The position numbers and the translations under genes are program-made. A stretch of DNA of 63,315 bases, counting the filler. It is 7 parts of 7 records of this genome, joined end to end, with 100 filler letters (N's around TTAATTAATTAA, not from the genome) between each part and the next. Parts side by side here need not be neighbours in the genome. Positions count along the whole stretch, not along the records: positions 48,040 to 63,315 come from SRR31156797_35597; 6 more parts are not named here. One strand, written 5' to 3'. Positions within the stretch are counted from its first letter, which is position 1. Each line of letters starts with the position of its first letter. The notes under the pieces were generated by a model. The model worked only from the letters and a program-made list of their open reading frames with translations. It did not search any database and was not told the origin of the DNA. Shown here piece after piece: positions 1 to 63,315 of the stretch.

Positions 1-65
1 TTTATATATTGAATATGCGACATTGGTGCATCGCAATATGTATATGTAAATAAACAAATTTACAT

Positions 66-109
66 GCTGAATTAAGGCTGAATTTAAACTAAATTCAAGC
101 TAAATTTCA
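66..109. repeat. Four imperfect 11-bp tandem repeats upstream of lsm
   Basis: gctgaattaag/gctgaatttaa/actaaattcaa/gctaaatttca read directly. Confidence 0.5.
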
Positions 110-148
110 AAAACAAATACTTGCGCATAACTATTTAAATTTATTTAA

Positions 149-382
<234 letters not shown>

Positions 383-507
383 AACAGACGTAACCTATAA
401 GAACTAATAGCCATATGAAGGGTAACCTCCAGGCTATTTACACTGGTTACAACTTATATATTAATCAATATTAACCAATTAATTTCAGATCAAAAGGTGA
501 TTTACAG

Positions 508-678
508 ATGTCAAAAGGTACTCCCTCAATGGGTAAGAGACAAAAGCGCACGCATGTGAAGTGCAGGCGCTGCGGTAGCGTTTCAGTTAACATTCATACA
601 AAAGAATGCACATCATGTGGCTTTGGAAAAAGCTCACGCATGAGAAGCTACAAGTGGCAGGCAAAGTGCAAATACTAA
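508..678 (+). CDS. rpl37e: 50S ribosomal protein L37e (missed by ORF track, 56 aa)
   Basis: Own translation [57 protein letters not shown]4 zinc finger; GGTGA RBS. Confidence 0.97.
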
Positions 679-703
679 GTCTTTTTTTAGACTAGGGATA
701 TAA

Positions 704-2119
704 ATGCGCGAAGAATGCGGTGTAGCAGGGGTCGTACAGTTCACAGAGGAAACTCATCCAGTCCCTTCTGCGCTTCGCATTTATTATGCACTATATGCCC
801 TACAGCATCGTGGCCAGGAATCCGCAGGGATAGCTGTTCACGATGGCAAACACCCCCAAACCATTAAAGGTATGGGGCTTGTGCCGGAAATTTTTGACAG
901 GGATGATCTGATATCCCTGAAAGGCGATGCAGGAATAGGCCATGTCCGCTATTCTACTTCGGGAGATTCCCGAATTGAAAACTGCCAGCCATTCATTGTA
1001 AAATATAAGAGTGGCAATATTGCACTGGCCCACAATGGCAACCTTGTAAACGGACTGGACCTTCGCAAGCAGCTTGAGGCTGAAGGTCACATATTCGTTG
1101 CTAACTCCGACACAGAGGTAATAGCTCACCTTCTGGTTAAAGAACTTCTCAAGCATGACGCCGTCGAAGCCATCCATAATGTGATGAAACAGCTCATTGG
1201 CTCCTATTCTCTTGTCATCATGATTGATGACCTGCTTATGGCTGTAAGGGACCCCTTCGGCTTTAAACCACTGTGTTTTGGAACAATTGACTCAGGATTT
1301 GTTGTAGCCTCTGAGAGCGTGGCAATCGACACACTTAATGGAAAACTTCTCAGGGACGTAAACCCAGGAGAACTTATAGTCTTTGAGGACGGTGAAGTGA
1401 AATCCCACCAGCTCTTTGATGAAAAATATTCAGCTCATTGCGTTTTTGAATATGTATATTTTGCACGTCCTGACTCCATAATAGACGGACAACTTGTCTA
1501 CAGAGTTCGTGAAAGAATTGGAGAGAGGCTTGCACATGAACACCCGGTTGACGCGGACATAGTATCCCCCGTGCCGGACTCAGGTATCACATCAGCCATC
1601 GGCTATTCCAAAGGCTCAAAGATAGATTACGAAGAAAGTCTTATGAAGAACCGCTACATTGGCCGTACTTTCATCCTTCCCGGACAGGCCATGCGCGAAA
1701 CTGCCGTGCGCCTGAAGATGAATACAATCAATGAAAATATTCAGGGAAAGAAAGTTGTCCTTATTGATGACAGTATTGTAAGGGGAACTACATCCCGCCG
1801 TATCATAGACATGGTCCGCAATGCAGGAGCAACTGAGGTTCACGCCTGCATAGGAAGCCCGCCAATAGTAGCGCCCTGTTACCTGGGTATTGACATGGCA
1901 TCCAGAGATGAGCTTATAGCAGCCCATAAAACAATTAAAGGCGTTGAAGCTGTGATCAATGCAGATTCATTAGGATACCTAAGTGTAGACGGACTTGTAG
2001 AAGCCATTGGTCTTGAAAGGGATGATCTCTGTGTAGGATGTCTTACTGGTGCTTATCCTGTGGAAATCCCAGGCGAAAAAATGTGCCAGCGAAGACAGCT
2101 TAAACTACACGAATTCTAG
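704..2119 (+). CDS. purF: Amidophosphoribosyltransferase
   Basis: N-terminal EECG, QHRGQES, GHVRYST, PRPP motif [12 protein letters not shown]. Confidence 0.97.
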
Positions 2120-2131
2120 TACACATATTTT

Positions 2132-2569
2132 GACTCTGTAGAAATCCTTCTTTTGACAACAAGTGCAACCTTGATATAGTTTTCAAGGTCATGCACTAAT
2201 AGTTTGAATTTAACTTCTTTTATTTGGTTCCAATACCTTTTTGTTTATCTCTTCACCATATTTCCTTTTTAGAACATAGAACATCGTTTGAACCAGATTT
2301 CTGTTATGATACAATTCTCTGTTAAAATTCCATTCCACTTTTGCACCATGAACAGGCTTGCCTGATACAGCTAGTGCTGTATTAACAAACTTGAAATACT
2401 TATTAGACAAGCCATTAAATTTGGGATTTATGGGAGTTCCAGACTTTTATTATGGAACAAACACAATCATCCCCTTTGTATTTTTGTTAACAGATAATGC
2501 TAAGAGGGGGTTTATCCATTTTAAATTCTTATGTCAAAATAAAATAGGAAGTAGGTATTCTACAGAGCC
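2132..2569 (-). mobile_element. Internally deleted IS5-family element (MITE-like, 438 bp)
   Basis: TIRs gactctgtagaaatcct / aggtattctacagagcc; flanking catattt(t)/catattt(c) direct repeat; transposase N-terminus fused to frameshifted C-terminus. Confidence 0.8.
2135..2410 (-). pseudogene. IS5-family transposase remnant
   Basis: MSNKYFKFVNTALAVSGK (N-term) joined to YHNRNLVQTMFYVLKRKYGEEI, then frameshifted [14 protein letters not shown]...RISTE (C-term). Confidence 0.75.
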
Positions 2570-2813
2570 CATATTTCTAATTTTTTTAGTCACCTTGAAC
2601 TCCTTAGCAGATAGGCTCCATGAATGGATTGAATAGTTTATATACTAGTAGTGAGTATTGAAAATTGATATTGCAAACCCGGCGATATTTATGCGAGGTT
2701 GTACCACCCCTTGCTAAAAGATAGTGGATAGGGTGTACCCAAAGCGGTTATTATTGTAGAAACAGGAAAATAAACTCTGTACTCTTGTTTGGTAAATAAT
2801 TCAGAATAAGAGA

Positions 2814-2888
2814 TGGGGCCGGGATCGAGAATCGAACTCGAATCGTAGCCTCCACAGGGCTACAGGATAACCGCTACCCTACCCCGGC
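2814..2888 (-). tRNA. tRNA-His (GUG)
   Basis: Acceptor GCCGGGG/TCCCGGC, C73, encoded CCA; anticodon arm TAGCC-CTGTGGA-GGCTA; T-loop GTTCGATT. Confidence 0.95.
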
Positions 2889-3012
2889 ACGAAGTAGGCG
2901 CTTTCGTTGAAAGCACCCTTAAGATGTCCGTTTCTTACATAAACCTTTCCTTTGAAAAGGCCTTAAGCAACAGCCTCCGGCCTGACAATTTACAAAAAAA
3001 TTTTAAAGAAAA

Positions 3013-3789
3013 TTATTTTTTAAGCTTTTCAATTGCAATTTCAGCAGCCTTTTTGCCGGACAACATCATCCCACCAAAGACAGGGCCCATTCTTGGTGCA
3101 CCTGCAACAGCATTTGCAGCCATCCCTGTTGCGATAAGACCAGGATATACTTCCTTTGTGGTATCCATGAGGATCTTTTCTCCAACTTCTGCCCACATAG
3201 GCTTTTCTCCTACAACGTCAAGCCCAATATCTGCATCCGGTATTTTGCGCTGGACGGTGCTGCACACACCTGCGTCATGACCAGTACCGTCGATAACAAT
3301 CTTTGCACGAACCGCCAGAGGATCTACATGAAGACGATTCATTGACACTGGTCCCCAGTTGATAACAAGCCCACAAACAGCATCATTTTCCCTGATCATA
3401 ACATCTTCAACATCAATGAGATTGAATATTTCAACTCCGGCCCCTGTTGCACCGCAGATGAGCTTTCCCACGGATTCCACAGAGTTTGCAACATAGTAGC
3501 CTTTTTCATATTCATGATAAGGGATATCAAAATCATCAAGAATATGCTTTGCCTCTTCCTGCACTACTATGCGAGGGAACATCATTCCGCCACCCCACAT
3601 ACCTCCACCAATGGAGAGTTTTTTCTCAAAGAGGACTGTTTTAAGCCCGGCCTCTCCAAGATATTTAGCAGCTACCAGGTTTGCAGGCCCTCCGCCTACA
3701 AGTGCTACATCCACATCAATATAGTCCAGAAATGTCTTTGAAAATTCATCTACTATAGCTCGTGTAATAATAGTCTCATCAAGTTCCAT
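3013..3789 (-). CDS. thi4: Sulfide-dependent thiazole synthase (Thi4 family)
   Basis: GGGPA, GGGMWGGG, LHVDP (His instead of Cys), DGTGH, PRMGPVFGGM. Confidence 0.95.
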   Translation of the reverse strand: MELDETIITRAIVDEFSKTFLDYIDVDVALVGGGPANLVAAKYLGEAGLKTVLFEKKLSIGGGMWGGGMMFPRIVVQEEAKHILDDFDIPYHEYEKGYYVANSVESVGKLICGATGAGVEIFNLIDVEDVMIRENDAVCGLVINWGPVSMNRLHVDPLAVRAKIVIDGTGHDAGVCSTVQRKIPDADIGLDVVGEKPMWAEVGEKILMDTTKEVYPGLIATGMAANAVAGAPRMGPVFGGMMLSGKKAAEIAIEKLKK

Positions 3790-3874
3790 TTGCTTTCCTC
3801 ATCAAAACTGATAATAGGGTCTGATAAGTACTATGTTTCTTAAACTTAGTGGAACAAATAGATACCTAACTAAT

Positions 3875-6190
3875 TTATAAGAGAGGGATTTCATTTTCAG
3901 ATGAAATGTCTGAATTATACTGATTACCAGACTTCACATCAGCTTCATGATCATGGGTTTGCGTATCTACTGCCTCCTTTTTTAATCTCACCCAGAACAT
4001 GCTGCCCTGTCCCTCCGGGTTATCTTCCACACCCACTGAGCCTCCATGAAGCTCAACTATCTTTTTAACGATGGCAAGACCAAGACCGGTTCCTTTTACT
4101 CCACCCTTATTTACCCTCTTAAAACGGTCAAAAACAAGAGGTTTGGACTTGTCAGGAATACCTTCTCCAGAATCAATAACATTCACCTGCCATTCATAAT
4201 TATGGTCGTCAACTTCTACAACTATCCTTGTACCCTCGGGACTGTACTTAATAGCATTTGACAGATAATTTGCGAAAACCTCTTCGATAATCGGATTAAC
4301 CATGGAAGGATAGCTACCATCGGCCCTCACTTCGAGATCCATATTCTTTTCACTTAGTTGCTGATAGAAATGTTCTGTTACATTGTTCAGAATAGACATG
4401 AGATCCATTCTTGAAATCTCAAGTTCTTCTTCGGATTCAAGTTTGGCAAACTTAGCAGCTGTTTCTATCATATCGATAAGTTTGTCAATACTCCTCTGCA
4501 TGGTACGGATAATCTTAATCTTGCTGTCCTTGTCTTCCATCTCCAGAAGTACGTCGGAAAAGCCTTTGGCATTTCCAGCAGGATTAATAAGGTCATGACG
4601 CATAATGTCTGTAAAGAGATCCTTAAGCTCATTGGAATGACGGAGTTCTTCCTCAACCCTTTTTCTCTCATCAAGGTCCATGGTAGTTCCTGTAAACCTG
4701 AATGGTTCACCCTTTTTGCCCCATTCGGTTAACTTACCCCTGGCAAGAATCCACTGCCATTTACCCCTTCTGTTCTTCATCCTGAATTCACATTCAAAAA
4801 ATGGACTTTGTCCTGAAATATGCTGATCTATGGTTTCTTCCATAGCATCGATATCTTCCGGCATTACCAGACTTTTCCAGGATTCAATGTTAGGTAGTAT
4901 AATCTTTGGATCATAGCCAAGCATTTTGGCCCAGCGATCATTGTACATAACCTCGTTGGTTTTGAGATTCCAGTCCCACATTCCAAGATTTGCACCTTCA
5001 AGCGCCAGTTGCATAACTTCTTTTGTCTTTGTAATGGTATTTTCCATCTCTTTGCGTATTGTAACATCACGTACAACCGCAAGTGCATAGTCATACTGGT
5101 CTACACTGGAGACAGTAACATTCATTTCAGCCGGGAAGACAGTACCATCTTTTCTTTTCAATGCTTTATCAGGTTCAAAATACCGTCCCCCGAAGACATC
5201 CTGGAAATCCTCTTCCCAGAAGTTGTCATCGAAAAGTGACTCAAGCTCTTCCTTACCCATACCAAGGAATTCATCCTTTGTATATTGAAGTTCCTGGCAA
5301 GCATTCTGGTTTACATCTATGATCCTGTCCTTTTCCATATCGATTACAAAAATGAAGTCATTTGACCTGTTTATAAGATCCTTGAAAAGACCAAGATCCT
5401 TAATGAAGGATTTATGGTTCAGCGCCATACTTGTGAATTCAGATATAACTTTGAGCGTCTGGATATTCTCCCTGCAACAATCCATGGCATCTGCGTAATT
5501 CTCGACACTAATAAAACCTGCAAGCTCCTCGTTTGCTTCCACAGGTATTACAAAGATTGATTCAACTCCGTTAGATCTTAATATGTTCCTTTCCCTGTCT
5601 GCATATGTCAGGAGTTTACTATCTTTGGATAAGAAGACCGTTTCCTTTTTGTCAAGTTGTTCCTTTATCCAGGAAAAATTTGAGAATGAAGTTTTTTCAA
5701 AAGCACTTATTTCGTTTTTGTAAGCCTCGCTTTTCCAGTTGAATGCCATATGGGCAGTATCATCATTTTTGAACAGGAAAAGATAACTGTTGCCTGCACT
5801 ACAAAGTGAACCGGTCCGCTCCAGTGTAGTCACCATTATTTTGTCAATATCTTTTGGAGTGATGAACATTGATACAAGGGAAGATATCATATCCTCAATC
5901 CTTGAGTTTCGCTGCACAAGGTTTTCGAGTCCTTCTCTTTTTAATTCGAGTTCATCTATCTGTGCTTCCAGCTCTTTGCTCTTCTTTTCTATGTGATTGC
6001 TGGCATAAATGATAACCATAAAAGTAAAACCTATCAATGCAGCACTTATCAGTACTGAATATGTGTCCTTTGCAATTATAAAAGGAGCAAGCAACACAAA
6101 CCCGAAAATGCATACTATTAAAAAGAAAACAGTATTAACAATTCCAGGTATTTTTGATTTCTTACGTGAGTCTTCATTATCCATAGTCAC
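3875..6190 (-). CDS. Membrane sensor histidine kinase (2 TM, GAF, PAS x2, HisKA, HATPase)
   Basis: H-box IMRHDLIN, N-box NYLSNAIKY, DSGEG, GTGLGL; PAS/PAC WDWN...WQWILARG. Confidence 0.93.
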   Translation of the reverse strand: MTMDNEDSRKKSKIPGIVNTVFFLIVCIFGFVLLAPFIIAKDTYSVLISAALIGFTFMVIIYASNHIEKKSKELEAQIDELELKREGLENLVQRNSRIEDMISSLVSMFITPKDIDKIMVTTLERTGSLCSAGNSYLFLFKNDDTAHMAFNWKSEAYKNEISAFEKTSFSNFSWIKEQLDKKETVFLSKDSKLLTYADRERNILRSNGVESIFVIPVEANEELAGFISVENYADAMDCCRENIQTLKVISEFTSMALNHKSFIKDLGLFKDLINRSNDFIFVIDMEKDRIIDVNQNACQELQYTKDEFLGMGKEELESLFDDNFWEEDFQDVFGGRYFEPDKALKRKDGTVFPAEMNVTVSSVDQYDYALAVVRDVTIRKEMENTITKTKEVMQLALEGANLGMWDWNLKTNEVMYNDRWAKMLGYDPKIILPNIESWKSLVMPEDIDAMEETIDQHISGQSPFFECEFRMKNRRGKWQWILARGKLTEWGKKGEPFRFTGTTMDLDERKRVEEELRHSNELKDLFTDIMRHDLINPAGNAKGFSDVLLEMEDKDSKIKIIRTMQRSIDKLIDMIETAAKFAKLESEEELEISRMDLMSILNNVTEHFYQQLSEKNMDLEVRADGSYPSMVNPIIEEVFANYLSNAIKYSPEGTRIVVEVDDHNYEWQVNVIDSGEGIPDKSKPLVFDRFKRVNKGGVKGTGLGLAIVKKIVELHGGSVGVEDNPEGQGSMFWVRLKKEAVDTQTHDHEADVKSGNQYNSDISSENEIPLL

Positions 6191-6295
6191 TAGTATTATA
6201 GTAATGCTAGTATATTTATTATTCGTTTAATATTTAAAAATCAAAATGATATTATATTGCGAAAAAACAATGCTTAAATAATTTATTAAAAACAT

Positions 6296-6700
6296 AACTC
6301 TGTAGAAATCCTCATTTGAATGGCTTTATGTGATCCTGACATACATACCATGATCGCAGACTAGCATTTTTATGAGAAGCAACGTGGCTTTTAATTACCG
6401 TCATTCAAAAAAAGAGTTTTGCGGAAATATACATTTTTATTCATCTTTTTGTATCGTGCCGGCTTCGCCGGACCCATCGGGATGGTTTAAGTTATTCATG
6501 ACTTAGAGTAGCAAAACTTGTCGTTCCCCCATCTTTGTGTTTCTGATAGTTCTGGAAAAGATCATTGACAAACAAAGAACAATGCAACAACCCGCGCAGG
6601 CAGCACGCTCTTTCACTACCTGCCCGGAGATTATTAAAATAAGGCAGTTGTACAAAATTACTGAGCTTAAAGCTGTAATTAGCAGGATTTCTACAGAGCC
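6296..6700. mobile_element. Composite relic bounded by two outward-facing IS5-family right ends
   Basis: aactctgtagaaatcct (6296) and aggatttctacagagcc (6684-6700); each preceded on its own strand by a degenerate transposase C-terminus ending RISTE. Confidence 0.65.
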
Positions 6701-6751
6701 GAATTTCGAAACTTTTATTGTGCATAATCCATATCATGCTTCTGTGATACA

Positions 6752-7507
6752 ATGGATGAAGCAGTTCAAGAACCAATAGAAGTTCCAATAGGTGAAATTC
6801 AAGCTAAGCATTTATCTAAATTAATTACTGTGAAAGGACAAATTGTAGAAGCAGGGAACATCCAGGCAAAAATTGAGAAAACTATTTTCAGATGTGAAGT
6901 ATGCGGAACAAATATTGAGGTGCTCCAATCCACAAGCAAAGAATTATTGATGCCTGAAATATGCCCAAATGAGGTATGTGCCCGGAACAATGGGTTTGAA
7001 CTTTTAATTGATGAGTCAGATATCATTGACCATCGATGGATACGTATTGGAAGTAAAGACAATTCACTACTTGTAGAGCTTGAAGGGGATTTGGTAACAA
7101 AACCTGTCAAAAATAGTATCGTTTCTATTACAGGAAAAGTCAGGATCTTACTACAGGACAAAGCAAACAGCATGACAAAGATAGGAGACTATGTCCTTTA
7201 TGCAACTACAATTGAGCAGGTTATTCAAACTGAGGATAAAGCAATTGAGTCAATTATTCAAAATGGGATTAAAGCTCAGCCAGAAAAGACAGAAGTTATA
7301 AAATATGTACCTGACAAGGTAAAATTGATCGAGATATTAAAAGAGATGAGAGATTCGGAAAACAGTCATCGACTTCTCATGGAAGACGTTTACAGGATGA
7401 CAGAAATGCATGATATCAGTAAAAGTGAAGTTGACAAACTTCTGGAAGAGCTGGGAAGTCAGGGAAATTTATGCGTAACAGGTAATGAGCTTGTTGTTTT
7501 TATATGA
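6752..7507 (+). CDS. MCM-like protein: N-terminal OB/Zn-finger domain plus C-terminal winged helix, no AAA+ domain
   Basis: KLITVKGQIV...FRCEVCG...PEICPNEVC...VELEGDLV MCM-N pattern; no Walker motifs. Confidence 0.7.
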   Translation: MDEAVQEPIEVPIGEIQAKHLSKLITVKGQIVEAGNIQAKIEKTIFRCEVCGTNIEVLQSTSKELLMPEICPNEVCARNNGFELLIDESDIIDHRWIRIGSKDNSLLVELEGDLVTKPVKNSIVSITGKVRILLQDKANSMTKIGDYVLYATTIEQVIQTEDKAIESIIQNGIKAQPEKTEVIKYVPDKVKLIEILKEMRDSENSHRLLMEDVYRMTEMHDISKSEVDKLLEELGSQGNLCVTGNELVVFI

Positions 7508-7661
7508 TAATCATTGGTGCGAATATACTATTCAATATACTGCTATCCACAGAACGTTTAATATGAAGGATTTATGATTGACAGCTTTTTAAGGGTTAGA
7601 TTTAATAATTCCCGTAATTCATTTACAATTGTAGAAGAAAAAGAGATGCAAATAACAAGAG

Positions 7662-8789
7662 ATGATATTTATAGTAAAAACTGCCCAGAAAACCAATCTG
7701 AAATCAAGCAGGAAGACATATCCTGAACCCTCTGAGAGTACTGCGGAATTCCTTGTGCTTGAACCAGCAGGATATCCCCTTGCCAGCATGCTTGATGAAT
7801 ACCCGGAGATTGAAGATCCCGGTGTCTTTGAACATTATGCCAGAGAACAATGGAAGGGATACACGACCCACAAAGGTGACTACCTTTTTGACCGCCGCAT
7901 GTATCCTGACTTTGCATACAAGGTTTTAGATGTTGAACCTCCTGCCTCTGTAATCGGACAGAAAACAAATATTATTGTTAAAGACCCGGTAATAAGCAGT
8001 GTCCCCACTGTAGAGTTTCGAAGTGACGTAACATTTGATGATGTTATCGGGCAGCAGAATGCACGCAAAAAGTGCAGGCTTATCGAACGTTTTCTGGAAG
8101 CACCGGAAAAGTTTGGCAAATGGGCACCAAGGAATGTGCTCTTTTTCGGGCCATCGGGAACCGGTAAGACAATGCTTGCAAAAGCACTGGCCAACAAAGC
8201 CCACGTACCCATACTCCCTGTGAAAGCCACCGAACTGATAGGAGAGTTTGTGGGAGAGGGAGCAAGACAAATACACCAGCTCTATGAACGCGCACTGGAG
8301 ATGGCACCATGTATAATATTTATTGATGAACTGGATGCTATTGCCCTTGACAGAAGACACCAGGAACTGCGTGGAGACGTTGCGGAAATAGTAAATGCAC
8401 TTCTTACTGAAATGGATGGTATTGTTGAGCGTCCGGGAATATGTACCATTGGCGCAACCAACAGGACAGATACCATCGATCCGGCTGTGAGAAGCAGGTT
8501 TGAGGAAGAGATCGAGTTTACGCTGCCGAATGAAAAAGAACGTCTTGAAATCCTTGAGTCCAACATAAAGACTTTCCCGCTACCAGCAGAGAATGTAGAC
8601 CTTAATGCAATTGCAAAGATAACAAATGGACTTTCAGGACGAGACCTGGTTGTCAAGGTTCTCAAAACAGCATTGCACAACGTGATAATTGAGGATAGGG
8701 AAAGTGTTGTCCAGGAAGATCTGCTTGCTTCGGTAAAGAAACTTAAGAACATTCCCACAACCTCACATAGTGACAGGATGTACATCTAA
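7662..8789 (+). CDS. AAA+ ATPase (COG1223-like archaeal family)
   Basis: Walker A GPSGTGKT, Walker B IIFIDELD, ATNR, DPAVRSRF. Confidence 0.9.
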   Translation: MIFIVKTAQKTNLKSSRKTYPEPSESTAEFLVLEPAGYPLASMLDEYPEIEDPGVFEHYAREQWKGYTTHKGDYLFDRRMYPDFAYKVLDVEPPASVIGQKTNIIVKDPVISSVPTVEFRSDVTFDDVIGQQNARKKCRLIERFLEAPEKFGKWAPRNVLFFGPSGTGKTMLAKALANKAHVPILPVKATELIGEFVGEGARQIHQLYERALEMAPCIIFIDELDAIALDRRHQELRGDVAEIVNALLTEMDGIVERPGICTIGATNRTDTIDPAVRSRFEEEIEFTLPNEKERLEILESNIKTFPLPAENVDLNAIAKITNGLSGRDLVVKVLKTALHNVIIEDRESVVQEDLLASVKKLKNIPTTSHSDRMYI

Positions 8790-8828
8790 GGATTATCTTT
8801 TTAAACCTGACAATTATATCGGTGGACT

Positions 8829-9101
8829 ATGTCTGAGGTAAATGAAGCTGATCGTTTTGAATGTGTTATCGTTAATATAATCGATAGCCTCATGTGGAAA
8901 GGCGTCGTTGTGGAAGAAGTTGAATCCGGTGGACGTGTCTATTTTGGAAAAGTAAAACCAGAAGGATTTGAGTATGTTCCGGGTGACACCCTGTACATAG
9001 GTATGAAACGTCTTCCATTCGAACTTGAGGAAATGGAGATAAAAATGGAAGTCTCACTCTATGATGCTGGTGACAAGCGACTAGACTGGACTTTCCTTTG
9101 A
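8829..9101 (+). CDS. Small hypothetical protein
   Basis: Clean 90-aa ORF with GGTGGA RBS following the ATPase. Confidence 0.75.
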   Translation: MSEVNEADRFECVIVNIIDSLMWKGVVVEEVESGGRVYFGKVKPEGFEYVPGDTLYIGMKRLPFELEEMEIKMEVSLYDAGDKRLDWTFL

Positions 9102-9103
9102 TT

Positions 9104-10024
9104 TTATTTTTTGTCCCTGTAAGGTACATCAAGTTCCATAAAGTCCTCAGCAACAACTACGTTTTCAAAAACTTCTTTTGCTTCTTTTAATAGCTGTGAG
9201 GGATCATCCGAATATCTGGAACTTATATGTGTGAGGACAAGTTTCTGTACATTTGCTTCCTTTGCAAGAACTGAGGCTTCCTGTGCGGTGGAGTGCATTG
9301 ATTCAATTGCCCAGTCCTGCTGGTCATTTGTAAGGGTTGAATCATGTATCAGAAGATCGGCATCCCTGCTTGCTTCAAGTACGTCTTTGCAGGGACGTGT
9401 GTCCCCGGTATAGATGATTTTCCTGCCGGGCCTGCCATCACCTACCACATCACTTGAGTGTATTATTTTGCCATCAACTTCAACAGACTCTCCACGATGG
9501 AGTTTTGAGAAGAGTGGACCTGGCGGAACTCCCATTTCTATGGCTTTCTGGCGGTTAAACCTGCCACTTCTCTGGTTTTCAATAAGAGCGTACCCAAGGC
9601 TTGGAATACTGTGTTCTGTTTTTAATGCCACAATGGAATAATCATCCCTTTTGATAACATCCCCGGGTTTTAAGTCAATGGCATCTATCTCAAAACGCAG
9701 TTTGTAGTAACCAAGGGCACTGAGTATCCTGGCAAACTCATGTACCCAGTGAGGGCCATATATTTTCAGTGGTTCGGTACGACCGTGGAAAGACATGGTC
9801 TGTATTAGCCCAGGAATGCCGAGCATATGATCTGCATGAAAATGACTTATAAATATAGATGACAGGGCCTTCATTCCTGTCTTTGCCCGCATCATCTGCT
9901 GTTGTGTACCCTCCCCGCAATCAAAGAGCATAAGCTCGCCCTCACGGTTCACCATTACGGCTGAGGGGTTACGGTCAGGGGTCGGAAGGGACCCTCCTGT
10001 TCCAAGGAATGTTACGCGAAGCAT
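9104..10024 (-). CDS. rnz: Ribonuclease Z
   Basis: FLGTGG, DCGEGTQ, SHFHADH, GVPPGP exosite, TGDT, THISSRY. Confidence 0.97.
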   Translation of the reverse strand: MLRVTFLGTGGSLPTPDRNPSAVMVNREGELMLFDCGEGTQQQMMRAKTGMKALSSIFISHFHADHMLGIPGLIQTMSFHGRTEPLKIYGPHWVHEFARILSALGYYKLRFEIDAIDLKPGDVIKRDDYSIVALKTEHSIPSLGYALIENQRSGRFNRQKAIEMGVPPGPLFSKLHRGESVEVDGKIIHSSDVVGDGRPGRKIIYTGDTRPCKDVLEASRDADLLIHDSTLTNDQQDWAIESMHSTAQEASVLAKEANVQKLVLTHISSRYSDDPSQLLKEAKEVFENVVVAEDFMELDVPYRDKK

Positions 10025-10258
10025 ATGTTCATATAAGTGTTAGAATTATTTATGAATTGTCTATGATAATGCGGAGGCAAAATGGTCGGTCTTTGCTTTT
10101 GTGCCTGATTTGTGACCTGGATGACCTTATGGCGTCACTCGAAAAGTTCATATAGCATCTTATTATTAAAGGAACGTCCATAAATCATACCAGATTTAAT
10201 CCGAATTACAAAAAGTAATTCATTCATACTTATAATAACAATCATAAGAGGATATATC

Positions 10259-10633
10259 ATGAAATGGCAAGGTAGATCTAGAAGAACATACACTGGTGCT
10301 AAGATCAAGTCAGCTCGCGGAAAGAGGAAATACGAGCTTGGTCGCGAATCAGCTGATACTCACATTCACGAGACAAAGAGGAAGAACGTTCCAACAAGAG
10401 GCGGAAACAGGAAAGTAAGGCTTCTGCAGTGTAATGTTGTAAACGTTACCGATGCACAGGGCAAGACCCAGACAACCAGCATCGAGACAGTAGTTGAAAG
10501 CACTGCAAACGAGCACCACGTCAGGCGTAACATCCTTACAAAGGGCTCCGTTATCAAGACTCCTCTTGGTAATGCAAAAATCACAAGCCGCCCTGGCCAG
10601 GATGGCGTTGTGAACGCGGTAATGCTCGAATAA
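10259..10633 (+). CDS. rps8e: 30S ribosomal protein S8e
   Basis: [27 protein letters not shown]. Confidence 0.97.
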
Positions 10634-10688
10634 CCGAGCATCCTTTTTTCTTTTTACATTTGATGTCTGGTTTATGGGGTTGCTATAT

Positions 10689-10882
10689 ATGGATGATAAA
10701 ACACGCCACATACTGGAATGTCTTGAAGAGGATGCAAGAATAGGTTTTGAAGAGATTGCAAACCTCACAGGAATTAGTGTTGAGCAGGTCAGCGAAAAGG
10801 TAAAGGAACTTGAGGGCAGCGGTGTTATCCGCAAGTACAAGACTGTTATAGACTGGGACCTTGCAGGTGATGAAAACGTCTA
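10689..10882 (+). CDS. Lrp/AsnC family regulator, 3' truncated by contig end
   Basis: ILECLEEDARI...LEGSGVIRKYKTVID HTH. Confidence 0.88.
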
Positions 10883-10982
10883 NNNNNNNNNNNNNNNNNN
10901 NNNNNNNNNNNNNNNNNNNNNNNNNNTTAATTAATTAANNNNNNNNNNNNNNNNNNNNNNNNNNNNNNNNNNNNNNNNNNNN
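10883..10982. other. Artificial contig linker
   Basis: N-run with TTAATTAATTAA (stops in all six frames). Confidence 0.99.
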
Positions 10983-11110
10983 GGGAACCCTGTGAGAATC
11001 AGGGACGGGCCCGCCGCTGTATTCGGGGACGAACGCTGCAATTTTGCCACTGACTAAATGTCGGGAAGGCGCAGTTATTAGGATGATCCGATAGTCAGAA
11101 TATCTGCCTG
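10983..11110 (+). ncRNA. Cobalamin (B12) riboswitch aptamer, 5' end clipped
   Basis: GGGAA-ccctg-tgagaat-caggg, GCCCGCCGCTGTA, GCCACTG...GGGAAGG, B12 box AGTCAGAATATCTGCC; upstream of TonB receptor/cob genes. Confidence 0.92.
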
Positions 11111-11173
11111 GAAATGTAATGTATATCGCCCGAGGACAAGGCAGATATACCATGACTGCGGAAAAAACAAGGG

Positions 11174-11220
11174 AATCCCAGATCATTTTTTAACTAAAGG
11201 GTCTGGGATTTTATTATTTT
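11174..11220 (+). terminator. Intrinsic terminator of riboswitch expression platform
   Basis: aatcccagatc / ggtctgggatt stem followed by ttattatttt; ggcagatat (11140) can alternatively pair with atatctgcc (11100). Confidence 0.7.
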
Positions 11221-11337
11221 TAAATAAAATTAAATACCTGCTAATTCCGGATCCAAAGCCGTAGCTATGCAAGATGGATAAAATTTTGTTTCTATACCCA
11301 CTGAATTTTAACCAAAAGTTTAGCGAGGAGAGATTAG

Positions 11338-13431
11338 ATGAAATCCGGTTTAGTAGTTATTGTTGCAATGTTATGTATTTATCCGGTGGTGGTGTTTGCC
11401 GGACAAAACGTTGAAGAAGTTCATAAATTAGACGACATTGTCGTCACCTCAACCCAGAAGGCCAGGGCCGTTGATACGCCTGCAAGCCTTTCCATCATTA
11501 CCGGTGAAGAGCTTCGGGACATGGGCGCGAAAAATATTGTTGAAGCGCTGTCCAAAATTCCCGGGGTCACTGACAGCAGTTCAAAAAGCCAATCTGTTAT
11601 TATTCGTGGAAATAAAAGTGCCATGGCCGGCGGCCCGGTTCTTTTAATTGACGGGGTGCCCTTGAAAATGGGGGATTACCGGTACAGTGAGTTTGATTTT
11701 ATTCCTGTGAACCAGATAGAACGTATTGAAGTTCTGAGGTCGGCCGGCATTGCCTACGGTCCGGGGGCGGCCAGAGGCGTCATCAATGTGATCACCAAAA
11801 AGAGTACCCAGGATGGGTTCCATGGTGATGTTTCCGCATCTTACGGTTCATGGGACACCCATGACGAAAACGTCTCCTTGTCCGGTATGAAGAACAAGTT
11901 TGATTTTCTGGTGGATGCCGAAAACTATCACACAGACGGGTATGAACAAGAAGAGGAAAATCGTAAGTCTGTTTTGGGGCGGATCGGGTACAACCTGTCC
12001 GACCAGACCCGCATCGGTCTTCGGGTCAATCATGTGGACTATGACAACATGACCGCAGAAGGACTGAAAAAATACAAATGGCAGTTGGACAACTATCGCC
12101 GCAGCATCCATTTCCCCAAAAGTGAAACCGATTCGGATCTGCTCTGGCACAACGAAAAAGAAGAAGAGAATACAACGGCGGCCCTGGAGTTCTCCCATAA
12201 GGATAAGAACATATTTTTTGACGCGTCGTTATCCTGGGCAACATATGAGAAAGATTTCAGGCGAAACTATGCCATATATGACAGCCCTAAAAGTGTTTAC
12301 CATGAAAATTCAGATCAGGATACATATGCGTTGACCATATCGGGCGGATATCATTTAAGTTTTGGTTCCGTTAGTTACACCCCTTCGGTCGGGATTAATT
12401 TTGAAGATATTGATAATACTGTGAGCCGAATTTATCCTTATAATTCTTCTAAAAATACAGATAAATATAATTTTGATCTTCAGGAAAAAACCTATGGGGT
12501 TTTCTGGGACAACGAATTGATGTTCAATGAAAACTGGGGATTGAACCTCGGAGCTCGCTTTGACAGGACCCAGGTGGAATTCCAGGACAAGGTGCCCAAT
12601 ATTGTGGATGAATCCCATGATCTGATCAGTTACGCCGTTGCACCTTCCTATCATTTCAATGACAAAGCCATGGTCTATGCTTCCGTGGGAAGAAATTACT
12701 GGTTTCCCACGCCGCGATACTATGCCTGGGCCGTTGAAAAGGGCGGAACCCAGAACCCGGTTGAAGACCTTGAGCCCGAAGAGGTGCTGACATATGAACT
12801 GGGTTACAAGCATATGTTCAACAAGATGTTCAACATCAATGCCACAATTTATTTTTCAGATTATAAAGATAAATTCGGCACCGTGCGGGACGAATCTGAT
12901 AACTCCTGCGGCCAGGGAAATATCGGTGATGCCGAGGCCAAGGGCGTCGAACTTGAGGTGGATGGAAAATTGAACAGGTATTTTGGATACCGGCTGGCTG
13001 CCACTTACCAGGATATCGAGTGGACCTCGGGAACCGCCCTGGCATACATTCACCCGACCAACGCCCGGGACTATACAGCCGACATTTCCGGAAAACAGAT
13101 CTACTGGGTTCCTAAGTTCACGGGCCTTGTGGGCCTTGATTTTTATCCCATGGATAATCTGAAAATCAGCCTTGACATGAATTACATGGGCGAACGGTAT
13201 GTGGATTATCTAAACCGGATTGAATATCCGGACAAGACCACGTTTGACGCGCGGGTTGCCTACACCTGGAATCAGTGGAAGTTCTGGATACTGGGTAAAA
13301 ATATTTTTGATGAAGATCTTGAATATGTATCCAATTCCTCCGGCAAGCTGAATTCAGATGGTGACCCCAACAATGCCTATTATGTTCAAAGCGGCGCATA
13401 TGTGGAGGCCGGGATCAGTTATCACTTTTGA
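11338..13431 (+). CDS. TonB-dependent receptor (corrinoid/tetrapyrrole or cobalt; BtuB/HmuR-like)
   Basis: Signal peptide, DDIVVT TonB box, plug LLIDG...IERIEVLR, C-terminal ISYHF. Confidence 0.92.
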   Translation: MKSGLVVIVAMLCIYPVVVFAGQNVEEVHKLDDIVVTSTQKARAVDTPASLSIITGEELRDMGAKNIVEALSKIPGVTDSSSKSQSVIIRGNKSAMAGGPVLLIDGVPLKMGDYRYSEFDFIPVNQIERIEVLRSAGIAYGPGAARGVINVITKKSTQDGFHGDVSASYGSWDTHDENVSLSGMKNKFDFLVDAENYHTDGYEQEEENRKSVLGRIGYNLSDQTRIGLRVNHVDYDNMTAEGLKKYKWQLDNYRRSIHFPKSETDSDLLWHNEKEEENTTAALEFSHKDKNIFFDASLSWATYEKDFRRNYAIYDSPKSVYHENSDQDTYALTISGGYHLSFGSVSYTPSVGINFEDIDNTVSRIYPYNSSKNTDKYNFDLQEKTYGVFWDNELMFNENWGLNLGARFDRTQVEFQDKVPNIVDESHDLISYAVAPSYHFNDKAMVYASVGRNYWFPTPRYYAWAVEKGGTQNPVEDLEPEEVLTYELGYKHMFNKMFNINATIYFSDYKDKFGTVRDESDNSCGQGNIGDAEAKGVELEVDGKLNRYFGYRLAATYQDIEWTSGTALAYIHPTNARDYTADISGKQIYWVPKFTGLVGLDFYPMDNLKISLDMNYMGERYVDYLNRIEYPDKTTFDARVAYTWNQWKFWILGKNIFDEDLEYVSNSSGKLNSDGDPNNAYYVQSGAYVEAGISYHF

Positions 13432-13464
13432 TGAGCCAATAATTTTATCAGGCAGGCGCATGTC

Positions 13465-14214
13465 ATGCTCAAGCAATTATGGATAAGTGGCATCCTTGGG
13501 GCATTCCTGGTTTTCGGCATCAAGATCGGGGTGGGGCTGGGGGCACGGATAAACCATCCGTCCATCCCAACTGCAAAAAAATGGACATTTGCGGGTAGCG
13601 CTGTTTTCGCATATCTGCTGTTGTTTTTGGGTATGTATGCCCTGGTTAATGGTTGTAACCTGTTTGACTATCTGGACCGTATCGCCAAAGCCGTCCAATA
13701 TGGTATGGTCGTTCATTTCGTACTGGCCCTGGGCTTGTTTGCCTGGGGTGTGATCCTGCTTGGGGCACCGCAAGGTCAAGGGCATGCCTCTTTAGCCCCG
13801 GGGATTTTACTGGTGCTTCCCTGCCCGGTCTGTGCCATAGTGATCCTGCTCAATCTATCCCTGGCTTTTTCTATTTTTCCCATGAATCCGGCCGTCACAA
13901 CCCTGATGCTGTTTGCATGCTTTACGGGATGCATCCTTTTAACTTTGGCCTTGGTCACCTTGTATCGACTCCATATTAATTCCATGGACAGCTTTCTGGG
14001 TCTTTCCATGGTGCTCATCGCCCTTTATTTTGTACTGACCATCCTCATTGCCCCCATTTACCCTGAAATCAGGGCGGCTTATCAAATGGCTAAGTCCAAT
14101 AATCCTGTGGGGCAGTTTGAAACGCTTCCATTCATGATACTGGCCGGCAGTGGCGTTATGCTGGGATTAGCAGGGTTTTACCGGTCCTATTTTCACAAGG
14201 CAAAACAACCATGA
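13465..14214 (+). CDS. DUF2162 putative membrane transporter (HmuT-like)
   Basis: FGIKIGVG and PCPVC motifs, multiple TM helices, typical position before ExbB-like/DUF2149. Confidence 0.8.
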   Translation: MLKQLWISGILGAFLVFGIKIGVGLGARINHPSIPTAKKWTFAGSAVFAYLLLFLGMYALVNGCNLFDYLDRIAKAVQYGMVVHFVLALGLFAWGVILLGAPQGQGHASLAPGILLVLPCPVCAIVILLNLSLAFSIFPMNPAVTTLMLFACFTGCILLTLALVTLYRLHINSMDSFLGLSMVLIALYFVLTILIAPIYPEIRAAYQMAKSNNPVGQFETLPFMILAGSGVMLGLAGFYRSYFHKAKQP

Positions 14215-14858
14215 ATATTTTTGCTGTATTTCAAACCATTTTATACACCATTTCAACGGCCTTGCTGGTACCGGTTGCGACATTGCTTATCGTTCTGTGC
14301 CTGTGGCTGTTCATTTATACCGGTGGTTTTTTAGGTGAATGGATCAAGCGCAGGCAAAAACGTTCAAAAAAGCCCTTGTCTGCATTTCTGGAAGAGATCA
14401 GCCGGACAGGGAACCTGCCCGAAGAGGTTCAATCCATGCTGCCCGCACATATCACGGCATATGCCCGGGACCTGGAAAACATCTTAAAACAGCCGGGGAT
14501 TCTGAAGGCTGAAAAAATTGAAGATTTGAATCAGAAAAAGCAAAACGTACTGTTAAAGAGCGTGGACAAAATCCGTATCGTTGTGCGCACAGGACCCGGT
14601 TTGGGCTTGATGGGCACCCTGATTCCCATGGGCACAGGGCTTTCCGGCTTGACCCAGGGCAATATGGCCCAGCTCTCCTCCAGTCTGATCCTGGCGTTCA
14701 CCACCACGGTGGTGGGCATTGCCCTGGGCATCAGCAGTTATTTTTTTACCGTGGTCAAGGAGCAGTGGATGCTTGAAGATATGCGCAGGATCAACCTGAT
14801 CACCGAAGCCATGGCAAGCGGCATTTTTAAGGAGGCTGCATCAATGGATGCGCCATGA
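14211..14858 (+). CDS. MotA/TolQ/ExbB proton channel family protein (HmuU-like)
   Basis: GPGLGLMGTLIPM...AFTTTVVG. Confidence 0.9.
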   Translation: MNIFAVFQTILYTISTALLVPVATLLIVLCLWLFIYTGGFLGEWIKRRQKRSKKPLSAFLEEISRTGNLPEEVQSMLPAHITAYARDLENILKQPGILKAEKIEDLNQKKQNVLLKSVDKIRIVVRTGPGLGLMGTLIPMGTGLSGLTQGNMAQLSSSLILAFTTTVVGIALGISSYFFTVVKEQWMLEDMRRINLITEAMASGIFKEAASMDAP

Positions 14859-15214
14859 AATTTATAAAAAAAAGCCGGGTGGACCATTTACTCAAATCCA
14901 GGTACGAAGAACCACTCAACGGGGTGGCCAACCTGTTTGATGTGGCACTTGTATTTATTGTGGCCCTGCTTTTAACCCTGATGTCCACGTTCCAGGTTCT
15001 CGATTTTTTCAAGCCGGACAGTGAAATCACCGTCATGAAAAAGGTCCGGGACCAGTGGCAGATCATCACCAAAAAGGGAAAAGAGGTCAATGTTCAAAAG
15101 GTGACAAATCATAAAATCGGCGGCAATGAAGGCTTTCGGCTCGGCACGGCCTATCAGTTAAAAAACGGTAGGATCGTTTACATCCCGGAGGAAAAAATTG
15201 ATGAAATCGATTAA
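14855..15214 (+). CDS. DUF2149 protein (ExbD-like partner, HmuV-like)
   Basis: PLNGVANLFDVALVF...LGTAYQLKNGRIVYIPE. Confidence 0.87.
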   Translation: MKFIKKSRVDHLLKSRYEEPLNGVANLFDVALVFIVALLLTLMSTFQVLDFFKPDSEITVMKKVRDQWQIITKKGKEVNVQKVTNHKIGGNEGFRLGTAYQLKNGRIVYIPEEKIDEID

Positions 15215-18200
15215 TCGGCTCTGGCTGCTGCTTTTTGCCGCAACTCTTCTGATGCCGGCCGCTTCCCCCTGTGCCCCGGACAAATTGAACATTATTTTTG
15301 CCGTCAGCACCAGAGACAGCATTATAACCGCCCGGGTCATCAGGGAGTTATCCGCAATGCCCGGCATCGGTGAAAAATGCCGTTTCAGATTCTACACGGA
15401 CAAAGAGATCCGCAACAACCAGGTTGGCCAAAATGATGTCAACGGCGCCGACATCATTTTGGCAGATTTCATGAAACGGGAAATGGATGAATTTTTATCC
15501 TCAACCCTGGAGAATAAATCCATAAAAATTTACAGTCTGCGCTGCAGTTATCTGGCCGATAAGTTAAAGAAAAAAGGGTTTATGCCACATCTTGGCTGTG
15601 AAGCCTATTTTCAGCCGCCCACCGTGGCGAATTTGAAAAATATGGTCTTTATGCTGCTTTGTGACAATGGGATTGAAACCGCCTATGAAAAACCCTTTGT
15701 TCTGCCGGATGAAGGACTCTTTCATCCGGACGCCCCGAACCTGTTTGCAAATTTTACTGATTACCTGAACTGGTATAAAAACCAGGGCATATATAACGAC
15801 AAAGGGTTCTGGGTGGGGATTCATACCTTCAGAAGCTCGGCGGTTAAAGAGAGCGGCAAGCTTGAAGCCGGCATTATTTTTGCCCTTGAAAAAAAAGGTA
15901 TCAACGTGCTGCCGGCATTTGGAAAACCGCCCTACCATAAATCCCTTGGGTCCTGTTTTCTGGACCCGAAGGGCAAGTCCCGTGTGGATGCGCTTCTTGG
16001 GTTTTCTTTTCGGTTTCTAAGGGGATTTCCAGAAGAGACCACCCGGATTTTATCCCGGATTAACGCACCGGTATTTATTCCCTTGGAGGCCCACGGCATC
16101 ACCATACATCAGTGGAAAAAATCAGATCAAGGCATTTCCACGCTTCGCACCGCCTGGCAGGTCTGCATACCCGAAGAAAACGGCGGAATTGAACCCACAG
16201 TGGTGGGCGGAAAAACAGCCGTGAGACTTAAGGGCATGACAGATATTCTTTACGACAGGGTGCCCATACCCGAGCAGGTTGCGTATCTGGTCAAACGAAT
16301 TCGGGCCTGGCACCACCTGAAAATAACACCCAATTGCGACAAAAAGATCGCCCTGCTTTACTGGAACCATCCGCCGGGCAAACAGAATATCGGAGGCAGT
16401 TACATGAACTGTTTCAGATCCATTGCCGCGATCATTTCAAAGCTTAAAGCCCAAGGGTATGCAATTGAAGACAAAGATCTCACCGAAGATGTTGTCAAAA
16501 AAAGAATTCTTTCAGGCGCCAGGAACGTGGGCTCGTGGGCTCCGGGAGAACTTTCCAGACTCATTGCCAACCACAGCGTGATAAAAATCCCTTTACCCAG
16601 GTATAAGAGGTGGTTTGCAGCCTTGCCCGAACCGTTTCAACGCCATGTGCTGGCACAGTGGGGCCCACCTGAATCCACCAATATCATGATGGACAACAAC
16701 GAATTCATCATTCCGTGCATCCGTTTGGGGCATTTATGGCTCATGCCCCAGCCCGCCAGGGGATTTGGGGAGGACCCGGAAAAATTATACCATGATCCTA
16801 AACTTTATCCCCACCATCAATACATCGCCTTTTACATGTGGCTGAAAAAAGAGTTCAAAGCCGATGCCGTCATCAGTCTTGGCAAGCACGGCACCCATGA
16901 ATGGCTGCCCGGCAAACAGGTGGGGCTTTCTTTCACAGATCCGCCCGACATACTGCTCCAGGATATTCCCAATATATACCCCTATATTGTAGACAATGTG
17001 GGTGAAGGCATCCAGGCCAAACGACGGGGCATGGGTGTTATCATCGACCATTTAATCCCGCCTCTTAAAAAAGGTGGGGCCTACATGGAATACCGGAAGC
17101 TGACGGCACTGATTGATGCATATCACATCGCCCTTGGAACCGATGAGATGCTGGCCAAAGAGAAGCTGGCAAGCGTTGAATCATTGATTAAAAAACTGGG
17201 GCTCCATAATGACCTGGATATAAAAAACTATGATTCGGAAGTCATTGAAAAAGTTGAACATTATATTCTTGAGCTTCAGGAAACCATGATTCCCTACGGT
17301 CTTCATACATTTGGCGTCTCTCCGGACGGGGAGGCGCTTTTGTCCCTCACAGACGCCATCTGTGACGCAAGCCCGGAAATAAAACAAGCCGATATGAAAA
17401 CGCAGCTTCGCGCCTGTGGCAAAAATGAGCTGACATCCCTGATCACCGCTCTAAACGGCGGATACATTGCCCCGGCGGAGGGCAATGATCCCATTCGCAA
17501 TCCCGATGCCGTGCCCACGGGGAAAAACTTTTTCGGATTTAACATTGATAAAGTACCGTCAAAACAAGCCTGGAACATGGGCAAAAAACTGGCTGACGAT
17601 ATGATTTCCACCTACCGGGAAAAGCACGGGGATTATCCGGACAAGCTGGGGCTGATTCTCTGGAGTACGGAACTGCAAAGAAACGAAGGGGCAAGCGTGG
17701 CCGCCGTGCTGCATCTTTTAGGCATATCCCCGGTGTGGGATAAAAAAAATCAGGTGGTGGACATTGTTCCCATACCGGGCCATCAGCTTAACCGGCCCCG
17801 GATTGATGTGCTGATCCAGTCTTCCGGGCTTTTCAGGGACAGTTACGCAAAATTGATCAAGCTCATGGACCGGGCCGTACGCATGGCATCCAAATTGAAG
17901 GATGTGGAAAATTTTGTGGCCATCCATAACCGGTCCATTGAAGCCGCCCTGATCAAAAACGGATATTCTCCCCGGCAAGCAAAAGAGTTAAGTCGGGCCA
18001 GGGTGTTTGCCCCCATGCCCGGGGCCTATTCCCATGCCATGCAGGAATTGATACCCAACAGCGGGGTATGGGAGAATGAAAGGGAGATCGCCGATGTTTT
18101 TATCCATCATTACGCATATGCCTATGGCAATAAAATTTGGGGCAAATCCTTGAAAAGCGGTTATATGGCCAATCTTAAAGCTGTAAAAATGGTCATGCAT

Positions 18201-19103
18201 ACCACCTCCTCCAATGTTTATAACCTTCTGGACAATGACGATGTATTCGCATTTTTAGGCGGGCTTTCCCTGGCGGTGAAGCAGCAGACCGGCAGCTTTC
18301 CCGAAACCGTTGTGGCCGATATGAAGGATGGAAAAACCCTAACACTCAACAATCTTCCCAAGGCCGTCGGCAAGGCGCTGAGGACCCGGTACCTGAATCC
18401 AAAATGGATTGAAGGCATGAAAAAGCAAGGGTATTCCGGCGCCAAGGCCATGGGCGAATTCGTGGAGAACCTGTGGGGATTTCAGGTCACCTCTCCCTGG
18501 GCCGTGGACGACAAATATTGGGAACAGATCCATGACGTCTATGTCCAGGACAAGTACGGCGAGGACCTCAAAGAATTTTTTGATAAAAATAACCCCTGGG
18601 CAATCCAATCCATCACGGCACGCATGCTTGAAGCCGCCCGAAAAAAGTATTGGAAGGCTCCGGAAGAGATGAAAAAAAATATTGCCCGGGCCTTTGCCGT
18701 CAACGTGATTGAAAAAGGGGTCGCCTGCTGTGAGCACACCTGCAATAATCCTATGTTCCAGCAATATGTCACCAATTATCTCTCACTGGCCGGCCTGTTA
18801 ACCCCCAAGCAGATGGACGACTTTAAAATGGCCCTGGCCAAGGCAGCGGGAAAACCTCTGGAAAAAAGAATTGTCGAGCACCGGCAAGCCCGGCAGGGCC
18901 TTGAAAAGGTGATCAAAGAAATTCAGCAGCCCGAAAACGCCCGGCCCCGAACCAAAGAGCAAAGTATTGAAGGGTTTGAAATAGTAGAAGAAAAAGCAAC
19001 GCAAACAACCGTAACCACTTCGGGTTCAGCCTGGCAGGTCATGGTGATTGCCGCAGGGGTACTCGTACTTTTGCTTGCAGGGTATAAATATAATCGTGTC
19101 TGA
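15198..19103 (+). CDS. CobN/Mg-chelatase-family protein with signal peptide and C-terminal TM anchor (HmuS/BtuS-like)
   Basis: GKHGTHEWLPGK, EGIQAKRRG, PTGKNF, RPRIDV, YLNPKWIEGM, CCEHTC; hydrophobic N- and C-termini. Confidence 0.9.
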   Translation: MMKSINRLWLLLFAATLLMPAASPCAPDKLNIIFAVSTRDSIITARVIRELSAMPGIGEKCRFRFYTDKEIRNNQVGQNDVNGADIILADFMKREMDEFLSSTLENKSIKIYSLRCSYLADKLKKKGFMPHLGCEAYFQPPTVANLKNMVFMLLCDNGIETAYEKPFVLPDEGLFHPDAPNLFANFTDYLNWYKNQGIYNDKGFWVGIHTFRSSAVKESGKLEAGIIFALEKKGINVLPAFGKPPYHKSLGSCFLDPKGKSRVDALLGFSFRFLRGFPEETTRILSRINAPVFIPLEAHGITIHQWKKSDQGISTLRTAWQVCIPEENGGIEPTVVGGKTAVRLKGMTDILYDRVPIPEQVAYLVKRIRAWHHLKITPNCDKKIALLYWNHPPGKQNIGGSYMNCFRSIAAIISKLKAQGYAIEDKDLTEDVVKKRILSGARNVGSWAPGELSRLIANHSVIKIPLPRYKRWFAALPEPFQRHVLAQWGPPESTNIMMDNNEFIIPCIRLGHLWLMPQPARGFGEDPEKLYHDPKLYPHHQYIAFYMWLKKEFKADAVISLGKHGTHEWLPGKQVGLSFTDPPDILLQDIPNIYPYIVDNVGEGIQAKRRGMGVIIDHLIPPLKKGGAYMEYRKLTALIDAYHIALGTDEMLAKEKLASVESLIKKLGLHNDLDIKNYDSEVIEKVEHYILELQETMIPYGLHTFGVSPDGEALLSLTDAICDASPEIKQADMKTQLRACGKNELTSLITALNGGYIAPAEGNDPIRNPDAVPTGKNFFGFNIDKVPSKQAWNMGKKLADDMISTYREKHGDYPDKLGLILWSTELQRNEGASVAAVLHLLGISPVWDKKNQVVDIVPIPGHQLNRPRIDVLIQSSGLFRDSYAKLIKLMDRAVRMASKLKDVENFVAIHNRSIEAALIKNGYSPRQAKELSRARVFAPMPGAYSHAMQELIPNSGVWENEREIADVFIHHYAYAYGNKIWGKSLKSGYMANLKAVKMVMHTTSSNVYNLLDNDDVFAFLGGLSLAVKQQTGSFPETVVADMKDGKTLTLNNLPKAVGKALRTRYLNPKWIEGMKKQGYSGAKAMGEFVENLWGFQVTSPWAVDDKYWEQIHDVYVQDKYGEDLKEFFDKNNPWAIQSITARMLEAARKKYWKAPEEMKKNIARAFAVNVIEKGVACCEHTCNNPMFQQYVTNYLSLAGLLTPKQMDDFKMALAKAAGKPLEKRIVEHRQARQGLEKVIKEIQQPENARPRTKEQSIEGFEIVEEKATQTTVTTSGSAWQVMVIAAGVLVLLLAGYKYNRV

Positions 19104-19135
19104 ACAACAATTTCGTTCAAACACAATAAAAAGGA

Positions 19136-19993
19136 GTGATTATGCATCAACATGGATACATTGGCCGGAAAATGCGCCAGCCAAGACTTAAGGAACAACC
19201 GGCAATTGTTATTGCGGCATTCGGGTCATCATCCCGGGGGCAGGACGCCATGGACGCTGTCCAAGCCCAGCTAACTGAACAATTTGCCGATTACGACATT
19301 TATTGGGCTTATACCTCGGAGATCATTCGCAGAAAAAAAGGTCTGCCAAGCCTTTTGGAAATATTGGGAAAGGTGGAGGCCGACGGATATCGAAAAGCGG
19401 TTGTTCAGCCGCTGCATGTGTTTCCGGGTACGGAATATCAACAGGTCAAGGAATCCTCTCTTTATTTCCCGGGGCTGCGGGTGGTGCTCGGAGAAACACT
19501 TTGTCACCGGTGGGATTTTGTTGAACAGGTGCTTGATGAGGTATCAAAGGATTTTTTGACCGGGGAGAAGGAGATCAATCTGCTGGCCCTGCACGGCACC
19601 CCCCTGGCGGCGGATCCGGTGAATATGGTCTACATGGGCATTAATCATCTTGTGTCGGGTCTTTATGACAATGTGTACGCGGCCACGGTCGAAGGCATCC
19701 CCAATATTAACAGTATTGCCGCCCAAATCCAAAGAGATCACGCCAAACGCGGTTTCAAGCGCATTCGCCTGGTCCCCATGATGTTTTTGGCCGGCATCCA
19801 TGTGGAAGACGATCTGATGGGCCCCGAAGATAGCTGGCGCTGCATGTTTGAACAGATGGGCATGGACGTGGACTGCCCCGCTATCTCTTTCAGCGATAAG
19901 GAATATTTCAAGGGTCTGGCATTCCGGAGCGAATGTATCCGGTTTTTTTGTCAACGACTGGAACGTTCTCTGAAAATCATGCGATGCTATTAG
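19136..19993 (+). CDS. cbiK: Sirohydrochlorin cobaltochelatase (CbiK-like)
   Basis: AAFGSS, WAYTSEIIR, VQPLHVFPGTEY, LHGT, PMMFLAGIH. Confidence 0.85.
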   Translation: MIMHQHGYIGRKMRQPRLKEQPAIVIAAFGSSSRGQDAMDAVQAQLTEQFADYDIYWAYTSEIIRRKKGLPSLLEILGKVEADGYRKAVVQPLHVFPGTEYQQVKESSLYFPGLRVVLGETLCHRWDFVEQVLDEVSKDFLTGEKEINLLALHGTPLAADPVNMVYMGINHLVSGLYDNVYAATVEGIPNINSIAAQIQRDHAKRGFKRIRLVPMMFLAGIHVEDDLMGPEDSWRCMFEQMGMDVDCPAISFSDKEYFKGLAFRSECIRFFCQRLERSLKIMRCY

Positions 19994-20078
19994 GTTCGTG
20001 CTATGTACAACCAGCTGCATGCCCGGAGCCTTGCATAATCTGCGGCCCTAAAGGCCCCCCGCAGCGCTGGGAGGCAGT

Positions 20079-20450
20079 TTATTTTTCTTTTTGCCTGAGG
20101 ATATCGTAATATGTGAGGATCCGCTCTACATAATGAACCGGTTCTTGTCCCCGGGCATATCCGTGCCGGGTTTTCTTATAGTATTTGCGTTTGCTTAAAA
20201 GCGGCAGGGTATTTTTCAGAGATTCCCATTTATTGATATCCATACCCCGTTGCCGGGCAATCACCTGGGCATCTCTGACATGGCCGTACCCCACGTTATA
20301 AGCGGCAAGGGCAAAAAGTTTTTTTTGTTGTGGGTCTGGAATATCATCAAACCGCTTGTACATCAGGTTGAAAAATTTGACGCCGGCTTTCACGCTCTGT
20401 TTCGGATCCAGTCGGTTTTTAATCCCCATCTGTTTGGCCGTGGCCAGTGT
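20079..20450 (-). CDS. mltF: Lytic transglycosylase MltF-like, C-terminal fragment
   Basis: ALAAYNVGYGHVRDA...GYARGQEPVHYV. Confidence 0.85.
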   Translation of the reverse strand, partial: TLATAKQMGIKNRLDPKQSVKAGVKFFNLMYKRFDDIPDPQQKKLFALAAYNVGYGHVRDAQVIARQRGMDINKWESLKNTLPLLSKRKYYKKTRHGYARGQEPVHYVERILTYYDILRQKEK

Positions 20451-20451
20451 C

Positions 20452-20551
20452 NNNNNNNNNNNNNNNNNNNNNNNNNNNNNNNNNNNNNNNNNNNNTTAAT
20501 TAATTAANNNNNNNNNNNNNNNNNNNNNNNNNNNNNNNNNNNNNNNNNNNN
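20452..20551. other. Artificial contig linker
   Basis: N-run with TTAATTAATTAA. Confidence 0.99.
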
Positions 20552-20552
20552 A

Positions 20553-21650
20553 TTCATAAAAATTCATACTGATAAAGGAATATATGGTATTGGAGAAGTA
20601 GGTACCTGGGGATTTTTAGATGGATGTGAGGGTGTTTTAAAAAAATTACGGGGCTATTTAATAGGAAAAGATCCTTTTAGAATAGAACATCATTGGCAAT
20701 ACATGTATAGAAGTATGTTTTTCAGGGGAAATGCAATTATGAGTGCAATTTCTGCAATAGATATTGCTCTATGGGATATAAAAGGAAAAGCATTTGGTGT
20801 GCCGGTATATGAATTATTAGGAGGGAAGTGTAGAGATAAAGTAAGAACTTATGCTCCTGTTTTCAAATTTAATGCCGAAGATATGGCAAGAGGCTGTTTA
20901 GAGCTTAAGGAAAAAGGGTTTACAGCTGCCAGACTTATGATCACAGCTGATTTGAGAAAGCCTGAAGATACAATAGAGGATACTATCTTTAATCACGTAG
21001 TAGAAGATTATGTGAATAGAGTAAAAGCGTGTAGAGAAGCAGTAGGAAGTGATTTTGATTTCGTTCTTGAAGTTCATAGAAGTATGAGTCCTATGCAAGC
21101 AATTGCTTTTGCAAAAGGTGTAGAGGAAACAAGGCCTTTAATGCTTGAAGATCCAATTTCACCAGATAATATTTCTGCACTTGCAGATGTAGCAATGAGA
21201 ACTAATATTCCTGTTGCTTCTGGAGAAAGAGGAGTTAATCTAAATGAGTTAAATGAAATGATAGTTCAGAAAGCTGTTAAAATTATAAGACCAGACGTAT
21301 GTGTTCTGGGAGGGATTACTCCATCGAAGAAAATTGCGTCAATTGCAGAGGCTAATTATGTAGATATAGCACCACATAACCCATTAGGACCTGTATCAAC
21401 GGCAGCATGTTTACAACTTGATGCATGTATTCCTAACTTCTTGATCCAAGAGTTTCCATCATTCTATGAGAGTGGAGGAGAAGCTGAGATGATGAAGGAA
21501 CCATTCAAAATTGAAGATGGTTTTCTATATATTCCTGATAAACCTGGAATTGGAATTGAACTTGTAGATGATATTCAAGAGAAATTTCCACCAAAATATA
21601 GAGAAATCAAAGCTCAAACTGGATTTGATGGTTCAGTAAAGAATGTTTAA
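20553..21650 (+). CDS. Mandelate racemase/galactonate dehydratase (DgoD-like) enolase-superfamily enzyme, 5' truncated
   Basis: Frame open from contig edge FIKIHTDKGIYGIGE; SAIDIALWDIKGK, EDP, GER, APHN, IQE. Confidence 0.9.
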   Translation, partial: FIKIHTDKGIYGIGEVGTWGFLDGCEGVLKKLRGYLIGKDPFRIEHHWQYMYRSMFFRGNAIMSAISAIDIALWDIKGKAFGVPVYELLGGKCRDKVRTYAPVFKFNAEDMARGCLELKEKGFTAARLMITADLRKPEDTIEDTIFNHVVEDYVNRVKACREAVGSDFDFVLEVHRSMSPMQAIAFAKGVEETRPLMLEDPISPDNISALADVAMRTNIPVASGERGVNLNELNEMIVQKAVKIIRPDVCVLGGITPSKKIASIAEANYVDIAPHNPLGPVSTAACLQLDACIPNFLIQEFPSFYESGGEAEMMKEPFKIEDGFLYIPDKPGIGIELVDDIQEKFPPKYREIKAQTGFDGSVKNV

Positions 21651-21716
21651 ATATTAACAAAATAAATTAAGTAATTAAATTAAGTTTTATTTATATTATG
21701 AAGGAGGTTTTATTTA

Positions 21717-22991
21717 ATGGAAGCATCAACTATAACACTGATAATCATGTTGGTAACAATGGTATCACTGGTTGTGGAAATTATCCCAATGTCAATGACA
21801 GCACTTCTATGTGCAGTATCACTAGCGGTTTTCAAGGTACTACCTGCAAAGCAAGCATTTAGTTTCTTTGGAAGTACTAATATTATCTTATTCGCAGCAA
21901 TGTTCGTTATCGGTTACGCATTCTTTGAAACAGGAATGGCGAAAAAAGCCGGAGGATTAATCACAAAGCATGCTAAATCAGAGAGACAATTAGTTGTTAT
22001 TCTAATGTTAGTATCTGGTGGTTTATCAATGGTTTTATCAAATACAGGAACAACAGCTGTATTTATTCCACTTGTAATGGGATTAGCTGCAAGTTCAGGT
22101 TTCAGTCAAAGTAGACTACTTTACTCAATGGTAGCTGCCGTTGGTATGGGTGGAATGGGAACTTTATTAGCAGGTCCTGGATGGTTATATGTTAAAGGAA
22201 CAATTGAAAAAGTATCACCAGATACATATTTTGGAGTATTTGGACCATCAAAAGTAGGAATTCCAATGTTCATCATTACAGTTATTTACTTTGGAACTGT
22301 AGGGTACAAACTTATCCCTGATAGAGAGGGAGAAATCGCTGGACATGCTATGAGCGAAGAGAAAGAAGTTGAAGTGCCGGCATGGAAAACATACGTTGCT
22401 TGTGCTGTATTAATCATTACTGTATTAGCTATGATTTTCGAAAAACAACTTGGAGTTAAATTATGGTTATCGGCAGTTATTGGAGCAGCAACATTAGTAG
22501 TAACTAGAGTTATTACTGAAAAGCAAGCATTTGATTCAATTTCTTGGAAAACATTAACATTATTTGCAGGTATTTTACCTTTATCAATTGCTCTTAGAGA
22601 AACTGGAGCAGGTGGAATTATCGCTGATACAATGTTAAAAATGATGGGTAACTCAACAAATCCATATGTAATAACAGCTGTATTAATGTTAATACCAACT
22701 ATTTTAACTAACTTTATATCAAATGCAACTACAGCAGCACTTATGACTCCGTTAGGATTCTCAGTAGCTGAAAGAATCGGAGCAGATCCGGTTGCAATTA
22801 TTATGGCTATCTCAATCGGAGCAGGATTCGCAATAGCAACTCCTATTGGTCAGCCAGGAAATGCAATGATTTACGGACCATCGGGATTAAAGTTTGCTGA
22901 TTATGCGAAACCAGCAATACCACTAACGATTATCATGTATATTGTATGTATATTCCTAGTGCCTACAGTTTGGCCATTTTTCCCAGGATAA
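21717..22991 (+). CDS. SLC13/DASS family permease
   Basis: LSNTGTTA, FISNATTAA, TPIGQPGN; ~12 TM. Confidence 0.88.
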   Translation: MEASTITLIIMLVTMVSLVVEIIPMSMTALLCAVSLAVFKVLPAKQAFSFFGSTNIILFAAMFVIGYAFFETGMAKKAGGLITKHAKSERQLVVILMLVSGGLSMVLSNTGTTAVFIPLVMGLAASSGFSQSRLLYSMVAAVGMGGMGTLLAGPGWLYVKGTIEKVSPDTYFGVFGPSKVGIPMFIITVIYFGTVGYKLIPDREGEIAGHAMSEEKEVEVPAWKTYVACAVLIITVLAMIFEKQLGVKLWLSAVIGAATLVVTRVITEKQAFDSISWKTLTLFAGILPLSIALRETGAGGIIADTMLKMMGNSTNPYVITAVLMLIPTILTNFISNATTAALMTPLGFSVAERIGADPVAIIMAISIGAGFAIATPIGQPGNAMIYGPSGLKFADYAKPAIPLTIIMYIVCIFLVPTVWPFFPG

Positions 22992-23048
22992 AAAATAAAA
23001 ACTTATTATAAAATTAATTTTTTATAAATCCACAATCTACATCCTAAC

Positions 23049-23085
23049 TTGGTGGATTAAGAAATCAAATTTTTTAATCCACCAA
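23049..23085. terminator. Intergenic stem-loop (terminator/mRNA stabiliser)
   Basis: ttggtggattaa / ttaatccaccaa perfect inverted repeat. Confidence 0.6.
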
Positions 23086-23117
23086 ACCCAAACAAATAGT
23101 AAAGGAGAATAGAAAAA

Positions 23118-24092
23118 ATGAAAATCAAATTATTTTTAATTATCAGCGCGTTATTATTAACAACTCCCATTTTTGCGGAAAACAATAAAAATACAACAAA
23201 AGAATTAAAACCTATGACTAATGAAGAGATGATAGAAAGAGCAAAGAAAATGAGAAGTAGAGTAACAGGGCCTGTAAAAGCAGAGGAGTTCGTAGAATTT
23301 CCTGCTGAAGAAAAAGAGTTGAGTATATCTACTAGACAAGGTGATGCAAAAGTATTTTTAATTACCTCAGAGAAGAATTCTGGAGAAAAATTACCTCTAA
23401 TAATTAATATTCACGGTGGTGGATTTATAAAAGGAAGAGCGGATAGAGATAAACTTTTCTGTTCAAAACTGGTAAACAGATTACCTGTAGTAGTATTAGA
23501 TATTGACTATAAATTAGCTCCGGAAAACAAGTTTCCAAAAGGTTTAGAGGAAACTCACGATGTAGTCCAGTGGGCATTTGAAAATGCAGATAAATTAAAT
23601 ATTGATCCTGAAAGAGTAGCGGTAATTGGACAAAGTGCAGGAGGAAATCTAGCTGTTGGTGCAGTTAATCTAGCAATAGATAAAAATGGATATATGCCAA
23701 AAGCATTAATTACTACATATGCACCTTTAGATCTACACACTGATCCTGTAACTAAAAGACAACCTGAAGGAACTCGTCCTGGAACAGCAGAAAGAGCGAG
23801 AGTATATAATAGCTTCTACGTAGACCCTGCGAAATCAGCATCTTATTTAGCATCTCCTGTTTTTACACCTGTAGAGAATTTAAAAGTATTTCCGAAGTCA
23901 CTAATAATAAGTGCAGGAAAAGATATGTTAGCTGATGAAAGTGAAGCTTTCGCTATTAACTTAGCTAAAGCTGGAGTTGAAGTAACAGCTAAAAGATTCA
24001 TTAAAAGTCCTCATGGATTTACAATTAATAGAATGGGTGAATATCAAGAATCAATTGATTTAATTGTTAAATTTTTAAAAGATTCATTATAA
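23118..24092 (+). CDS. Secreted alpha/beta hydrolase (HSL-family esterase)
   Basis: Signal peptide, HGGGF, GQSAGG, D...HGF. Confidence 0.9.
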   Translation: MKIKLFLIISALLLTTPIFAENNKNTTKELKPMTNEEMIERAKKMRSRVTGPVKAEEFVEFPAEEKELSISTRQGDAKVFLITSEKNSGEKLPLIINIHGGGFIKGRADRDKLFCSKLVNRLPVVVLDIDYKLAPENKFPKGLEETHDVVQWAFENADKLNIDPERVAVIGQSAGGNLAVGAVNLAIDKNGYMPKALITTYAPLDLHTDPVTKRQPEGTRPGTAERARVYNSFYVDPAKSASYLASPVFTPVENLKVFPKSLIISAGKDMLADESEAFAINLAKAGVEVTAKRFIKSPHGFTINRMGEYQESIDLIVKFLKDSL

Positions 24093-24147
24093 ATTTTTTA
24101 AACTAAGTACATAGTCCGCAAAGCTACATTGACACATACCCTTTCAT

Positions 24148-24185
24148 TGTTTAGCAGATGAATAACAGTATTGATCTGCTAAACA
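24148..24185. terminator. Intergenic stem-loop
   Basis: tgtttagcagat / atctgctaaaca inverted repeat. Confidence 0.55.
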
Positions 24186-24272
24186 GAGTAAATGGAATTA
24201 AGATTTAAGGATAAGTAGACGCAAATTAATGGAGAAAAGTATTTTCAAAAAAATATTTATGGAGGATATAAC

Positions 24273-25172
24273 GTGAAAATTAAAAAATTAGGTTTAGTTA
24301 TTATGAGTTTATTATTAACAGCACCAGCATTTGCAGTAACAACTTTTTCACCAAGTATTGGAATTCAATCAAATGAATATGATAATAGAAGTGATGAAAA
24401 AGAGGATCACTTAATGGTTGGGTTTAGATTAACTCAATCTCTTAATGAAAAAACAAGCTTGAGATTAGAGCACAGATCCTATGATTATGATTACTTCAAT
24501 GAGGATGAAACAACAAATTCAAATAGAAAAACAGAAACATTTATCTATTTAGATAATAAAGTGCTTAATGTTAAAGATGGACTAAAATTAGATATTAATT
24601 TTGGTATGAAGAAAGAGAACTACGTTTATAGAGATAGTAATGATGAAGGTGTAGACTACAGATTACAACCAAGATGGAAATATCCGATTACTGAAGATAT
24701 TACTATCGGTGGTAACTGGTTATTTTATCACTTGAAAAATATTGATGGAAGATATGATACTCAATATGGAAATCAATATGGGCATGAACTTGACACAGGA
24801 ATTACATATACAGGAATTGATAAATATAAACTAGATGTAAGTTTATATCACGAAAAGCATTTTTCATTAATGGATGATAATGACTTTGATAAAGAACTAA
24901 TGCAATTAAGAGCTAGAGTATCTACGAAATTAGGGAAATTTAATATAGCGCCTTGGTTTGGGGTTCAGTTAGGTGATTATCAAATCACTAAATCAGACGG
25001 GAGCTCAACAGAAGAAGGAAAAACAATTAACAGATACGGTGTAGATATAGCAACTGTATATCAAGATGTTAGATATCAAGCTCAAGTTTATACACAAACT
25101 GCAACTTATGACGAGGATGCTTATGATTACTCTAGAGTATACCTTAGATTATCAAGTACATATAGATTTTAA
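24273..25172 (+). CDS. Outer-membrane beta-barrel / porin-like protein
   Basis: Signal peptide ending AFA, amphipathic Tyr-rich strands, C-terminal TYRF. Confidence 0.7.
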   Translation: MKIKKLGLVIMSLLLTAPAFAVTTFSPSIGIQSNEYDNRSDEKEDHLMVGFRLTQSLNEKTSLRLEHRSYDYDYFNEDETTNSNRKTETFIYLDNKVLNVKDGLKLDINFGMKKENYVYRDSNDEGVDYRLQPRWKYPITEDITIGGNWLFYHLKNIDGRYDTQYGNQYGHELDTGITYTGIDKYKLDVSLYHEKHFSLMDDNDFDKELMQLRARVSTKLGKFNIAPWFGVQLGDYQITKSDGSSTEEGKTINRYGVDIATVYQDVRYQAQVYTQTATYDEDAYDYSRVYLRLSSTYRF

Positions 25173-25208
25173 TAAATAAATGGTTCACTCATCACTTCTT
25201 TTAAGATT

Positions 25209-25254
25209 ACATAACGGGAGACCTGCTGATTATAGGTTCTCTCGTTATGTTTTT
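25209..25254 (+). terminator. Rho-independent terminator
   Basis: acataacgggaga / tctctcgttatgt stem plus T-run. Confidence 0.75.
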
Positions 25255-25355
25255 AAATAATAAGTTTTGTATTTTAATTCTAAAAAATAGCAATTTGAGT
25301 AAAATATAAAACTTGTTTCTTAAAATATAATTTTTGAAAAATTAGGAGGACTAAT

Positions 25356-27011
25356 ATGGCAACAATTAATGGATTAGAGAGAGGATTTATTGGTAAAAAA
25401 TCGGAGAAACTTTTTTCGCGAACAAGAAGCACAATAGAAACAGCATTTTATAGAAATAATGTGGTTAAAGTAAATACATTAACAGAAGCATATGAATTAG
25501 CAAAAAAATCACCTGGAACTATCGAAACAGGAATGCCTATATTTTCTCCAGAAAAAATTGGACTTCCAGTTGACAGTAATATCTTAATATTTAATGATGG
25601 AGATAGAACTGGAAGAACTGCTGCAGCAAGAAAAATTATCGGAGCATCTGGTGTTAATCAGGATGAGTATGCTGGAAAATTAAGAGATGCAGTATTCCAA
25701 TCAAGATATAAAAAAATGTACCATGCAACAGTTATGGTAGGTTTACATGAAGACTTTATGGTAAAGGCACATCTTCTTATCCCAGAAGGGTATGAAAATG
25801 TTCTATACTCTTGGATGCTTAATTTTCAAGTGTTCAATGATGAATACAGTGCAATGTATGATAATTCAAAAGCTATAAACAATGAGGGAGATATATTTGT
25901 ATTCTCTGATCCGGATTGGAAAGATGAGGATTCACCTCTTGGCTTAACGCTATTTGATTCTGAACATAATTGTGCAGCACTTCTTGGAATGAAATATTTC
26001 GGGGAGCATAAAAAGGGAACTCTTACTTTAGCTTGGTCAATTGGATCAAGAAATGGCTATACAGCATGTCATGGAGGCTTAAAAAGATATAATCTAGACA
26101 ATGGTAAAACATATGTAGCATCAGTTTTCGGATTATCAGGATCAGGGAAATCAACAATTACCCATGCAAAACATAATGACAAATATGACATAACTGTTCT
26201 ACACGATGATGCATTTCTTATCTCTAATGAGAATGGCTCATCTATAGCGCTTGAGCCTTCATATTTTGATAAGATACAAGATTATCCAACAGATTCAGAG
26301 GATAATAAATATTTACTCTCTATTCAGAATTGTGGTGCAACACTTGATAAAGATGGAGTAGTAGTTCCTGTAACAGAAGATATTAGAAATGGAAATGGCA
26401 GAGCGATTAAATCAGTTTTATGGTCTCCAAATAGAGTAAATAAATGTGACGAGAAATGTGACTCAATATTCTGGTTAATGAAGGATGAGAGTTTACCACC
26501 AATTTTAAAAATAAAATCTCCGGTTTTAGGTGCTGTTATGGGAGCAACACTTGCAACCAAAAGAACATCAGCGGAACATTTACTTAAAAATGAAGATACA
26601 TCTAAACTAGTAATTGAACCATATGCAAACCCATTTAGGACATACCCTTTAGTTGATGATTATGAGAAATTTAAATCATTATTTGAAGATATGAATGTTG
26701 ATTGCTACATCTTAAATACAGGTTTTTTCCTTCATAAAAAGATCACACCTCAAATGACTTTCTCAATATTAGAGCAGATTGTTGAAAATAAAGCTGAGTT
26801 CAAACCACTTGGTTTCTTTAAAGAAATTGATTACTTAGCAATTCCTGACTTTGAACCGAATTTTGAAGATGCAAACTACTTAAAATTATTGGAATCAAGA
26901 ATGGAAAAAAGATTAGAAAGTTTAAATGAACTTAAGGGAATGGATAAACTTCCTTATGAAGCAATAGAAGTCTTTTATAGAATTATAAAGAAAGTTAAGG
27001 ATGCATATTAA
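25356..27011 (+). CDS. pckA: Phosphoenolpyruvate carboxykinase (ATP)
   Basis: YFGEHKKG, GLSGSGKST P-loop, LHDD, NGR, ANPF. Confidence 0.92.
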   Translation: MATINGLERGFIGKKSEKLFSRTRSTIETAFYRNNVVKVNTLTEAYELAKKSPGTIETGMPIFSPEKIGLPVDSNILIFNDGDRTGRTAAARKIIGASGVNQDEYAGKLRDAVFQSRYKKMYHATVMVGLHEDFMVKAHLLIPEGYENVLYSWMLNFQVFNDEYSAMYDNSKAINNEGDIFVFSDPDWKDEDSPLGLTLFDSEHNCAALLGMKYFGEHKKGTLTLAWSIGSRNGYTACHGGLKRYNLDNGKTYVASVFGLSGSGKSTITHAKHNDKYDITVLHDDAFLISNENGSSIALEPSYFDKIQDYPTDSEDNKYLLSIQNCGATLDKDGVVVPVTEDIRNGNGRAIKSVLWSPNRVNKCDEKCDSIFWLMKDESLPPILKIKSPVLGAVMGATLATKRTSAEHLLKNEDTSKLVIEPYANPFRTYPLVDDYEKFKSLFEDMNVDCYILNTGFFLHKKITPQMTFSILEQIVENKAEFKPLGFFKEIDYLAIPDFEPNFEDANYLKLLESRMEKRLESLNELKGMDKLPYEAIEVFYRIIKKVKDAY

Positions 27012-27054
27012 ATCAATCAAATGCAAGGAGTAAATAAAATGAGTAAGTTAAAAA

Positions 27055-27154
27055 NNNNNNNNNNNNNNNNNNNNNNNNNNNNNNNNNNNNNNNNNNNNTT
27101 AATTAATTAANNNNNNNNNNNNNNNNNNNNNNNNNNNNNNNNNNNNNNNNNNNN
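27055..27154. other. Artificial contig linker
   Basis: N-run with TTAATTAATTAA. Confidence 0.99.
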
Positions 27155-27748
27155 GGCAAGATCAAGAACATCACCGATTTCGGTCTTTTCATCGGAATTG
27201 ACGATGACATCGACGGTCTCGTTCACATCTCAGACATCTCCTGGACCAAGCGGATCAAGCATCCTTCCGAGGTTTACAAAAAGAACGACACGGTTCAGGC
27301 GGTTGTCCTCGATATCGACAAGTCAAGCGAGCGCTTTTCCCTCGGTATCAAGCAGATTCAGCCCGATCCCTGGGAAACTGTTGAAGATCGTTACCAGGTC
27401 GGAACCGAGATCAGCGGTGTTGTAACCAACATCACAGACTTCGGTGTGTTCGTTGAGCTTGAGGAGGGTATCGAAGGCCTTGTCCATGTTTCCGAGATCA
27501 GCAAGGAGAAGATCAAGACTCCTGCAGGCGTCTACAACATGGGTGACACCATCACTGCCAGGGTGATGAACATCAACAGCGACGAGCGTCGCATCGGACT
27601 TTCCATCAAACGTCTGGACGAGGACGAGGATGAGGCTGTATTTAAGGACTTCACCAAGAACATGAAGCCTGCCACCTCATCTTTTGGTGAGCTGCTTAGG
27701 GACAACATCCAGGAGCAGTTGAAGAAGGACGACGATACAGAAGAGTAG
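27155..27748 (+). CDS. rpsA: 30S ribosomal protein S1, 5' truncated
   Basis: GKIKNITDFGLFIG...DGLVHISDISW and second S1 repeat EGLVHVSEI. Confidence 0.95.
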   Translation, partial: GKIKNITDFGLFIGIDDDIDGLVHISDISWTKRIKHPSEVYKKNDTVQAVVLDIDKSSERFSLGIKQIQPDPWETVEDRYQVGTEISGVVTNITDFGVFVELEEGIEGLVHVSEISKEKIKTPAGVYNMGDTITARVMNINSDERRIGLSIKRLDEDEDEAVFKDFTKNMKPATSSFGELLRDNIQEQLKKDDDTEE

Positions 27749-27800
27749 CATATATACCTTGACCATCGCTCTTGACGGGCGCAGATCAAGATAGAATAAT

Positions 27801-27835
27801 GCCGGTTTCAGGATATTCCTGAAACCGGCTTTTTT
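27801..27835 (+). terminator. Rho-independent terminator after rpsA
   Basis: gccggtttcagga / tcctgaaaccggc followed by T-run. Confidence 0.9.
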
Positions 27836-27862
27836 ATTATCCGTAATCAACGAGGAAATGCC

Positions 27863-28765
27863 ATGTTTTCAAGACGACATCCTTTCATGTTTTTCACCCT
27901 TGCCCTCTCATCCATCGTTGCTGTTTCCATCATTCTCCTCGTGGCTATGTTGGTGGGAAGTTCGATGGTGTTTCGCTCCGCCGTTCCTTCCGCTTTTACC
28001 CAATCCGGCGGCAACGTCGGTATTGTGGAGATTGCCGGTGTCATCACCTCATCAAAGAAGGCGATTGAACAGATAAAGACCTTCAGGGAGGATTCATCCA
28101 TTAAGGCGATCGTTTTGAGGATAGACTCCCCCGGCGGCGCGGTGGGGCCGTCCCAGGAGATCTACCGGGAGGTGATGAAGACCCGCAAGACTAAAAAAGT
28201 GGTGGCTTCCCTGGGGTCGGTGGCGGCTTCCGGCGGCTACTATGCAGCGTCCGCCTCGGACGGCATCGTTGCCAACCCCGGCACCATCACCGGAAGCATC
28301 GGAGTGATCATGGAGTATGCCAATTTTCAGAAGATCATGGAGAAGATCGGTCTCGCCCCCGTGGTTATCAAGAGCGGAGAATTCAAGGATATGGGATCTC
28401 CGGTCCGGGAATTGAGCAAAAAGGAAAGGGCGATTCTTCAAGGGGTTGCCGACGAGATCCATCAGCAGTTTGTCAGGGATGTTGCAACGGGCCGGCGCAT
28501 TCAGCAGGACCGGATCGGCAAGCTTGCCGACGGCCGTATTTACACCGGTGAAAGGGCGGTGGACCTCCATATGGTGGACCGGCTCGGGAACCTGGACGAC
28601 GCCGTCAACTGGGCCGGAAAGATGGCGGGAATCAAGGGTAAGATAGAGCCCGTCTATCCCAAGGAGGACAAGATGGGCTTTATCAGGGAAATTGTTCAGA
28701 CACTATTCAAACAGGCTTACATCGCCGGCTCCGTGTCGGATTATTTCAGGTATGTCGTCAATTAG
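27863..28765 (+). CDS. sppA: Signal peptide peptidase SppA (36K type)
   Basis: RIDSPGG, AASGGYY, TGSIGV, KSGEFKD. Confidence 0.95.
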   Translation: MFSRRHPFMFFTLALSSIVAVSIILLVAMLVGSSMVFRSAVPSAFTQSGGNVGIVEIAGVITSSKKAIEQIKTFREDSSIKAIVLRIDSPGGAVGPSQEIYREVMKTRKTKKVVASLGSVAASGGYYAASASDGIVANPGTITGSIGVIMEYANFQKIMEKIGLAPVVIKSGEFKDMGSPVRELSKKERAILQGVADEIHQQFVRDVATGRRIQQDRIGKLADGRIYTGERAVDLHMVDRLGNLDDAVNWAGKMAGIKGKIEPVYPKEDKMGFIREIVQTLFKQAYIAGSVSDYFRYVVN

Positions 28766-29311
28766 GGAGACTACGCTGGAGGCCCTTCCCGTGACAGGGC
28801 CTCCGTCGATCACCATGTCGATCCTGTTTCCAAACCAGTCGTGGAGCAGGGACGGATCTTCAAAGGCGATGCCGTCCGGGTCGGTGGCGCTGGTGGAGAG
28901 CACGGGGTTGCCAAGCTCCCTTGCAATGGCAAGGGCAATGGCGTTATCGGGTACCCTGATGCCCGCTGTTTTCCGTTTTGTCAGCATCATCTTGGGCACC
29001 ATTTTCGAGCCCGGCAGGATAAAGGTGTAGGGGCCGGGCAGGAGTCGTTTCATGTTCCTGTATGCGACATTGCTTACCTTTGCATAATCGCTTATGTTCT
29101 TAAGGTCCGAACAGATGAAGCTGAAGGGCTGGTTCTTGCTGCGCTGCTTGAGCAGGTAGACCTTCTCTATGGCCTTCTTGTTCATGATGTCGCAGCCGAT
29201 ACCGTAATTGGTGTCCGTTGGATAGGCAATGACCCCTCCCTGTTTCAGCGTATCCGTAATCTGACTGATAAGCCGTGGCTGGGGATTGTCGGGATTTACT
29301 CTTATTAACAT
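28703..29311 (-). CDS. Sua5/YrdC/YciO family threonylcarbamoyl-AMP synthase
   Basis: YPTDTNYG, LPGPYTFIL, GIRVP, STSA. Confidence 0.92.
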   Translation of the reverse strand: MLIRVNPDNPQPRLISQITDTLKQGGVIAYPTDTNYGIGCDIMNKKAIEKVYLLKQRSKNQPFSFICSDLKNISDYAKVSNVAYRNMKRLLPGPYTFILPGSKMVPKMMLTKRKTAGIRVPDNAIALAIARELGNPVLSTSATDPDGIAFEDPSLLHDWFGNRIDMVIDGGPVTGRASSVVSLIDDIPEIIRHGAGDVSLFE

Positions 29312-29568
29312 TTCTTTATTCCATCTCTGGTGTGGTTGGTCAAAACCTCTTACCGCTAGGGTTCAAAGGTTGTGTTTGCCGGCAAAAAGACTTTATTTCC
29401 ATATTGACAAAATGTCAACAAGAACAAGATAATCATTGATTTTAATCGGCTGGTCTGATATTTAAGTCTGTTTATAATCACGATGACGCGACCGGCTTTT
29501 CAACTTTGAGATTAACCGGGCCGGCACCACATACACTTTTAAAAAAAATCCCGGCGGGAGGTAGTTTT

Positions 29569-31044
29569 ATGGCACCTAAAATTTATAGTGATGGTTTATC
29601 CTTTGATGATGTTCTGCTTGTACCTGAATTTTCAGCGATTTTACCCGATGAGGTCGAAACTAAGACACGGCTTACAAAAAATCTTGAGCTGAACATCCCC
29701 ATCGTCAGTGCCGCCATGGATACGGTAACTGAGGCGCTCACGGCCATCAGCATGGCCAGGGCAGGTGGAATGGGATTCATTCACAGGAACCTTTCCATCG
29801 AGGAGCAGGCGATCGAGGTGGACCGGGTCAAAAAGTCAGAAAGCGGAATGATTGTCGACCCCATCACTATCTCCCCTGACGTACCCCTTTCGGAAGTCCA
29901 CAACATCATGGCGAAATACCGGATTTCCGGCATCCCTGTCACCGAGGGAGACAAGCTCGTGGGTATTGTGACCAACAGGGACCTGCGATTTGAGACCCAG
30001 CTTGACAAGCCCGCAAGCGAGGTAATGACCAAGGAGAACCTGGTGACCGTTCCCGAGGGTGTTTCCCTGGAAGAGTCTAAAAAGATGCTGCACAAGCACA
30101 GGATCGAAAAGCTGCTCGTGGTGAACACCCATGGCAAGCTCAAGGGACTCATCACCATCAAGGACATCGAGAAAATCCGCAAATACCCCAATGCCTGCAA
30201 GGATTCCATGGGCCGTCTCCGGGCCGGTGCCGCCATCGGTGTCGGATCGGACATGATGACCCGGACCGAGGCCCTGTTGAGAGCGGGCGCTGATGCCCTG
30301 GTCATCGACACCTCCCACGGTCATTCCCACAACGTTATTTCCGCTGTCCAGAAGATCAAGCACGCTTTCCCCGACTGCCAGATCATCGCGGGTAACGTGG
30401 CTACGGCCAAGGGTGCAAAGGCCCTCGTCGACGCAGGCTCCGACGGTATTAAAATCGGCATCGGACCCGGCTCCATCTGCACCACTCGAATCGTTGCCGG
30501 TGTGGGTGTGCCCCAGCTGACAGCTGTTCTGAACTGCAAGGAGGTCTCTGACGAAACAGGGATTCCCCTCATTGCCGACGGTGGTATCAAATTTTCCGGA
30601 GACGTTGCAAAGGCCATCGGCGCCGGCGCCCATACGGTAATGCTGGGCAGCCTCCTTGCCGGTACCAGCGAGAGCCCCGGTGAGATCGTCATCTTCCAGG
30701 GAAGGAGCTACAAGGCATACAGGGGTATGGGATCTGTCGAGGCCATGAAAAAGGGTTCCAGCGATCGCTACTACCAGCGTGACAGCAAAGAGGACGAGAC
30801 CCTTGTTCCCGAAGGTATTGTCGGACGGATTCCCTACAGGGGAACGGTCAAGGAGAATATCCACCAGATGATCGGCGGCCTCAAGGCCGGCATGGGCTAC
30901 CTTGGCGCCTCCACCGTGGAAGAGCTTCGGGAGAAGGCAAGCTTTGTCAAGATTTCCGCCGCAGGTCTCAGGGAGAGCCACGTCCATGACGTTATCATCA
31001 CCAAGGAGGCTCCCAACTACAGCGTCGACAGCATGAATCAGTAG
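29569..31044 (+). CDS. guaB: IMP dehydrogenase
   Basis: [11 protein letters not shown] pair, [25 protein letters not shown] before ATG 29569. Confidence 0.98.
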
Positions 31045-31082
31045 TCGCAGCAGTAGTCGTAGCAGCAAAAATTGAGTGAATT

Positions 31083-31108
31083 GAGTCCGGAGCTTCGGCT
31101 CCGGACTC
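31083..31108 (+). terminator. Stable cUUCGg hairpin between guaB and dnaE
   Basis: gagtccggagc-ttcg-gctccggactc perfect 11-bp stem. Confidence 0.65.
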
Positions 31109-31127
31109 GTTTGGGGATTTGCATTCA

Positions 31128-33510
31128 ATGACAGAACAGTCAACACCATTTTACCACCTCCACGTTCACACGGAGTTTTCACTCCTGGACGGAGCCATCC
31201 GGCTCGATGCCCTGCTGGACCGAAGCAAGGAATTTAACATGGATGCGGTGGCCATGACCGATCACGGCGTCATGTTCGGCGCAGCCATGTTCAACGAAAA
31301 GGCAATAAAGGCCGGCGTCAAACCGATCCTGGGTTGCGAAGTCTATGTGGCGCCCAGGAGCATCAAACACAAAACCGCCGAAGACAATAAGGGGCTCAAC
31401 CACCTTGTGCTCCTGTCAAAGGACCGGGTGGGTTACGCCAACCTGTGCAAGCTGGTCTCCATTGCCCAGTTCGAGGGCTTCTATTACAAGCCCAGGGTGG
31501 ACCGGGAACTTCTGGCCCAGTACAGCGAGGGGCTCATCGCCCTGTCAGCCTGCCTCAAGGGAGATATTCCCCAGAAGATCATCAATAACAAGATGGAAGA
31601 GGCGGACGATGCCGCCCGTTTCTATCTCGAGACCTATGGCGAGGGAAATTTCTTTCTGGAAGTGCAGAAGAACGGCATGGCGATCCAGGAAAAGGTCAAC
31701 CAGGGCCTTGTGGACATGAGCCAGCGGCTCTCCATTCCCCTGGTGGCCACAAACGACTGCCATTATCTTTCAAAGGATCATGTCCGGGCCCACGAGGCCC
31801 TGCTTTGCATCCAGACCGGAAACACCCTCAACGACACCTCCCGGTTCAAGTTTGATTCGGACGAACTTTACTTCAAGTCTCCGGATGAGATGATCGCCGA
31901 TTTCAAGGGGTTTGACGGCGCCATCGAAAACACCCGGCTCATCGCCAGCCAGTGCAATGTGGAATTCGGTGACAAGGTTTACCATTTTCCCCAGTACACC
32001 TCCGAAAACCACGAAGATCCCGAGGAAAGCGCCGCCGTTCTCTTTGACCGCCAGGCCCGTGAAGGGTTTGCAAAGCGCATGGAAATGCTCAAGCGGCAAA
32101 ACCCGGACATTGATGAAAAACTCTACCAGGAGCGTATCGACTATGAAATCGGCGTTATCCTGGACATGGGATTCCCCGGATATTTTCTCATTGTTGCTGA
32201 TTTCATCCGCTACTCCAGGGAGCACGGCATCCCCGTCGGACCCGGCAGGGGCTCGGCCGCCGGCAGTATGGTGGCCTATGCCATGGAAATCACCGCCCTG
32301 GATCCCATCGAACACGGTCTGATCTTCGAGCGGTTTCTCAACCCCTCCCGAATCTCCATGCCGGATATCGATGTGGATTTCTGCATCGAAGGCCGGGAGG
32401 AAGTATACAAGTACGTTATCGACCGGTACGGCGGACCCGACTATGTTTCCCAGATCATCACCTTTGGCAAGCTCAAGGCCAAGGCGGTCATCAGGGACGT
32501 TGGCAGGGCCCTGAGCATTCCCCTGCCCGAAGTGGATGTCATTGCCAAGCTGATCCCGGATACGGCCAAGAACCTCCAGCAGGCACTGGACGACGTGCCC
32601 CAGATCATGGACCTGGTGGGTGAGGATCCCGTTAAAAAGGAACTTCTGGATATTGCGCTCATCCTCGAGGGCCTTCCGCGCCAGGCCTCGACCCATGCCT
32701 GCGGGGTTGTTATTTCAGACAAGCCCCTGGTGGAATATCTGCCCACCTACAAGGGAAAAGAGGGCGAGGTCGTGACCCAGTTTGACATGAACTTTGTTGA
32801 AAAACAGGGGCTTGTCAAGTTCGACTTCCTGGGGCTTCGAAACCTTACCGTCATCAAGAACACCCTGGATCTCCTGGAAAAGCAGAAAAAGGAGGTCCCC
32901 GACCTCCTGGAGCTCGACATGGAGGACAAGAAGACCTTCGAACTTTTGTGCAGGGCCGACACCACGGGTGTTTTCCAGCTGGAAAGCTCGGGCATGAAGG
33001 AGCTGATCGCAAGGCTCCAGCCCGCCGCCTTCAGTGATATCGTGGCCCTGGTGGCCCTCTACCGCCCGGGTCCCCTGGACTCCGGTATGGCGGACTCCTA
33101 TGTGGAAAGAAAGGCGGGCCGTGAAGAGGTTGTTTATCTTTTTCCCGAGCTTGAATCCATTCTTAAGGAGACCTACGGGGTTATCCTTTACCAGGAGCAG
33201 GTGATGAAGATTGCGGGTGTCCTGGCCAACTACACCATGGCGGATGCGGACGGCCTTCGAAAGGCCATGGGTAAGAAGATCCCCGCCATGATGGAGGAGC
33301 ACCGGGTCCTGTTCACCAAGGGCGCCAAGGAGAACAACCTGGACGAGGCCAAGGCCACGGAGCTCTTTGACCTCATGGAGAAGTTCGGCGGATACGGGTT
33401 CAACAAGTCCCACTCCGCAGCCTATGCCCTGGTCTGCTATCAGACCGCCTATCTCAAGGCCCATCATCCCCTTGAGTACATGGCCGCCATCATGACCGTC
33501 GACATGAGCA
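31128..33510 (+). CDS. dnaE: DNA polymerase III alpha subunit, 3' truncated
   Basis: HLHVHTEFSLLDG PHP, GRGSAAGS, PDIDVDF, KFDFLGL, FNKSHSAAY. Confidence 0.98.
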
Positions 33511-33610
33511 NNNNNNNNNNNNNNNNNNNNNNNNNNNNNNNNNNNNNNNNNNNNTTAATTAATTAANNNNNNNNNNNNNNNNNNNNNNNNNNNNNNNNNN
33601 NNNNNNNNNN
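33511..33610. other. Artificial contig linker
   Basis: N-run with TTAATTAATTAA. Confidence 0.99.
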
Positions 33611-33611
33611 C

Positions 33612-34502
33612 GAAGAAACCGGAGATGTGGACTTTGCCTACGAAATTCCGGAACTGGCCCGTTATCGGGCCAATTTTTTTCAGCAGAAAAACGGCGTCGG
33701 CGCGGTTTTCAGGGAAATCCCTTCTGAGATTCTCACCTGCGAGCAGTTGGGTTTGCCGCCTATCGTCAGACGACTGGCCTCTCTGCCCAGAGGTCTTGTC
33801 CTGGTGACCGGGCCTACGGGAAGCGGAAAATCAACCACGCTGGCCGCCATCGTGGATGAGGCCAACAAAACCCGGAAAGAACACATCCTGACCATTGAAG
33901 ACCCCATAGAATTTGTTCACCAGAGCCGGAAAGCCATCATCAATCACCGCGAAGTGGGGCTTCATACCGAGTCTTTTTCGGCAGCGCTGAGGGGCGCCCT
34001 GCGAGAAGATCCGGACATTATCCTGGTGGGTGAAATGCGGGATCTGGAAACCATATCACTGGCCATTGAGGCATCGGCCACGGGGCACCTGGTTTTCGGA
34101 ACCCTCCATACAACCAGCGCAGCCAAGACCGTGGATCGCGTCATCGAGGTATTTCCCACAAACCAGCAGGAACAGATCCGCAATACCCTTTCCGACGGTC
34201 TCAGGGCTGTGGTGGCCCAGAATCTTTTCAAACGCATCGACAAAAAAGGGAGGGTGGCGGCGCTGGAAATCATGATTGCCAATCCGGCGGTCAGGAACCT
34301 GATTCGTGAAGGGAAAACCTTTCAGATTCCATCCATGCTGCAGACCGGGAAAAAATACGGCATGCAGACCCTGGATGATGCCATTATGGAACATCTTTCA
34401 AAAGGGAGAATAAGTCCTGATGATGCTTACGGCAAGGCCAATGACAAAGCGAAATTCCTCCCTTATCTTAAGAATCCGCCGCAGGATTTTACGGAAGTGT
34501 AA
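33612..34502 (+). CDS. pilT: Type IV pilus retraction ATPase PilT, 5' truncated
   Basis: GPTGSGKST, EDPIE, LREDPD, GHLVFGTLHT, AVRNLIRE. Confidence 0.95.
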   Translation, partial: EETGDVDFAYEIPELARYRANFFQQKNGVGAVFREIPSEILTCEQLGLPPIVRRLASLPRGLVLVTGPTGSGKSTTLAAIVDEANKTRKEHILTIEDPIEFVHQSRKAIINHREVGLHTESFSAALRGALREDPDIILVGEMRDLETISLAIEASATGHLVFGTLHTTSAAKTVDRVIEVFPTNQQEQIRNTLSDGLRAVVAQNLFKRIDKKGRVAALEIMIANPAVRNLIREGKTFQIPSMLQTGKKYGMQTLDDAIMEHLSKGRISPDDAYGKANDKAKFLPYLKNPPQDFTEV

Positions 34503-34580
34503 GGTTTTAATACCATTGACCGTAATTTGGCAGCAATGGATGTCGGTGATCGGGCGCCGGCATAAAAAGGAGCCTTTGCC

Positions 34581-35753
34581 ATGAAACAGCAGGAGCTGGA
34601 TTATATATTGACGTCGATGTTGAAGGCCTACGACAATGTGTCGGATCTCAACTTCACGGTGGATAAGCCTTGCCAGGTGGAAGCCTCGGGGCAACTGCAA
34701 CCGGTGCTTGGGGGACCGCTTCCGAAAAAACTGACGGCATTTCAAACCGAAGCCATTGCCCTCAACTTGGTCAAGGGAGATCGTCGTTTGATCAAGAATC
34801 TATTGACGGAGGGATCTTGCGATATTTCCTATCAACTGGCGGGAAAGGCCCGCTTCAGGGTGAATATCTTTTCCCAGCGGGGTTGTTATTCCATTGTGAT
34901 GCGACAGCTCTCCACGCGGGTGCCGACGGTAAAAGAGATGGGATTGCCGCCCGCCTTCCTCAAAATGGCGCAGGAAAGAAACGGGATTGTCCTGGTGACC
35001 GGGGCCACGGGCTCCGGCAAAAGTACCTCACTGGCAGCCGTTTTGGACCAGATCAATGAAGATGATTCAGTCCACGTGGTGACCCTGGAAGATCCGGTGG
35101 AGTTTGTGCATTCCCAGAAAAAATCAACCTTTAACCAACGGGAGCTGGGCATCGATTTCGATACCTTTGCCTCCGGCCTGAGGGCCGCGCTGAGACAGGC
35201 GCCCAAGGTCATTTTAGTGGGAGAAATGAGAGACAGGGAAACCGTTGATATTGGGCTTTCAGCCGCTGAAACCGGGCACCTTGTTTTCAGCACCCTGCAC
35301 ACGGTGGATGCGGGCCAGACCATCAACCGGTTTGTGGGTCTTTTTGATAAGGAAGAGGAAACCCAGGTTCGGGTGCGACTGGCCGACACCCTTCGCTGGA
35401 TTGCCTGCCAGCGTCTGCTCCCCAAGGTGGGTGGCGGGCGTGTTGCCGCTTTTGAAATCATGGCCGCCAACCTAAGGGTCAAGGATACCATTTTGCACGG
35501 CGAGTCAGAGGGGAAAACCTTTTACCAGATTATTCAGGGGGGCAATGCTTTCGGCATGATGACTTTTGACCAATCCATTGTGAGCCTCTACAAGGAAGGT
35601 CTTATTACGGAAGAAACCGCCATGAGCTATGCGTCTAAAAAAGCCATCGTACATCGAGCCGTTGATGCCATAAAATCGGCAAGGGGTGAAAAAACAACCA
35701 CCATCGAAAACTTGACGGTGGATACGGGATATGGGAAAAAGGAGAGGCGTTAG
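34581..35753 (+). CDS. pilU: PilT/PilU family ATPase paralogue
   Basis: GATGSGKST, EDPVE, LRQAP, GHLVFSTLHT. Confidence 0.85.
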   Translation: MKQQELDYILTSMLKAYDNVSDLNFTVDKPCQVEASGQLQPVLGGPLPKKLTAFQTEAIALNLVKGDRRLIKNLLTEGSCDISYQLAGKARFRVNIFSQRGCYSIVMRQLSTRVPTVKEMGLPPAFLKMAQERNGIVLVTGATGSGKSTSLAAVLDQINEDDSVHVVTLEDPVEFVHSQKKSTFNQRELGIDFDTFASGLRAALRQAPKVILVGEMRDRETVDIGLSAAETGHLVFSTLHTVDAGQTINRFVGLFDKEEETQVRVRLADTLRWIACQRLLPKVGGGRVAAFEIMAANLRVKDTILHGESEGKTFYQIIQGGNAFGMMTFDQSIVSLYKEGLITEETAMSYASKKAIVHRAVDAIKSARGEKTTTIENLTVDTGYGKKERR

Positions 35754-35770
35754 CGGATAAGGAGAATTCA

Positions 35771-36442
35771 ATGGAAGTTGTCTGCTCAAGTTGTCAGGCA
35801 AGGCTCAAAATCCCTGATGAGAAAATCCCCGAAACGGGTCGAGTGACAGCCAATTGCCCGAAATGCAAAAGTAAAATTTCTTTTGAAAAATCCCGGCCCG
35901 ACCCTGAACCGCCTTCGGTTCAGGAAACGCCGAAAACGGATCCGGTGCCCCCGGGACAGGATTCGGAATATCGGGATGAGGATCCCTTTTCCCTCGATTT
36001 TTATGAGGAGGGGGCCAAGCTGGCCTTGTTGATGCTGAACCAAGCTGAAGCGGACATCGGTGTTCGGGACGCCGCGGAAGGGTTGCAGCACAAAACGGTT
36101 CTGGTGAAGGGTCCGGGAGAAGGCATCAGTAAAATGCGCTTTCATCTTTTTGACCTGCTGATTCTTTCGGACCGTTTTGAAGGCATCCCCTGGGCCCAGA
36201 GTCCCATACTTCACTACCTGAATCGGCTGCCCATGCACACCCGCAGAAAAAGCTTCCTTGTTCTGCTGGGCTCGGAGTTCGTTACCATGGACCGCATGAC
36301 GGCTTTCGGATTGAGTGCAAATCTGGTGGTGAACCCGAAGGATATGAATGAATTCGCCGGGATTTTAAAAGCTGCCCTCTGGAACCACGAAAATTTTTAC
36401 GGGGCTTTTACGGAAACCCTTAATGAACTCGGCAAAGGATAA
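35771..36442 (+). CDS. Zinc-ribbon (MJ0042-like) protein with receiver-like C-terminal domain
   Basis: CSSC...CPKC N-terminal ribbon, Pro-rich linker. Confidence 0.75.
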   Translation: MEVVCSSCQARLKIPDEKIPETGRVTANCPKCKSKISFEKSRPDPEPPSVQETPKTDPVPPGQDSEYRDEDPFSLDFYEEGAKLALLMLNQAEADIGVRDAAEGLQHKTVLVKGPGEGISKMRFHLFDLLILSDRFEGIPWAQSPILHYLNRLPMHTRRKSFLVLLGSEFVTMDRMTAFGLSANLVVNPKDMNEFAGILKAALWNHENFYGAFTETLNELGKG

Positions 36443-36487
36443 ATTTAGAAACCGGAATTCAAGATTCCGGATAAAAAAAGGAAACAG

Positions 36488-36760
36488 ATGAACATTACAG
36501 ATCAATATCGACTCAGGGTGCAGCACTGTGTCGGCACCATCATTGACGTACACAGCGCCATTAGCGAAACCTTTAAAGATGAAGATTTTTTAATTCAATT
36601 TGAAGATTTGGAAGAAGAGATCGGTAACCTGGATATGGACCTGGTTTCAGAGTTGGATATCCTCATGGTGGAACAAGCCACAAACACCCTTCTGGGGGAG
36701 CTGAAAGGCTTATTTGAAACAGGAACCTATGGGATGGTGTATCGGCAGACCGTCAATTGA
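36488..36760 (+). CDS. Hypothetical protein
   Basis: Acidic 90-aa ORF with AAGGA RBS. Confidence 0.7.
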   Translation: MNITDQYRLRVQHCVGTIIDVHSAISETFKDEDFLIQFEDLEEEIGNLDMDLVSELDILMVEQATNTLLGELKGLFETGTYGMVYRQTVN

Positions 36761-36779
36761 ATTTGCCCTGAAGGCTTAC

Positions 36780-37838
36780 TCAAGAATCCCGGCGTATCCC
36801 TTCGGAATCAATCCCTGCATCCAGTATTTGAGCCTCTTTTATGGGCTTCAACAGTTCCCGCCATTCCCGTCTCAACGCCGTTATGTTCGCTTTGCTCCCC
36901 AAAGCCCATACGGAACCGCCGGCTCCGGCCCCGGAAAATCGGCCTCCGCAGCCGACCTTTTCCGCCGCCCCTACCAGTCTCTCCGTCACATCATCGAGGG
37001 CCTCGGGGGTCATTTCTCTCCTTAGGGCCATCTCTTCCCTCAGAAAAAAAGCCGCCTGATCCCAGTTTTCGGCCTGAAGGGCCCGGGCAAAGGAATGTAC
37101 CGCCCCATTGGCCTTGATCCACCCGGACCGTGTTTTACCCGAGAGAAAATCGTTGACCCATTGATGGTTGGTTTGAGCGGCCACGTGGCTCTTGCCGCTG
37201 TAAGCCACCAGTATGCGGTTTGACAGGGCCTCCAGCCCCTCCCTGTCCAACAGGGAAGTCCGGGTCAGCGGTTCGGCCAAGCGGCCAAAATGCCATTTCC
37301 ACAGGTGAGCCCCCCCATAGACGGCCGCAGCCTGATCCTGAATGCCGCAGTTTCCACCGCTGATGCCGTCTTCCAGGTGGTAGGCCAGGTGAAGGAGCTC
37401 CTTTCTGGAAAAGGAGCGATGATCGTGCAAAACCGCCACTTCCCGGAGCGCCCCCAAGAGCGCAACAAGGGCCGTGCTGGATCCCCCAAGGGCCGATTTG
37501 ACCGGGGACTGTGAATCAATCTTCACTTCCAGACCGTGAAACCCGAAGTAGGAAACCGCTGCGAAGAAAAGCCCGAACGGCGAATCAAAGGGTAATCGAT
37601 CCGCGGGAGCCGTTTCCGTATGAGAAAAGCCCCGTGAAAATATTTTCACCTCTCCATGGTCATGGGGAGTGAGGGTTACGGAGGTTCTGAGGGTGAGGGC
37701 CATGTTCACGGTGGCGGGGATCTTCCTTTCCAGGGGAAGGGCCAATGCCTTGATATCCCATGTTCCGCCGGCATCCACACGACAGGGTGCGGATACCGTC
37801 ACCGGCGAGCGGGTCAGCAGTTCTTGAATCGAACCCAT
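36780..37838 (-). CDS. GHMP-family sugar kinase (galactokinase/HddA-like)
   Basis: SAPCRVDAGG, PVKSALGGSS, GIQDQ, SGAGAGG. Confidence 0.87.
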   Translation of the reverse strand: MGSIQELLTRSPVTVSAPCRVDAGGTWDIKALALPLERKIPATVNMALTLRTSVTLTPHDHGEVKIFSRGFSHTETAPADRLPFDSPFGLFFAAVSYFGFHGLEVKIDSQSPVKSALGGSSTALVALLGALREVAVLHDHRSFSRKELLHLAYHLEDGISGGNCGIQDQAAAVYGGAHLWKWHFGRLAEPLTRTSLLDREGLEALSNRILVAYSGKSHVAAQTNHQWVNDFLSGKTRSGWIKANGAVHSFARALQAENWDQAAFFLREEMALRREMTPEALDDVTERLVGAAEKVGCGGRFSGAGAGGSVWALGSKANITALRREWRELLKPIKEAQILDAGIDSEGIRRDS

Positions 37839-37958
37839 TGATTTTTTAATCCTTCATTTTTTGTCAGTTTCTTAAAAATGGCACTTTTGTGAAAAATGAG
37901 TTAATGTAAGAATATACAGAAATTGATTTATGGAAGCAACCGGAACTCAGCGGGAAAT

Positions 37959-38744
37959 ATGAAAATACTGTTGACCAATGATGACGGCATTCATGCACCC
38001 GGGCTTTTTGCCCTGCATGAAGCCCTGAAATCCGATCATGATCTTCATATTGTGGCACCCGAGGCGGAAATGAGCGCCGTGGGACATGCCATTACCCTTG
38101 TTGACCCCATACGGGTCAAAACGGTGCACAAAAACGGTACTCTTTTCGGTTACGCCATCAGCGGCACACCGGCTGACTGTGTTAAAATAGCGGTGCAGGA
38201 AATTCTCGATCCGCCGCCGGATATCATTCTTTCAGGCATCAACCGGGGTAACAATGTGGGGGTTAACATCCTCTACTCGGGGACGGTTTCCGCCGCCACG
38301 GAAGGAGCGTTCTTAGGCATCCCTTCAGCCGCCATATCCCTGGGCATTCAGAAAAAGTCTGATTTCACCTTTGCGGCCCGATTCAGCCGTCAGGTGATCC
38401 GAATCTTAACGGAAAGCGGTCTTAAAGACGGCACGGCCCTGAATGTGAATATTCCCCCGGTATCACCGGAAATGATTTCAGGCGTGTGCTGGGCAAGGCA
38501 GGGAACCAGCCGGTTTGAGGAGCGCTTTGAACGACGTCGTGATCCCAGGGGGAATGTTTACTATTGGTTAAGCGGTGAAACCTTCATTGAAAACGGAAAT
38601 GCCGACAACGATTCCGCGGCCCTCAAACAAAACAAGATTACCATCACCCCCATCCATTACGACCTGACCGATGAAGGGGAACTCACACGGCTAAAAGGCG
38701 CCGGCATGTTTGATAGACTCGGTGAATTTCTGCCTAGGGAATGA
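37959..38744 (+). CDS. surE: 5'/3'-nucleotidase SurE
   Basis: ILLTNDDG, SGTPADCV, SGINRGNN, YSGTVSAA. Confidence 0.97.
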   Translation: MKILLTNDDGIHAPGLFALHEALKSDHDLHIVAPEAEMSAVGHAITLVDPIRVKTVHKNGTLFGYAISGTPADCVKIAVQEILDPPPDIILSGINRGNNVGVNILYSGTVSAATEGAFLGIPSAAISLGIQKKSDFTFAARFSRQVIRILTESGLKDGTALNVNIPPVSPEMISGVCWARQGTSRFEERFERRRDPRGNVYYWLSGETFIENGNADNDSAALKQNKITITPIHYDLTDEGELTRLKGAGMFDRLGEFLPRE

Positions 38745-38916
38745 GGAATTGGAAAGAGTTTCCTCCGAATGCCATTTCCGGGAAATCGGGCTAAACGAAA
38801 GGCGAACGAAGACCACCCGATGAGTATCGGCCCAAAATATAGTCACTTCGCACGATAGCACGCCGTCTCGGGTTCGTCGGTCCGGTCTGGCGGCAGCCCC
38901 ACCCGGCCCTGCCGCG

Positions 38917-40981
38917 TTACTGAATCTTATTAAAATTCAGGACGTGAAAGGGCCAGCTGTTGCGGTCTATGACGAGGTCGGGGTAGTTGTGTTGCAGCAA
39001 GAACTCCTGCTGGCAACTTTTATTTGCAAAAAAACCGACGTATTGTATCCACCAATCCCAGTATTTATATTCCTCCTCCACCGGACTCAACGGATCACCC
39101 GAAGGATCGCCCGAATAAGGGCAGGCAGTGGCAGCTCGGAAGCGATAGGTGCCGTCGGCGAGACCGGGGTACAGCATGGTCAGTCGAATGTCGTGGGGCC
39201 TTTCCGGAAACTCATAGGAGTAGACAATCGTCGGCTTGATCACCTCCCCGCTGGATGTCCGTACCAGCTGCCATTCTTGCTGGACGGCATCGGCCCCGTT
39301 TAAACCTCCGTACGGTGTAAGCTCCGTATGATACCATTCATAATGTACAAATCCGGTTAGGGCGATCCCGGTCTGTGCGAGCCCCACTTGCATAAGGAAC
39401 GCTTCGACGGACGACTCGTTGTTTCCGGGAAGCGCCGCCGCGGTTCCTTCCCCATACACGCTGTCCAGCTCGTCCTGCATGTGCACGGGCGGCCAAACGC
39501 CACAAAGACCCGTATCAGGCATCCCGCAGCCTTTGCACGCCGCATCCAGGATCAACTCCGATGTCGGCGGCTCGGCCGGAATGCTCTTATACCCTGCTAC
39601 CCGGGTGAGAGGTTCGAGGAACAGCTGCACCTGCTCTTGCCACCTGGAATTCCACTGTTTGAGAATGATATCCAAATCGACCTCGAGGGAAGCGTCCTCA
39701 GCGTATGTCTTTCCGTTGGCCGTTATGGTCATGTTTGCCCGGCTCCGGTATGCCTGAGACAGCACCGCGAGCGCCTCGAGCTGGCGTGTGAAAACGAGAG
39801 CCCCGATCGCCAAATATATATCCACCATGTCCTCGCCCACAAAATGGGCGGCCGCCTCGTCGAAGAATCTAGTGGTTCCCCCCAATCCGGTGATGTGGTC
39901 GTGCATCCGGTCCAGTCCAGCGCGAATTTCGGTCGCATTGTTGAAGGCGTTGATGACTTCGCGGTCGATCGATGCCTGGATATTTTCGATATCCGTGCTG
40001 TTTTTGCTCTTGCGGTCATTGTAAAGCCCGACCTTCAAACGGAACTGATCGAAGATGCTGTGGGCCTTGGCGCTCTCATCGAGCAATTCATTGACCTGCG
40101 CCGAATATGACATATGGATAAGCTGCGCTCGCAGTGCATTCTGAAGCGCCGTGATCTGCCTGCTGATGTAATGTAACTCCTCGTGAACTTTGTTCACATT
40201 GCGGTTGACCTCTACCACAGCATCCATGATGTCCTGTTGGCTGGGCTCTCCCAATCCGAACAAACCGAGGAAGAAGTCAATCAGGAAGTTCCCGGTTTTG
40301 GTGACGATAGCGCCGCCGATCTTCTCGCCGGCGAACTTGGCGACCGACTTGACCGCCGATTTGAACAGGTCGAAGATCGGTCCCCTCACCACCGGGGTGC
40401 CGTAGGAATGAACTTGATTCGTTCCGATGACCGATGTTGCGAGGTGTTCCACATACGGATCGAATCCCCCTTGCACCTCGGCCTCGTTGAGGAAACTGGT
40501 CGGATCGAAGAACACGTTCTGGGCCGGGGTGTCTCGATTCAGTTCCTCCACGACACCTCGGGGCAGGTCGAGATAGGCGCCTACAGCCTGCAATGCGGCG
40601 AGGTAGTCCACCTTGCCCGATTTCATGTAGGCGGCGACCAGTGTGGATTGGATCTCGACGACATGGACCGCATTGGGATCGGCGCCGTATCCCCTAAGGT
40701 GACCATCGAAGTCGATTTCGTTTACGGATCCGCCCGAAATGACGAACTCGAAGCTCGCGGGCAATATGCCGTTGACCGTGAGGAGAAACCCTCCCGAATC
40801 GCTGGTGGTTGAGGGCTCGGTGTTGAGCAGAAGTCCGTGGGCATTGCGCAGTTCTACTGTTGCTCCTGCCAAAGGACCGTTCAGGTACGCCTTTCCCATC
40901 AACATCGTCTTTACTTCCGGAGCAGAGCTCTTTCCATCACTGCAGGCGAAAGTCATCAGGAGAGGCACGAGGAATATCCAG
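38917..40981 (-). CDS. Hypothetical lipoprotein with central hydrophobic hairpin and coiled coil, 5' truncated
   Basis: Lipobox LLMTFAC; >683-aa open frame. Confidence 0.7.
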
Positions 40982-41081
40982 NNNNNNNNNNNNNNNNNNN
41001 NNNNNNNNNNNNNNNNNNNNNNNNNTTAATTAATTAANNNNNNNNNNNNNNNNNNNNNNNNNNNNNNNNNNNNNNNNNNNN
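40982..41081. other. Artificial contig linker
   Basis: N-run with TTAATTAATTAA. Confidence 0.99.
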
Positions 41082-42872
41082 TCTCCATTGGTGGGCGATA
41101 TTTCCTATCATTTCACCCATTGCAGCCATTTTAGATTGCTGGAATAAAGCATAGTCTTTTTCTTTTAAAAGTTTTTCCCTAAGCTTTTGTTCTGTGATAT
41201 CACTAAATACACCAATATAGTTTACAACTTCATTGTTTTCATTTCTAATTGCATTTATTGTTAGCCATTCAATGAAGTTTGTTCCATCACTTTTTTTATT
41301 GGTTATCTCACCTTCCCAGAAGCCTTTAGCTAAAATACTTTCCCACATTTTTGAGTAAAACTCATTTGTGTGAGTATTTGATTTTAATACATTTACTTTT
41401 TTATTTAGAATATCTTCTTTCTTATATCCTGTAATCTTTTCAAAAGCTCTATTAACATCTAAAATAACAGTATCACTATTTGTAATCATAATTCCATCTC
41501 TTGTATTACTAAATACTGTATATGCTTGTTTTAGCTTATTTTCTTTCTCTTTTTTCAAGGTTATATCTAAACCAATTGCAACTAAAAGTGTTTCTTCTGC
41601 ATTGTTTATTGAAGAAAGAGTAAACTCTACAATTCTCTCTTCTTTATCTTTATTTAAAACTATAAGTTCATCTTGGTATTTTCTCTCAGTGAAATTTTTT
41701 ATTTTATTTTTAATTGCACTTTTATCAGAACCTATCCAACACTTTAAATCCCAGAATTTTTTCTTATGAATGCTCTTTACATTTTCCCCTAGAAAATCTA
41801 AAGCAATATTGTTCATCTCTAAAATACGACCATTACTATCAATAACCGTTGCTAAAAAGTGTGAGTCTTGAAAAAGTAGTTTAAACTTCTCTTGCTCTTG
41901 TACTTGTGCTCTTTCTTGCTTTATCTCTTCTTCTTTTTTTCTAGTATATAAATAGAAGAAAAACAGTGCAATTAAAATACTTAGTACAACAATGATTGTA
42001 GTTACAACAAAAAAGTTATATTGTCTTTTATTCCAACTTGATAAACTCTTTTCATAATCAAGTTTTACAAGTAGACTTATAGGATAGTTATTTGTCAAGA
42101 TATAAGTTACGATATATTTATTATTATCTATTACTTCTATACCTGTATATTGATTTTTTTCTATTGCTGCTTTAAGTAAATCACTCTTTTTTATTCTTTT
42201 TCCAATTTTGTGATTTTCATTTGTAGACAAAAGTAAAACACCATCTAATCTTAGAATTTCAAAGATAATCTCACCAGAAGTAATATTACTAAAAAATCTA
42301 TCTTTAAAGTAATCAGTATTTAGATTTATGATAACTTGATGTACTTTATTATCTATTTCTATGTTTTTAGAAATTGGAATAAAAGATTGTTCATTAGGTT
42401 TTATTTTCTCCTCATTTTCATAAACATCACTTCCTGAAACAAAATCTCTTCCTATCCAAGGCGTTGATATTTTTAAAATATTATCATCAAATATAGGTTT
42501 TGGATAAAAGTTTTGATTAGGTAGATATAAATCTGAGTTATAGTTATTTGAACTATAGATTATTCTATTGTTTTCTAAAATATTTATAGATCTAATTTGA
42601 GGATAATCTTGAATTATTTCAAAGAGTTTATTCTCTATATTACTATAGTCTTTAGTTGTTTTAAAAAAGTTTTCAAGATTTAATATAGTTTGCTCCATAT
42701 TAGATAAATCTTGATTTAACTCTTTTGAAAAAGATTTTGCATTTAATTTCGAGATAGTAAGATAGTTATCAACTGCTTCATCTTTTAGTATTGACAAAGA
42801 AGTCATAATACTAAAAATTATAATAAAAAAAGCAAAAAACAATCCAACTACTAATTTTAAACTATTAGCCAT
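41082..42872 (-). CDS. Cache/PAS sensor histidine kinase, 3' truncated
   Basis: Two TM, two PAS, H-box MGEMIGNIAHQWR. Confidence 0.9.
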
Positions 42873-42884
42873 AATTAAACTCTA

Positions 42885-43673
42885 TTATTTTAAATTAATA
42901 ATTGGTTCTAAACCATTTTTCTTTGCTAATTTTTTTAATCTTCCATCTTTTTTAATATTCTCAATAAACTTTTCAACTTCATTATAGAATTTATCATCTC
43001 CATAAGCAGTTACCCAAGCATAAGAAGTTAAGAAATACTCTTCTTTGGGAGAAACAAGTCTTGCCCACTGAGTTTTCTCTAACATTTTTTTACCATAAGG
43101 ATAATCAGTCATAAAAACATCTGCCCTACCTGATTGAACTTCATCTTCTCTTTGTTTAAAACCTTTTATAACAACAAGCTTTGCATGTTTAAGCTTTTTC
43201 TTCATAATAGGTTCATGATAAGTTCCCTTAGCAACAGCAACTACAACACCTTTTTTATCTATATCATCCCAGTTTTGTATTTTTTTATTTGATTTAGTTG
43301 TTACAGCATAAATGTCACTGTTTAGATGAGGAGTTGTAAATCTAAGTTTTTCCATTCTTTTTTTAGTTTTTCCAATTCCAAACATTGCAATATCGCATTT
43401 ATTAGATGTTACATCTTTGATTAATGTAGGAAAAGAACTTTTAACTAGTTTTAACTCAACACCTAAATCTTTTGCTAATTCTTTAGATAAATCACTATCT
43501 ATACCTGTTAACTCTTGTGTTCTTGGGTCAATATACGTAATACTGTAATACTGAGGCCAAATACAAACTTTTAATTGCTTTGTTTCTAAAATTTTATCTA
43601 GTCTACTTTCTTGTGCGTGTGAATAAGTAGCTAGAAATATAAAGATTACTAAAATCTTAAGTTTTTTATACAT
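42885..43673 (-). CDS. Periplasmic substrate-binding protein, family 3
   Basis: Signal peptide; GIDSDL...ELAKDLGV, CDIAMFGI, GRADVFMTD. Confidence 0.87.
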   Translation of the reverse strand: MYKKLKILVIFIFLATYSHAQESRLDKILETKQLKVCIWPQYYSITYIDPRTQELTGIDSDLSKELAKDLGVELKLVKSSFPTLIKDVTSNKCDIAMFGIGKTKKRMEKLRFTTPHLNSDIYAVTTKSNKKIQNWDDIDKKGVVVAVAKGTYHEPIMKKKLKHAKLVVIKGFKQREDEVQSGRADVFMTDYPYGKKMLEKTQWARLVSPKEEYFLTSYAWVTAYGDDKFYNEVEKFIENIKKDGRLKKLAKKNGLEPIINLK

Positions 43674-43831
43674 ATCGTTTCCCTAAAATAATATTATAAA
43701 TTACTATCAGTCTATACTTTTTATATTATCATAATTTTTAATATTTATTATAAAATAAGTTAGTTTTCAATAAAGTAATATAACTGTGATATAATAATAT
43801 AAACTTAATAAATATTTATCCAAGGTATAAT

Positions 43832-46800
43832 ATGAATAAAATCTTTTTATCAATAATTATTCTACTAACAGCAATAAACTCTTTTGCAATGCAAAAAGTT
43901 ACTTTACAATTAAAATGGTTTCACCAATTTCAATTTGCTGGATACTATATTGCTAAAGAAAAGGGCTACTATAAAGATGTAGGTCTTGATGTAACTATCA
44001 AAGAAAGAGATTTAAAATATAACAATATTAAAGAAGTAATCAATAATAAAGCCCAATATGGAATTGCTGATTCAGTACTTTTTCTTTATAAAGCTAGAAA
44101 TGAACCAATAATTACAGTTGCTCCTATTTTTCAACACTCAGCAAATATACTAATAAGTAGAAAAGATAGAAAAATACAAACAATTGAAGACCTAAATAAT
44201 AAGAAGATAATATTTTATCCAAATGATGCAGATGGTTTTTCTCTTTTAGCTTTATTAAAAAAATTCAATGTAGATGCCGAATTAATAAGAAAAAGAGAAA
44301 AAGGTGACTATAAAAAAGTTATAAATAAGCAAGCCGACCTGATGCCTGCATATTTGACAAATGAACCTTTTCTTTTTAAGGAAGCAGGAGTTGAAATCGA
44401 TATCATAAACCCAATGAATTATGGTTTAGATATCTATGGAGATATGCTTTTTACAAATAAAAATGAAGCACTAAATCATCCTACTAGGGTAAAAAACTTT
44501 AGAGAAGCTTCTTTAAAGGGTTGGAAATATGCTTTGGAGAACAAAGAAGAAACAATCCAACTAATTCTTGAAAAATATAATAGTAAAAAATCAATTGAGC
44601 ACTTAAGATATGAAGCAAAAGCAATAGAGAGTTTAATTTCTAAAGATTTAATTCCTTTAGGAAATATGGATAAAGGTCGAGTACAATATATCAATAATTT
44701 ATATATTAAATATGGTCTTATGGATTCAAAACTTGATGTAAATGACTTTATTTTTGAAGAGTACATAAATAGCAAAGGAATTGATTTATCAAATGAAGAA
44801 AAACAGTATTTAGTTGATAACCCTACTATATCTGTACTAAATATGGAAGCTTTTGCTCCTTATAACTTTAATATTTCTAATCAAGCAAAGGGATACTCAA
44901 TTGAGTATATGAAACTTTTAGCCAATATTCTTAATATAAAACTGGAGTTTAAGACAGTTGAATCTTGGGCTAAATCTCTTGATATGCTAAAAGAAGGAAG
45001 TCTTGATATTATTCCACATATTGCTATAAATGAAGAAAGAAAGAAGTATATTGACTATACAGATTTTACACATATAAACTTTTCAATTGCACTAGCAGTT
45101 AATAAAAGTTCTGATATTGGTACTTTAGAAGATTTAAATGGAAAAACACTATCAATATTAGATAATACCTTTTTTGAAGAAATTATTAGAGAAAAATATC
45201 CAAAAATAAAACTCTTGACAACAAAAACAATAAAAGAAGCAATTGATGCTGTATCAAATGGAACAGCTGATGCAACAATAGAAAATCTATCAACACTAGA
45301 ATACCATATAAATAACTATTGGCTAAGTAACTTAAAAACAATAAAACTTAATAAAGATAGTGGCTTAGTAGTTAATATTCCTATGTATATGGGAGTAAAA
45401 AAAGGCAATAAGCATTTAAAATCAATATTAGAAAAAGCAAATGCCTTTGTAAAACCAAACGAAGTAACAAAATTAAAATCTGAATGGCTTATCAAAAATC
45501 TAGGGGAACATGTAGATTTTACAAAAGATGAATACGAATATCTAATAAATAAAAAAAATATAAACTATTGTATTGACCCAAACTGGATGCCACTAGATAA
45601 AATAGAAGAGAATAAACATATTGGGTTAAGTTCTGAGTATATAAAAATATTTGAGGAAAAACTTGGAGTAAACTTCAATCTAATAAAAACAAATAGTTGG
45701 TCTAATTCACTAGAAAGTATAAAAAATGAAAACTGTGAGCTTATACCATTCATATATAGAACAAAAGAGCGTGAAAATATATTAAATATCTCTAAGCCCT
45801 ACTTATCTTTTCCTTTAGTTATCGCAACTAAAATGAAAGAGCCTTTTATTGGAGACTTAAAAACCTTAGGTAAAAGAAAAGTCTCATACGTAAAAGATTA
45901 TGCCTATAAAGAAGTACTAAAAAACAGCTACCCTTTAATAGAGTTTATTGAAGTATCTTCTATAAATGAAGGTTTAAAAATGGTGCAAAGAAATCAAGTC
46001 TATGCACATATTGGTTTACTTCCTACAATTGGATATCAAATACAAAAAAACTTTTCTAATAGTTTAAAAATAGCAGGAGAAGTTCAAGATGAATGGACCC
46101 TTTCTGTAGCTACAAAAAAAGACAATGAACTACTATTTAATATTATGAAAAAAGTTCTAACTTCAATTTCTGAAAAAAAGAAAGAAGCCTTATTTAATAA
46201 ATATAGTTCAGTAACTTATGAAGAAAGTATCGATTTGAAAAAGATACTTTTTATTGTCTCTTTCTTTTTAGTAGTTATTGTGATTATTATATATAAAAAT
46301 AGACAAATTAATAAATTAAATATCAATATGAAAAAATATATTAGAATTATTGAAGAACATGTACTTACTTCATCAACTAATGAAAAAGGAACTATAACAC
46401 AAGCCTCAAAAGCATTTTGCAAGATAAGTGGCTATGAAAAAAATGAACTAATAGGGAAAAACCATAGACTAATTAGACATGAAGATATGCCAAAAGAGTT
46501 ATTCAAAGAGTTATGGGAAACAATTTCTAGTGGCAAAATATGGAAAGGTGAAATAAAAAACAAAAGAAAAGATGGTAGTTTCTATTGGGTTGAAGCAAAA
46601 ATCTCTCCTATTTTTAATAATAAAATGGAAATTACTGGTTATACCTCAATTAGACATGATATAACTGATAAAAAAAGAGTTGAAGAGTTATCTATAACAG
46701 ATGAATTAACTGGTCTTTATAATAGAAGACATTTTAACAAAGTCTTTGAAGACGAAATAAATAGAGCAAAAAGAGATGGTCATGCCTTAGCACTAATGAT

Positions 46801-47200
46801 TTTTGATGTTGACTGCTTCAAACAATACAATGATAACTATGGTCACCCTAAAGGGGACATTGTATTAAAAGAGATTGGTAAAACTATTAATAGTTTAACA
46901 AAAAGGTCTTCTGATTATGCATTTAGAATTGGTGGTGAAGAGTTTGCAATTATCTTTACTCCACACTTCAAAGAGACAGCTACTGATTTTGCAGCAATTG
47001 TAAGAAAAGAGATTGAGAGTCTACAAATAGAACATAGATTTAACAAAGCAAGTAATTATATAACAGTTTCAATAGGTTTATACAGTGAAAATGGAAATAA
47101 ACTGGAAGATAGTGAATCAATTTATAATCATACTGATGATGCTTTATATGAAGCAAAAGAGAGTGGTAGAAACAAGTTTGTTTTATATGAAAAGAAGTAA
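43832..47200 (+). CDS. Diguanylate cyclase with NMT1/THI5 and two SBP_bac_3 periplasmic domains, PAS and GGDEF
   Basis: LQLKWFHQFQFAGYY, DELTGLYNRR, DVDCFKQYND, RIGGEEF. Confidence 0.92.
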   Translation: MNKIFLSIIILLTAINSFAMQKVTLQLKWFHQFQFAGYYIAKEKGYYKDVGLDVTIKERDLKYNNIKEVINNKAQYGIADSVLFLYKARNEPIITVAPIFQHSANILISRKDRKIQTIEDLNNKKIIFYPNDADGFSLLALLKKFNVDAELIRKREKGDYKKVINKQADLMPAYLTNEPFLFKEAGVEIDIINPMNYGLDIYGDMLFTNKNEALNHPTRVKNFREASLKGWKYALENKEETIQLILEKYNSKKSIEHLRYEAKAIESLISKDLIPLGNMDKGRVQYINNLYIKYGLMDSKLDVNDFIFEEYINSKGIDLSNEEKQYLVDNPTISVLNMEAFAPYNFNISNQAKGYSIEYMKLLANILNIKLEFKTVESWAKSLDMLKEGSLDIIPHIAINEERKKYIDYTDFTHINFSIALAVNKSSDIGTLEDLNGKTLSILDNTFFEEIIREKYPKIKLLTTKTIKEAIDAVSNGTADATIENLSTLEYHINNYWLSNLKTIKLNKDSGLVVNIPMYMGVKKGNKHLKSILEKANAFVKPNEVTKLKSEWLIKNLGEHVDFTKDEYEYLINKKNINYCIDPNWMPLDKIEENKHIGLSSEYIKIFEEKLGVNFNLIKTNSWSNSLESIKNENCELIPFIYRTKERENILNISKPYLSFPLVIATKMKEPFIGDLKTLGKRKVSYVKDYAYKEVLKNSYPLIEFIEVSSINEGLKMVQRNQVYAHIGLLPTIGYQIQKNFSNSLKIAGEVQDEWTLSVATKKDNELLFNIMKKVLTSISEKKKEALFNKYSSVTYEESIDLKKILFIVSFFLVVIVIIIYKNRQINKLNINMKKYIRIIEEHVLTSSTNEKGTITQASKAFCKISGYEKNELIGKNHRLIRHEDMPKELFKELWETISSGKIWKGEIKNKRKDGSFYWVEAKISPIFNNKMEITGYTSIRHDITDKKRVEELSITDELTGLYNRRHFNKVFEDEINRAKRDGHALALMIFDVDCFKQYNDNYGHPKGDIVLKEIGKTINSLTKRSSDYAFRIGGEEFAIIFTPHFKETATDFAAIVRKEIESLQIEHRFNKASNYITVSIGLYSENGNKLEDSESIYNHTDDALYEAKESGRNKFVLYEKK

Positions 47201-47226
47201 AAGGAACTAAGTCCTTTTACTCTTTT
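47190..47226. terminator. Bidirectional terminator between convergent genes
   Basis: gtaaaagga / tccttttac stem with flanking A and T runs. Confidence 0.7.
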
Positions 47227-47938
47227 ATGAGTTTTTTAAATCTTCACACCTATGCTCTTTGATTTTATCAATATAATTAAATACTTTAGTTGTATTCTCT
47301 TCAATATCTCTTGCTACAGAGAATAACTGTTTATCTGTTTTATCTTTTGCATCAATATCAATATATTTTTGAACATTGCTATGAACTTTTTCGTGAGCTA
47401 CAAGGAATTCATCCCAATCTTTGTTGTTAGTATATGACTCATTTGAGTGTTGCTCAATCCACTTACCTAAAGCACACTCTGTATGAGTTTTAACTTTTGC
47501 TGTTTTACCATTTCCAAGCTCTTTAAAGTTTGTCTCTTTAAATGAAATATGGTCAAGTTTTAATTTTGTTGTATCAAATACTAAATCAACATCACATACT
47601 TGGTTTGATTTTGAAGTATCAAATTGTGTTCTACTAATTACTGACATTAAATTTGAAGCTATCTCACTTAAAGTCATTGCTTTTTGAGAAACTATCTCTG
47701 AAGCATTTGCATTCTCTTGTGTTGCTTTATCTAACTGAGTGATTACAGAGTTGATTTGCTCCATTGCTCTTGTTTGCTCATTTGTAGCAGAACTCACTTC
47801 ATTTACATTTGTTGTAACTTGAGAAACTTTTTCATTTAAGTATTTAAAGCTTTCAACCATTTGGTCTGCTGTTTCTTTACCCTCTTTTGTTTTTTCTTGA
47901 GCATAAATTACTAAATCTTTAATCTCTTTTGCAGCTTC
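47225..47938 (-). CDS. Methyl-accepting chemotaxis protein with C-terminal CZB zinc-binding domain, 5' truncated
   Basis: EAAKEIKDLV...EQTRAMEQIN...TQENA; KLDH...ECALGKW...AHEKVH. Confidence 0.9.
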   Translation of the reverse strand, partial: EAAKEIKDLVIYAQEKTKEGKETADQMVESFKYLNEKVSQVTTNVNEVSSATNEQTRAMEQINSVITQLDKATQENANASEIVSQKAMTLSEIASNLMSVISRTQFDTSKSNQVCDVDLVFDTTKLKLDHISFKETNFKELGNGKTAKVKTHTECALGKWIEQHSNESYTNNKDWDEFLVAHEKVHSNVQKYIDIDAKDKTDKQLFSVARDIEENTTKVFNYIDKIKEHRCEDLKNS

Positions 47939-47939
47939 A

Positions 47940-48039
47940 NNNNNNNNNNNNNNNNNNNNNNNNNNNNNNNNNNNNNNNNNNNNTTAATTAATTAANNNNN
48001 NNNNNNNNNNNNNNNNNNNNNNNNNNNNNNNNNNNNNNN
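47940..48039. other. Artificial contig linker
   Basis: N-run with TTAATTAATTAA. Confidence 0.99.
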
Positions 48040-48069
48040 CTGGCTACTGACTACTGGCTACTGGCTACT
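48040..48069. repeat. Heptamer tandem repeat (CTGGCTA)n at contig edge
   Basis: ctggcta ctgacta ctggcta ctggcta ct. Confidence 0.85.
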
Positions 48070-48142
48070 TATACCATTATAACTAATTAATTCTGATAGA
48101 TAGCCCACTTCCAGTGTAGTGTCCCCTTGTTTTAGGATTTCC

Positions 48143-49507
48143 TTACTTTTTACTGACATTACAGGTGTAAAAACCGTTATCAGGAGATATTTTCTTTGCA
48201 ATGTACTGGTAAGATTCTTCCATTACTTTCTTTAACTCTCCTTCAAGACGCCTTTCAACGATGAAGCTATCATGGATACACAGGCATGCTTCCCTCTTGC
48301 TGGTAAAATGTTCCAACACAAGCAAGGCTATCTGCGAATCGATGTTCGTCAGGGTATACCCTTGCGAACTCGCAAAGTATTCCGCAATCGGTTGGTGTGC
48401 CTCCTTGAACATCTCTACCAGCTGTTTGATGGTAGCGTTTGTTCCTTTCAGTATTTGCCAAAGTTCTGGTTCATCATTAAGAATTGTATAATTACCAGCT
48501 CTTACAGCCAGGGTGTAATCAGGGGTATTGAATAGGGCCAACAAAAGTTTTTTCAGGATTGGCCGCAGCCGTTTATCTGAAGTCACCTTAGTATATGGGT
48601 CACCAACATACTGAACCCCTTTCATGCAATACAACAGCGTAGGGTGATACGCGTCGAAATCCAGCTCGACAGTCGCATTGCCATCAATCAGCAATTTTGC
48701 TCTCTCTTCTTGCGGTAAACTCTGGTAGCCGATTGCACCATTATAAAATCGGCCATTATCGTTGAAAGAAGAGTTGTTATACACACGGTGAAGGTCACAG
48801 ATGATGCTGATTTGCTTCTTCCCGTTTGGTAGAGTGACCGTATGTGCACTGTTGCATCGGTTTATAGCCCTTACTTCCTCTTGCAATCGTTTCGCTAATT
48901 TTTTCTTATTGGGCGGAATAGGAATATCTTCTTTCTTTTTATCACCTAATTCTTTATTCTTCCGTAATTTAATCAGCTCACTGCCAAGGGCTGCATCAGC
49001 ATCGCTACGAACAGTAATCTTGTTAAGCAGTTCGAACTTCAGTTTCTTGGAAGGTGCCAGCCGTGTCCACCTTCGCCCGCCCTTTCTCTTAAAATATGTT
49101 CCAGGCAAAAAGTGGCAGTACCCGTTTTCAATCAGCCAGTTAACCACCTTAATGATGAATTGGCTGAGCTTAGGATGATTGATGTAAAAGTTAGAGTTCC
49201 GTGTTACCCGCAAAGGACGTGTATTGGAGGCAAAATATAAGGAGCATATTAGGTTGTAAAACTGTCGCTCTTTATCCTCTTTTTTCAGCACACGTGTCAT
49301 TCCCGCGCTGAAATCCGGTAAAAATTTCTGACTGAAAAAGGCGCGGGCTACCGGCAAAGTATCAGCTGTCGGTACCAAGGTCGTAATTATTTCAAAGGAG
49401 TTCCTGTTCGCATCGTATGGTGATATCTCCTCCTGGCGTTCATACACCATCTGCCAGACACGCTTTTTCATCCGCTCATTTCGGAGCTTGTTACCTATTA
49501 TTGTCAT
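48143..49507 (-). CDS. PolA/T7-RNAP superfamily polymerase-like protein (TV-Pol-like)
   Basis: NGRFY...YQSL...IDGNATVELDFDAYHP (motif A), RPILKKLLLALF (B-like), CLCIHDSFIV (motif C); ATG 49507 preferred. Confidence 0.65.
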   Translation of the reverse strand: MTIIGNKLRNERMKKRVWQMVYERQEEISPYDANRNSFEIITTLVPTADTLPVARAFFSQKFLPDFSAGMTRVLKKEDKERQFYNLICSLYFASNTRPLRVTRNSNFYINHPKLSQFIIKVVNWLIENGYCHFLPGTYFKRKGGRRWTRLAPSKKLKFELLNKITVRSDADAALGSELIKLRKNKELGDKKKEDIPIPPNKKKLAKRLQEEVRAINRCNSAHTVTLPNGKKQISIICDLHRVYNNSSFNDNGRFYNGAIGYQSLPQEERAKLLIDGNATVELDFDAYHPTLLYCMKGVQYVGDPYTKVTSDKRLRPILKKLLLALFNTPDYTLAVRAGNYTILNDEPELWQILKGTNATIKQLVEMFKEAHQPIAEYFASSQGYTLTNIDSQIALLVLEHFTSKREACLCIHDSFIVERRLEGELKKVMEESYQYIAKKISPDNGFYTCNVSKK

Positions 49508-49578
49508 AATAATATAACTATTGGTGATACTAGTGGGTGCCGGACAACTGACAACTCCAACACCCACTAGTTATTGAT

Positions 49579-50673
49579 TTACGGTTTTTCAACTGATGAT
49601 ACCAAGCTCAGCCCACCTGCATCAGCTTCAACAAGTTCCAGTACAACGTCATCACCCTCGCCTGGTTTTAAATCCCTCCCTTTCTCAAAAACGGCCTTCA
49701 GATGTACCTTGTCCACAGCGTCTTTATCGACACGCTTTAAAGCTATAATATTATTAAGATTGCGACGAATACTTGAGTGTCCGCTATCCTTCCCACTTTT
49801 ATTGGCATGGTGTACCAAAATTGTAGCTACCCCCATATTTCGTAGGGTTAAAAGCCACCTGTTTATTTGAGCCCAGTCTTTGTTAATGTTCTCGTTCATG
49901 CCGTCGGCTAAGGACGTTAAATTATCCAAGATAAGAACACGGCATTCGGGCGAATTAACAAAGTGTTCAGTTATGTCCTGGCGGTATCTTTCCGATGTTA
50001 TATTGATTGGCTTTCCTGTTATTTCCTGTACCTCAAGGCTGGAAAGTATGGTCAGTGTATTAACATGGTGTTCTTCGCCCATTGGCTGGGATAATAGTTC
50101 AATACGTTCGTTCAACTCGGGAAGTGGCAACTCGCCGTCAACCAGCAACACGCTACATCCTTGATTAATTTCCCAAGGCCCTATTTTTATCCCTTTGGGA
50201 TTTAACCTTGTCAAACCACAGGCGATAGCGTGGCCTAGCCAGCTTTTCCCAACACCCGGATCGGCATAAAGCATTGTTATGCTACGAGCAATCAGGAACG
50301 GCAGTAGATAGATTACCAATTTTTGGAACTCCATATCCAACAATTCGGTTGCTGTAATGCCGTAGTTGCTGACCAGGTTACCCTCTACCTTTCCTTCTGT
50401 TTTTTTAGATACGTGGTCAACCTTCTGGCCCCCTTTCGGGGGCCGGTGTTCAGGCAATAAGGCCAAATCTTTTAACTTTTTTCGGATATCCCTATTTTTG
50501 CAGCCTGCCTCACAGACTGCGCGAATTTTTCCATTTTGGGTTACCCTTATTAATAATGACAACCCATTATCGTCATGGCAGGGGCATTTGGTTTTATATC
50601 CATCTGGTACCTGCATTTCTTTCCCATGACCTAGTTCATTGGCAAGATGTGTTATTGTAATTTTGTTACCCAT
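49579..50673 (-). CDS. Primase-type zinc finger fused to RecA-like AAA_25 helicase
   Basis: KCPCHDD...CEAGC; ADPGVGKS, VDGE, LILDNL, LVHHANKSG. Confidence 0.8.
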   Translation of the reverse strand: MGNKITITHLANELGHGKEMQVPDGYKTKCPCHDDNGLSLLIRVTQNGKIRAVCEAGCKNRDIRKKLKDLALLPEHRPPKGGQKVDHVSKKTEGKVEGNLVSNYGITATELLDMEFQKLVIYLLPFLIARSITMLYADPGVGKSWLGHAIACGLTRLNPKGIKIGPWEINQGCSVLLVDGELPLPELNERIELLSQPMGEEHHVNTLTILSSLEVQEITGKPINITSERYRQDITEHFVNSPECRVLILDNLTSLADGMNENINKDWAQINRWLLTLRNMGVATILVHHANKSGKDSGHSSIRRNLNNIIALKRVDKDAVDKVHLKAVFEKGRDLKPGEGDDVVLELVEADAGGLSLVSSVEKP

Positions 50674-51847
50674 TGCCCACCTCTTTCACATGATAAAGAA
50701 AATCGTCCGGGCAAATTATTTCTTCTAAATATTTTTCCTCCTCAAATGGACAAAATTTTTCATCGGTAATATTTTTTTGCATATCCTCCTTCACGATGCC
50801 AGGGATGGCTAACAACTGCTCATCGGTAATACAATAGTCGCCATCAACCCATGAATCAGGCTTGATATCCAACAGGCTTAAACTTGAGTTTTTGATCAAG
50901 GCATCGTCGGGCACATTATTATCCCCGCAAACAATTTCATAAGGGGCAATGGCAAGATCGTTGATGACATCACGACTGTTCTTTTTAGGTAACTTTTTCA
51001 GCACACTTGCCTTCTTTTCCGGTTTTTTAGCATCGGTGTGAGTGGTAACGGCTATAGAAGAAACAGGACGTTGTGCCTTGGACACTGAAGTGTTCTGTAC
51101 CTTCTCTGGCCCACTTTTAATCATGTCGATGGCATTGTTAAGTACCTTCATCATGAACTTCCCATGTTCCGTGAACCGATTACCCGAGTTAGGCCCGGCA
51201 ACTTCTCGTTGCTTATGAATAAATTTGTCGAAATCCTTTCGCTTGCGTTCAAGGGAACTAATTACCCTTTTATCAGCAGCTTTTAACTGTTTGCTGATGC
51301 TTACTTCTTTAATTTTTTTAAAGTACTGATCAATGACAATACTGTCAGGTGCAACATCACCGTTTTCGATTGCCACTTTCAGCGACACGACATCTTTGTG
51401 CTTTATGTTGAAACAGCCTACATCTGTGTCTTCCAGTTCTTGCAGGAATTTTTTCGTGAAACACTTTGCCCCCAGTATATATATTACGGACTTTTTCAAA
51501 CCCATCAGCCCAGGATGATCCAGTGTCACACGGTAATAAGTCATCGCATTCTGTGCTGTCCGAGGAGGGATAGAAAGATTATCAGTAACCCACTTTATGA
51601 ACTCACCGCGCTTCTTCAATTGCTTTTTTACTGACACTAAAACCTTGCCCATTCTTCTGGTATAGTCCTCGACCCCTTCGTGTAACAGCCCTACTTCATA
51701 TCTACAATGATTCAGATAAGCGACCAGTTGTTCAAGAGGGACTTTTTCTTTGCCTTCCCACATTACTTCCCTGGTAAACGCCAGCTCTTTCAGTTTTTCT
51801 TCCCTGGCTACCCCTTGTTTGTCATTATCACTATATTCCATTTTCAC
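50666..51847 (-). CDS. DUF3102-like protein
   Basis: MGKVLVSVK...RGEFIKWV...PRTAQNAM. Confidence 0.65.
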   Translation of the reverse strand: MKMEYSDNDKQGVAREEKLKELAFTREVMWEGKEKVPLEQLVAYLNHCRYEVGLLHEGVEDYTRRMGKVLVSVKKQLKKRGEFIKWVTDNLSIPPRTAQNAMTYYRVTLDHPGLMGLKKSVIYILGAKCFTKKFLQELEDTDVGCFNIKHKDVVSLKVAIENGDVAPDSIVIDQYFKKIKEVSISKQLKAADKRVISSLERKRKDFDKFIHKQREVAGPNSGNRFTEHGKFMMKVLNNAIDMIKSGPEKVQNTSVSKAQRPVSSIAVTTHTDAKKPEKKASVLKKLPKKNSRDVINDLAIAPYEIVCGDNNVPDDALIKNSSLSLLDIKPDSWVDGDYCITDEQLLAIPGIVKEDMQKNITDEKFCPFEEEKYLEEIICPDDFLYHVKEVGNG

Positions 51848-52145
51848 TTTCTCCTTTATCTGTCGGGTTACAATGGTCGATAGGCTCGACCGAATCTATC
51901 ACTTTAATTCCGCCAGTAGCCCGTAACCATTTTGACTTATGCTGGTTGAAAACCTCTTCAACCGTCTGTCCATCTTCAGTGGTAACTATCATTTCTCTTT
52001 CGCTTCCTTTAGCGATAAAAAGTTTTCGATAGTGCTGTTTGAGTTCCTTCGCACTAACCTCTTTATTTTTCTTACGGAACTTGCTGAATACAGAGCTCTC
52101 CTTTCTAGCGTAGATGGAGTAGCTGACCTTGTATATCTTCTTCAT
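51831..52145 (-). CDS. Hypothetical protein
   Basis: Coupled ORF in operon, GGAGG RBS. Confidence 0.7.
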   Translation of the reverse strand: MKKIYKVSYSIYARKESSVFSKFRKKNKEVSAKELKQHYRKLFIAKGSEREMIVTTEDGQTVEEVFNQHKSKWLRATGGIKVIDSVEPIDHCNPTDKGESENGI

Positions 52146-52146
52146 C

Positions 52147-52410
52147 CTATTCAGCCCCTCCTTTAATATCCTTGGGCAACTTGACCCTTGACACCTCTTT
52201 AATTTGATACTCCAACAGACACTCTCCTTCTGCCGTGCTGGTCAGATGTTTGTCTATCAGTCCTTCAACTTCATATCGATGGGTACAAACAATTAGCACG
52301 GTTTCTGAGTGCCACCTGTACCTTGGCTTCCATCGTTCTGTTTTAAATTTTTTCTGCCTCCGGTAGCTATATAATACCCACCATACGGATAGACGGTTCT
52401 TGTCCATCAA
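52147..52410 (-). CDS. Hypothetical protein
   Basis: AAGGAG RBS, first gene of the replication operon. Confidence 0.7.
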   Translation of the reverse strand: MMDKNRLSVWWVLYSYRRQKKFKTERWKPRYRWHSETVLIVCTHRYEVEGLIDKHLTSTAEGECLLEYQIKEVSRVKLPKDIKGGAE

Positions 52411-52738
52411 ATTCTCCTTTGCCTAATTAAGGCACTAAAATATATGAGATTACTCATGAACCACCTCGGGGATTAAAAAGGAGAGGCTATTCAAGAGTGG
52501 TAACAATGCAACCTCAGTGTGGTTGCTGACACGTTAGGAAAGGTGCACCGACGAGGGTGCTGAGATGAACTAGGGCCCCAGGGAGCGGGGAAGACGAGAT
52601 CAATCTGGATTGCTTAAAGCGGCCGTCTGCCGGATGAGCGACGAAATCGACCATCCAACTGACTGTATAGTATCATACGAGCACCGATGTTTTCAACTAA
52701 ATTGTGAAGCTTAAACGCTTGTAATCGTGGCAAAAAGC

Positions 52739-52765
52739 TGTAGCCCTTATTTTATAAGGGCTACA
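52739..52765. terminator. Inverted repeat downstream of integrase
   Basis: tgtagcccttat-ttt-ataagggctaca perfect 12-bp stem. Confidence 0.55.
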
Positions 52766-52893
52766 AGGAAATATTTTTTTTCGAGGAAAGGGTAATAATG
52801 ATAACGGGGAGCAAGAGGGCATTGGTTGTAGCTTGAATTCGCCACAGCGCTCTTTCTTTTATAGGTGATATAAGCCTGTTCTGTGTTTCAAGA

Positions 52894-53589
52894 TTAGTTG
52901 CTCCACAGGCACTTGATTTCCTTTTGAACATCTTCCGGTAGTATCGCCGCGTAGATTTCCGTTGTCCGTGAACTCTCATGACCCAATTGTCGTTGAACGA
53001 CCCTGATGTCCCGACACTGGCGGTACAGTTGAACCGCGTAGGAGTGTCGAAGGGAGTGGATGCTCATTGAGATCGTGTACAACCCTAATTTTTTCAGGTA
53101 TTTTTTGACCATCAGCTGGAATGCTTGGCATTTCATCGGACCCCGCTGCCCTTGAAATACATGACTATCATGCTCAACGGATTCTCCTCTGTTAGTCTTC
53201 CACTTCAGGTATCGTTTAATGTGCTGCTTTGTGGTAACCGGTATTTCGACATAACGACTTTTCCGCCCCTTGCCGCATCGAATGAAGATACTACTCTGTC
53301 CGTTCTTGACGAGAAGGTCGCTGCACCTTAAATCTGCAATCTCGGCGACCCGAATACCGGTTGTGGTCAAAAGATCGATAGCCATCCATTCTCTGATGCC
53401 GGTGACATTTTTTCTCATCAATGCAACTTCACCTTTTTCACGCACTGTTCTTCTTAGCGCCTGGATTTCCTCCTTGCGAAAGTACTTCACCGTTTCGCCA
53501 TATCGGACAATTTGCGTTTTCGCATCGTTTTTCTGATTTTGATCTTTGATGGCTGGAGTGAACGGGATAATCTTTGCTGTGTTAGGCAT
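52894..53589 (-). CDS. Tyrosine recombinase/integrase (catalytic domain only)
   Basis: TGIRVAE, GKGRK, HSLRHSY, QLGH, TTEIY. Confidence 0.93.
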   Translation of the reverse strand: MPNTAKIIPFTPAIKDQNQKNDAKTQIVRYGETVKYFRKEEIQALRRTVREKGEVALMRKNVTGIREWMAIDLLTTTGIRVAEIADLRCSDLLVKNGQSSIFIRCGKGRKSRYVEIPVTTKQHIKRYLKWKTNRGESVEHDSHVFQGQRGPMKCQAFQLMVKKYLKKLGLYTISMSIHSLRHSYAVQLYRQCRDIRVVQRQLGHESSRTTEIYAAILPEDVQKEIKCLWSN

Positions 53590-53731
53590 TTTTTGTCCTC
53601 CGGAATTTTCTTTTGAGTTTGAGGGTTTGTTTTGCTACTCCTGAAAACCTATTACTGAACGTTGTAGACTGGCGTAGAAACCGAACTCCAAAGAAAAGGA
53701 GTTATTATATATTGAGTTTGGGAGTCGCCTT

Positions 53732-54544
53732 TCATGATGCCACCTCAGAGTGAATGCTCGTGATTTCCATTCCACGGCTAAATACAATCATTTGTCCTGG
53801 ATTAAATTCTTCCCATTTTTCATCTGAGAGCGGGTTGCTAGCAATGATATAGCCGCTTTCATCACTTCCTTTATGGACATTAAGGTCTACTCCTATGTCG
53901 CTGTCACGGAAACGGCAATTTGAGAAAGGGTACTCACGCTTCACATAATGTAGATCCCGTGCGCCTTTTTTATCCCTGTAGGCGAAGAGCGTAAAACCGT
54001 CCGAAAAAATGCAGTTGAAAGCACCGTGACGGTTGATATCAAAAAGTATCTCATAAATTTTCTCCAAGTTTTCATCTGAGAAATACTGTAGCCCACCTCT
54101 TCTTCTAGGAATGATGTCTTTCTTTTCCATTTCGCCAAGAAGCGTACAGAATGCTTGCTCGGAGTCGGTGTTCCCGATTACTTGATAATTGATGTTCAAG
54201 GGAGTGCGGGTTGCCAAAGTCCCGTTGTGTGCAAAAATCATCTCTGTTCCGCAATAGTGACGAAAAAATGGGTGAGTATTTTCATAGGACACCATTCCAC
54301 GGCTGGCGCGTCGGACATGAAGGATGAAAGTTTCGGATTTCAGAAGATGAGAATGTTGAAGAAATGCAGCTAACTCACTTTCATTGCCAGGCTTTGGCTC
54401 TTTGAATACGACAGCTCCTTTACCATCAGGATGATAACCAATTCCCCATCCGTCTGGATTCCAGTCACAGCCTGACAAAAGGGATGGAAAGCTAAATTTG
54501 GGCTGGATCGGCTTGTTGAAATTTAAGGCAAGAAGCTCACACAT
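53732..54544 (-). CDS. Class II glutamine amidotransferase (YafJ/EgtC-like)
   Basis: MCELL N-terminal Cys, DGWG, HVRRAS, NTHPF, AHNG, TDSE. Confidence 0.9.
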   Translation of the reverse strand: MCELLALNFNKPIQPKFSFPSLLSGCDWNPDGWGIGYHPDGKGAVVFKEPKPGNESELAAFLQHSHLLKSETFILHVRRASRGMVSYENTHPFFRHYCGTEMIFAHNGTLATRTPLNINYQVIGNTDSEQAFCTLLGEMEKKDIIPRRRGGLQYFSDENLEKIYEILFDINRHGAFNCIFSDGFTLFAYRDKKGARDLHYVKREYPFSNCRFRDSDIGVDLNVHKGSDESGYIIASNPLSDEKWEEFNPGQMIVFSRGMEITSIHSEVAS

Positions 54545-55318
54545 AATTTTACTCCTTTCTGAACTTTTGGCGTAGGAATGCACTGTCGCGAATTTCGTGA
54601 TTTTTATTGTGTTCAGTATTTTGGTTTTGAATGGTTATGTAGAAAGGTGCAATTGAGCAATTCTCAAACAGTTAATCTTTTACTCAACTGCTTAATTTTA
54701 TTAGGATTAACGAAGACAATCAACCTTTAACACGTGATTTCATAAGGTTGAGTTAAATTTTGAAGGGATTTAAAAATTTCGGTGGGAGCACTTTTATACA
54801 ACAAACCTGAAAAGCTATTTTTCACTGTTTTTACTACAGCCAGTAGTCAGCACTGTAAACCTACTCCCAACAGTTTTTTTCGTTGTTGAGTTTTACAGGA
54901 CAGCCGTGTGTTTCAGCTCAGCGAACCCAGCAGTTTCTCCCTTTAAAAAATATGCTGAAGATGAATGCTAGTGAAGGGGTAAAAATATAAGAAGGGGGTA
55001 AATCTATGTGGTTGAAAAAAGGCTTACACGCCGACTTCAGCATATAAGGATGAGAAGTATTGGCTTCACAGCTGAGGTCTTGATGCCCTACGCTGATCTG
55101 ATGATGACAAGTTAATTTGCTGGATATCTTGTCTTACTCCCATTCGGCAAAAATGTTCGTTTCGGCAAATTTGCCAGTTCGGTGGCAGCGAATTCCTTCA
55201 ATAAAAATTGTGGCCACCAAAAAAATCGCGAATCAGGGGAGGTATTTGAATGACTGCCCTTCAGAAATTGAACCTGATAACGTTGCACTTCTGCTGTTAT
55301 GACTTTTTGGTACTGTGC

Positions 55319-55696
55319 TCAGAAAGATTTTAGGGGGAAACAACCAGAAGGCACCAAGGTTCCACTATTGTCCTCATTGAAATATATCCATGCCATAACA
55401 GTAATGGACTGAAAGGAATTATTATCCGGGCAAATTTCAACCTGCTCACGTTGGTACCAATGGGGATGTCCTTCGAGTTGATCCAGCTCGTAAAGGGTTT
55501 GGTCGTCAACTTCGTATAGTTCTCCATGGATTTGTGATACTGGTTCACTGACGATCACAAAAGGAATGCCACTGACATACATGGCGTACTTCTCTCTTGT
55601 CTTACCAGTCCCAAGGAATTTACTGTCAGCAAGAAACCTGTGGTTGCCATAACCACGCTTGAGCGTACCGTATACAAATATATTATGTGATTTCAT
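55319..55696 (-). CDS. Gamma-glutamylcyclotransferase family protein
   Basis: FVYGTLKRG, GELY, LDQLEG, AWIY. Confidence 0.9.
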   Translation of the reverse strand: MKSHNIFVYGTLKRGYGNHRFLADSKFLGTGKTREKYAMYVSGIPFVIVSEPVSQIHGELYEVDDQTLYELDQLEGHPHWYQREQVEICPDNNSFQSITVMAWIYFNEDNSGTLVPSGCFPLKSF

Positions 55697-55771
55697 ATTA
55701 TTACGTGAATTGGAAAATTATTCTGGAACGTAAAGTTTTCTTGTTTCCAGGTTCCAGGACAGGGAGTAAAA

Positions 55772-55969
55772 TTACACCACATCCACATATTCCATTATCA
55801 AGGCCAGAACATCGTCATACCTGCCACCAGAATTCTGCAACGCTTCTAATGCGGTATCAAAATTTAAAAGTTCTTGTATCAGCCCTTCTTTCTTTAACGT
55901 GTTTCTGACTATAGCTATCAGGTTGAAGACATTCCCGTTTTCTCCAATGAGCTTGCATGTTGGTTTCAT
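55772..55969 (-). CDS. Small MGE-associated hypothetical protein
   Basis: LIGENGNVFNLI...YDDVLALIMEYV, a pattern recurrent in phage/ICE proteins. Confidence 0.7.
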   Translation of the reverse strand: MKPTCKLIGENGNVFNLIAIVRNTLKKEGLIQELLNFDTALEALQNSGGRYDDVLALIMEYVDVV

Positions 55970-56298
55970 GACTGCTCACCACGGAATCTGATTTTCGGTA
56001 TCACTGAAACAGGTGTTGGCGGCCAATGCTCTTCCAACTCACAGTCTATTTCTATGCCGCCAGCACAGATTTCTTTCAGCTCAGTGAATGAAATATAGCC
56101 CCATTCGGCATTTTCCATATCACCGTTCAAAATCGCATATCCGAAAAATATATCTTCACCATCGTACTCTGCAACAAACCAGTCGCTACCGCCTATAAAG
56201 AAATGCAGGTGGATAATTTTGTCTTTGATCGGGATTGATTCTGTTTCGTAAAGGCGGGGTATACTGGCAAGGCGTTCTTTGCTGGGTTCGTTCCACAT
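55966..56298 (-). CDS. DUF2958-like protein
   Basis: PRLYETE, HFF...WFVAEYD...FFG...EWGYISFTEL; GAGGTG RBS before ATG 56298. Confidence 0.75.
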   Translation of the reverse strand: MWNEPSKERLASIPRLYETESIPIKDKIIHLHFFIGGSDWFVAEYDGEDIFFGYAILNGDMENAEWGYISFTELKEICAGGIEIDCELEEHWPPTPVSVIPKIRFRGEQS

Positions 56299-56819
56299 AG
56301 TGCACCTCATGCTGTTTAATAAATGAGGTTTTCAACGATAACATCCAAACGAGTGGAGTTAAACCAGGAACAGTTTTTCGTTGTTGCAACAGCGGAGACC
56401 TAGCGAAGACGCTTATTCTGTCGAAGGTGTACCCTCTTTATCGGACTTGATCAGAATAGCGGCAGATCGCGATTCTTAGGGAAATGCGAAAACTTTTCGG
56501 TTAAGTAAATTTTTCCGAATTCAACATAGGAGCAATCGGCAAGGTAGAAAAGTAGCGTTTATGTAAAATTCAGGAATTTCTTTGAATAATATTCTTGCCT
56601 GGAGTACAAACTTAACTACATGAAATTATTCTACTAACATTTACGTCACGATGTGACACCATTTACTTATGCTCAAAATTGGCGGTGGCTGTGTGGTATG
56701 GTCAAGAGTAAATGAAAATATGTTTAGTACATTGGAAAAACATACCCCTGATTCAGGTGTACATGAGGATACTATGAGTATTGAAAATGTTAGATATTTA
56801 ATAATTAGAGGAGATATGA

Positions 56820-58052
56820 ATGCTTGATCAAGCTTTCTCTCCATCTCGTTTGTTACGACTTGTTAAGCCTGAAGATGTAGCGAGATTTAGGCTATGGCGA
56901 CCCGGCGACGATCAAGATGCTATTATGGGTGACATTTCCTCTGAAATCAATGACCCAGAATTTTCCTTTCCAGATTTTAAGGAAAAAATTATGAGGGGGA
57001 AAACAATCTACTCGGCACCTGACGCTGTTTCGATACTTGCCTTACGTAAACTTGATAGAAACATTCGAGCGATTTACAAGGTTAAGCAGGCTAATCGTGA
57101 CGCTATGGTTCATCAGGTGAAGTCGCTATTACAAGAAGGCTGTTCGTTTACTGTCCTTCGCCTCGATATTAAATCCTTTTATGAATCAATAGACTGTAGA
57201 AAGTTGTTGAATAAAATTTCTCGAGATTCAATAGTCTCCTATACATCGAGAACCATTTTCAAGAAACTTTTTGCATCTAATCAATTTGACACCCTTTCTG
57301 GTCTACCTCGTGGGTTTGGCGTGAGTGCAACGCTAGCAGAGTTATATGTGCGAAGTCTTGATCGCCAGATCCAGGAACTCAAACATGTCTATTTTTACGG
57401 AAGGTATGTTGATGATATGGTTATCTTTACCCATGCTCCAGGTGAAGAGGTTATTGAGAAGATAAAAGATATTCTAAGTAGCTTAGGATTAGAACTTAAT
57501 CCTGAAAAAAAGGACATTATCGAGTGTAGTAGCAAAAAGAATCTCCACGATGAAAGTTGTGAATGTTTCGATTTTTTGGGTTATCGTTTCGAATGTAAGA
57601 AGTTTTTAATTAAAGAAGATGAATGGCGAGAGGTTACTGTTGGTATAGCTACTTCTAAACTGAAGAAAATTAAGTCACGCATTGCACACTCTTTTATTAA
57701 TTATTCAACAGCACCTGACTTCCCGTTACTTCTAAAAAGATTAAGGTTTCTCACCGATAGTCACACCCTCCGCAAGGGACCAAATGGTGGGCTTAAGGGG
57801 GGGATTTATTACAACTATAATCATATTGATAATGAAAAGGATTTAATTGAACTTGATAGTTTTCTTCGTCGATTAATTTTCTGTAAGAAAGGTTCGATTG
57901 GTAAGAGGTTAGCCCCCCAACTAAATGCTATACAAAGGCGAGAGCTGATTAAGCTCAGTTTTGTTGCTGCATTCAAAGGACGTTTTTCCAGAGGACGCCT
58001 CTGGGGTTCAATGAAAGAAATACGAACTGGCTGGATCTATGAGAAAAATTAG
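56820..58052 (+). CDS. drt3a: Antiviral reverse transcriptase Drt3a (UG3 class)
   Basis: VKQANRD, RLDIKSFYESI, GLPRG, GRYVDD, FDFLGY; 14-nt overlap with second RT. Confidence 0.9.
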   Translation: MLDQAFSPSRLLRLVKPEDVARFRLWRPGDDQDAIMGDISSEINDPEFSFPDFKEKIMRGKTIYSAPDAVSILALRKLDRNIRAIYKVKQANRDAMVHQVKSLLQEGCSFTVLRLDIKSFYESIDCRKLLNKISRDSIVSYTSRTIFKKLFASNQFDTLSGLPRGFGVSATLAELYVRSLDRQIQELKHVYFYGRYVDDMVIFTHAPGEEVIEKIKDILSSLGLELNPEKKDIIECSSKKNLHDESCECFDFLGYRFECKKFLIKEDEWREVTVGIATSKLKKIKSRIAHSFINYSTAPDFPLLLKRLRFLTDSHTLRKGPNGGLKGGIYYNYNHIDNEKDLIELDSFLRRLIFCKKGSIGKRLAPQLNAIQRRELIKLSFVAAFKGRFSRGRLWGSMKEIRTGWIYEKN

Positions 58053-59973
58053 AATCGACAAGTCTGACAAGTACCGCGTTCTTCTTACTGATGTACTTCC
58101 TTATGAAACACCGATGTTTTTTTCAAATGAAGGCTTCTACAGATTTTCAAAAAATAAGCTAGCGGACGCTGCGCCAATTGTTCGACAAATCCTTACCACA
58201 TTTGAAGATAGTCAAAAAAAGAAAATTTCTAAAATTGCCACCACTCCATACAGTTATGGGATCAGGAAAGGTACTTTAGGCGTACGCACGTTGAGCTTGT
58301 TTCACCCTGCAGTACAATTACAGATCGTTGATTTTTACGATAAATTTTCACATGTTATCCTAAATCTCTGCAAGCGGAGTCGATTCTCGCTTCGATATCC
58401 TGCTGCAATTGCATCAGCTGTTTATGGCAAAGAAGATGAAGCTATTGATGAGGTGAAACATGGAGCAACTTTTTTTAAGTATGAAAAGTATGATTTCCTC
58501 TATCGTTTTTACGAATCTTATGAACTGCAACGTCTAGAGAAGAGATTTCGACATTTAAGATTGTTTGATATTTCTAAATGCTTTGACCATATTTACACGC
58601 ACACTTTGTCTTGGGCTGTTCGGAGTAAAGACTTTGCGAAAGGAAATCTAGGGAGAAAAACTATTGATGGGGAATTCGATGCAATTATGCAAGCGGCGAA
58701 CCACAAAGAAACCGCCGGAATTCTGATTGGATCGGAGGTGTCTAGAATTTTTGCGGAAATCATTTTACAGAAGGTTGATCTTTCTGTCGAAAGCAGGTTG
58801 TCTAGCAAGCTAAATCGTGGGATGGATTATGATATTCGCCGATATGTTGATGACTACTATGTATTTTCTAGAACAAAAGAGATCGGTGAAACGGTCATGC
58901 GGATATATCTTGAGGAGCTAAAGATATACCGCCTCTTTTTTAATGAATCGAAATCTGTTGTCATGGTTGTACCATTTATGACGACTATCTCCTGTGCAAA
59001 AGTTGAGCTTGGTAACATCCTCAGCATTTTTTTTGAATCGTTAATAACTAAGAGTCAGGTCATTGATGGCACAGACAAAACGATAACAACATTACTGAAA
59101 ATTCGAAGTCCTAACAAGAAGGCTAGTCGGCTAATCCAGCAAATAAAATCTATTATAAAATCGCATGGAGTAGAGTTCACCAGTGTCTCCGGGTTTATAT
59201 TTTCAGTACTTGAAAAAAGGTTGAAAGATATTGTTAATAGTATCGACAAAGATAATACCAGTGACCTTGAGTTAGGAAATTTTTTATATGTCTTACTCGA
59301 TATCATATTTTTTATATACGCAATGGATGTTCGAGTATCTATAACCTATAAGGTTGGGCGCACCGCCATTAAAGCGTGTAAAACAGTTCATGGGCGCTCT
59401 GATGAAATAAATGAATTGATCAAAAAGAAGATTTACGATGAATCTCGGCGGATATTAGAATCTGAAACCTTGGGGCAACCTGAATTTTATGTAGAAACAG
59501 TCAACCTTTTAGCTGTTATTAGAATGTTGGGACCAGAATATCATGTTAGTCCAGAAATCATTGACAAGATGATAAAGGCAATGGATCGTGATAGGACCGA
59601 TGATGATTCTTCTGGGATTGACTATTTTCTCGTTGTGGCAATCCTTTTTCACATTGGAGATAATGTAGAATATTCATTTCAGAAAAAAATATTACTTCAA
59701 AAAACTATTGAGAAATTTGAAAAAGAAGAGAGACATTCTCACCGAGCCGATTTTACCTGCCTACTTTTTGATTTGCTCAGTTGTCCATTTTTAGATAATA
59801 AAATCAAAAAGAAATTGACGAGAGCCTTTAAGATTAATGATAGATTGTTGTCGGATAAAGAGAGAGGGTGTATAATGGCCGATGTTCCAAATCATCAATG
59901 GTTTACTGATTGGCACGCAAGAGATAACATTGAGGTCTTATTGCTCAAAAAAAAATACCAAGCACCATATTGA
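58039..59973 (+). CDS. drt3b: Antiviral reverse transcriptase Drt3b (UG8 class)
   Basis: LLTDVLPYETPMFFSN, DISKCFDHIYTH, GILIGSEVSRIFAE, RRYVDDY; helical C-terminal extension. Confidence 0.92.
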   Translation: MRKIRIDKSDKYRVLLTDVLPYETPMFFSNEGFYRFSKNKLADAAPIVRQILTTFEDSQKKKISKIATTPYSYGIRKGTLGVRTLSLFHPAVQLQIVDFYDKFSHVILNLCKRSRFSLRYPAAIASAVYGKEDEAIDEVKHGATFFKYEKYDFLYRFYESYELQRLEKRFRHLRLFDISKCFDHIYTHTLSWAVRSKDFAKGNLGRKTIDGEFDAIMQAANHKETAGILIGSEVSRIFAEIILQKVDLSVESRLSSKLNRGMDYDIRRYVDDYYVFSRTKEIGETVMRIYLEELKIYRLFFNESKSVVMVVPFMTTISCAKVELGNILSIFFESLITKSQVIDGTDKTITTLLKIRSPNKKASRLIQQIKSIIKSHGVEFTSVSGFIFSVLEKRLKDIVNSIDKDNTSDLELGNFLYVLLDIIFFIYAMDVRVSITYKVGRTAIKACKTVHGRSDEINELIKKKIYDESRRILESETLGQPEFYVETVNLLAVIRMLGPEYHVSPEIIDKMIKAMDRDRTDDDSSGIDYFLVVAILFHIGDNVEYSFQKKILLQKTIEKFEKEERHSHRADFTCLLFDLLSCPFLDNKIKKKLTRAFKINDRLLSDKERGCIMADVPNHQWFTDWHARDNIEVLLLKKKYQAPY

Positions 59974-59975
59974 GT

Positions 59976-60182
59976 TTGGGGATGGCACAGAAGGGGAAGG
60001 TTCGCGACGGTCAGTATTGTTTTTTGGTACTGACTCAATTACAGTTCTGATACAGATGTATTTTGACGTATCATGACCTGAGTCCAATTCGGTTTTTGTG
60101 TATGTTCATAAGTGGCGACTGAAGGCATACTCATGAGGCGGACACACACAATGTACTCGGACCCTGATGTGCTAATCCCCAA
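59976..60182 (+). ncRNA. DRT3-associated structured ncRNA with ACACACACA tract
   Basis: Closing helix ttggggat-ggcaca / tgtgct-a-atccccaa; internal stems; ACACACACA at 60142-60150; immediately after drt3b stop. Confidence 0.82.
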
Positions 60183-60254
60183 TTAACAAGCTATTGAATA
60201 TTTCTATCCGATTAAACACTACCTATATCTCTCCCGTGAATAGCACCTTTTTAT

Positions 60255-62207
60255 TTACATAATCATTTCTCGCCAACCTTCAAAGATCATAACCATCGCA
60301 AAAGTATCAAGTTCACAATAACGCAAGAGCGCACCGACAAGCTCATTTCTTTCAACAGTAGTCATCTCACTGAATTGCATTCTCCCATAGGCAGCCAGTG
60401 CGGCCCCGCCGTCAGCAAGTTTCTCGTCTTCAGTCAGTATCTGATAGTTTTTTTCGCTGACATCCTTGAACATTTTTGGAAGTTTTTTATAAGGGTCGAG
60501 CACCTCCCCGTTATTTATTTCCAGCCATTGCCAATCATGGAAATTAAAACTTTTAATGCCCCCCTCTGCCCCATAAATCGGTTTGGAGTATTTCTCTTGC
60601 AAATAGGTACTGGATTTTAAAATGGCTGGTAGCACATGTTTAATGGAATTAGATCCATGCGTCTTTGGGTCGTAGTAAAAACGTTTCACTAGATCCCACA
60701 TATCAACCATTTTTCGTTCGCCTTCCCAATATTCGTGAGCGGTACGAGTAGAGGTGCTGATCGACTTTATAAAATCACAGAGTTCTTCCCTATCTTGTAT
60801 GAATATTTCATCAGCTTGTAACTGTCTATAAATATGATTCAAGTATGTATTTTCATGTGGCGAGTAACAGAAAATAGTTCCATTATCATTTTCTAATTCA
60901 CACTTCAAGGCTCTCAGAAAATCATAATTAGGGAATTCTCCAGCACAGCTGTTCAAGTATTCACCGCTATGTTCTACTTTGCCATCTTCATACACTGTAT
61001 GATGAGAGAACTGAAAGGCTATTGGTTCATATGGTCGACGGCCTTTATTAAAAGGTATGGCGACCATGCTAGTCTCAAAATCGATGAAATGCAGAGGGTA
61101 TGTCCATCGACACATTTCCCTATTCATCCCAATATTATCAAAGTAAGGCGTTGGGTCGTTTAGTTGAACTTTCTCAACCTGCAACCACCTTCTTTCTTTT
61201 GCTGAAATACCAGGATTTCCATCGCCTTCCGGGTTAAAATCCTTATAGGTTAGATCCGAAAATTTTAATTTCCCCTCTTTGATTAGCTTGTCTTTTCTCC
61301 TTTCTTGCCAAATTTCCAAAATATTCGGTTCATCAAAATCAATATCTTCCCACAAGAGGCTTTGTTTCCAGCATTCCTTGAAACCATTTTTAAACCCCAT
61401 GGCCTCTTCATCTTTTGAACATCTGAACTCACATTTTCCACATTTGGAGCCGATAGACGGGAAAATCTTGATGTTTCTCTCATAGTGCTCGGCAAAATGT
61501 TCAATTTGGGCAGGAAAAGTTTCATCCTTCATGATTAGATCTATGCATTCGTCAACTGGGACTTTAACTAGAATCCAGTCACTTAGATCTTCATCGTTTA
61601 ATGAGGTCGAGACTTTAATCCCTTTGCGATTATTCTGATCACGCACAATTCTAAATTTCTGATTAAGCCCATCAACGGGGCATCTGGCATTTTTGTCTGC
61701 CAACATGAGAAAACTTGAGATATCTGCGTTGGGCAATCTGCCACTGAGTACATATCGCTGAAAAGCTACATCATCAAGATATGGTTGCCAGTTGCTCCTT
61801 ATAGCTCCACCATTTGTGAGGAAAGGGGCATCAGCCTCGCTATCAACAGACTTGGCCTTAACTTCAATAAGTTCAAAATGGTTTCCATCTTTTACAAGCA
61901 CATCAACGCGAATAAAAAGGTTACCAAACCTTATTGCTGGCTCATAGATGATTACCTTTTCTCGTTGCAACAGTTTATTGGTTTGTTGCTCAGCTTCTGC
62001 ATAATCAAGGCTAGTAATATCATAGCCCCCTGGGTGATAATATTTGGCTAACTCACCAACCTGGAAACCACCTTCGGCTAAAGCGGCAAGAAATGAATCA
62101 TCAAGTTTTGTATCAGGATATTCTTTTTTATTGGTGTAAAAAAGTTTGGTGGGGCATTCTCTTGCGAGTTTGAAACGTGATTTAGTTAGGAAAGGAGGTT
62201 TGGGCAT
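60255..62207 (-). CDS. DUF2779 protein (PD-(D/E)XK/Cas4-like nuclease plus RNase H-like domain)
   Basis: LTKSRF...ECP, VDVL...IEVKAK, CGKCEFRC, FIDFET, FQFSHH, YCELDT. Confidence 0.82.
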   Translation of the reverse strand: MPKPPFLTKSRFKLARECPTKLFYTNKKEYPDTKLDDSFLAALAEGGFQVGELAKYYHPGGYDITSLDYAEAEQQTNKLLQREKVIIYEPAIRFGNLFIRVDVLVKDGNHFELIEVKAKSVDSEADAPFLTNGGAIRSNWQPYLDDVAFQRYVLSGRLPNADISSFLMLADKNARCPVDGLNQKFRIVRDQNNRKGIKVSTSLNDEDLSDWILVKVPVDECIDLIMKDETFPAQIEHFAEHYERNIKIFPSIGSKCGKCEFRCSKDEEAMGFKNGFKECWKQSLLWEDIDFDEPNILEIWQERRKDKLIKEGKLKFSDLTYKDFNPEGDGNPGISAKERRWLQVEKVQLNDPTPYFDNIGMNREMCRWTYPLHFIDFETSMVAIPFNKGRRPYEPIAFQFSHHTVYEDGKVEHSGEYLNSCAGEFPNYDFLRALKCELENDNGTIFCYSPHENTYLNHIYRQLQADEIFIQDREELCDFIKSISTSTRTAHEYWEGERKMVDMWDLVKRFYYDPKTHGSNSIKHVLPAILKSSTYLQEKYSKPIYGAEGGIKSFNFHDWQWLEINNGEVLDPYKKLPKMFKDVSEKNYQILTEDEKLADGGAALAAYGRMQFSEMTTVERNELVGALLRYCELDTFAMVMIFEGWREMIM

Positions 62208-62208
62208 A

Positions 62209-62844
62209 TTAATTTTCGCTTGGCCAAAAATAATTGGTTTTTCCGCAAGGAGTTACGATTCTTTCGTTCTCGCTTGTCGCCAAAGTGTGAAGGTCTAATG
62301 TCCACTGCCTTTTAATCCCCATTAAAAGTGCATAGGCAGATATCACGGCATCCCACTCATGGTCATTTTCTGTGTTTACCTCGAGGCCTAATTGTTTGGA
62401 TAAATAACTGTCCATCCTTATATTATTACGCTCGTAATCATATTTCTCTTTAGTTAAAGCGAAGTATAATACTTTAGGGTGTGTTTCAGACAAAACGACA
62501 GTCTTAATTTTTTTTGAAATTTCAATCAACACAGACATGCCATTAAGGCCCATAGAGCCGGATAATGTATTCGGTGACATAATACTATTTATAACTTCAC
62601 GATATTTACTCCGTAGCCATAGATCTGCAGGTCTCCACCCACTATCACCGCTACTCCAGCATGAAAGTGTATCAACACCAAGGCCAACAAGGTTAGAATA
62701 ATTTGATATCTCACGAATCACCGATTCAGCATTTTTCAATGTCAGTATTTCAACCTTGCAGGGGACAAAGTTATTAACTTCTATGATTGCCAAGCCATTC
62801 TTACAATTTCCGCCAGGGTCATACCCTGCAATAATGCCATTCAT
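62209..62844 (-). CDS. DUF429 RNase H-fold predicted nuclease
   Basis: GYDPGG, GVD, ETHPK, DHEWDAVISA. Confidence 0.78.
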   Translation of the reverse strand: MNGIIAGYDPGGNCKNGLAIIEVNNFVPCKVEILTLKNAESVIREISNYSNLVGLGVDTLSCWSSGDSGWRPADLWLRSKYREVINSIMSPNTLSGSMGLNGMSVLIEISKKIKTVVLSETHPKVLYFALTKEKYDYERNNIRMDSYLSKQLGLEVNTENDHEWDAVISAYALLMGIKRQWTLDLHTLATSENERIVTPCGKTNYFWPSEN

Positions 62845-62899
62845 TACCTCTTCACCCTTTTGGCTTTTAATTCACAAAAGATAATTTTTAATGTGCTCT

Positions 62900-63065
62900 T
62901 CAGATAATAACTTTTAGTATGAAATATTCAAGCAATACCCCATCCACAATCCACGGCCCTTTTACACCAGGCAGTTTATAACCTAGGATATTTTGCGCAA
63001 CCCAGCGTGCTGCAGTCGCAGTGAGATACAGTATGTCCAATTTATAAGCGAATTTGTTTTCAGGT
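62900..63065 (-). pseudogene. Degenerate duplicate of the adjacent HTH gene
   Basis: QIRL*IGHTVSH [frameshift] ATAARWVAQNILGYKLPGVKGPWIVD aligns to the intact copy 250 bp away. Confidence 0.7.
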
Positions 63066-63140
63066 TTAATGCTGCAAATCAGCAAATTTTTCGTTTACGA
63101 AAAAATATCTAATATGAGCGAAGAAACAAACAGATTTCGC

Positions 63141-63314
63141 TTATAGGCTTCTTGGTACAATGGTATTCAAGTAACTCTGAAACAACACCTTGTCCACAAT
63201 CCATTGACCCCTATGCCCAGGTAGCTTATGTCCAAGATTGTTTTGGGCAACCCAGCGTGCTGCTGTCGAATGAGAAACTGTACGCCCAGTTTGTAACAGA
63301 ATTTGTTGCTGAGC
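63141..63314 (-). CDS. Small excisionase/MerR-like HTH protein, 5' truncated (missed by ORF track)
   Basis: Own translation AQQQILLQTGRTVSHSTAARWVAQNNLGHKLPGHRGQWIVDKVLFQSYLNTIVPRSL*. Confidence 0.6.
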   Translation of the reverse strand, partial: AQQQILLQTGRTVSHSTAARWVAQNNLGHKLPGHRGQWIVDKVLFQSYLNTIVPRSL

Positions 63315-63315
63315 G

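Follow-up and report, generated by a model that had tools for sequence, protein, structure and literature searches.

The question raised by this locus is whether two overlapping reverse transcriptase (RT) genes, together with the non-coding sequence behind them, form a complete DRT3 defence system, and whether such a system would work as its E. coli counterpart (EcoDRT3) does. DRT type 3 was reportedly described by Gao et al. in 2020, and only the E. coli system has been studied to the level of mechanism so far. Wang, Yoneyama et al. 2026 (PMC13174585) report that in EcoDRT3, Drt3a uses ACACAC in an RNA as the template for poly(dTdG), that no nucleic acid templates the poly(dCdA) made by Drt3b, and that defence needs the YVDD active sites of both RTs. 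The paper (PMC13174585) also gives Y666 of E. coli Drt3b as the priming tyrosine and E22, R71, and R241 as nucleotide-gating residues, and places the ncRNA on the same strand, directly after drt3b. The poly(GT)/poly(AC) mechanism that the first-pass annotation of this DNA had given agrees with this account. EcoDRT3 is also the subject of Deng et al. 2026 (Science), which is cited here through a review (PMC13314766), and of PDB entries 9z6y/9z6z. Among coliphages, T5 and lambda-vir are reported to be sensitive to EcoDRT3.

Locus layout and genomic context

The window, that is, the whole stretch of DNA analysed (63,315 nt), consists of seven contigs joined by N44-TTAATTAATTAA-N44 linkers and is not continuous DNA; "flanking genes" therefore refers only to those on the contig that carries the locus, a single Logan contig of run X1, 15,276 nt in length (48040-63315). 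The cassette has the order drt3a-drt3b-ncRNA, all on the + strand. The gene drt3a (UG3, class 2 RT, 410 aa) occupies 56820-58052 and drt3b (UG8, class 1 RT, 644 aa) occupies 58039-59973; they overlap by 14 nt, and neither ORF contains an internal stop. The YVDD motif lies at residues 196-199 of Drt3a (57405-57416, + strand) and at residues 269-272 of Drt3b (58843-58854, + strand), so that the two overlapping, intact, YVDD-bearing genes are found exactly as they had been annotated. The observation that the cassette runs opposite to its neighbours also holds, since, of the remaining ORFs of this contig that reach 100 aa and are not nested, all 10 lie on the - strand.

An integrase gene and a primase/helicase-like gene are located 3-7 kb from DRT3 on the same accessory contig, which makes it plausible that the cassette is borne by a mobile element, as the first-pass annotation proposed; the neighbouring genes fit this proposal. 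A search of 47000-63315 for att-like direct repeats that would bound an island gave none, and no element ends were found. The deltaproteobacterial origin suggested for the locus is indirectly supported by a DnaE that is 97% identical to that of a Desulfobacteraceae MAG and would assign the host bin to this group of sulfate-reducers, but this DnaE is encoded on a contig of the window other than that of DRT3. Promoter-like and terminator-like sites (12 and 2, respectively) were no more frequent than in shuffled sequences, and the 509-nt upstream spacer gave no blastn match to loci L001-L123 at E 1e-3.

Assignment of the two reverse transcriptases

Drt3a reached 390 bits against the NCBIfam equivalog NF041747 (cut-off 200 bits), with residues 1-405 covering model positions 1-412 of 412, and Drt3b reached 604 bits against NF041748 (cut-off 350 bits), covering positions 1-647 of 647. 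Curated models thus put both proteins in Drt3a and Drt3b, above the equivalog cut-offs, as expected for the UG3+UG8 pair that had been named. The PADLOC check that had been suggested gave the same picture, with both proteins far above every other RT class: Drt3a matched its own family at E 2.7e-122 (407 bits), followed by UG17 (RT_UG17) at 126 bits, and Drt3b matched its own family at E 6.6e-195 (648 bits), followed by Drt6 (134 bits), Drt4 (120 bits), and AbiK (73 bits), leaving gaps to the next class of about 280 bits for Drt3a and about 510 bits for Drt3b. Among structures, Drt3a matched E. coli Drt3a of PDB 9z6y (9z6y_A) at E 2.8e-50 over residues 1-405, and Drt3b matched 26cz_A, a SUMO-fused RNA-directed DNA polymerase, at E 1.6e-103 and E. 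coli Drt3b (9z6y_H) at E 1.3e-85, HMMER matches that reflect distant similarity, the listed E. coli Drt3b (P0095) being 36% identical. Drt3b also matched PDB 7r08 and DRT4-like chains, all below the DRT3 chains.

It is practically inconceivable that the two RTs belong to another class (retron, group II intron, Abi, or other UG) and that the ACACAC tract behind them is coincidental. Both proteins do match many RT models more weakly, as any RT would, and by our estimate roughly 7% of 281-nt stretches would contain ACACAC by chance; however, the score gaps, the full-length coverage of both equivalog models, and the enrichment of ACACAC downstream of drt3b across the family (see below) all speak against this reading, which is refuted by the PADLOC, NCBIfam, and PDB matches together with the motif enrichment. 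The individual candidates were likewise rejected: the group II intron RT/maturase model, with a cut-off of 300 bits, gave 89 and 43, Retron St85 gave 49 (cut-off 235), and AbiA gave 31 (cut-off 250), while AbiK, with its 73 bits, compares with 648 for Drt3b. Because the own-family scores are far higher, neither protein groups with retrons, group II introns, or Abi enzymes, and the pair is that of DRT3.

In an alignment with the E. coli protein, residues E22, R71, D182, F187, R241, and Y666 correspond to E23, R83, D177, F182, R236, and Y644 of the window Drt3b, and the E. coli YVDD corresponds to Y269-D272. The codons for E23 (58105-58107), R83 (58285-58287), R236 (58744-58746), and Y644 (59968-59970), the last of which encodes the very last residue, were checked on the + strand. 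Across 24 diverse aligned Drt3b sequences, no variation is seen at R83 and R236, E23 and Y644 are kept in at least 90%, and D177, F182, and YVDD are also invariant or nearly so. Judged by these alignments, all published catalytic, priming, and gating residues are present in Drt3b.

Candidate ncRNA and its template

The third part of the system, an ncRNA with an ACACAC template, had been described as retained, and it was located downstream of drt3b on the same strand. The template tract ACACACAC (8 nt; 60142-60149, + strand) begins 168 nt after the drt3b stop, the range observed among loci being 28-240. Of the 89 other complete loci, 83 have ACACAC in the 300 nt that follow drt3b, compared with 3/89 for GTGTGT in the same stretches and 10/89 for ACACAC in 300 nt inside drt3b. 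Across loci the tract measures 8 nt in 22/84 and 6 nt in 62/84. The window also has a 13-mer, ACACACACAATGT, in common with L081, which is the closest complete locus and whose drt3a product is 50% identical to that of the window.

The predicted DRT3 ncRNA of ~207 nt would be transcribed from 59976-60182 (+ strand), with approximate ends taken from its closing stem. The slice 59974-60190 has a minimum free energy (MFE) of -70.0 kcal/mol (z -3.33), and 0/200 dinucleotide shuffles fold as well, which confirms the structured non-coding region reported directly after the second RT gene. The wider slice 59974-60254 gave a z of only -1.33, which is not significant; the fold signal therefore belongs to the ~207 nt within the closing stem, which ends at 60182, the same end coordinate as in the first-pass annotation.

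The closing stem pairs 59976-59983 with 60175-60182, 59984-59989 with 60168-60173, and 59992-59995 with 60162-60165 (+ strand). Its 11 pairs aligned with L081, read by hand, comprise 6 unchanged pairs, 2 with one-side changes, 3 with both-side changes, and 0 broken pairs, the compensatory changes coming from a comparison of two sequences, the window and this one complete close relative. Within the closing stem, the first internal stem-loop is an 11-bp hairpin (60009-60035), for which L081 has a hairpin of other sequence at the same aligned place. It is followed by the single-stranded block AATTACAG (60037-60044) and by the block CTGAGTC (60078-60084), both of which are invariant in the window, L081, and L117 and are found in none of the remaining 82 template-bearing loci. 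In the window fold, the first six bases of CTGAGTC form pairs with 60155-60160, close behind the 3' end of the template; L081 cannot form this pairing, and there some of the block is paired to the nucleotides directly before the 5' end of the template. When the template is kept single-stranded in the fold, an imperfect stem-loop (60089-60141), which would correspond to "stem-loop 4" in E. coli, abuts the template with its 3' strand. The segment from CTGAGTC to the template has the same length, 57 nt, in the window and in L081. All of these elements are on the + strand.

The stem-loop region also contains a template-complementary UGUGU (60097-60101, + strand). In the unconstrained MFE structure, the template is mostly paired to this element, with 1/6 template bases unpaired and unpaired probabilities of 0.1-0.7; when the template is forced to be single-stranded, the energy changes from -70.0 to -67.8 kcal/mol, a cost of 2.2, and the template then lies next to the 60089-60141 stem-loop. 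The UGUGU is not conserved in L081. A template-complementary GUGU element was rejected as a family feature, being depleted among loci (7/84 against 16.9 expected).

The general closing-stem layout recurs across the family. At least five long-range pairs between the 30 nt after the template and sequence more than 50 nt upstream are formed in 75/84 loci, against 39.5 expected when the tail is shuffled, and the window forms 23 such pairs. The E. coli-type locus L025 has a fold of the same layout. A cruder and noisier architecture test found a local hairpin no more than 3 nt from the template in 53/84 loci, while the 5' and 3' ends formed a duplex at p<=0.05 in 35/84. At the level of primary sequence, comparing 55500-61000 with Rfam 15 gave no match with E values of up to 1 accepted, and neither did blastn of the ncRNA against loci L001-L123, L081 included, at E 1e-3; the case for RNA homology is thus one of position, short blocks in common, spacing, and the two-sequence covariation. 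The window RNA could not be aligned to the seed group of another sub-clade, in which several rows were without the 5' strand. A near-identical 243-nt contig from run X2 adds no covariation data, since it has only one difference from the window.

A rare and divergent branch of DRT3

The window Drt3b falls in a small sub-clade (support 0.99) on a long stem, with 52-85% identity among its members, at most 41% identity to all other Drt3b, and members almost only from metagenomes. This upholds the description of the locus as a divergent version, and we regard it as a known system on a rare divergent branch, not as a new kind of system. Close relatives were scarce in the collections searched: genome contigs yielded 80 loci, all at most 40% identical; metagenome contigs yielded 22 loci, of which L081 alone exceeded 45% over the full length; viral contigs yielded 2 loci (34% and 31%); plasmids yielded 7 records, all at most 31% identical; and the phage search gave no matches. 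A 401-genome sample of the order around genome G001 contained one decayed copy, L117, a related copy disrupted by IS66 insertions, which shows what an inactive copy of the window's clade looks like.

These results also bear on the possibility of a silent or crippled system despite intact genes, a recent passenger whose RNA is not made, whose template is sequestered, or whose host factor is missing. The accessory contig with its mobile-element genes, the template paired in the MFE structure, and the lack of a close relative among 401 genomes sampled from the order around G402 (Drt3b in 2/401, both at most 37% identical, one being G402 itself) would be in line with this. We nevertheless consider it highly improbable, because the 3.4 kb of the locus are free of stops, frameshifts, and insertions, the functional residues are all kept, and L117 indicates that inactive copies gather obvious damage.

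A further alternative accepts a genuine DRT3 pair with the same products and supposes that the ribonucleoprotein (RNP), regulation, or trigger of this sub-clade differs from that of E. coli. Such details could differ because the RNA is longer, has its own conserved blocks, and in the window copy carries UGUGU. The long, well-supported stem of the sub-clade, the occurrence of AATTACAG and CTGAGTC in the window, L081, and L117 and in 0 of the other 82 loci, and the depletion of UGUGU-type elements in the rest of the family are in its favour. On the other hand, conservation extends to every catalytic, priming, and gating residue as well as to the template and the overall layout of the closing stem, UGUGU is missing from L081, and clade-specific RNA sequence is the rule in the DRT3 family, in which the covariance model of Wang et al. 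reached only 32 unique RNAs (PMC13174585). Taken together, this alternative appears quite unlikely.

From the sequence comparison, one could also propose that the sub-clade may represent a DRT3 RNA subtype of its own, with an RNP assembled or regulated unlike the E. coli 6:6:6 complex, a speculative idea that we hold to be unlikely. The features of such a subtype would be the ~207 nt RNA, the AATTACAG and CTGAGTC blocks, and the fixed 57-nt stem-loop module before the 8-nt template. Under the same subtype reading, UGUGU in the window copy could gate access to the template.

Proposed mode of action

By homology, the locus is very probably a complete, apparently functional DRT3 cassette that works like E. 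coli DRT3; the two uninterrupted genes, unlike those of the decayed L117, count for this reading. The steps would be as follows. Drt3a would bind the RNA from 59976-60182 and copy ACACAC(AC) at 60142-60149 repeatedly into poly(dTdG), while Drt3b would extend poly(dCdA) from the hydroxyl of Y644, independent of a nucleic-acid template, and E23 and R236 would keep A and C in strict alternation. Both strands would then anneal to GT/AC duplex DNA, which would normally be limited by RecBCD-type machinery of the host. Inhibition of this machinery by a phage would be the trigger, upon which the duplex DNA would accumulate and the infection would be aborted; we infer these products, this trigger, and defence in the host from the E. 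coli system.

In other respects the annotation is an ordinary one, a defence system of known type carried by an accessory contig of a sulfate-reducer bin. Its value is that an undamaged, divergent copy that keeps the priming and gating residues and the ACACAC tract provides a naturally occurring case on which the generality of the mechanism can be tested, and that a second, very different ncRNA may teach which RNA features matter.

Comparison with known systems

EcoDRT3 and the window agree in gene order, the use of one strand, full-length protein matches, and YVDD in both RTs, as well as in ACACAC near the RNA 3' end and in a predicted long-range closing stem, with a stem-loop also predicted before the template. 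They differ in the template (6 nt in E. coli, 8 nt in the window) and in their RNAs, which are not alignable by sequence. The EcoDRT3 RNA is presumably about 45 nt shorter than the ~207 nt of the window RNA. In addition, Y644 is the last residue of the window Drt3b, the window clade has its own RNA blocks, and the host bin is assigned to Desulfobacteraceae.

DRT10/UG17 (PMC12632851), a class 2 UG RT with an ncRNA, resembles DRT3 in that a short RNA template is copied repeatedly into tandem-repeat DNA by telomerase-like synthesis, but it consists of a single RT and a SLATT effector, without a Drt3b partner. DRT4, DRT6, and AbiK are, like Drt3b, class 1 UG/Abi enzymes, with a helical repeat domain and tyrosine-primed, template-independent polymerase activity; however, they act alone and make random or other products, whereas E. 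coli Drt3b is paired and makes strictly alternating CA. Because one of its two DNA strands is specified by protein side chains, DRT3 is among the most unusual polymerase systems.

Identification of the DRT3 cassette

Judged from its sequence, the cassette at 56820-60182 (+) is a complete DRT3 system comprising drt3a, drt3b and a predicted ncRNA, with its function in the host assigned by homology. The gene drt3a (56820-58052, +) encodes 410 aa with YVDD at residues 196-199, and drt3b (58039-59973, +) encodes 644 aa with YVDD at residues 269-272. The two ORFs overlap by 14 nt and neither contains an internal stop, exactly as the first-pass annotation had described this pair of intact reverse transcriptase (RT) genes.

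Both proteins covered their NCBIfam models end to end, with 390 bits for Drt3a (NF041747, cut-off 200) and 604 bits for Drt3b (NF041748, cut-off 350), and PADLOC gave E-values of 2.7e-122 and 6.6e-195, respectively. The next-best RT classes in PADLOC were UG17 (126 bits) for Drt3a, and Drt6 (134 bits) and Drt4 (120 bits) for Drt3b, while Pfam returned the generic RVT_1 domain only. Among solved structures, both proteins matched 9z6y, Drt3a through its Drt3a chain (E 2.8e-50) and Drt3b through its Drt3b chain (E 1.3e-85); Drt3b also matched 26cz_A, a SUMO-fused RNA-directed DNA polymerase (E 1.6e-103). The curated models leave no doubt about the predicted identity of both proteins as Drt3a and Drt3b. 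The UG3/UG8 assignment was to be abandoned if the RTs proved to be of the retron, group II intron or Abi classes; for both RTs, the scores of those models lay far under their cut-offs.

Template tract and predicted fold of the ncRNA

The template tract ACACACAC is located at 60142-60149 (+), 168 nt past the drt3b stop codon. A total of 104 related loci were gathered, of which 15 were dropped (drt3b frame shorter than 600 aa, running off the locus, or less than 300 nt downstream). Of the 89 loci kept, 83 carry ACACAC in the 300 nt that follow drt3b (offsets 28-240, median 125); as controls, the complementary GTGTGT occurred in the same 300 nt in 3/89 loci, and ACACAC within a 300-nt slice of the drt3b interior in 10/89. 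When the window is counted with these 83, tract length is 6 nt in 62 cases and 8 nt in 22, the window belonging to the latter group.

A structured non-coding region immediately after drt3b had also been proposed, and the fold of 59974-60190 bears this out (-70.0 kcal/mol, z -3.33, none of 200 shuffles equally stable); the fold of the whole spacer to 60254 was not significant (z -1.33). In the predicted fold (+ strand), a long-range closing stem of 8 + 6 + 4 bp (59976-59995 / 60162-60182) encloses two hairpins, one of 11 bp at 60009-60035 and another at 60044-60077. With the template forced single-stranded (-67.8 kcal/mol), an imperfect stem-loop (60089-60141) ends right at the template. At least five minimum free energy (MFE) pairs between the 30 nt after the template and bases more than 50 nt upstream were predicted in 75 of 84 loci, against 39.5 expected after tail shuffling; the window has 23 such pairs, and an E. 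coli-type locus shows the same fold layout. On these predicted folds, the closed long-range layout is a trait of the DRT3 family. No Rfam family matched the window ncRNA, blastn detected no similarity between it and related loci, including the closest complete one (L081), and the search for transcription signals gave none above chance.

In the unconstrained MFE fold, the template is paired with UGUGU at 60097-60101. This element is absent from L081, and template-complementary 5-mers (TGTGT or GTGTG) are depleted in up to 150 nt ahead of each template across 83 related loci (of L001-L103) and the window, being found in 7/84 loci, the window among them, versus 16.9 +/- 3.5 in shuffles; GTGT is likewise depleted (24/84 versus 33.9 +/- 4.1). 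We read the UGUGU element as a quirk of the window copy, not as a feature. The depletion would fit selection for an ACACAC template that stays free.

A divergent Drt3b sub-clade and its variant RNA

Database proteins with E <= 0.001 to the window Drt3b numbered 680. Among the best 120 of these, the top matches showed 85, 72, 60, 59, 60 and 56% identity and were all metagenome-derived; shorter relatives (P0009-P0014) showed 51-59%, including a Methyloprofundus MAG protein at 52%, and all remaining proteins were at most 41% identical. A FastTree phylogeny was built from 119 sequences. It took in P0009, P0012 and those of the listed proteins that are 600-700 aa long, with the other listed proteins excluded and two other-class RT frames (from loci L115 and L116) as outgroup. 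The window and eight of these relatives formed one clade (support 0.99, stem 0.32), with database protein P0015 as its sister, nested within Drt3b diversity. No member of this clade was found among the 80 best genome loci or in plasmids (seven Drt3b-related records, all at most 31% identical), and the phage search found no Drt3b relatives. In a 401-genome order sample around G402, two genomes contained a Drt3b, each at most 37% identical, one being the genome on which the search was centred. The earlier description of a divergent version is upheld by the clade support and the identity ceiling of 41% to other Drt3b among the best 120 of 680.

L081 was the sole complete close relative among the loci collected (Drt3b 53%, Drt3a 50% identity), and its RNA region folds with z -3.80. 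The blocks AATTACAG, CTGAGTC and ACACACACAATGT are common to it and the window, with CTGAGTC and ACACACACAATGT spaced by 57 nt in both. Manual alignment of the closing stems of these two sequences gave 11 pairs: 6 are identical, 2 differ in one base and 3 in both bases, and no pairing is lost. In the predicted folds, CTGAGTC has different pairing partners in the window and L081. AATTACAG and CTGAGTC also occur in L117 (G149:C1:1148500-1155300) but are absent from the other 82 loci. L117 is a decayed copy of the same DRT3 sub-clade and the sole copy in the 401-genome order sample around G001: an IS66-family transposase gene lies upstream of a drt3a frame shortened to 213 aa, a transposase of that family interrupts drt3b, and the RNA is cut off ahead of the template.

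Host and genomic neighbourhood

The window is non-continuous DNA, with seven contigs joined by six N44-TTAATTAATTAA-N44 linkers (10883-10982, 20452-20551, 27055-27154, 33511-33610, 40982-41081 and 47940-48039), so synteny and distance across the joints are meaningless. Genes are cut at the joints: the DnaE match breaks off at position 785 of a 1146-position model, and that of the PilT which comes next begins at model position 68. The linker-cut DnaE is 97% identical to that of a Desulfobacteraceae MAG and 84% to that of Desulforapulum autotrophicum, which places the bin in Desulfobacteraceae. This lends indirect support to the proposed deltaproteobacterial origin: DnaE lies on another contig, and the DRT3 contig is tied to it by binning.

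The cassette lies on the last contig (48040-63315). One Logan contig of 15,276 nt spans exactly this stretch; it belongs to run X1, from which the DNA may derive. The G+C content of the cassette is 0.375, versus 0.424 and 0.396 for the remainder of the contig. Every other non-nested ORF with a length of 100 aa or more, 10 in total, lies on the - strand, so the reported opposite orientation of the cassette to its flanking genes holds within this contig.

Upstream, a 114-aa ORF (55966-56310, -; core 56074-56301) has a weak DUF2958 match below cut-off; about 200 nt of it recur in 14 of 161 Desulfobacteraceae-family genomes at 67-75% nucleotide identity, with two copies in certain genomes, a pattern that a mobile-element gene would be expected to show. 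The interval from the tyrosine integrase to the cassette holds genes for a class II glutamine amidotransferase (GATase_4) and a gamma-glutamyl cyclotransferase-like protein (GGACT) (53732-55696, -); the GATase_4 gene was found in none of the 161 family genomes and is thus also accessory. A module at 48143-53589 (-), 3 kb from the cassette, includes a phrog_4756 protein (474 aa, 48143-49567, -), an AAA_25 primase/helicase-like gene (364 aa, 49579-50673, -), a short tyrosine integrase (231 aa, 52894-53589, -) and two unassigned ORFs of 393 and 104 aa (-), and resembles a portion of some small integrative element or satellite. These observations support the cassette being accessory and probably horizontally acquired. 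Its location on a defined mobile element, as first annotated, is plausible given the integrase, the primase/helicase-like gene and the accessory status, but bounding repeats were not found.

The stretch convergent with DRT3 (60255-62844, -) encodes a DUF2779 protein (650 aa) and, after it, a protein of 211 aa that weakly matches DUF429-like sequences. PADLOC returned nothing for these two, which may be nucleases unrelated to DRT3 or a defence neighbour not described so far, and no further known defence systems were detected on the contig. An 89-nt direct repeat (62930-63018 / 63180-63268, 73% identity, 250 nt apart) lies at its very end. On another contig (6752-8789, +), an MCM-like fragment (251 aa) is followed by an AAA ATPase, whose match to the anti-phage IteA model (133 bits, cut-off 510) probably reflects ordinary AAA similarity.

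Comparison with the characterised DRT3 system

Wang, Yoneyama et al. 2026 (PMC13174585) describe the system of E. coli: for Drt3a, a 5'-ACACAC-3' loop in the downstream ncRNA serves as the template for poly(dTdG), and Drt3b synthesizes poly(dCdA) without a nucleic-acid template, with Y666 as the priming residue and with A and C gated by E22 and R241, assisted by R71. The two product strands form dsDNA, which is limited by RecBCD, and abortive infection is triggered by Gam, a phage RecBCD inhibitor. The mechanism given in the first-pass annotation (poly(GT)/poly(AC), ncRNA-templated Drt3a, untemplated Drt3b) agrees with that account.

Since 26cz_A has 775 residues, 108 more than E. coli Drt3b (667), and aligns to the query from chain position 110 onward, E. 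coli numbering was taken as chain position minus 108. With this offset, the counterparts of the E. coli residues in the window Drt3b are E23, R83, D177, F182, R236, Y269-D272 and Y644, which ends the protein. Across 24 diverse Drt3b sequences aligned together, R83, D177, F182, R236, Y269, D271 and D272 are invariant, and E23, V270 and Y644 are at least 90% conserved. Nothing predicted for the window locus contradicts the published mechanism, and both RTs at full model length, the ncRNA fold and the template agree with the proposal that all three parts are retained. DRT3 is an already characterised system; what is new here is a copy from a rare, divergent sub-clade whose RNA takes a form of its own.

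Follow-up and report, generated by a model that had tools for sequence, protein, structure and literature searches.

A divergent DRT3 locus encoding a Drt3b reverse transcriptase that retains candidate protein-templating and protein-priming residues

Identification of a probable three-component DRT3 locus

The interval 56820-60182 of the window (the whole 63,315-nucleotide stretch of DNA analysed here) very probably represents a complete three-part DRT3 anti-phage system, comprising drt3a, drt3b and a downstream non-coding RNA (ncRNA), for which homology predicts a protein-templated mechanism of DNA synthesis. What the sequence shows directly is the family to which each protein belongs, the arrangement of the operon, the degree of conservation and the match of individual residues to those of studied enzymes; all of the features described below are on the + strand. 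The mechanism itself has been described before (Deng et al. 2026, Science; Wang et al. 2026 preprint), and the locus provides one more intact Drt3b orthologue, in which we found no atypical features.

The drt3b gene (58039..59973) runs from an ATG start to a TGA stop codon (59971-59973, included in these coordinates) and, according to an ORF check and translation, encodes a 644-residue class 1 (UG8-type) reverse transcriptase (RT) that includes TDVLPYETPMFF and ETAGILIGSEVSRIFAEIILQ and terminates in KKKYQAPY. The translation scores 604.1 bits against the NCBIfam Drt3b equivalog model NF041748 (cut-off 350), matches the PADLOC Drt3b model (PDLC02176, E 6.6e-195) and, in phmmer searches, matches the solved Drt3b chains 26cz_A (E 1.6e-103) and 9z6y_H (E 1.3e-85); a partial Drt3b from E. 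coli shows approximately 36% identity to the query. On these scores the product is assigned as a Drt3b equivalog. The YVDD catalytic motif (58843..58854, residues 269-272) aligns with Y276-V277-D278-D279 of the E. coli enzyme (EcoDRT3b), and RT motif A, DISKCF (58567..58584), contains the metal-binding Asp and the sugar-contacting Phe (D177-I178...F182, aligned with D182, I183 and F187 of EcoDRT3b). When the query and its 120 best database matches were aligned with MAFFT (121 rows), the motif A Asp and Phe were each present in 120 rows.

Directly upstream, drt3a (56820..58052) encodes a 410-residue class 2 (UG3-type) RT with its own YVDD motif (residues 196-199, 57405-57416), so that this motif is intact in both RTs. 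The protein scores 390 bits against the NCBIfam Drt3a equivalog model NF041747 (cut-off 200), is recognised by PADLOC as Drt3a (E 2.7e-122) and likewise matches the solved Drt3a, 9z6y_A, over residues 1-405 (E 2.8e-50). It is expected to be the RNA-templated partner that makes poly-(dTdG). The two genes overlap by 14 nt and are therefore taken to form one operon. We examined 81 related loci, and in all 80 that hold both genes Drt3a is located upstream of Drt3b on the same strand; the exception (L015) has no Drt3a match and only 236 nt of upstream sequence.

Neighbouring genes encoding a DUF2779 protein, a 211-aa ORF, a GGACT protein and a 114-aa ORF were considered as DRT3 parts and rejected, as none of them is represented in any of the 81 related loci. 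The locus is situated inside a compositionally mosaic stretch and adjoins an integrase and primase module.

It is highly improbable that this is a silent or decaying island copy without present function. Such a copy would fit the mosaic composition and the adjoining module, and a promoter and terminator scan of the locus gave no convincing candidates, the sites being no more numerous than in shuffled sequences. Against this, the two ORFs are uninterrupted, of full length and overlapping at their start and stop codons, the catalytic and specificity residues have been kept, and the ncRNA template described below is intact.

Correspondence with structurally characterised Drt3b enzymes

EcoDRT3b is a 667-residue protein (PDB 26cz; Wang et al. 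2026 preprint, PMC13174585) in which the incoming dA forms a hydrogen bond with E22 and is stacked upon by R71, and R241 binds the -1 dC and undergoes a positional switch (PMC13174585 section 7). Substitutions at E22 (E22A/K) and R241 (R241A/E) leave almost no activity (PMC13174585 section 7), and E-to-D and R-to-K variants are mentioned in the text of the same paper. A second solved Drt3b (650 aa; PDB 9z6y/9z6z) belongs to a 6:6:6 Drt3a-Drt3b-ncRNA complex (Deng et al. 2026, as cited in PMC13314766 and PMC13213688); the latter, a commentary on Deng et al. in Science, names Glu26 and Arg253 of this protein for base selection.

The query aligns with EcoDRT3b over its full length, sharing the LPYE Glu, the motif B Arg, the stacking Arg, DISKCF, YVDD and the C-terminal Tyr, and differs from it in length, with 23 residues fewer, chiefly because of deletions in loops, and in having IGSE where EcoDRT3b has IGPE. 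At each active-site position discussed in section 7 of PMC13174585 the query has the same amino acid, the equivalences (EcoDRT3b/query) being E22/E23, R71/R83, D182/D177, I183/I178, F187/F182, R241/R236, Y276-V277-D278/Y269-V270-D271 and Y666/Y644. These were read from chain 26cz_A with a tag offset of 108, which was validated by several named residues landing on the right letters. The 9z6y Drt3b is more distant from the query than is EcoDRT3b; the alignment covers residues 2-638, placing E23 on Glu26 and R236 on Arg253, and ends six residues short of both C-termini, with the Tyr outside the aligned part.

An initial annotation of this DNA had singled out E23 in LPYE, R236 in GILIGSEVSR and the terminal Y644. 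All three are present in the 644-residue translation, and their codons have been located. E23 (GAA, 58105..58107) would act as the dATP gate, and R236 (AGA, 58744..58746; the Arg of IGSEVSR in RT motif B) as the dCTP specificity switch. The suggestion that Glu and Arg side chains take the place of a template and enforce A/C alternation is supported by the homology of these residues to E22/Glu26 and R241/Arg253 respectively; the comparison with E. coli Drt3b that the annotation had recommended gives the same pairs. A further arginine, R83 (58285..58287), aligns with R71 of EcoDRT3b by a hand count on the printed alignment and is the candidate base-stacking residue; it did not appear in the residue list of the annotation.

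The GILIGSEVSR segment had been assigned to the position of the QG-type motif of ordinary RTs. This is broadly correct for the segment, since in a BLASTP comparison of Drt3b with Drt3a from the same window AGILIGSEVSRIFAE aligns with SGLPRGFGVSATLAE, corresponding to RT motif B, and I230-G231 occupy the position of the (Q/R)G pair; R236 itself lies five residues downstream of this pair. Canonical RTs have an "SP" in motif B, with Pro at the position equivalent to R236. In an alignment of solved class 1 RTs this position is occupied by D in Abi-P2, H in DRT6 and S in UG15/DRT4, and Arg is specific to Drt3b among the solved class 1 enzymes.

Conservation of these positions is close to complete. 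Arg is found in the R236 column in all 121 rows of the alignment and in the R83 column in 117, while E23 is represented by Glu in 118 rows, the remaining three being N-terminally truncated and gapped at this point. Among 54 full-length rows (alignment A1, mean column identity 43%) only 44 columns are invariant, and E23, R236 and Y644 all belong to them. Position 232, by comparison, is Ser in the query and in 23 of the 121 rows, and Pro in 96.

The C-terminal tyrosine

In EcoDRT3b the density of the DNA is continuous with Y666, and the Y666F variant gives no defence, no poly-(dCdA) products and no protein linked to DNA (PMC13174585 section 7). The last residue of the query, Y644 (TAT, 59968..59970), falls on Y666 by ungapped continuation only, as the printed alignment stops at 643/773 (the chain has 775 residues, including the 108-residue tag). 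Homology established in this way supports the proposal that the terminal Tyr serves as the protein primer. Tyr occupies this column in 115 of the 121 rows and the other six are C-terminally truncated. In 73 of the 115 nothing follows this Tyr, while one residue follows it in 31, two in 10 and three in a single row; an exact Tyr ending, as in the query, is the commonest form and not a peculiarity, because 73 of the 115 rows end in this way. In EcoDRT3b the Tyr is penultimate. A Tyr within the last four residues was also observed in all 70 of the related loci that passed filtering (from 80 genome loci).

It is very unlikely that synthesis starts instead from a different conserved tyrosine (such as Y22 in LPYE, Y73 or Y269) or from an external primer. 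In other class 1 RTs the priming site is different, as suggested by PDB 7z0z, which is titled "AbiK ... Y44F variant" and concerns an N-terminal Tyr, and Y22 is nearly invariant (117 of 121 rows). In addition, the AlphaFold2 (AF2) model is of low confidence in the tail; with pLDDT values below 50 for residues 642-644, its placing of Y644 cannot be relied on. The continuous density and the Y666F phenotype of EcoDRT3b nevertheless argue for the terminal residue, as does the Tyr within the last four residues of every one of the 115 untruncated homologues and the 70 filtered loci. Y644 is the preferred priming residue in what follows.

Structural similarity to protein-primed reverse transcriptases

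The AF2 model of Drt3b (pLDDT 87.8) comprises an RT fold with an alpha-repeat domain and has the architecture of the protein-primed class 1 RTs. The fold search covered the Foldseek "pdb" library to 2026-04-08 and the VIA wide set, both without the Drt3b entries 26cz and 9z6y, and returned DRT4 (Z 25.8, rmsd 3.7 A over 479 residues), DRT6 (Z 24.6), AbiK (Z 21.3) and Abi-P2 (Z 18.6). DRT4, DRT6/UG15, AbiK and Abi-P2 resemble the query in their RT palm and fingers and in the alpha-repeat domain that replaces the thumb and, according to published abstracts, they carry out protein-primed, template-independent synthesis, as has been attributed to Drt3b. The same abstracts describe their products as random or semi-random DNA, unlike a strict dinucleotide repeat. 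These enzymes also differ in having S, H or D at the R236 position, and possess neither a partner RT nor an ACACAC ncRNA.

A putative ncRNA downstream of drt3b

The intergenic region downstream of drt3b contains a putative DRT3 ncRNA of approximately 205 nt (59976..60182, ends approximate). A closing helix is predicted between 59978-59989 and 60168-60180, with internal hairpins between the two strands, and the predicted fold (-70 kcal/mol, z -3.3) was not equalled by any of 200 shuffled sequences. Located 169 nt past the drt3b stop codon is ACACACAC (60142..60149), which has a single copy across the two strands of the 63-kb window and is the probable Drt3a template for poly-(dTdG). A DRT3 ncRNA would be expected to expose its template in a loop beside a stem-loop; the minimum free energy fold of the window RNA has this template partly paired with an upstream GUGUAUGU. 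A template role for the ncRNA ACACAC, copied by Drt3a, is described in PMC13174585 section 5, and EcoDRT3 resembles the window in having Drt3a upstream and an ACACAC ncRNA downstream.

Of 70 related loci, 64 carry ACACAC within 400 nt downstream of drt3b; the following 400 nt contain it in 4 of 66, and coding windows in 20 of 305. GTGTGT was found downstream of drt3b in none of the 70. Outside the template the window ncRNA could not be aligned with the EcoDRT3 type, as judged from the 70 related loci: blastn of the intergenic RNA against the 70 downstream regions gave only chance-level matches of 11-19 nt (best E 0.89). An Rfam scan of 55000-63315 gave no matches at E <= 1, and a search of ecoli_genomes with the DNA of a Leclercia locus (L032) gave no match. 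A relative with 53% identity (L081) has an RNA predicted to adopt the same layout (z -3.6); this RNA shares blocks of sequence with the window RNA and shows some two-sided pair changes, in a comparison limited to these two sequences.

The divergence of this RNA bears on a further possibility, namely that the query retains the fold and the priming mechanism but belongs to a divergent sub-branch with a different product, such as another repeat or a less strict one, other residues tuning selectivity. The identity of only about 36% to the studied enzymes, the Ser at position 232, where 96 rows have Pro, and an ncRNA sequence unlike the enterobacterial and Pseudomonas types could each be accommodated by such a change. 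We nevertheless regard it as highly improbable, as the named active-site residues are all identical to those of EcoDRT3b and the partner template is still ACACACAC, which calls for a complementary (CA)n strand.

Predicted mechanism

Synthesis of poly-(dCdA) remains the preferred reading, and we infer all of the biochemical steps in the query Drt3b from its characterised homologs. Drt3b would start DNA on the hydroxyl of its own C-terminal Y644 and then add dC and dA in strict alternation without a nucleic-acid template. In this scheme E23 would take adenine and repel G and T, whilst R236 would hold the cytosine at the primer end and move after an A has been added, so that C is taken next; R83 would stack on the incoming base, and catalysis would be carried out by D177 together with YVDD (269-272). 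Drt3a would copy the putative ACACACAC loop of the ncRNA to give poly-(dTdG), and the two products would anneal to form a (CA/TG)n duplex. In E. coli, the duplex builds up once RecBCD is blocked by phage proteins, and this leads to abortive infection.

The sequence-specific DNA synthesis without a nucleic-acid template that the initial annotation envisaged is thus supported by homology at about 36% identity, as in the two 2026 Drt3b studies. As the residues it listed are those already shown to be functional in those studies, the reading was correct, but it is not new.

Implications for the Drt3b family

The closest database relatives of the query (85-52% identity) are almost all encoded on short metagenome contigs, and a metagenome scan for close relatives confirmed one locus from 106 pattern matches. 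There is an outside chance that this poorly sampled Drt3b sub-branch differs in the assembly or triggering of Drt3a, Drt3b and the RNA, for example in a host without the RecBCD guard, since its ncRNA can no longer be recognised by sequence as related to the enterobacterial type but has kept the 8-nt template. If so, the locus would offer a naturally occurring variant with which to establish the components that DRT3 really requires.

Making a defined DNA repeat with amino acids as template and a protein as primer is a striking piece of enzymology, already demonstrated for two other members of the Drt3b family in 2026. The locus described here makes no open question newly testable; its value lies in correct annotation and in a divergent sequence for comparative and structural work. 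An orthologue with about 36% identity in which the key residues have been kept supports the generality of the Glu/Arg/Tyr rule and, together with the counts from related loci, indicates that the Drt3a-Drt3b-ACACAC arrangement holds across phyla.

An intact DRT3 operon and its predicted active-site residues

The drt3b gene (58039-59973, + strand) is an intact open reading frame of 644 codons that begins with ATG and is closed by TGA. Its product scores 604.1 bits against the curated Drt3b equivalog of NCBIfam, above the cut-off of 350, and matches the PADLOC Drt3b model with an E value of 6.6e-195. Directly upstream lies drt3a (56820-58052, + strand), which overlaps drt3b by 14 nt and whose product scores 390 bits against a cut-off of 200 (PADLOC E 2.7e-122) and aligns with the solved Drt3a 9z6y_A (E 2.8e-50). 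The initial annotation proposed that E23 and R236 of Drt3b serve as a protein template and Y644 as a protein primer; its coordinates and residue numbers proved exact on translation, with E23 in LPYE, R236 in GILIGSEVSR, YVDD at 269-272 and the tail KKKYQAPY ending at Y644.

We compared Drt3b with the sequences of PDB entries 26cz (a 775-aa SUMO fusion of the E. coli enzyme EcoDRT3b, listed as an RNA-directed DNA polymerase) and 9z6y/9z6z ("Drt3b reverse transcriptase protein", 650 aa). The 26cz chain is offset by 108 residues, the difference in length, from the 667-aa enzyme of PMC13174585, an offset that is upheld because every residue named in that paper falls on the right letter. In the printed alignments E23 corresponds to E22 of EcoDRT3b and Glu26 of 9z6y, and R236 to R241 and Arg253, respectively; R83 is paired with R71, D177 and I178 with D182 and I183, F182 with F187, and Y269-V270-D271 with Y276-V277-D278 of EcoDRT3b. 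The match between Y644 and Y666 has no printed pair but is a continuation beyond the end of the 26cz alignment: since this ends ungapped at 643/773, Y644 corresponds to chain residue 774, which is Y666. In EcoDRT3b, cryo-EM density for (dCdA)7 is continuous with Y666, and the Y666F substitution abolishes DNA-linked species, poly-(dCdA) and defence (PMC13174585). E22 hydrogen-bonds the incoming dA, R241 hydrogen-bonds dC at -1 and R71 stacks, and E22A/K and R241A/E mutants are almost without activity (PMC13174585). On the basis of homology to these solved structures, E23, R236 and Y644 would reach the YVDD motif.

Conservation was assessed in 121 sequences, comprising Drt3b and its 120 best matches. 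Position 23 is E in 118 of these, the remaining three being N-terminally truncated, and position 83 is R in 117/121, while R236 is present throughout (121/121). Tyrosine is found at position 644 in 115 sequences and the other six are C-terminally truncated; it is the last residue in 73 rows and the penultimate one, the E. coli arrangement, in 31, and it has two residues after it in 10 rows and three in a single row. All three residues proposed in the initial annotation are among the 44 invariant columns of A1, the alignment with 54 full-length Drt3b rows. The segment that contains R236 is RT motif B, in which AGILIGSEVSRIFAE aligns with SGLPRGFGVSATLAE of the Drt3a encoded in the same window, so the initial annotation fairly described this region as taking the place of the QG-type motif of ordinary RTs, R236 being five residues past the G. 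The aligned position is D in Abi-P2, H in DRT6 and S in UG15/DRT4; judged from these alignments, Drt3b alone among solved class 1 RTs has an Arg here.

An AF2 model of Drt3b built on A1 (mean pLDDT 87.8, pTM 0.88) places a repeat domain made up entirely of helices after the RT domain, with pLDDT below 50 in the tail (642-644). Among structure libraries that do not include the solved Drt3b entries, its best matches are protein-primed class 1 enzymes, namely DRT4 (Z 25.8, rmsd 3.7 A over 479 residues), DRT6 (Z 24.6), AbiK (Z 21.3) and Abi-P2 (Z 18.6), and Foldseek returned the identical set.

Related loci and the putative downstream ncRNA

A scan of one genome per species across 185,579 species yielded 571 stretches that encode a relative, of which 80 were kept; together with one metagenome locus (L081) these gave 81 loci for examination of gene order. 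Drt3a is encoded upstream on the same strand in all 80 loci holding both genes, and L015, in which only 236 nt are present upstream, has no Drt3a match. Several recurrent clade types of Drt3b C-terminal tail (ELRTPY, EWGSSY, NPPYSG, YIFSYN, YHSPYE and PVYAWA) are observed in the 80 genome loci, and every tail type places Tyr 0-3 residues from the end. In 70 of the genome loci the drt3b reading frame is complete and followed by at least 300 nt. ACACAC occurs within the first 400 nt downstream of drt3b in 64 of these, at 40-266 nt from the stop codon (median 120), compared with 4/66 in the next 400 nt and 20/305 in 400-nt windows inside drt3b; its reverse complement GTGTGT is found in 0/70 of the first 400-nt regions. 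The six loci without ACACAC in this interval are L018, L045, L046, L060, L063 and L065.

In the window, drt3b is separated from the convergent next gene by 281 nt. This gap contains ACACACAC (60142-60149), the putative template and the sole copy on either strand of the 63-kb window, starting at index 168 of the downstream string in the zero-based count also used for the distances above, which is the 169th base past the drt3b stop. The first 217 nt of the gap (59974-60190) have a predicted fold of -70 kcal/mol (z -3.3), equalled by 0/200 shuffles, with a 12-bp closing helix between 59978-59989, just past the stop, and 60168-60180, just 3' of the template. The only alignable relative of this putative ncRNA is that of L081, where Drt3b is 53% identical; folded separately it adopts the same layout (z -3.6) and shares the blocks GTTTG-GGA-ATGG, AATTACAG, TGAGTC-AA and GACACACACAATGT. 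A few two-sided pair changes separate the two, although a comparison of only two sequences does not prove the fold. In the minimum-free-energy fold of the window, ACACACAC is paired with upstream GUGUAUGU (60097-60104). This pairing could mask the template, but it is missing from the L081 fold and therefore probably lies outside the functional fold. Three loci from Pseudomonas and Leclercia share this general design in their predicted folds: stem-loops lie inside a closing helix, and an unpaired ACACAC directly precedes the 3' strand of that helix. Two-sided changes are present in 22 of their 59 predicted pairs.

Genomic surroundings

The operon sits in DNA of strongly varying G+C, with a module for integrase and primase/helicase-like proteins about 3 kb away; these surroundings fit an island-borne defence gene. 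The small mobile-element-like module upstream (48143-53589, - strand) encodes a phrog_4756 protein (48143-49567, -), an AAA_25 primase/helicase-like protein (49579-50673, -), a 393-aa ORF without assignment (50666-51847, -) and a tyrosine integrase (52894-53589, -; Phage_integrase E 3.8e-29). Across the window (1-63315, 2-kb bins) G+C is as low as 24-30% at 42-48 kb and 24-26 kb and as high as 52-56% at 28-40 kb, explained either by acquisition of DNA in a mosaic pattern or by chimeric assembly. Signalling proteins of the PAS, GGDEF and solute-binding kinds are encoded in the low-GC block. Converging on the DRT3 ncRNA are genes for a 650-aa DUF2779 protein (E 2.8e-22) and a 211-aa ORF (60255-62844, - strand), the latter having no family match; neither has a match in PADLOC, NCBIfam or PHROG. 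These two, a GGACT protein and a 114-aa ORF were rejected as DRT3 components, being found in 0/81 related loci.

Proposed mechanism

By homology, Y644 of Drt3b would act as the primer, with dC/dA alternation controlled by E23, R236 and R83, while Drt3a would use ACACACAC in the ncRNA as its template for (TG)n and the two product strands would anneal. In E. coli, RecBCD keeps the DRT3 duplex low, and its blockage by phage Gam leads to duplex accumulation and abortive infection (PMC13174585). This mechanism is already in print, and the initial annotation itself drew on that work. The Drt3b described here does not deviate from the pattern of its family. Its sequence identifies it as a new, fairly distant member, with ~36% identity to the studied proteins, in a thinly sampled sub-branch, and the finding is one of correct annotation rather than discovery.

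What the first reader, a model, noticed from the sequence alone, without database searches (positions are those of the whole stretch)
59976..60182. Unannotated ~207-nt ncRNA exposing an ACACACACA template tract
Seen: the ends pair (59976-59989 ttggggatggcaca with 60168-60182 tgtgctaatccccaa; 14 bp, one bulge, one G-U). Internal stems: gtcagta/tactgac (60010-60034), tgatac/gtatca (60048-60073), gactca/tgagtc (60032-60084, partly alternative to the first), gtatgtt/ggcatac (60100-60130) capped by agt-ggcg-act. The dinucleotide run ACACACACA (60142-60150) lies between the last hairpin and the closing helix, apparently unpaired. Inference: a telomerase-like short template that Drt3a copies reiteratively into poly(GT) DNA.
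Basis: partly seen in the sequence, partly recalled or inferred. Interest (0 to 1): 0.88.

Follow-up and report, generated by a model that had tools for sequence, protein, structure and literature searches.

The report
DRT3 defence RNA with AC template
This is the small non-coding RNA of a DRT3 anti-phage system, whose ACACACACA stretch most likely serves as the template that the reverse transcriptase Drt3a copies over and over into GT-repeat DNA, a mechanism already published in 2026 for the E. coli version.

Summary
The stretch starts 3 nt after the stop codon of drt3b. Drt3a (56820-58052) and Drt3b (58039-59973) both pass NCBIfam's curated cut-offs.

ACACAC lies on the coding strand within 400 nt 3' of drt3b in 145 of 156 non-identical homologous loci. 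GTGTGT is there in 5 of 156, and ACACAC in an in-gene control in 7 of 156.

A covariance model built from the window alone finds the one close relative, L081, at the same place (E 1.6e-8). On the 3-sequence alignment, 19 of 46 pairs change on both sides and stay paired.

A closing helix between the region at the stop codon and the region 3' of the tract recurs across the family.

The reading, Drt3a copying the tract reiteratively into poly(GT), matches what two 2026 studies showed for E. coli DRT3. The conserved CACACA motif was described in 2022.

So this is a real, divergent, unannotated member of a known RNA class. One caveat: in this copy alone, a 9-of-10 complementary segment (60096-60105) can pair with the template. 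No expression data exist for this locus.

The parts
56820..58052 (+). drt3a (UG3, class 2 reverse transcriptase, 410 aa), the enzyme expected to copy the template
   Evidence: NCBIfam NF041747 Drt3a 390 bits against a cut-off of 200. PADLOC Drt3a E 2.7e-122. PDB 9z6y_A 'Drt3a reverse transcriptase protein' E 2.8e-50. One Y.DD match, at residue 196.
58039..59973 (+). drt3b (UG8, class 1 reverse transcriptase, 644 aa); overlaps drt3a by 14 nt and ends in Tyr
   Evidence: NF041748 Drt3b 604 bits against a cut-off of 350. PADLOC E 6.6e-195. PDB 26cz_A E 1.6e-103 and 9z6y_H E 1.3e-85. E23 is nearly invariant and R236 invariant among 29 homologues. The last residues are ...QAPY.
59976..60182 (+). 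DRT3 ncRNA as delimited by its closing helix; the true 5' and 3' ends are unknown
   Evidence: Covariance-model match in L081 at the same place, E 1.6e-8. Pair counts.
59976..59989 (+). P1, 5' strand of the closing helix; a possible 4-bp extension pairs 59992-59995 with 60162-60165
   Evidence: 14 pairs checked. 6 of the 14 pairs change on both sides across the window, L081 and L082. The extension appears in all three folds.
60003..60008 (+). CGCGAC motif in the joining region after P1
   Evidence: CGCGA is shared with L081 and L179. GCGAA occurs in the ncRNA body of 34 of 109 loci against 10 of 109 in-gene controls, and many of the listed occurrences lie 16-65 nt after the stop. Function unknown.
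60010..60034 (+). P2 hairpin (7 bp core; 11 bp in the minimum-energy fold)
   Evidence: I14. 5 of 7 pairs change on both sides between the window and L081; L082 has gaps here.
60042..60080 (+). P3 hairpin (60042-60047/60075-60080 plus 60048-60053/60068-60073), preceded by AATTACAG 60037-60044
   Evidence: L081 has a shorter hairpin at the same place after the same AATTACAG. Only 1 pair changes on both sides.
60082..60085 (+). P4 5' strand (GUCC), pairing with GGAC 60140-60143, which includes the first AC of the tract; tentative template-boundary helix
   Evidence: GUCC/GGAC in the window against GUCU/AGAC in L081. Only 4 bp and 83% of cells paired. TGAGT is enriched in family ncRNA bodies, 36 against 4 of 109.
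60096..60105 (+). TTGTGTATGT, 9 of 10 complementary to the template; overlaps the 5' arm of P5
   Evidence: I4. It pairs with 60142-60146 in the minimum-energy fold. It is absent from L081 and L082. Such segments are depleted in the family, 3 of 145 against 13 of 145 controls.
60100..60130 (+). P5 hairpin 5' of the template (7 bp plus a 3-bp cap around GGCG)
   Evidence: 3 of 7 and 3 of 3 pairs change on both sides. Hairpins 5' of the tract are a family feature.
60142..60150 (+). ACACACACA, the presumed template for poly(dTdG)/poly(GT) synthesis
   Evidence: GACACACACAA is identical in the window, L081 and L082. The template role is shown for E. coli in PMC13174585.
60168..60182 (+). P1, 3' strand of the closing helix

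Best explanation

Shown here:
- The RNA-like structure begins 3 nt after the drt3b stop codon.
- It is closed by a 14-bp helix.
- It holds three or four internal hairpins.
- It carries ACACACACA between the last hairpin and the 3' strand of the closing helix.
- Tract, strand and closing helix are conserved among drt3b loci.

Inferred from the E. coli system: the RNA is transcribed with, or just after, the operon and binds Drt3a. Drt3a copies the short AC template repeatedly, realigning after each pass, to make poly(dTdG). Drt3b makes the complementary poly(dCdA) without a nucleic-acid template, primed on its own C-terminal tyrosine. The strands anneal to repeat dsDNA, whose accumulation during infection leads to abortive infection.

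A short helix that includes the first AC (60082-60085 with 60140-60143), together with the hairpin 60100-60130, probably sets the 5' limit of copying. This last point is inference.
For: Genes. Drt3a and Drt3b pass curated family cut-offs and match solved Drt3a/Drt3b chains.

Position and strand. ACACAC is on the + strand within 400 nt 3' of the drt3b stop in 145 of 156 non-identical loci. GTGTGT is there in 5 of 156, and ACACAC in the in-gene control in 7 of 156. The first set alone gave 70 of 77, 3 of 77, and controls of 4 of 69 and 4 of 77. 147 of the 156 loci also have a Drt3a-like gene upstream. The structure uses G-U pairs, 3 in the window and 12 cells in the 3-sequence alignment. These would be A-C mismatches on the other strand.

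Structure.
- The window-only covariance model R1 hits L081 at 3512-3697, directly after its drt3b stop (39.6 bits, E 1.6e-8). It hits L082 at 2079-2262, starting one base after the Drt3b match (12.1 bits; E 0.63 in the large search, 0.066 in the small one).
- On that alignment 92.7% of cells pair, against 75.8 +/- 3.2 in shuffles (0 of 500 reach it) and 34-45% with slid partners. 19 pairs change on both sides, against 8.0 +/- 2.1 in shuffles and 4-5 slid.
- Family-wide, the duplex between the stop-codon region and the 70 nt after the tract has mean z = -2.19, with 55% below -2 (n = 110). When the 3' segment is moved 200 nt, mean z = 0.03 and 2% are below -2 (n = 99).
- The 45 nt 5' of the tract fold with mean z = -0.97 and 21% below -2 (n = 146). 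The control gives -0.03 and 3%.
- The tract has unpaired probability 0.77, against 0.42 for the whole RNA, and is higher than the whole in 101 of 110.

Mechanism in the literature. PMC13174585 (abstract, passages, section 22). Reviews PMC13213688 and PMC13314766, reporting Deng et al. 2026 (passages). PMC9226505 for the conserved, exposed CACACA-like motif at a variable distance from UG8 (passages).
Against: - Nothing was measured for this locus. The window's ends, processing and abundance are unknown.
- The promoter-like site at 59848-59876 (10 of 12) is one of 12 such sites where shuffles give 12.8, and no terminator-like site follows the RNA.
- Only two relatives are close enough to align, and that alignment was fitted to the model's own structure, which favours it.
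- The L082 match is not significant on its own in the full search (E 0.63).
- R1 found none of the other loci among the 179 searched. Homology to the E. coli-type RNA therefore rests on position, the AC tract and general architecture, not on an alignment (one search failed).
- The window's own scores in the family tests are weak: closing helix z = -1.70, 5' hairpin z = -0.45.
- In this copy the thermodynamic ensemble half-buries the template (unpaired probability 0.38).
- P4 has only 4 bp, with one broken cell.
Confidence: 0.9

Rival explanations
1. The RNA is real, but in this lineage the AC tract is a protein-recognition or scaffold element rather than a copied template. This was the speculation of Mestre et al. 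2022 before the biochemistry was done.
For: PMC9226505 proposed a recognition or attachment motif. The reviews stress a scaffold role for the ncRNA in a 6:6:6 complex. No product data exist for this locus.
Against: In E. coli DRT3, template mutations abolished poly-(dTdG), and purified DRT3a needed the ncRNA, dGTP and dTTP. The motif is conserved as exact AC repeats of 6-10 nt, which fits a template for a dinucleotide repeat. Scaffold and template roles are not exclusive.
Confidence: 0.04
2. The stretch is only a structured 3' untranslated or terminator region of drt3b, and the AC run is a chance dinucleotide repeat.
For: It lies directly after the stop codon. The window's own z-scores in the family tests are modest. 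The - strand folds as well as the + strand.
Against: ACACAC is present in 145 of 156 loci against 7 of 156 in controls. The helices show compensatory changes. No terminator-like stem with a T run is present.
Confidence: 0.01
3. The functional transcript comes from the - strand and carries a GU repeat.
For: The - strand fold has z = -4.77. A convergent gene ends at 60255.
Against: The motif orientation is fixed relative to drt3b (145 against 5 of 156). G-U pairs in the conserved helices work only on the + strand. In E. coli the immunoprecipitated RNA is the one encoded downstream of DRT3b and holds 5'-ACACAC-3'.
Confidence: 0.01
4. The locus is a decaying or altered DRT3 whose template is held shut by the internal complementary segment 60096-60105, so the RNA is inactive or conditionally active.
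For: 9 of 10 bases are complementary. The segment pairs with the template in the minimum-energy fold, and the tract's unpaired probability is 0.38. A related genome (G217) carries a decayed system.
Against: Both genes here are full length with conserved catalytic and templating residues. Opening the tract costs only 0.4-2.2 kcal/mol. The segment is missing in L081 and L082 and overlaps the conserved hairpin P5, so it may be chance.
Confidence: 0.04

Closest known systems
E. coli DRT3 ncRNA (Gao et al. 2020 as cited in PMC9226505; Wang et al. 2026, PMC13174585; Deng et al. 2026 as reported in PMC13213688 and PMC13314766)
   Same: It is encoded directly 3' of drt3b on the same strand. It is a structured RNA of roughly 200 nt with a closing helix, several stem-loops, and an ACACAC tract between the last stem-loop and the 3' strand of the closing helix. 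It has the same two partner enzymes.
   Different: The window's Drt3b is about 36% identical to the E. coli cluster. There is no alignable RNA sequence outside the tract. The tract has 9 nt rather than 6. No terminator hairpin with a U run follows the RNA, whereas the six enterobacterial-type loci have a GC-rich hairpin there. This copy has an internal segment complementary to the template.
UG8-associated ncRNA groups 1-17 with the 'CACACA'-like motif (Mestre et al. 2022, PMC9226505)
   Same: The motif is conserved, predicted to be exposed, and lies at a variable distance from the end of the RT gene, with no sequence similarity between groups elsewhere. reproduce this (offsets 25-267 nt).
   Different: I could not tell which of their 20 groups this copy belongs to.
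DRT10 (UG17) and DRT9 (UG28) ncRNAs
   Same: Class 2 UG reverse transcriptases copy a short confined template in a structured ncRNA into tandem-repeat or homopolymer DNA. Wang et al. place the DRT3 motif 'analogously' to these templates.
   Different: Different RT groups, different templates and products, and a single RT. PADLOC scores the window's Drt3a far lower against RT_UG17 (E 2.9e-37) than against Drt3a (E 2.7e-122).
Telomerase RNA
   Same: It works alike: a short internal template next to a boundary helix is copied reiteratively by a dedicated reverse transcriptase.
   Different: It is not a member. It is a bacterial defence RNA unrelated in sequence, with a 2-nt repeat unit, and its product is not added to chromosome ends.

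Membership tests
DRT3 defence system (Drt3a + Drt3b + ncRNA) | Drt3a (UG3) reverse transcriptase with catalytic YxDD | tested here: met
   NF041747 390 bits against a cut-off of 200. PADLOC E 2.7e-122 over profile 1-400 of 403. Y.DD at residue 196. PDB 9z6y_A E 2.8e-50.
DRT3 defence system (Drt3a + Drt3b + ncRNA) | Drt3b (UG8) immediately downstream, same strand | tested here: met
   NF041748 604 bits against a cut-off of 350. The genes overlap by 14 nt.
DRT3 defence system (Drt3a + Drt3b + ncRNA) | Drt3b nucleotide-gating Glu and Arg and the C-terminal priming Tyr (E22, R241, Y666 in E. coli numbering; PMC13174585) | tested here: met
   E23 is nearly invariant and R236 invariant in 29 homologues. 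Both align to the same residues of chain 26cz_A; I computed the tag offset from the alignment myself. The protein ends ...PY, and 90 of 154 homologues also end in Y.
DRT3 ncRNA | Encoded directly 3' of drt3b on the coding strand | tested here: met
   The closing helix starts 3 nt after the stop codon. L081 has the same placement.
DRT3 ncRNA | Conserved 5'-ACACAC-3' motif | tested here: met
   ACACACACA at 60142-60150. 145 of 156 loci have the motif.
DRT3 ncRNA | Motif exposed in a loop next to a stem-loop | tested here: inconclusive
   It is exposed in the comparative structure and in L081 and L082 (0.77 and 0.87). In the window's own ensemble it is 0.38. Opening it costs 0.4-2.2 kcal/mol.
DRT3 ncRNA | Conserved secondary structure with covariation | tested here: met
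   19 of 46 pairs change on both sides among 3 sequences, above shuffled and slid controls. Family-wide closing-helix signal. Caveat: few sequences, and the alignment was fitted to the model.
DRT3 ncRNA | Match to the published covariance model of the E. coli-type RNA | not testable with these tools
   That model is not in Rfam 15 (0 matches) and is not available here. By the paper's own account it reached only 32 unique hits.
DRT3 ncRNA | Discrete transcript bound by the RTs | not testable with these tools
   See Tried and rejected.
DRT3 ncRNA | Templates poly(dTdG) synthesis by Drt3a | not testable with these tools
   This needs biochemistry or DNA sequencing of the products.

The most novel reading that the evidence does not exclude
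In this lineage the ncRNA carries its own anti-template. The segment 60096-60105 (9 of 10 complementary) can hold the first five bases of the AC template in a helix that competes with the conserved hairpin P5. This would give a two-state RNA in which template exposure, and so poly(GT) synthesis, is switched by Drt3a binding or by an infection signal. The family as a whole avoids such segments (3 of 145 against 13 of 145 controls), so its presence here would be a lineage-specific layer of control over a toxic DNA-making enzyme.
Probability: 0.08. Interest if true: 0.5.

Novelty: new member of a known kind. Interest (0 to 1): 0.22.

Why it matters
For the field it adds little. The RNA class, its conserved AC motif and its template role are in print (2020, 2022, 2026).

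Its value is practical:
- It is a clean, divergent instance. Its Drt3b is about 36% identical to the E. coli cluster and closest to proteins known only from metagenomes.
- The RNA class has no Rfam family, so genome annotation misses it.
- By the authors' account, the published covariance model reached only 32 unique hits.

The family statistics gathered here hold across 110-156 loci from many phyla: an oriented AC tract, a closing helix anchored at the stop codon, a hairpin 5' of the tract, and avoidance of template-complementary segments. They could seed a broader model.

The internal anti-template of this copy is the only feature that is not already explained.

Tried and rejected
- Source of the window. 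No match in the E. coli, plasmid or phage collections. No whole genome is held.
- Expression. No RNA holder was listed for this stretch. The contigs laid were DNA only. One sediment-metagenome contig covers 59901-60143 with a single T>C at 60048, at depth 2.3, which says nothing about structure.
- Closer relatives. A single-protein scan of genome contigs found none. Alignment-based scans returned loci at 30-40% identity, except L081 at 53%. A scan of 346 genomes of one methanotroph family gave one close but decayed locus.
- Sequence searches. blastn of the RNA against all loci held at that point (171) found only the AC tract itself.
- Covariance models. R1 reached only L081 and L082; the other reported matches were off-place. 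A shorter alignment (A7) put one helix out of register by one column, so I built no model from it.
- Alignment to the E. coli type. MAFFT plus RNAalifold of the window, L081 and three enterobacterial-type RNAs gave no usable alignment.
- AATTACA motif. It is shared with L081 and L010 at the same offset, between two hairpins. It is not enriched family-wide (4 of 110 against 3 of 110) and remains a lead only.
By my reading, the L081 segment at the corresponding place is not complementary to its TGAGTC. I did not count this with a tool.
- Promoter and terminator scan. The number of sites is no higher than chance.

Full report
**What is there.** The finding lies directly after two overlapping genes on the + strand.
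- ORF 56820-58052 (410 aa) matches Drt3a: PADLOC E 2.7e-122, NCBIfam NF041747 390 bits against a cut-off of 200.
- ORF 58039-59973 (644 aa) matches Drt3b: PADLOC E 6.6e-195, NF041748 604 bits against a cut-off of 350.
- Both match solved chains named Drt3a and Drt3b: 9z6y_A E 2.8e-50, 26cz_A E 1.6e-103, 9z6y_H E 1.3e-85.
- Drt3a has one Y.DD match, at residue 196.
- In Drt3b, E23 is nearly invariant and R236 invariant among 29 homologues, and the protein ends in Tyr. These correspond to the gating and priming residues described for the E. coli enzyme.
- A convergent DUF2779 gene ends at 60255.
- Rfam 15 has no match anywhere in 55000-63315 at E <= 1.

**The observation.**
- The + strand folds at -69.3 kcal/mol, z = -3.16, and 1 of 200 shuffles does as well.
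- The - strand folds at z = -4.77, so energy does not choose the strand.
- The strand is set by two other things. First, the AC motif is oriented with drt3b in homologues (below). Second, the conserved helices contain G-U pairs, 3 in the window and 12 cells in the 3-sequence alignment. These would be A-C mismatches on the other strand.

**Is the tract unpaired?** Not cleanly in this copy.
- TTGTGTATGT at 60096-60105 is 9 of 10 complementary to ACACACACAA at 60142-60151 (I4).
- The minimum-energy fold pairs 60097-60101 with 60142-60146.
- The ensemble gives the tract a mean unpaired probability of 0.38.
- Forcing 7 nt of the tract open costs 0.4 kcal/mol.
- In L081 and L082 the tract is open (0.77 and 0.87). 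Across 110 family RNAs it averages 0.77, against 0.42 for the whole RNA, and is higher than the whole in 101 of 110.
- Segments of five or more GT-repeat bases within 80 nt 5' of the tract occur in 3 of 145 loci, against 13 of 145 in-gene controls. The window's anti-template is therefore unusual for the family.

**Relatives.**
- The protein search found 680 Drt3b relatives at E <= 1e-20 among 7999 scored candidates. The closest are 85%, 72% and about 60% identical and are known only from metagenome assemblies. A Methyloprofundus MAG protein is 52% identical and the E. coli cluster 36%.
- I could fetch DNA for 80 genome loci (best 80 of 572 confirmed), 80 metagenome loci (best 80 of 421), 11 viral-contig loci (11 of 73) and 8 loci from a scan of 346 genomes of one family, of which 7 had a match.
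- Only L081 is close (Drt3b 53%, Drt3a 50%).
- A second close locus, in genome G217, is decayed. Its drt3b is split by an IS66-family transposase gene. Its downstream RNA keeps the 5' half, but no AC tract is seen.

**The AC tract in the family.**
- First set: 77 of 80 loci had an in-frame stop in the DNA held; L060, L075 and L077 did not. ACACAC occurred on the + strand within 400 nt after the stop in 70 of 77 and GTGTGT in 3 of 77. Controls gave 4 of 69 (the next 400 nt) and 4 of 77 (inside the gene).
- All loci: from 174 with a + strand Drt3b match, I dropped L060, L075, L085, L102, L140 and L152 (no in-frame stop in the DNA held), L086 (too little DNA after the stop) and L069 and L172 (Drt3b match ends early). 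I also dropped loci with identical downstream stretches or with fewer than 150 nt held downstream. Eleven loci whose match ended near residue 590-599 but ran on in frame to a stop were added back. This left 156.
- Of these 156, 145 have ACACAC on the + strand (144 within 250 nt) and 5 have GTGTGT. The in-gene control has ACACAC in 7 of 156.
- Tract forms: ACACAC 95, ACACACA 25, ACACACAC 16, ACACACACA 8, ACACACACAC 1.
- The offset from the stop ranges from 25 to 267 nt; the window's is 169.
- 147 of the 156 loci have a Drt3a-like gene upstream.
- This reproduces what Mestre et al. 2022 described: a globally conserved, apparently exposed 'CACACA'-like motif at a variable distance from UG8.

**Structure conservation near the window.** I built a covariance model (R1) from the window alone, with helices P1-P5 as checked.
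- Over the 179 loci, about 1.16 Mb, R1 found L081 at 3512-3697, directly after its drt3b stop (39.6 bits, E 1.6e-8). It found L082 at 2079-2262, starting one base after the Drt3b match (12.1 bits; E 0.63, or 0.066 in a 74-kb search).
- The remaining reported matches were off-place and weak.
- On the 3-sequence alignment, 92.7% of 109 cells pair. Shuffles give 75.8 +/- 3.2 (0 of 500 reach the observed value) and slid partners give 34-45%. 19 of 46 pairs change on both sides, against 8.0 +/- 2.1 in shuffles and 4-5 slid.
- Pairs changed on both sides, per helix: P1 6 of 14, P2 5 of 7, P3 1 of 11, P4 1 of 4, P5 3 of 7 plus 3 of 3.
- Caveats: there are only three sequences, and the alignment is fitted to the model's structure.
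- GACACACACAA is identical in all three.
- Window and L081 also share AATTACAG before P3, CTGAGTC at the start of P4, and CGCGA after P1.

**Structure conservation across the family.** Sequence is not alignable, so I used position-anchored tests.
- Closing helix. The best duplex between the 65 nt around the stop codon and the 69 nt after the tract was scored against dinucleotide shuffles. Mean z = -2.19, 55% below -2 and 91% below 0 (n = 110 loci with offset >= 90, window included). With the 3' segment moved 200 nt further on, mean z = 0.03 and 2% below -2 (n = 99).
- Hairpin 5' of the tract. The 45 nt before the tract fold with mean z = -0.97 and 21% below -2 (n = 146). In-gene 45-mers give -0.03 and 3%.
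- Individually the window scores only -1.70 and -0.45 in these tests, and L081 scores -1.00 and -2.14.
- Six enterobacterial-type loci folded together show the same plan with compensatory changes. They also have a GC-rich hairpin after the RNA that the window lacks.

**Mechanism.**
- Wang et al. 2026 (PMC13174585; I read the abstract, passages and section 22) show that the ncRNA encoded downstream of DRT3b co-purifies with the enzymes.
- A conserved 5'-ACACAC-3' loop templates poly-(dTdG). Mutating it abolishes product and defence. Purified DRT3a needs the ncRNA, dGTP and dTTP.
- DRT3b makes poly-(dCdA) without RNA.
- Read-through into the adjacent stem-loop truncates products.
- Two reviews (passages read) report the same from Deng et al. 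2026, with a 6:6:6 Drt3a:Drt3b:ncRNA complex and a comparison to telomerase.
For this locus it is inferred, not shown.
- My added inference is that the 4-bp helix GUCC/GGAC (GUCU/AGAC in L081), which takes in the first AC, together with hairpin P5, marks the 5' boundary of copying.

**Limits.**
- The ends of the RNA are unknown. The promoter-like site at 59848-59876 is one of 12 such sites where shuffles give 12.8, and there is no terminator-like site.
- Supplementary figures of PMC9226505 and PMC13174585, which hold the group structures and the covariance model, were closed. I cannot say which published group this RNA belongs to, or whether an anti-template has been noted before.
- I searched the paper library with 'DRT3 / reverse transcriptase / ncRNA', 'Drt3a / Drt3b' and 'UG3 / UG8 / ncRNA'. 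The passages I read did not mention one.

**Verdict.** This is a real feature, correctly described and correctly interpreted. It is a divergent new member of a known RNA class. Interest is low to moderate.

Noticed in passing
L172 and L179 (genome handle G217, contig C1, about 1150693-1154500): The closest genome-held relative of this DRT3 is decayed. Its drt3b is split into residues 1-514 and 525-644 by about 1.7 kb that carries an IS66-family transposase gene (Pfam E 6.3e-39). The downstream RNA keeps the 5' strand of P1, the CGCGA and AATTACAG motifs and P3, but no AC tract is seen.
   Followed up: partly
window 60096-60105 against 60142-60151: An internal segment is 9 of 10 complementary to the template tract. 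It is absent from L081 and L082, and such segments are depleted across the family (3 of 145 against 13 of 145 controls).
   Followed up: partly
ncRNA bodies of 109 drt3b loci (stop codon to AC tract): Short motifs recur far more often than in in-gene controls: TGAGT in 36 loci against 4, ATACG 37 against 5, GCGAA 34 against 10, TCGCGA 11 against 1. Many of the listed TGAGT occurrences lie 24-63 nt 5' of the tract, and many of the GCGAA occurrences 16-65 nt after the stop. The window has TGAGT at 60079-60083 and CGCGAC at 60003-60008. Shared ancestry among the loci was not corrected for.
   Followed up: partly
156 drt3b loci: The AC tract lies only 25-94 nt after the stop codon in about a quarter of the loci (25th percentile 94 nt). 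Those listed in the first set are mostly Bacteroidota or Bacteroidota-like. There the RNA must either start inside drt3b or have most of its structure 3' of the template, which is a different layout from the window's.
   Followed up: no
window 52894-53589 (-): A 231-aa ORF matches the C-terminal part of tyrosine recombinases or integrases (XerA-type E 1.1e-33, below the cut-off), about 3 kb from the DRT3 genes. This hints that the system sits on a mobile or island-like segment.
   Followed up: no
window 60255-62207 (-) and 62209-62844 (-): A convergent 650-aa DUF2779 protein (Pfam E 2.8e-22) and a 211-aa ORF without any family match lie next to the DRT3 locus. Neither matches PADLOC or NCBIfam.
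   Followed up: no
window 60037-60044; L081 about 3573-3580; L010 about 5057-5064: AATTACA sits about 60-64 nt after the stop, between two hairpins, in the window, in L081 and in an enterobacterial-type locus (AATCACA in two more). It is not enriched family-wide (4 of 110 against 3 of 110), so it may be chance.
   Followed up: partly
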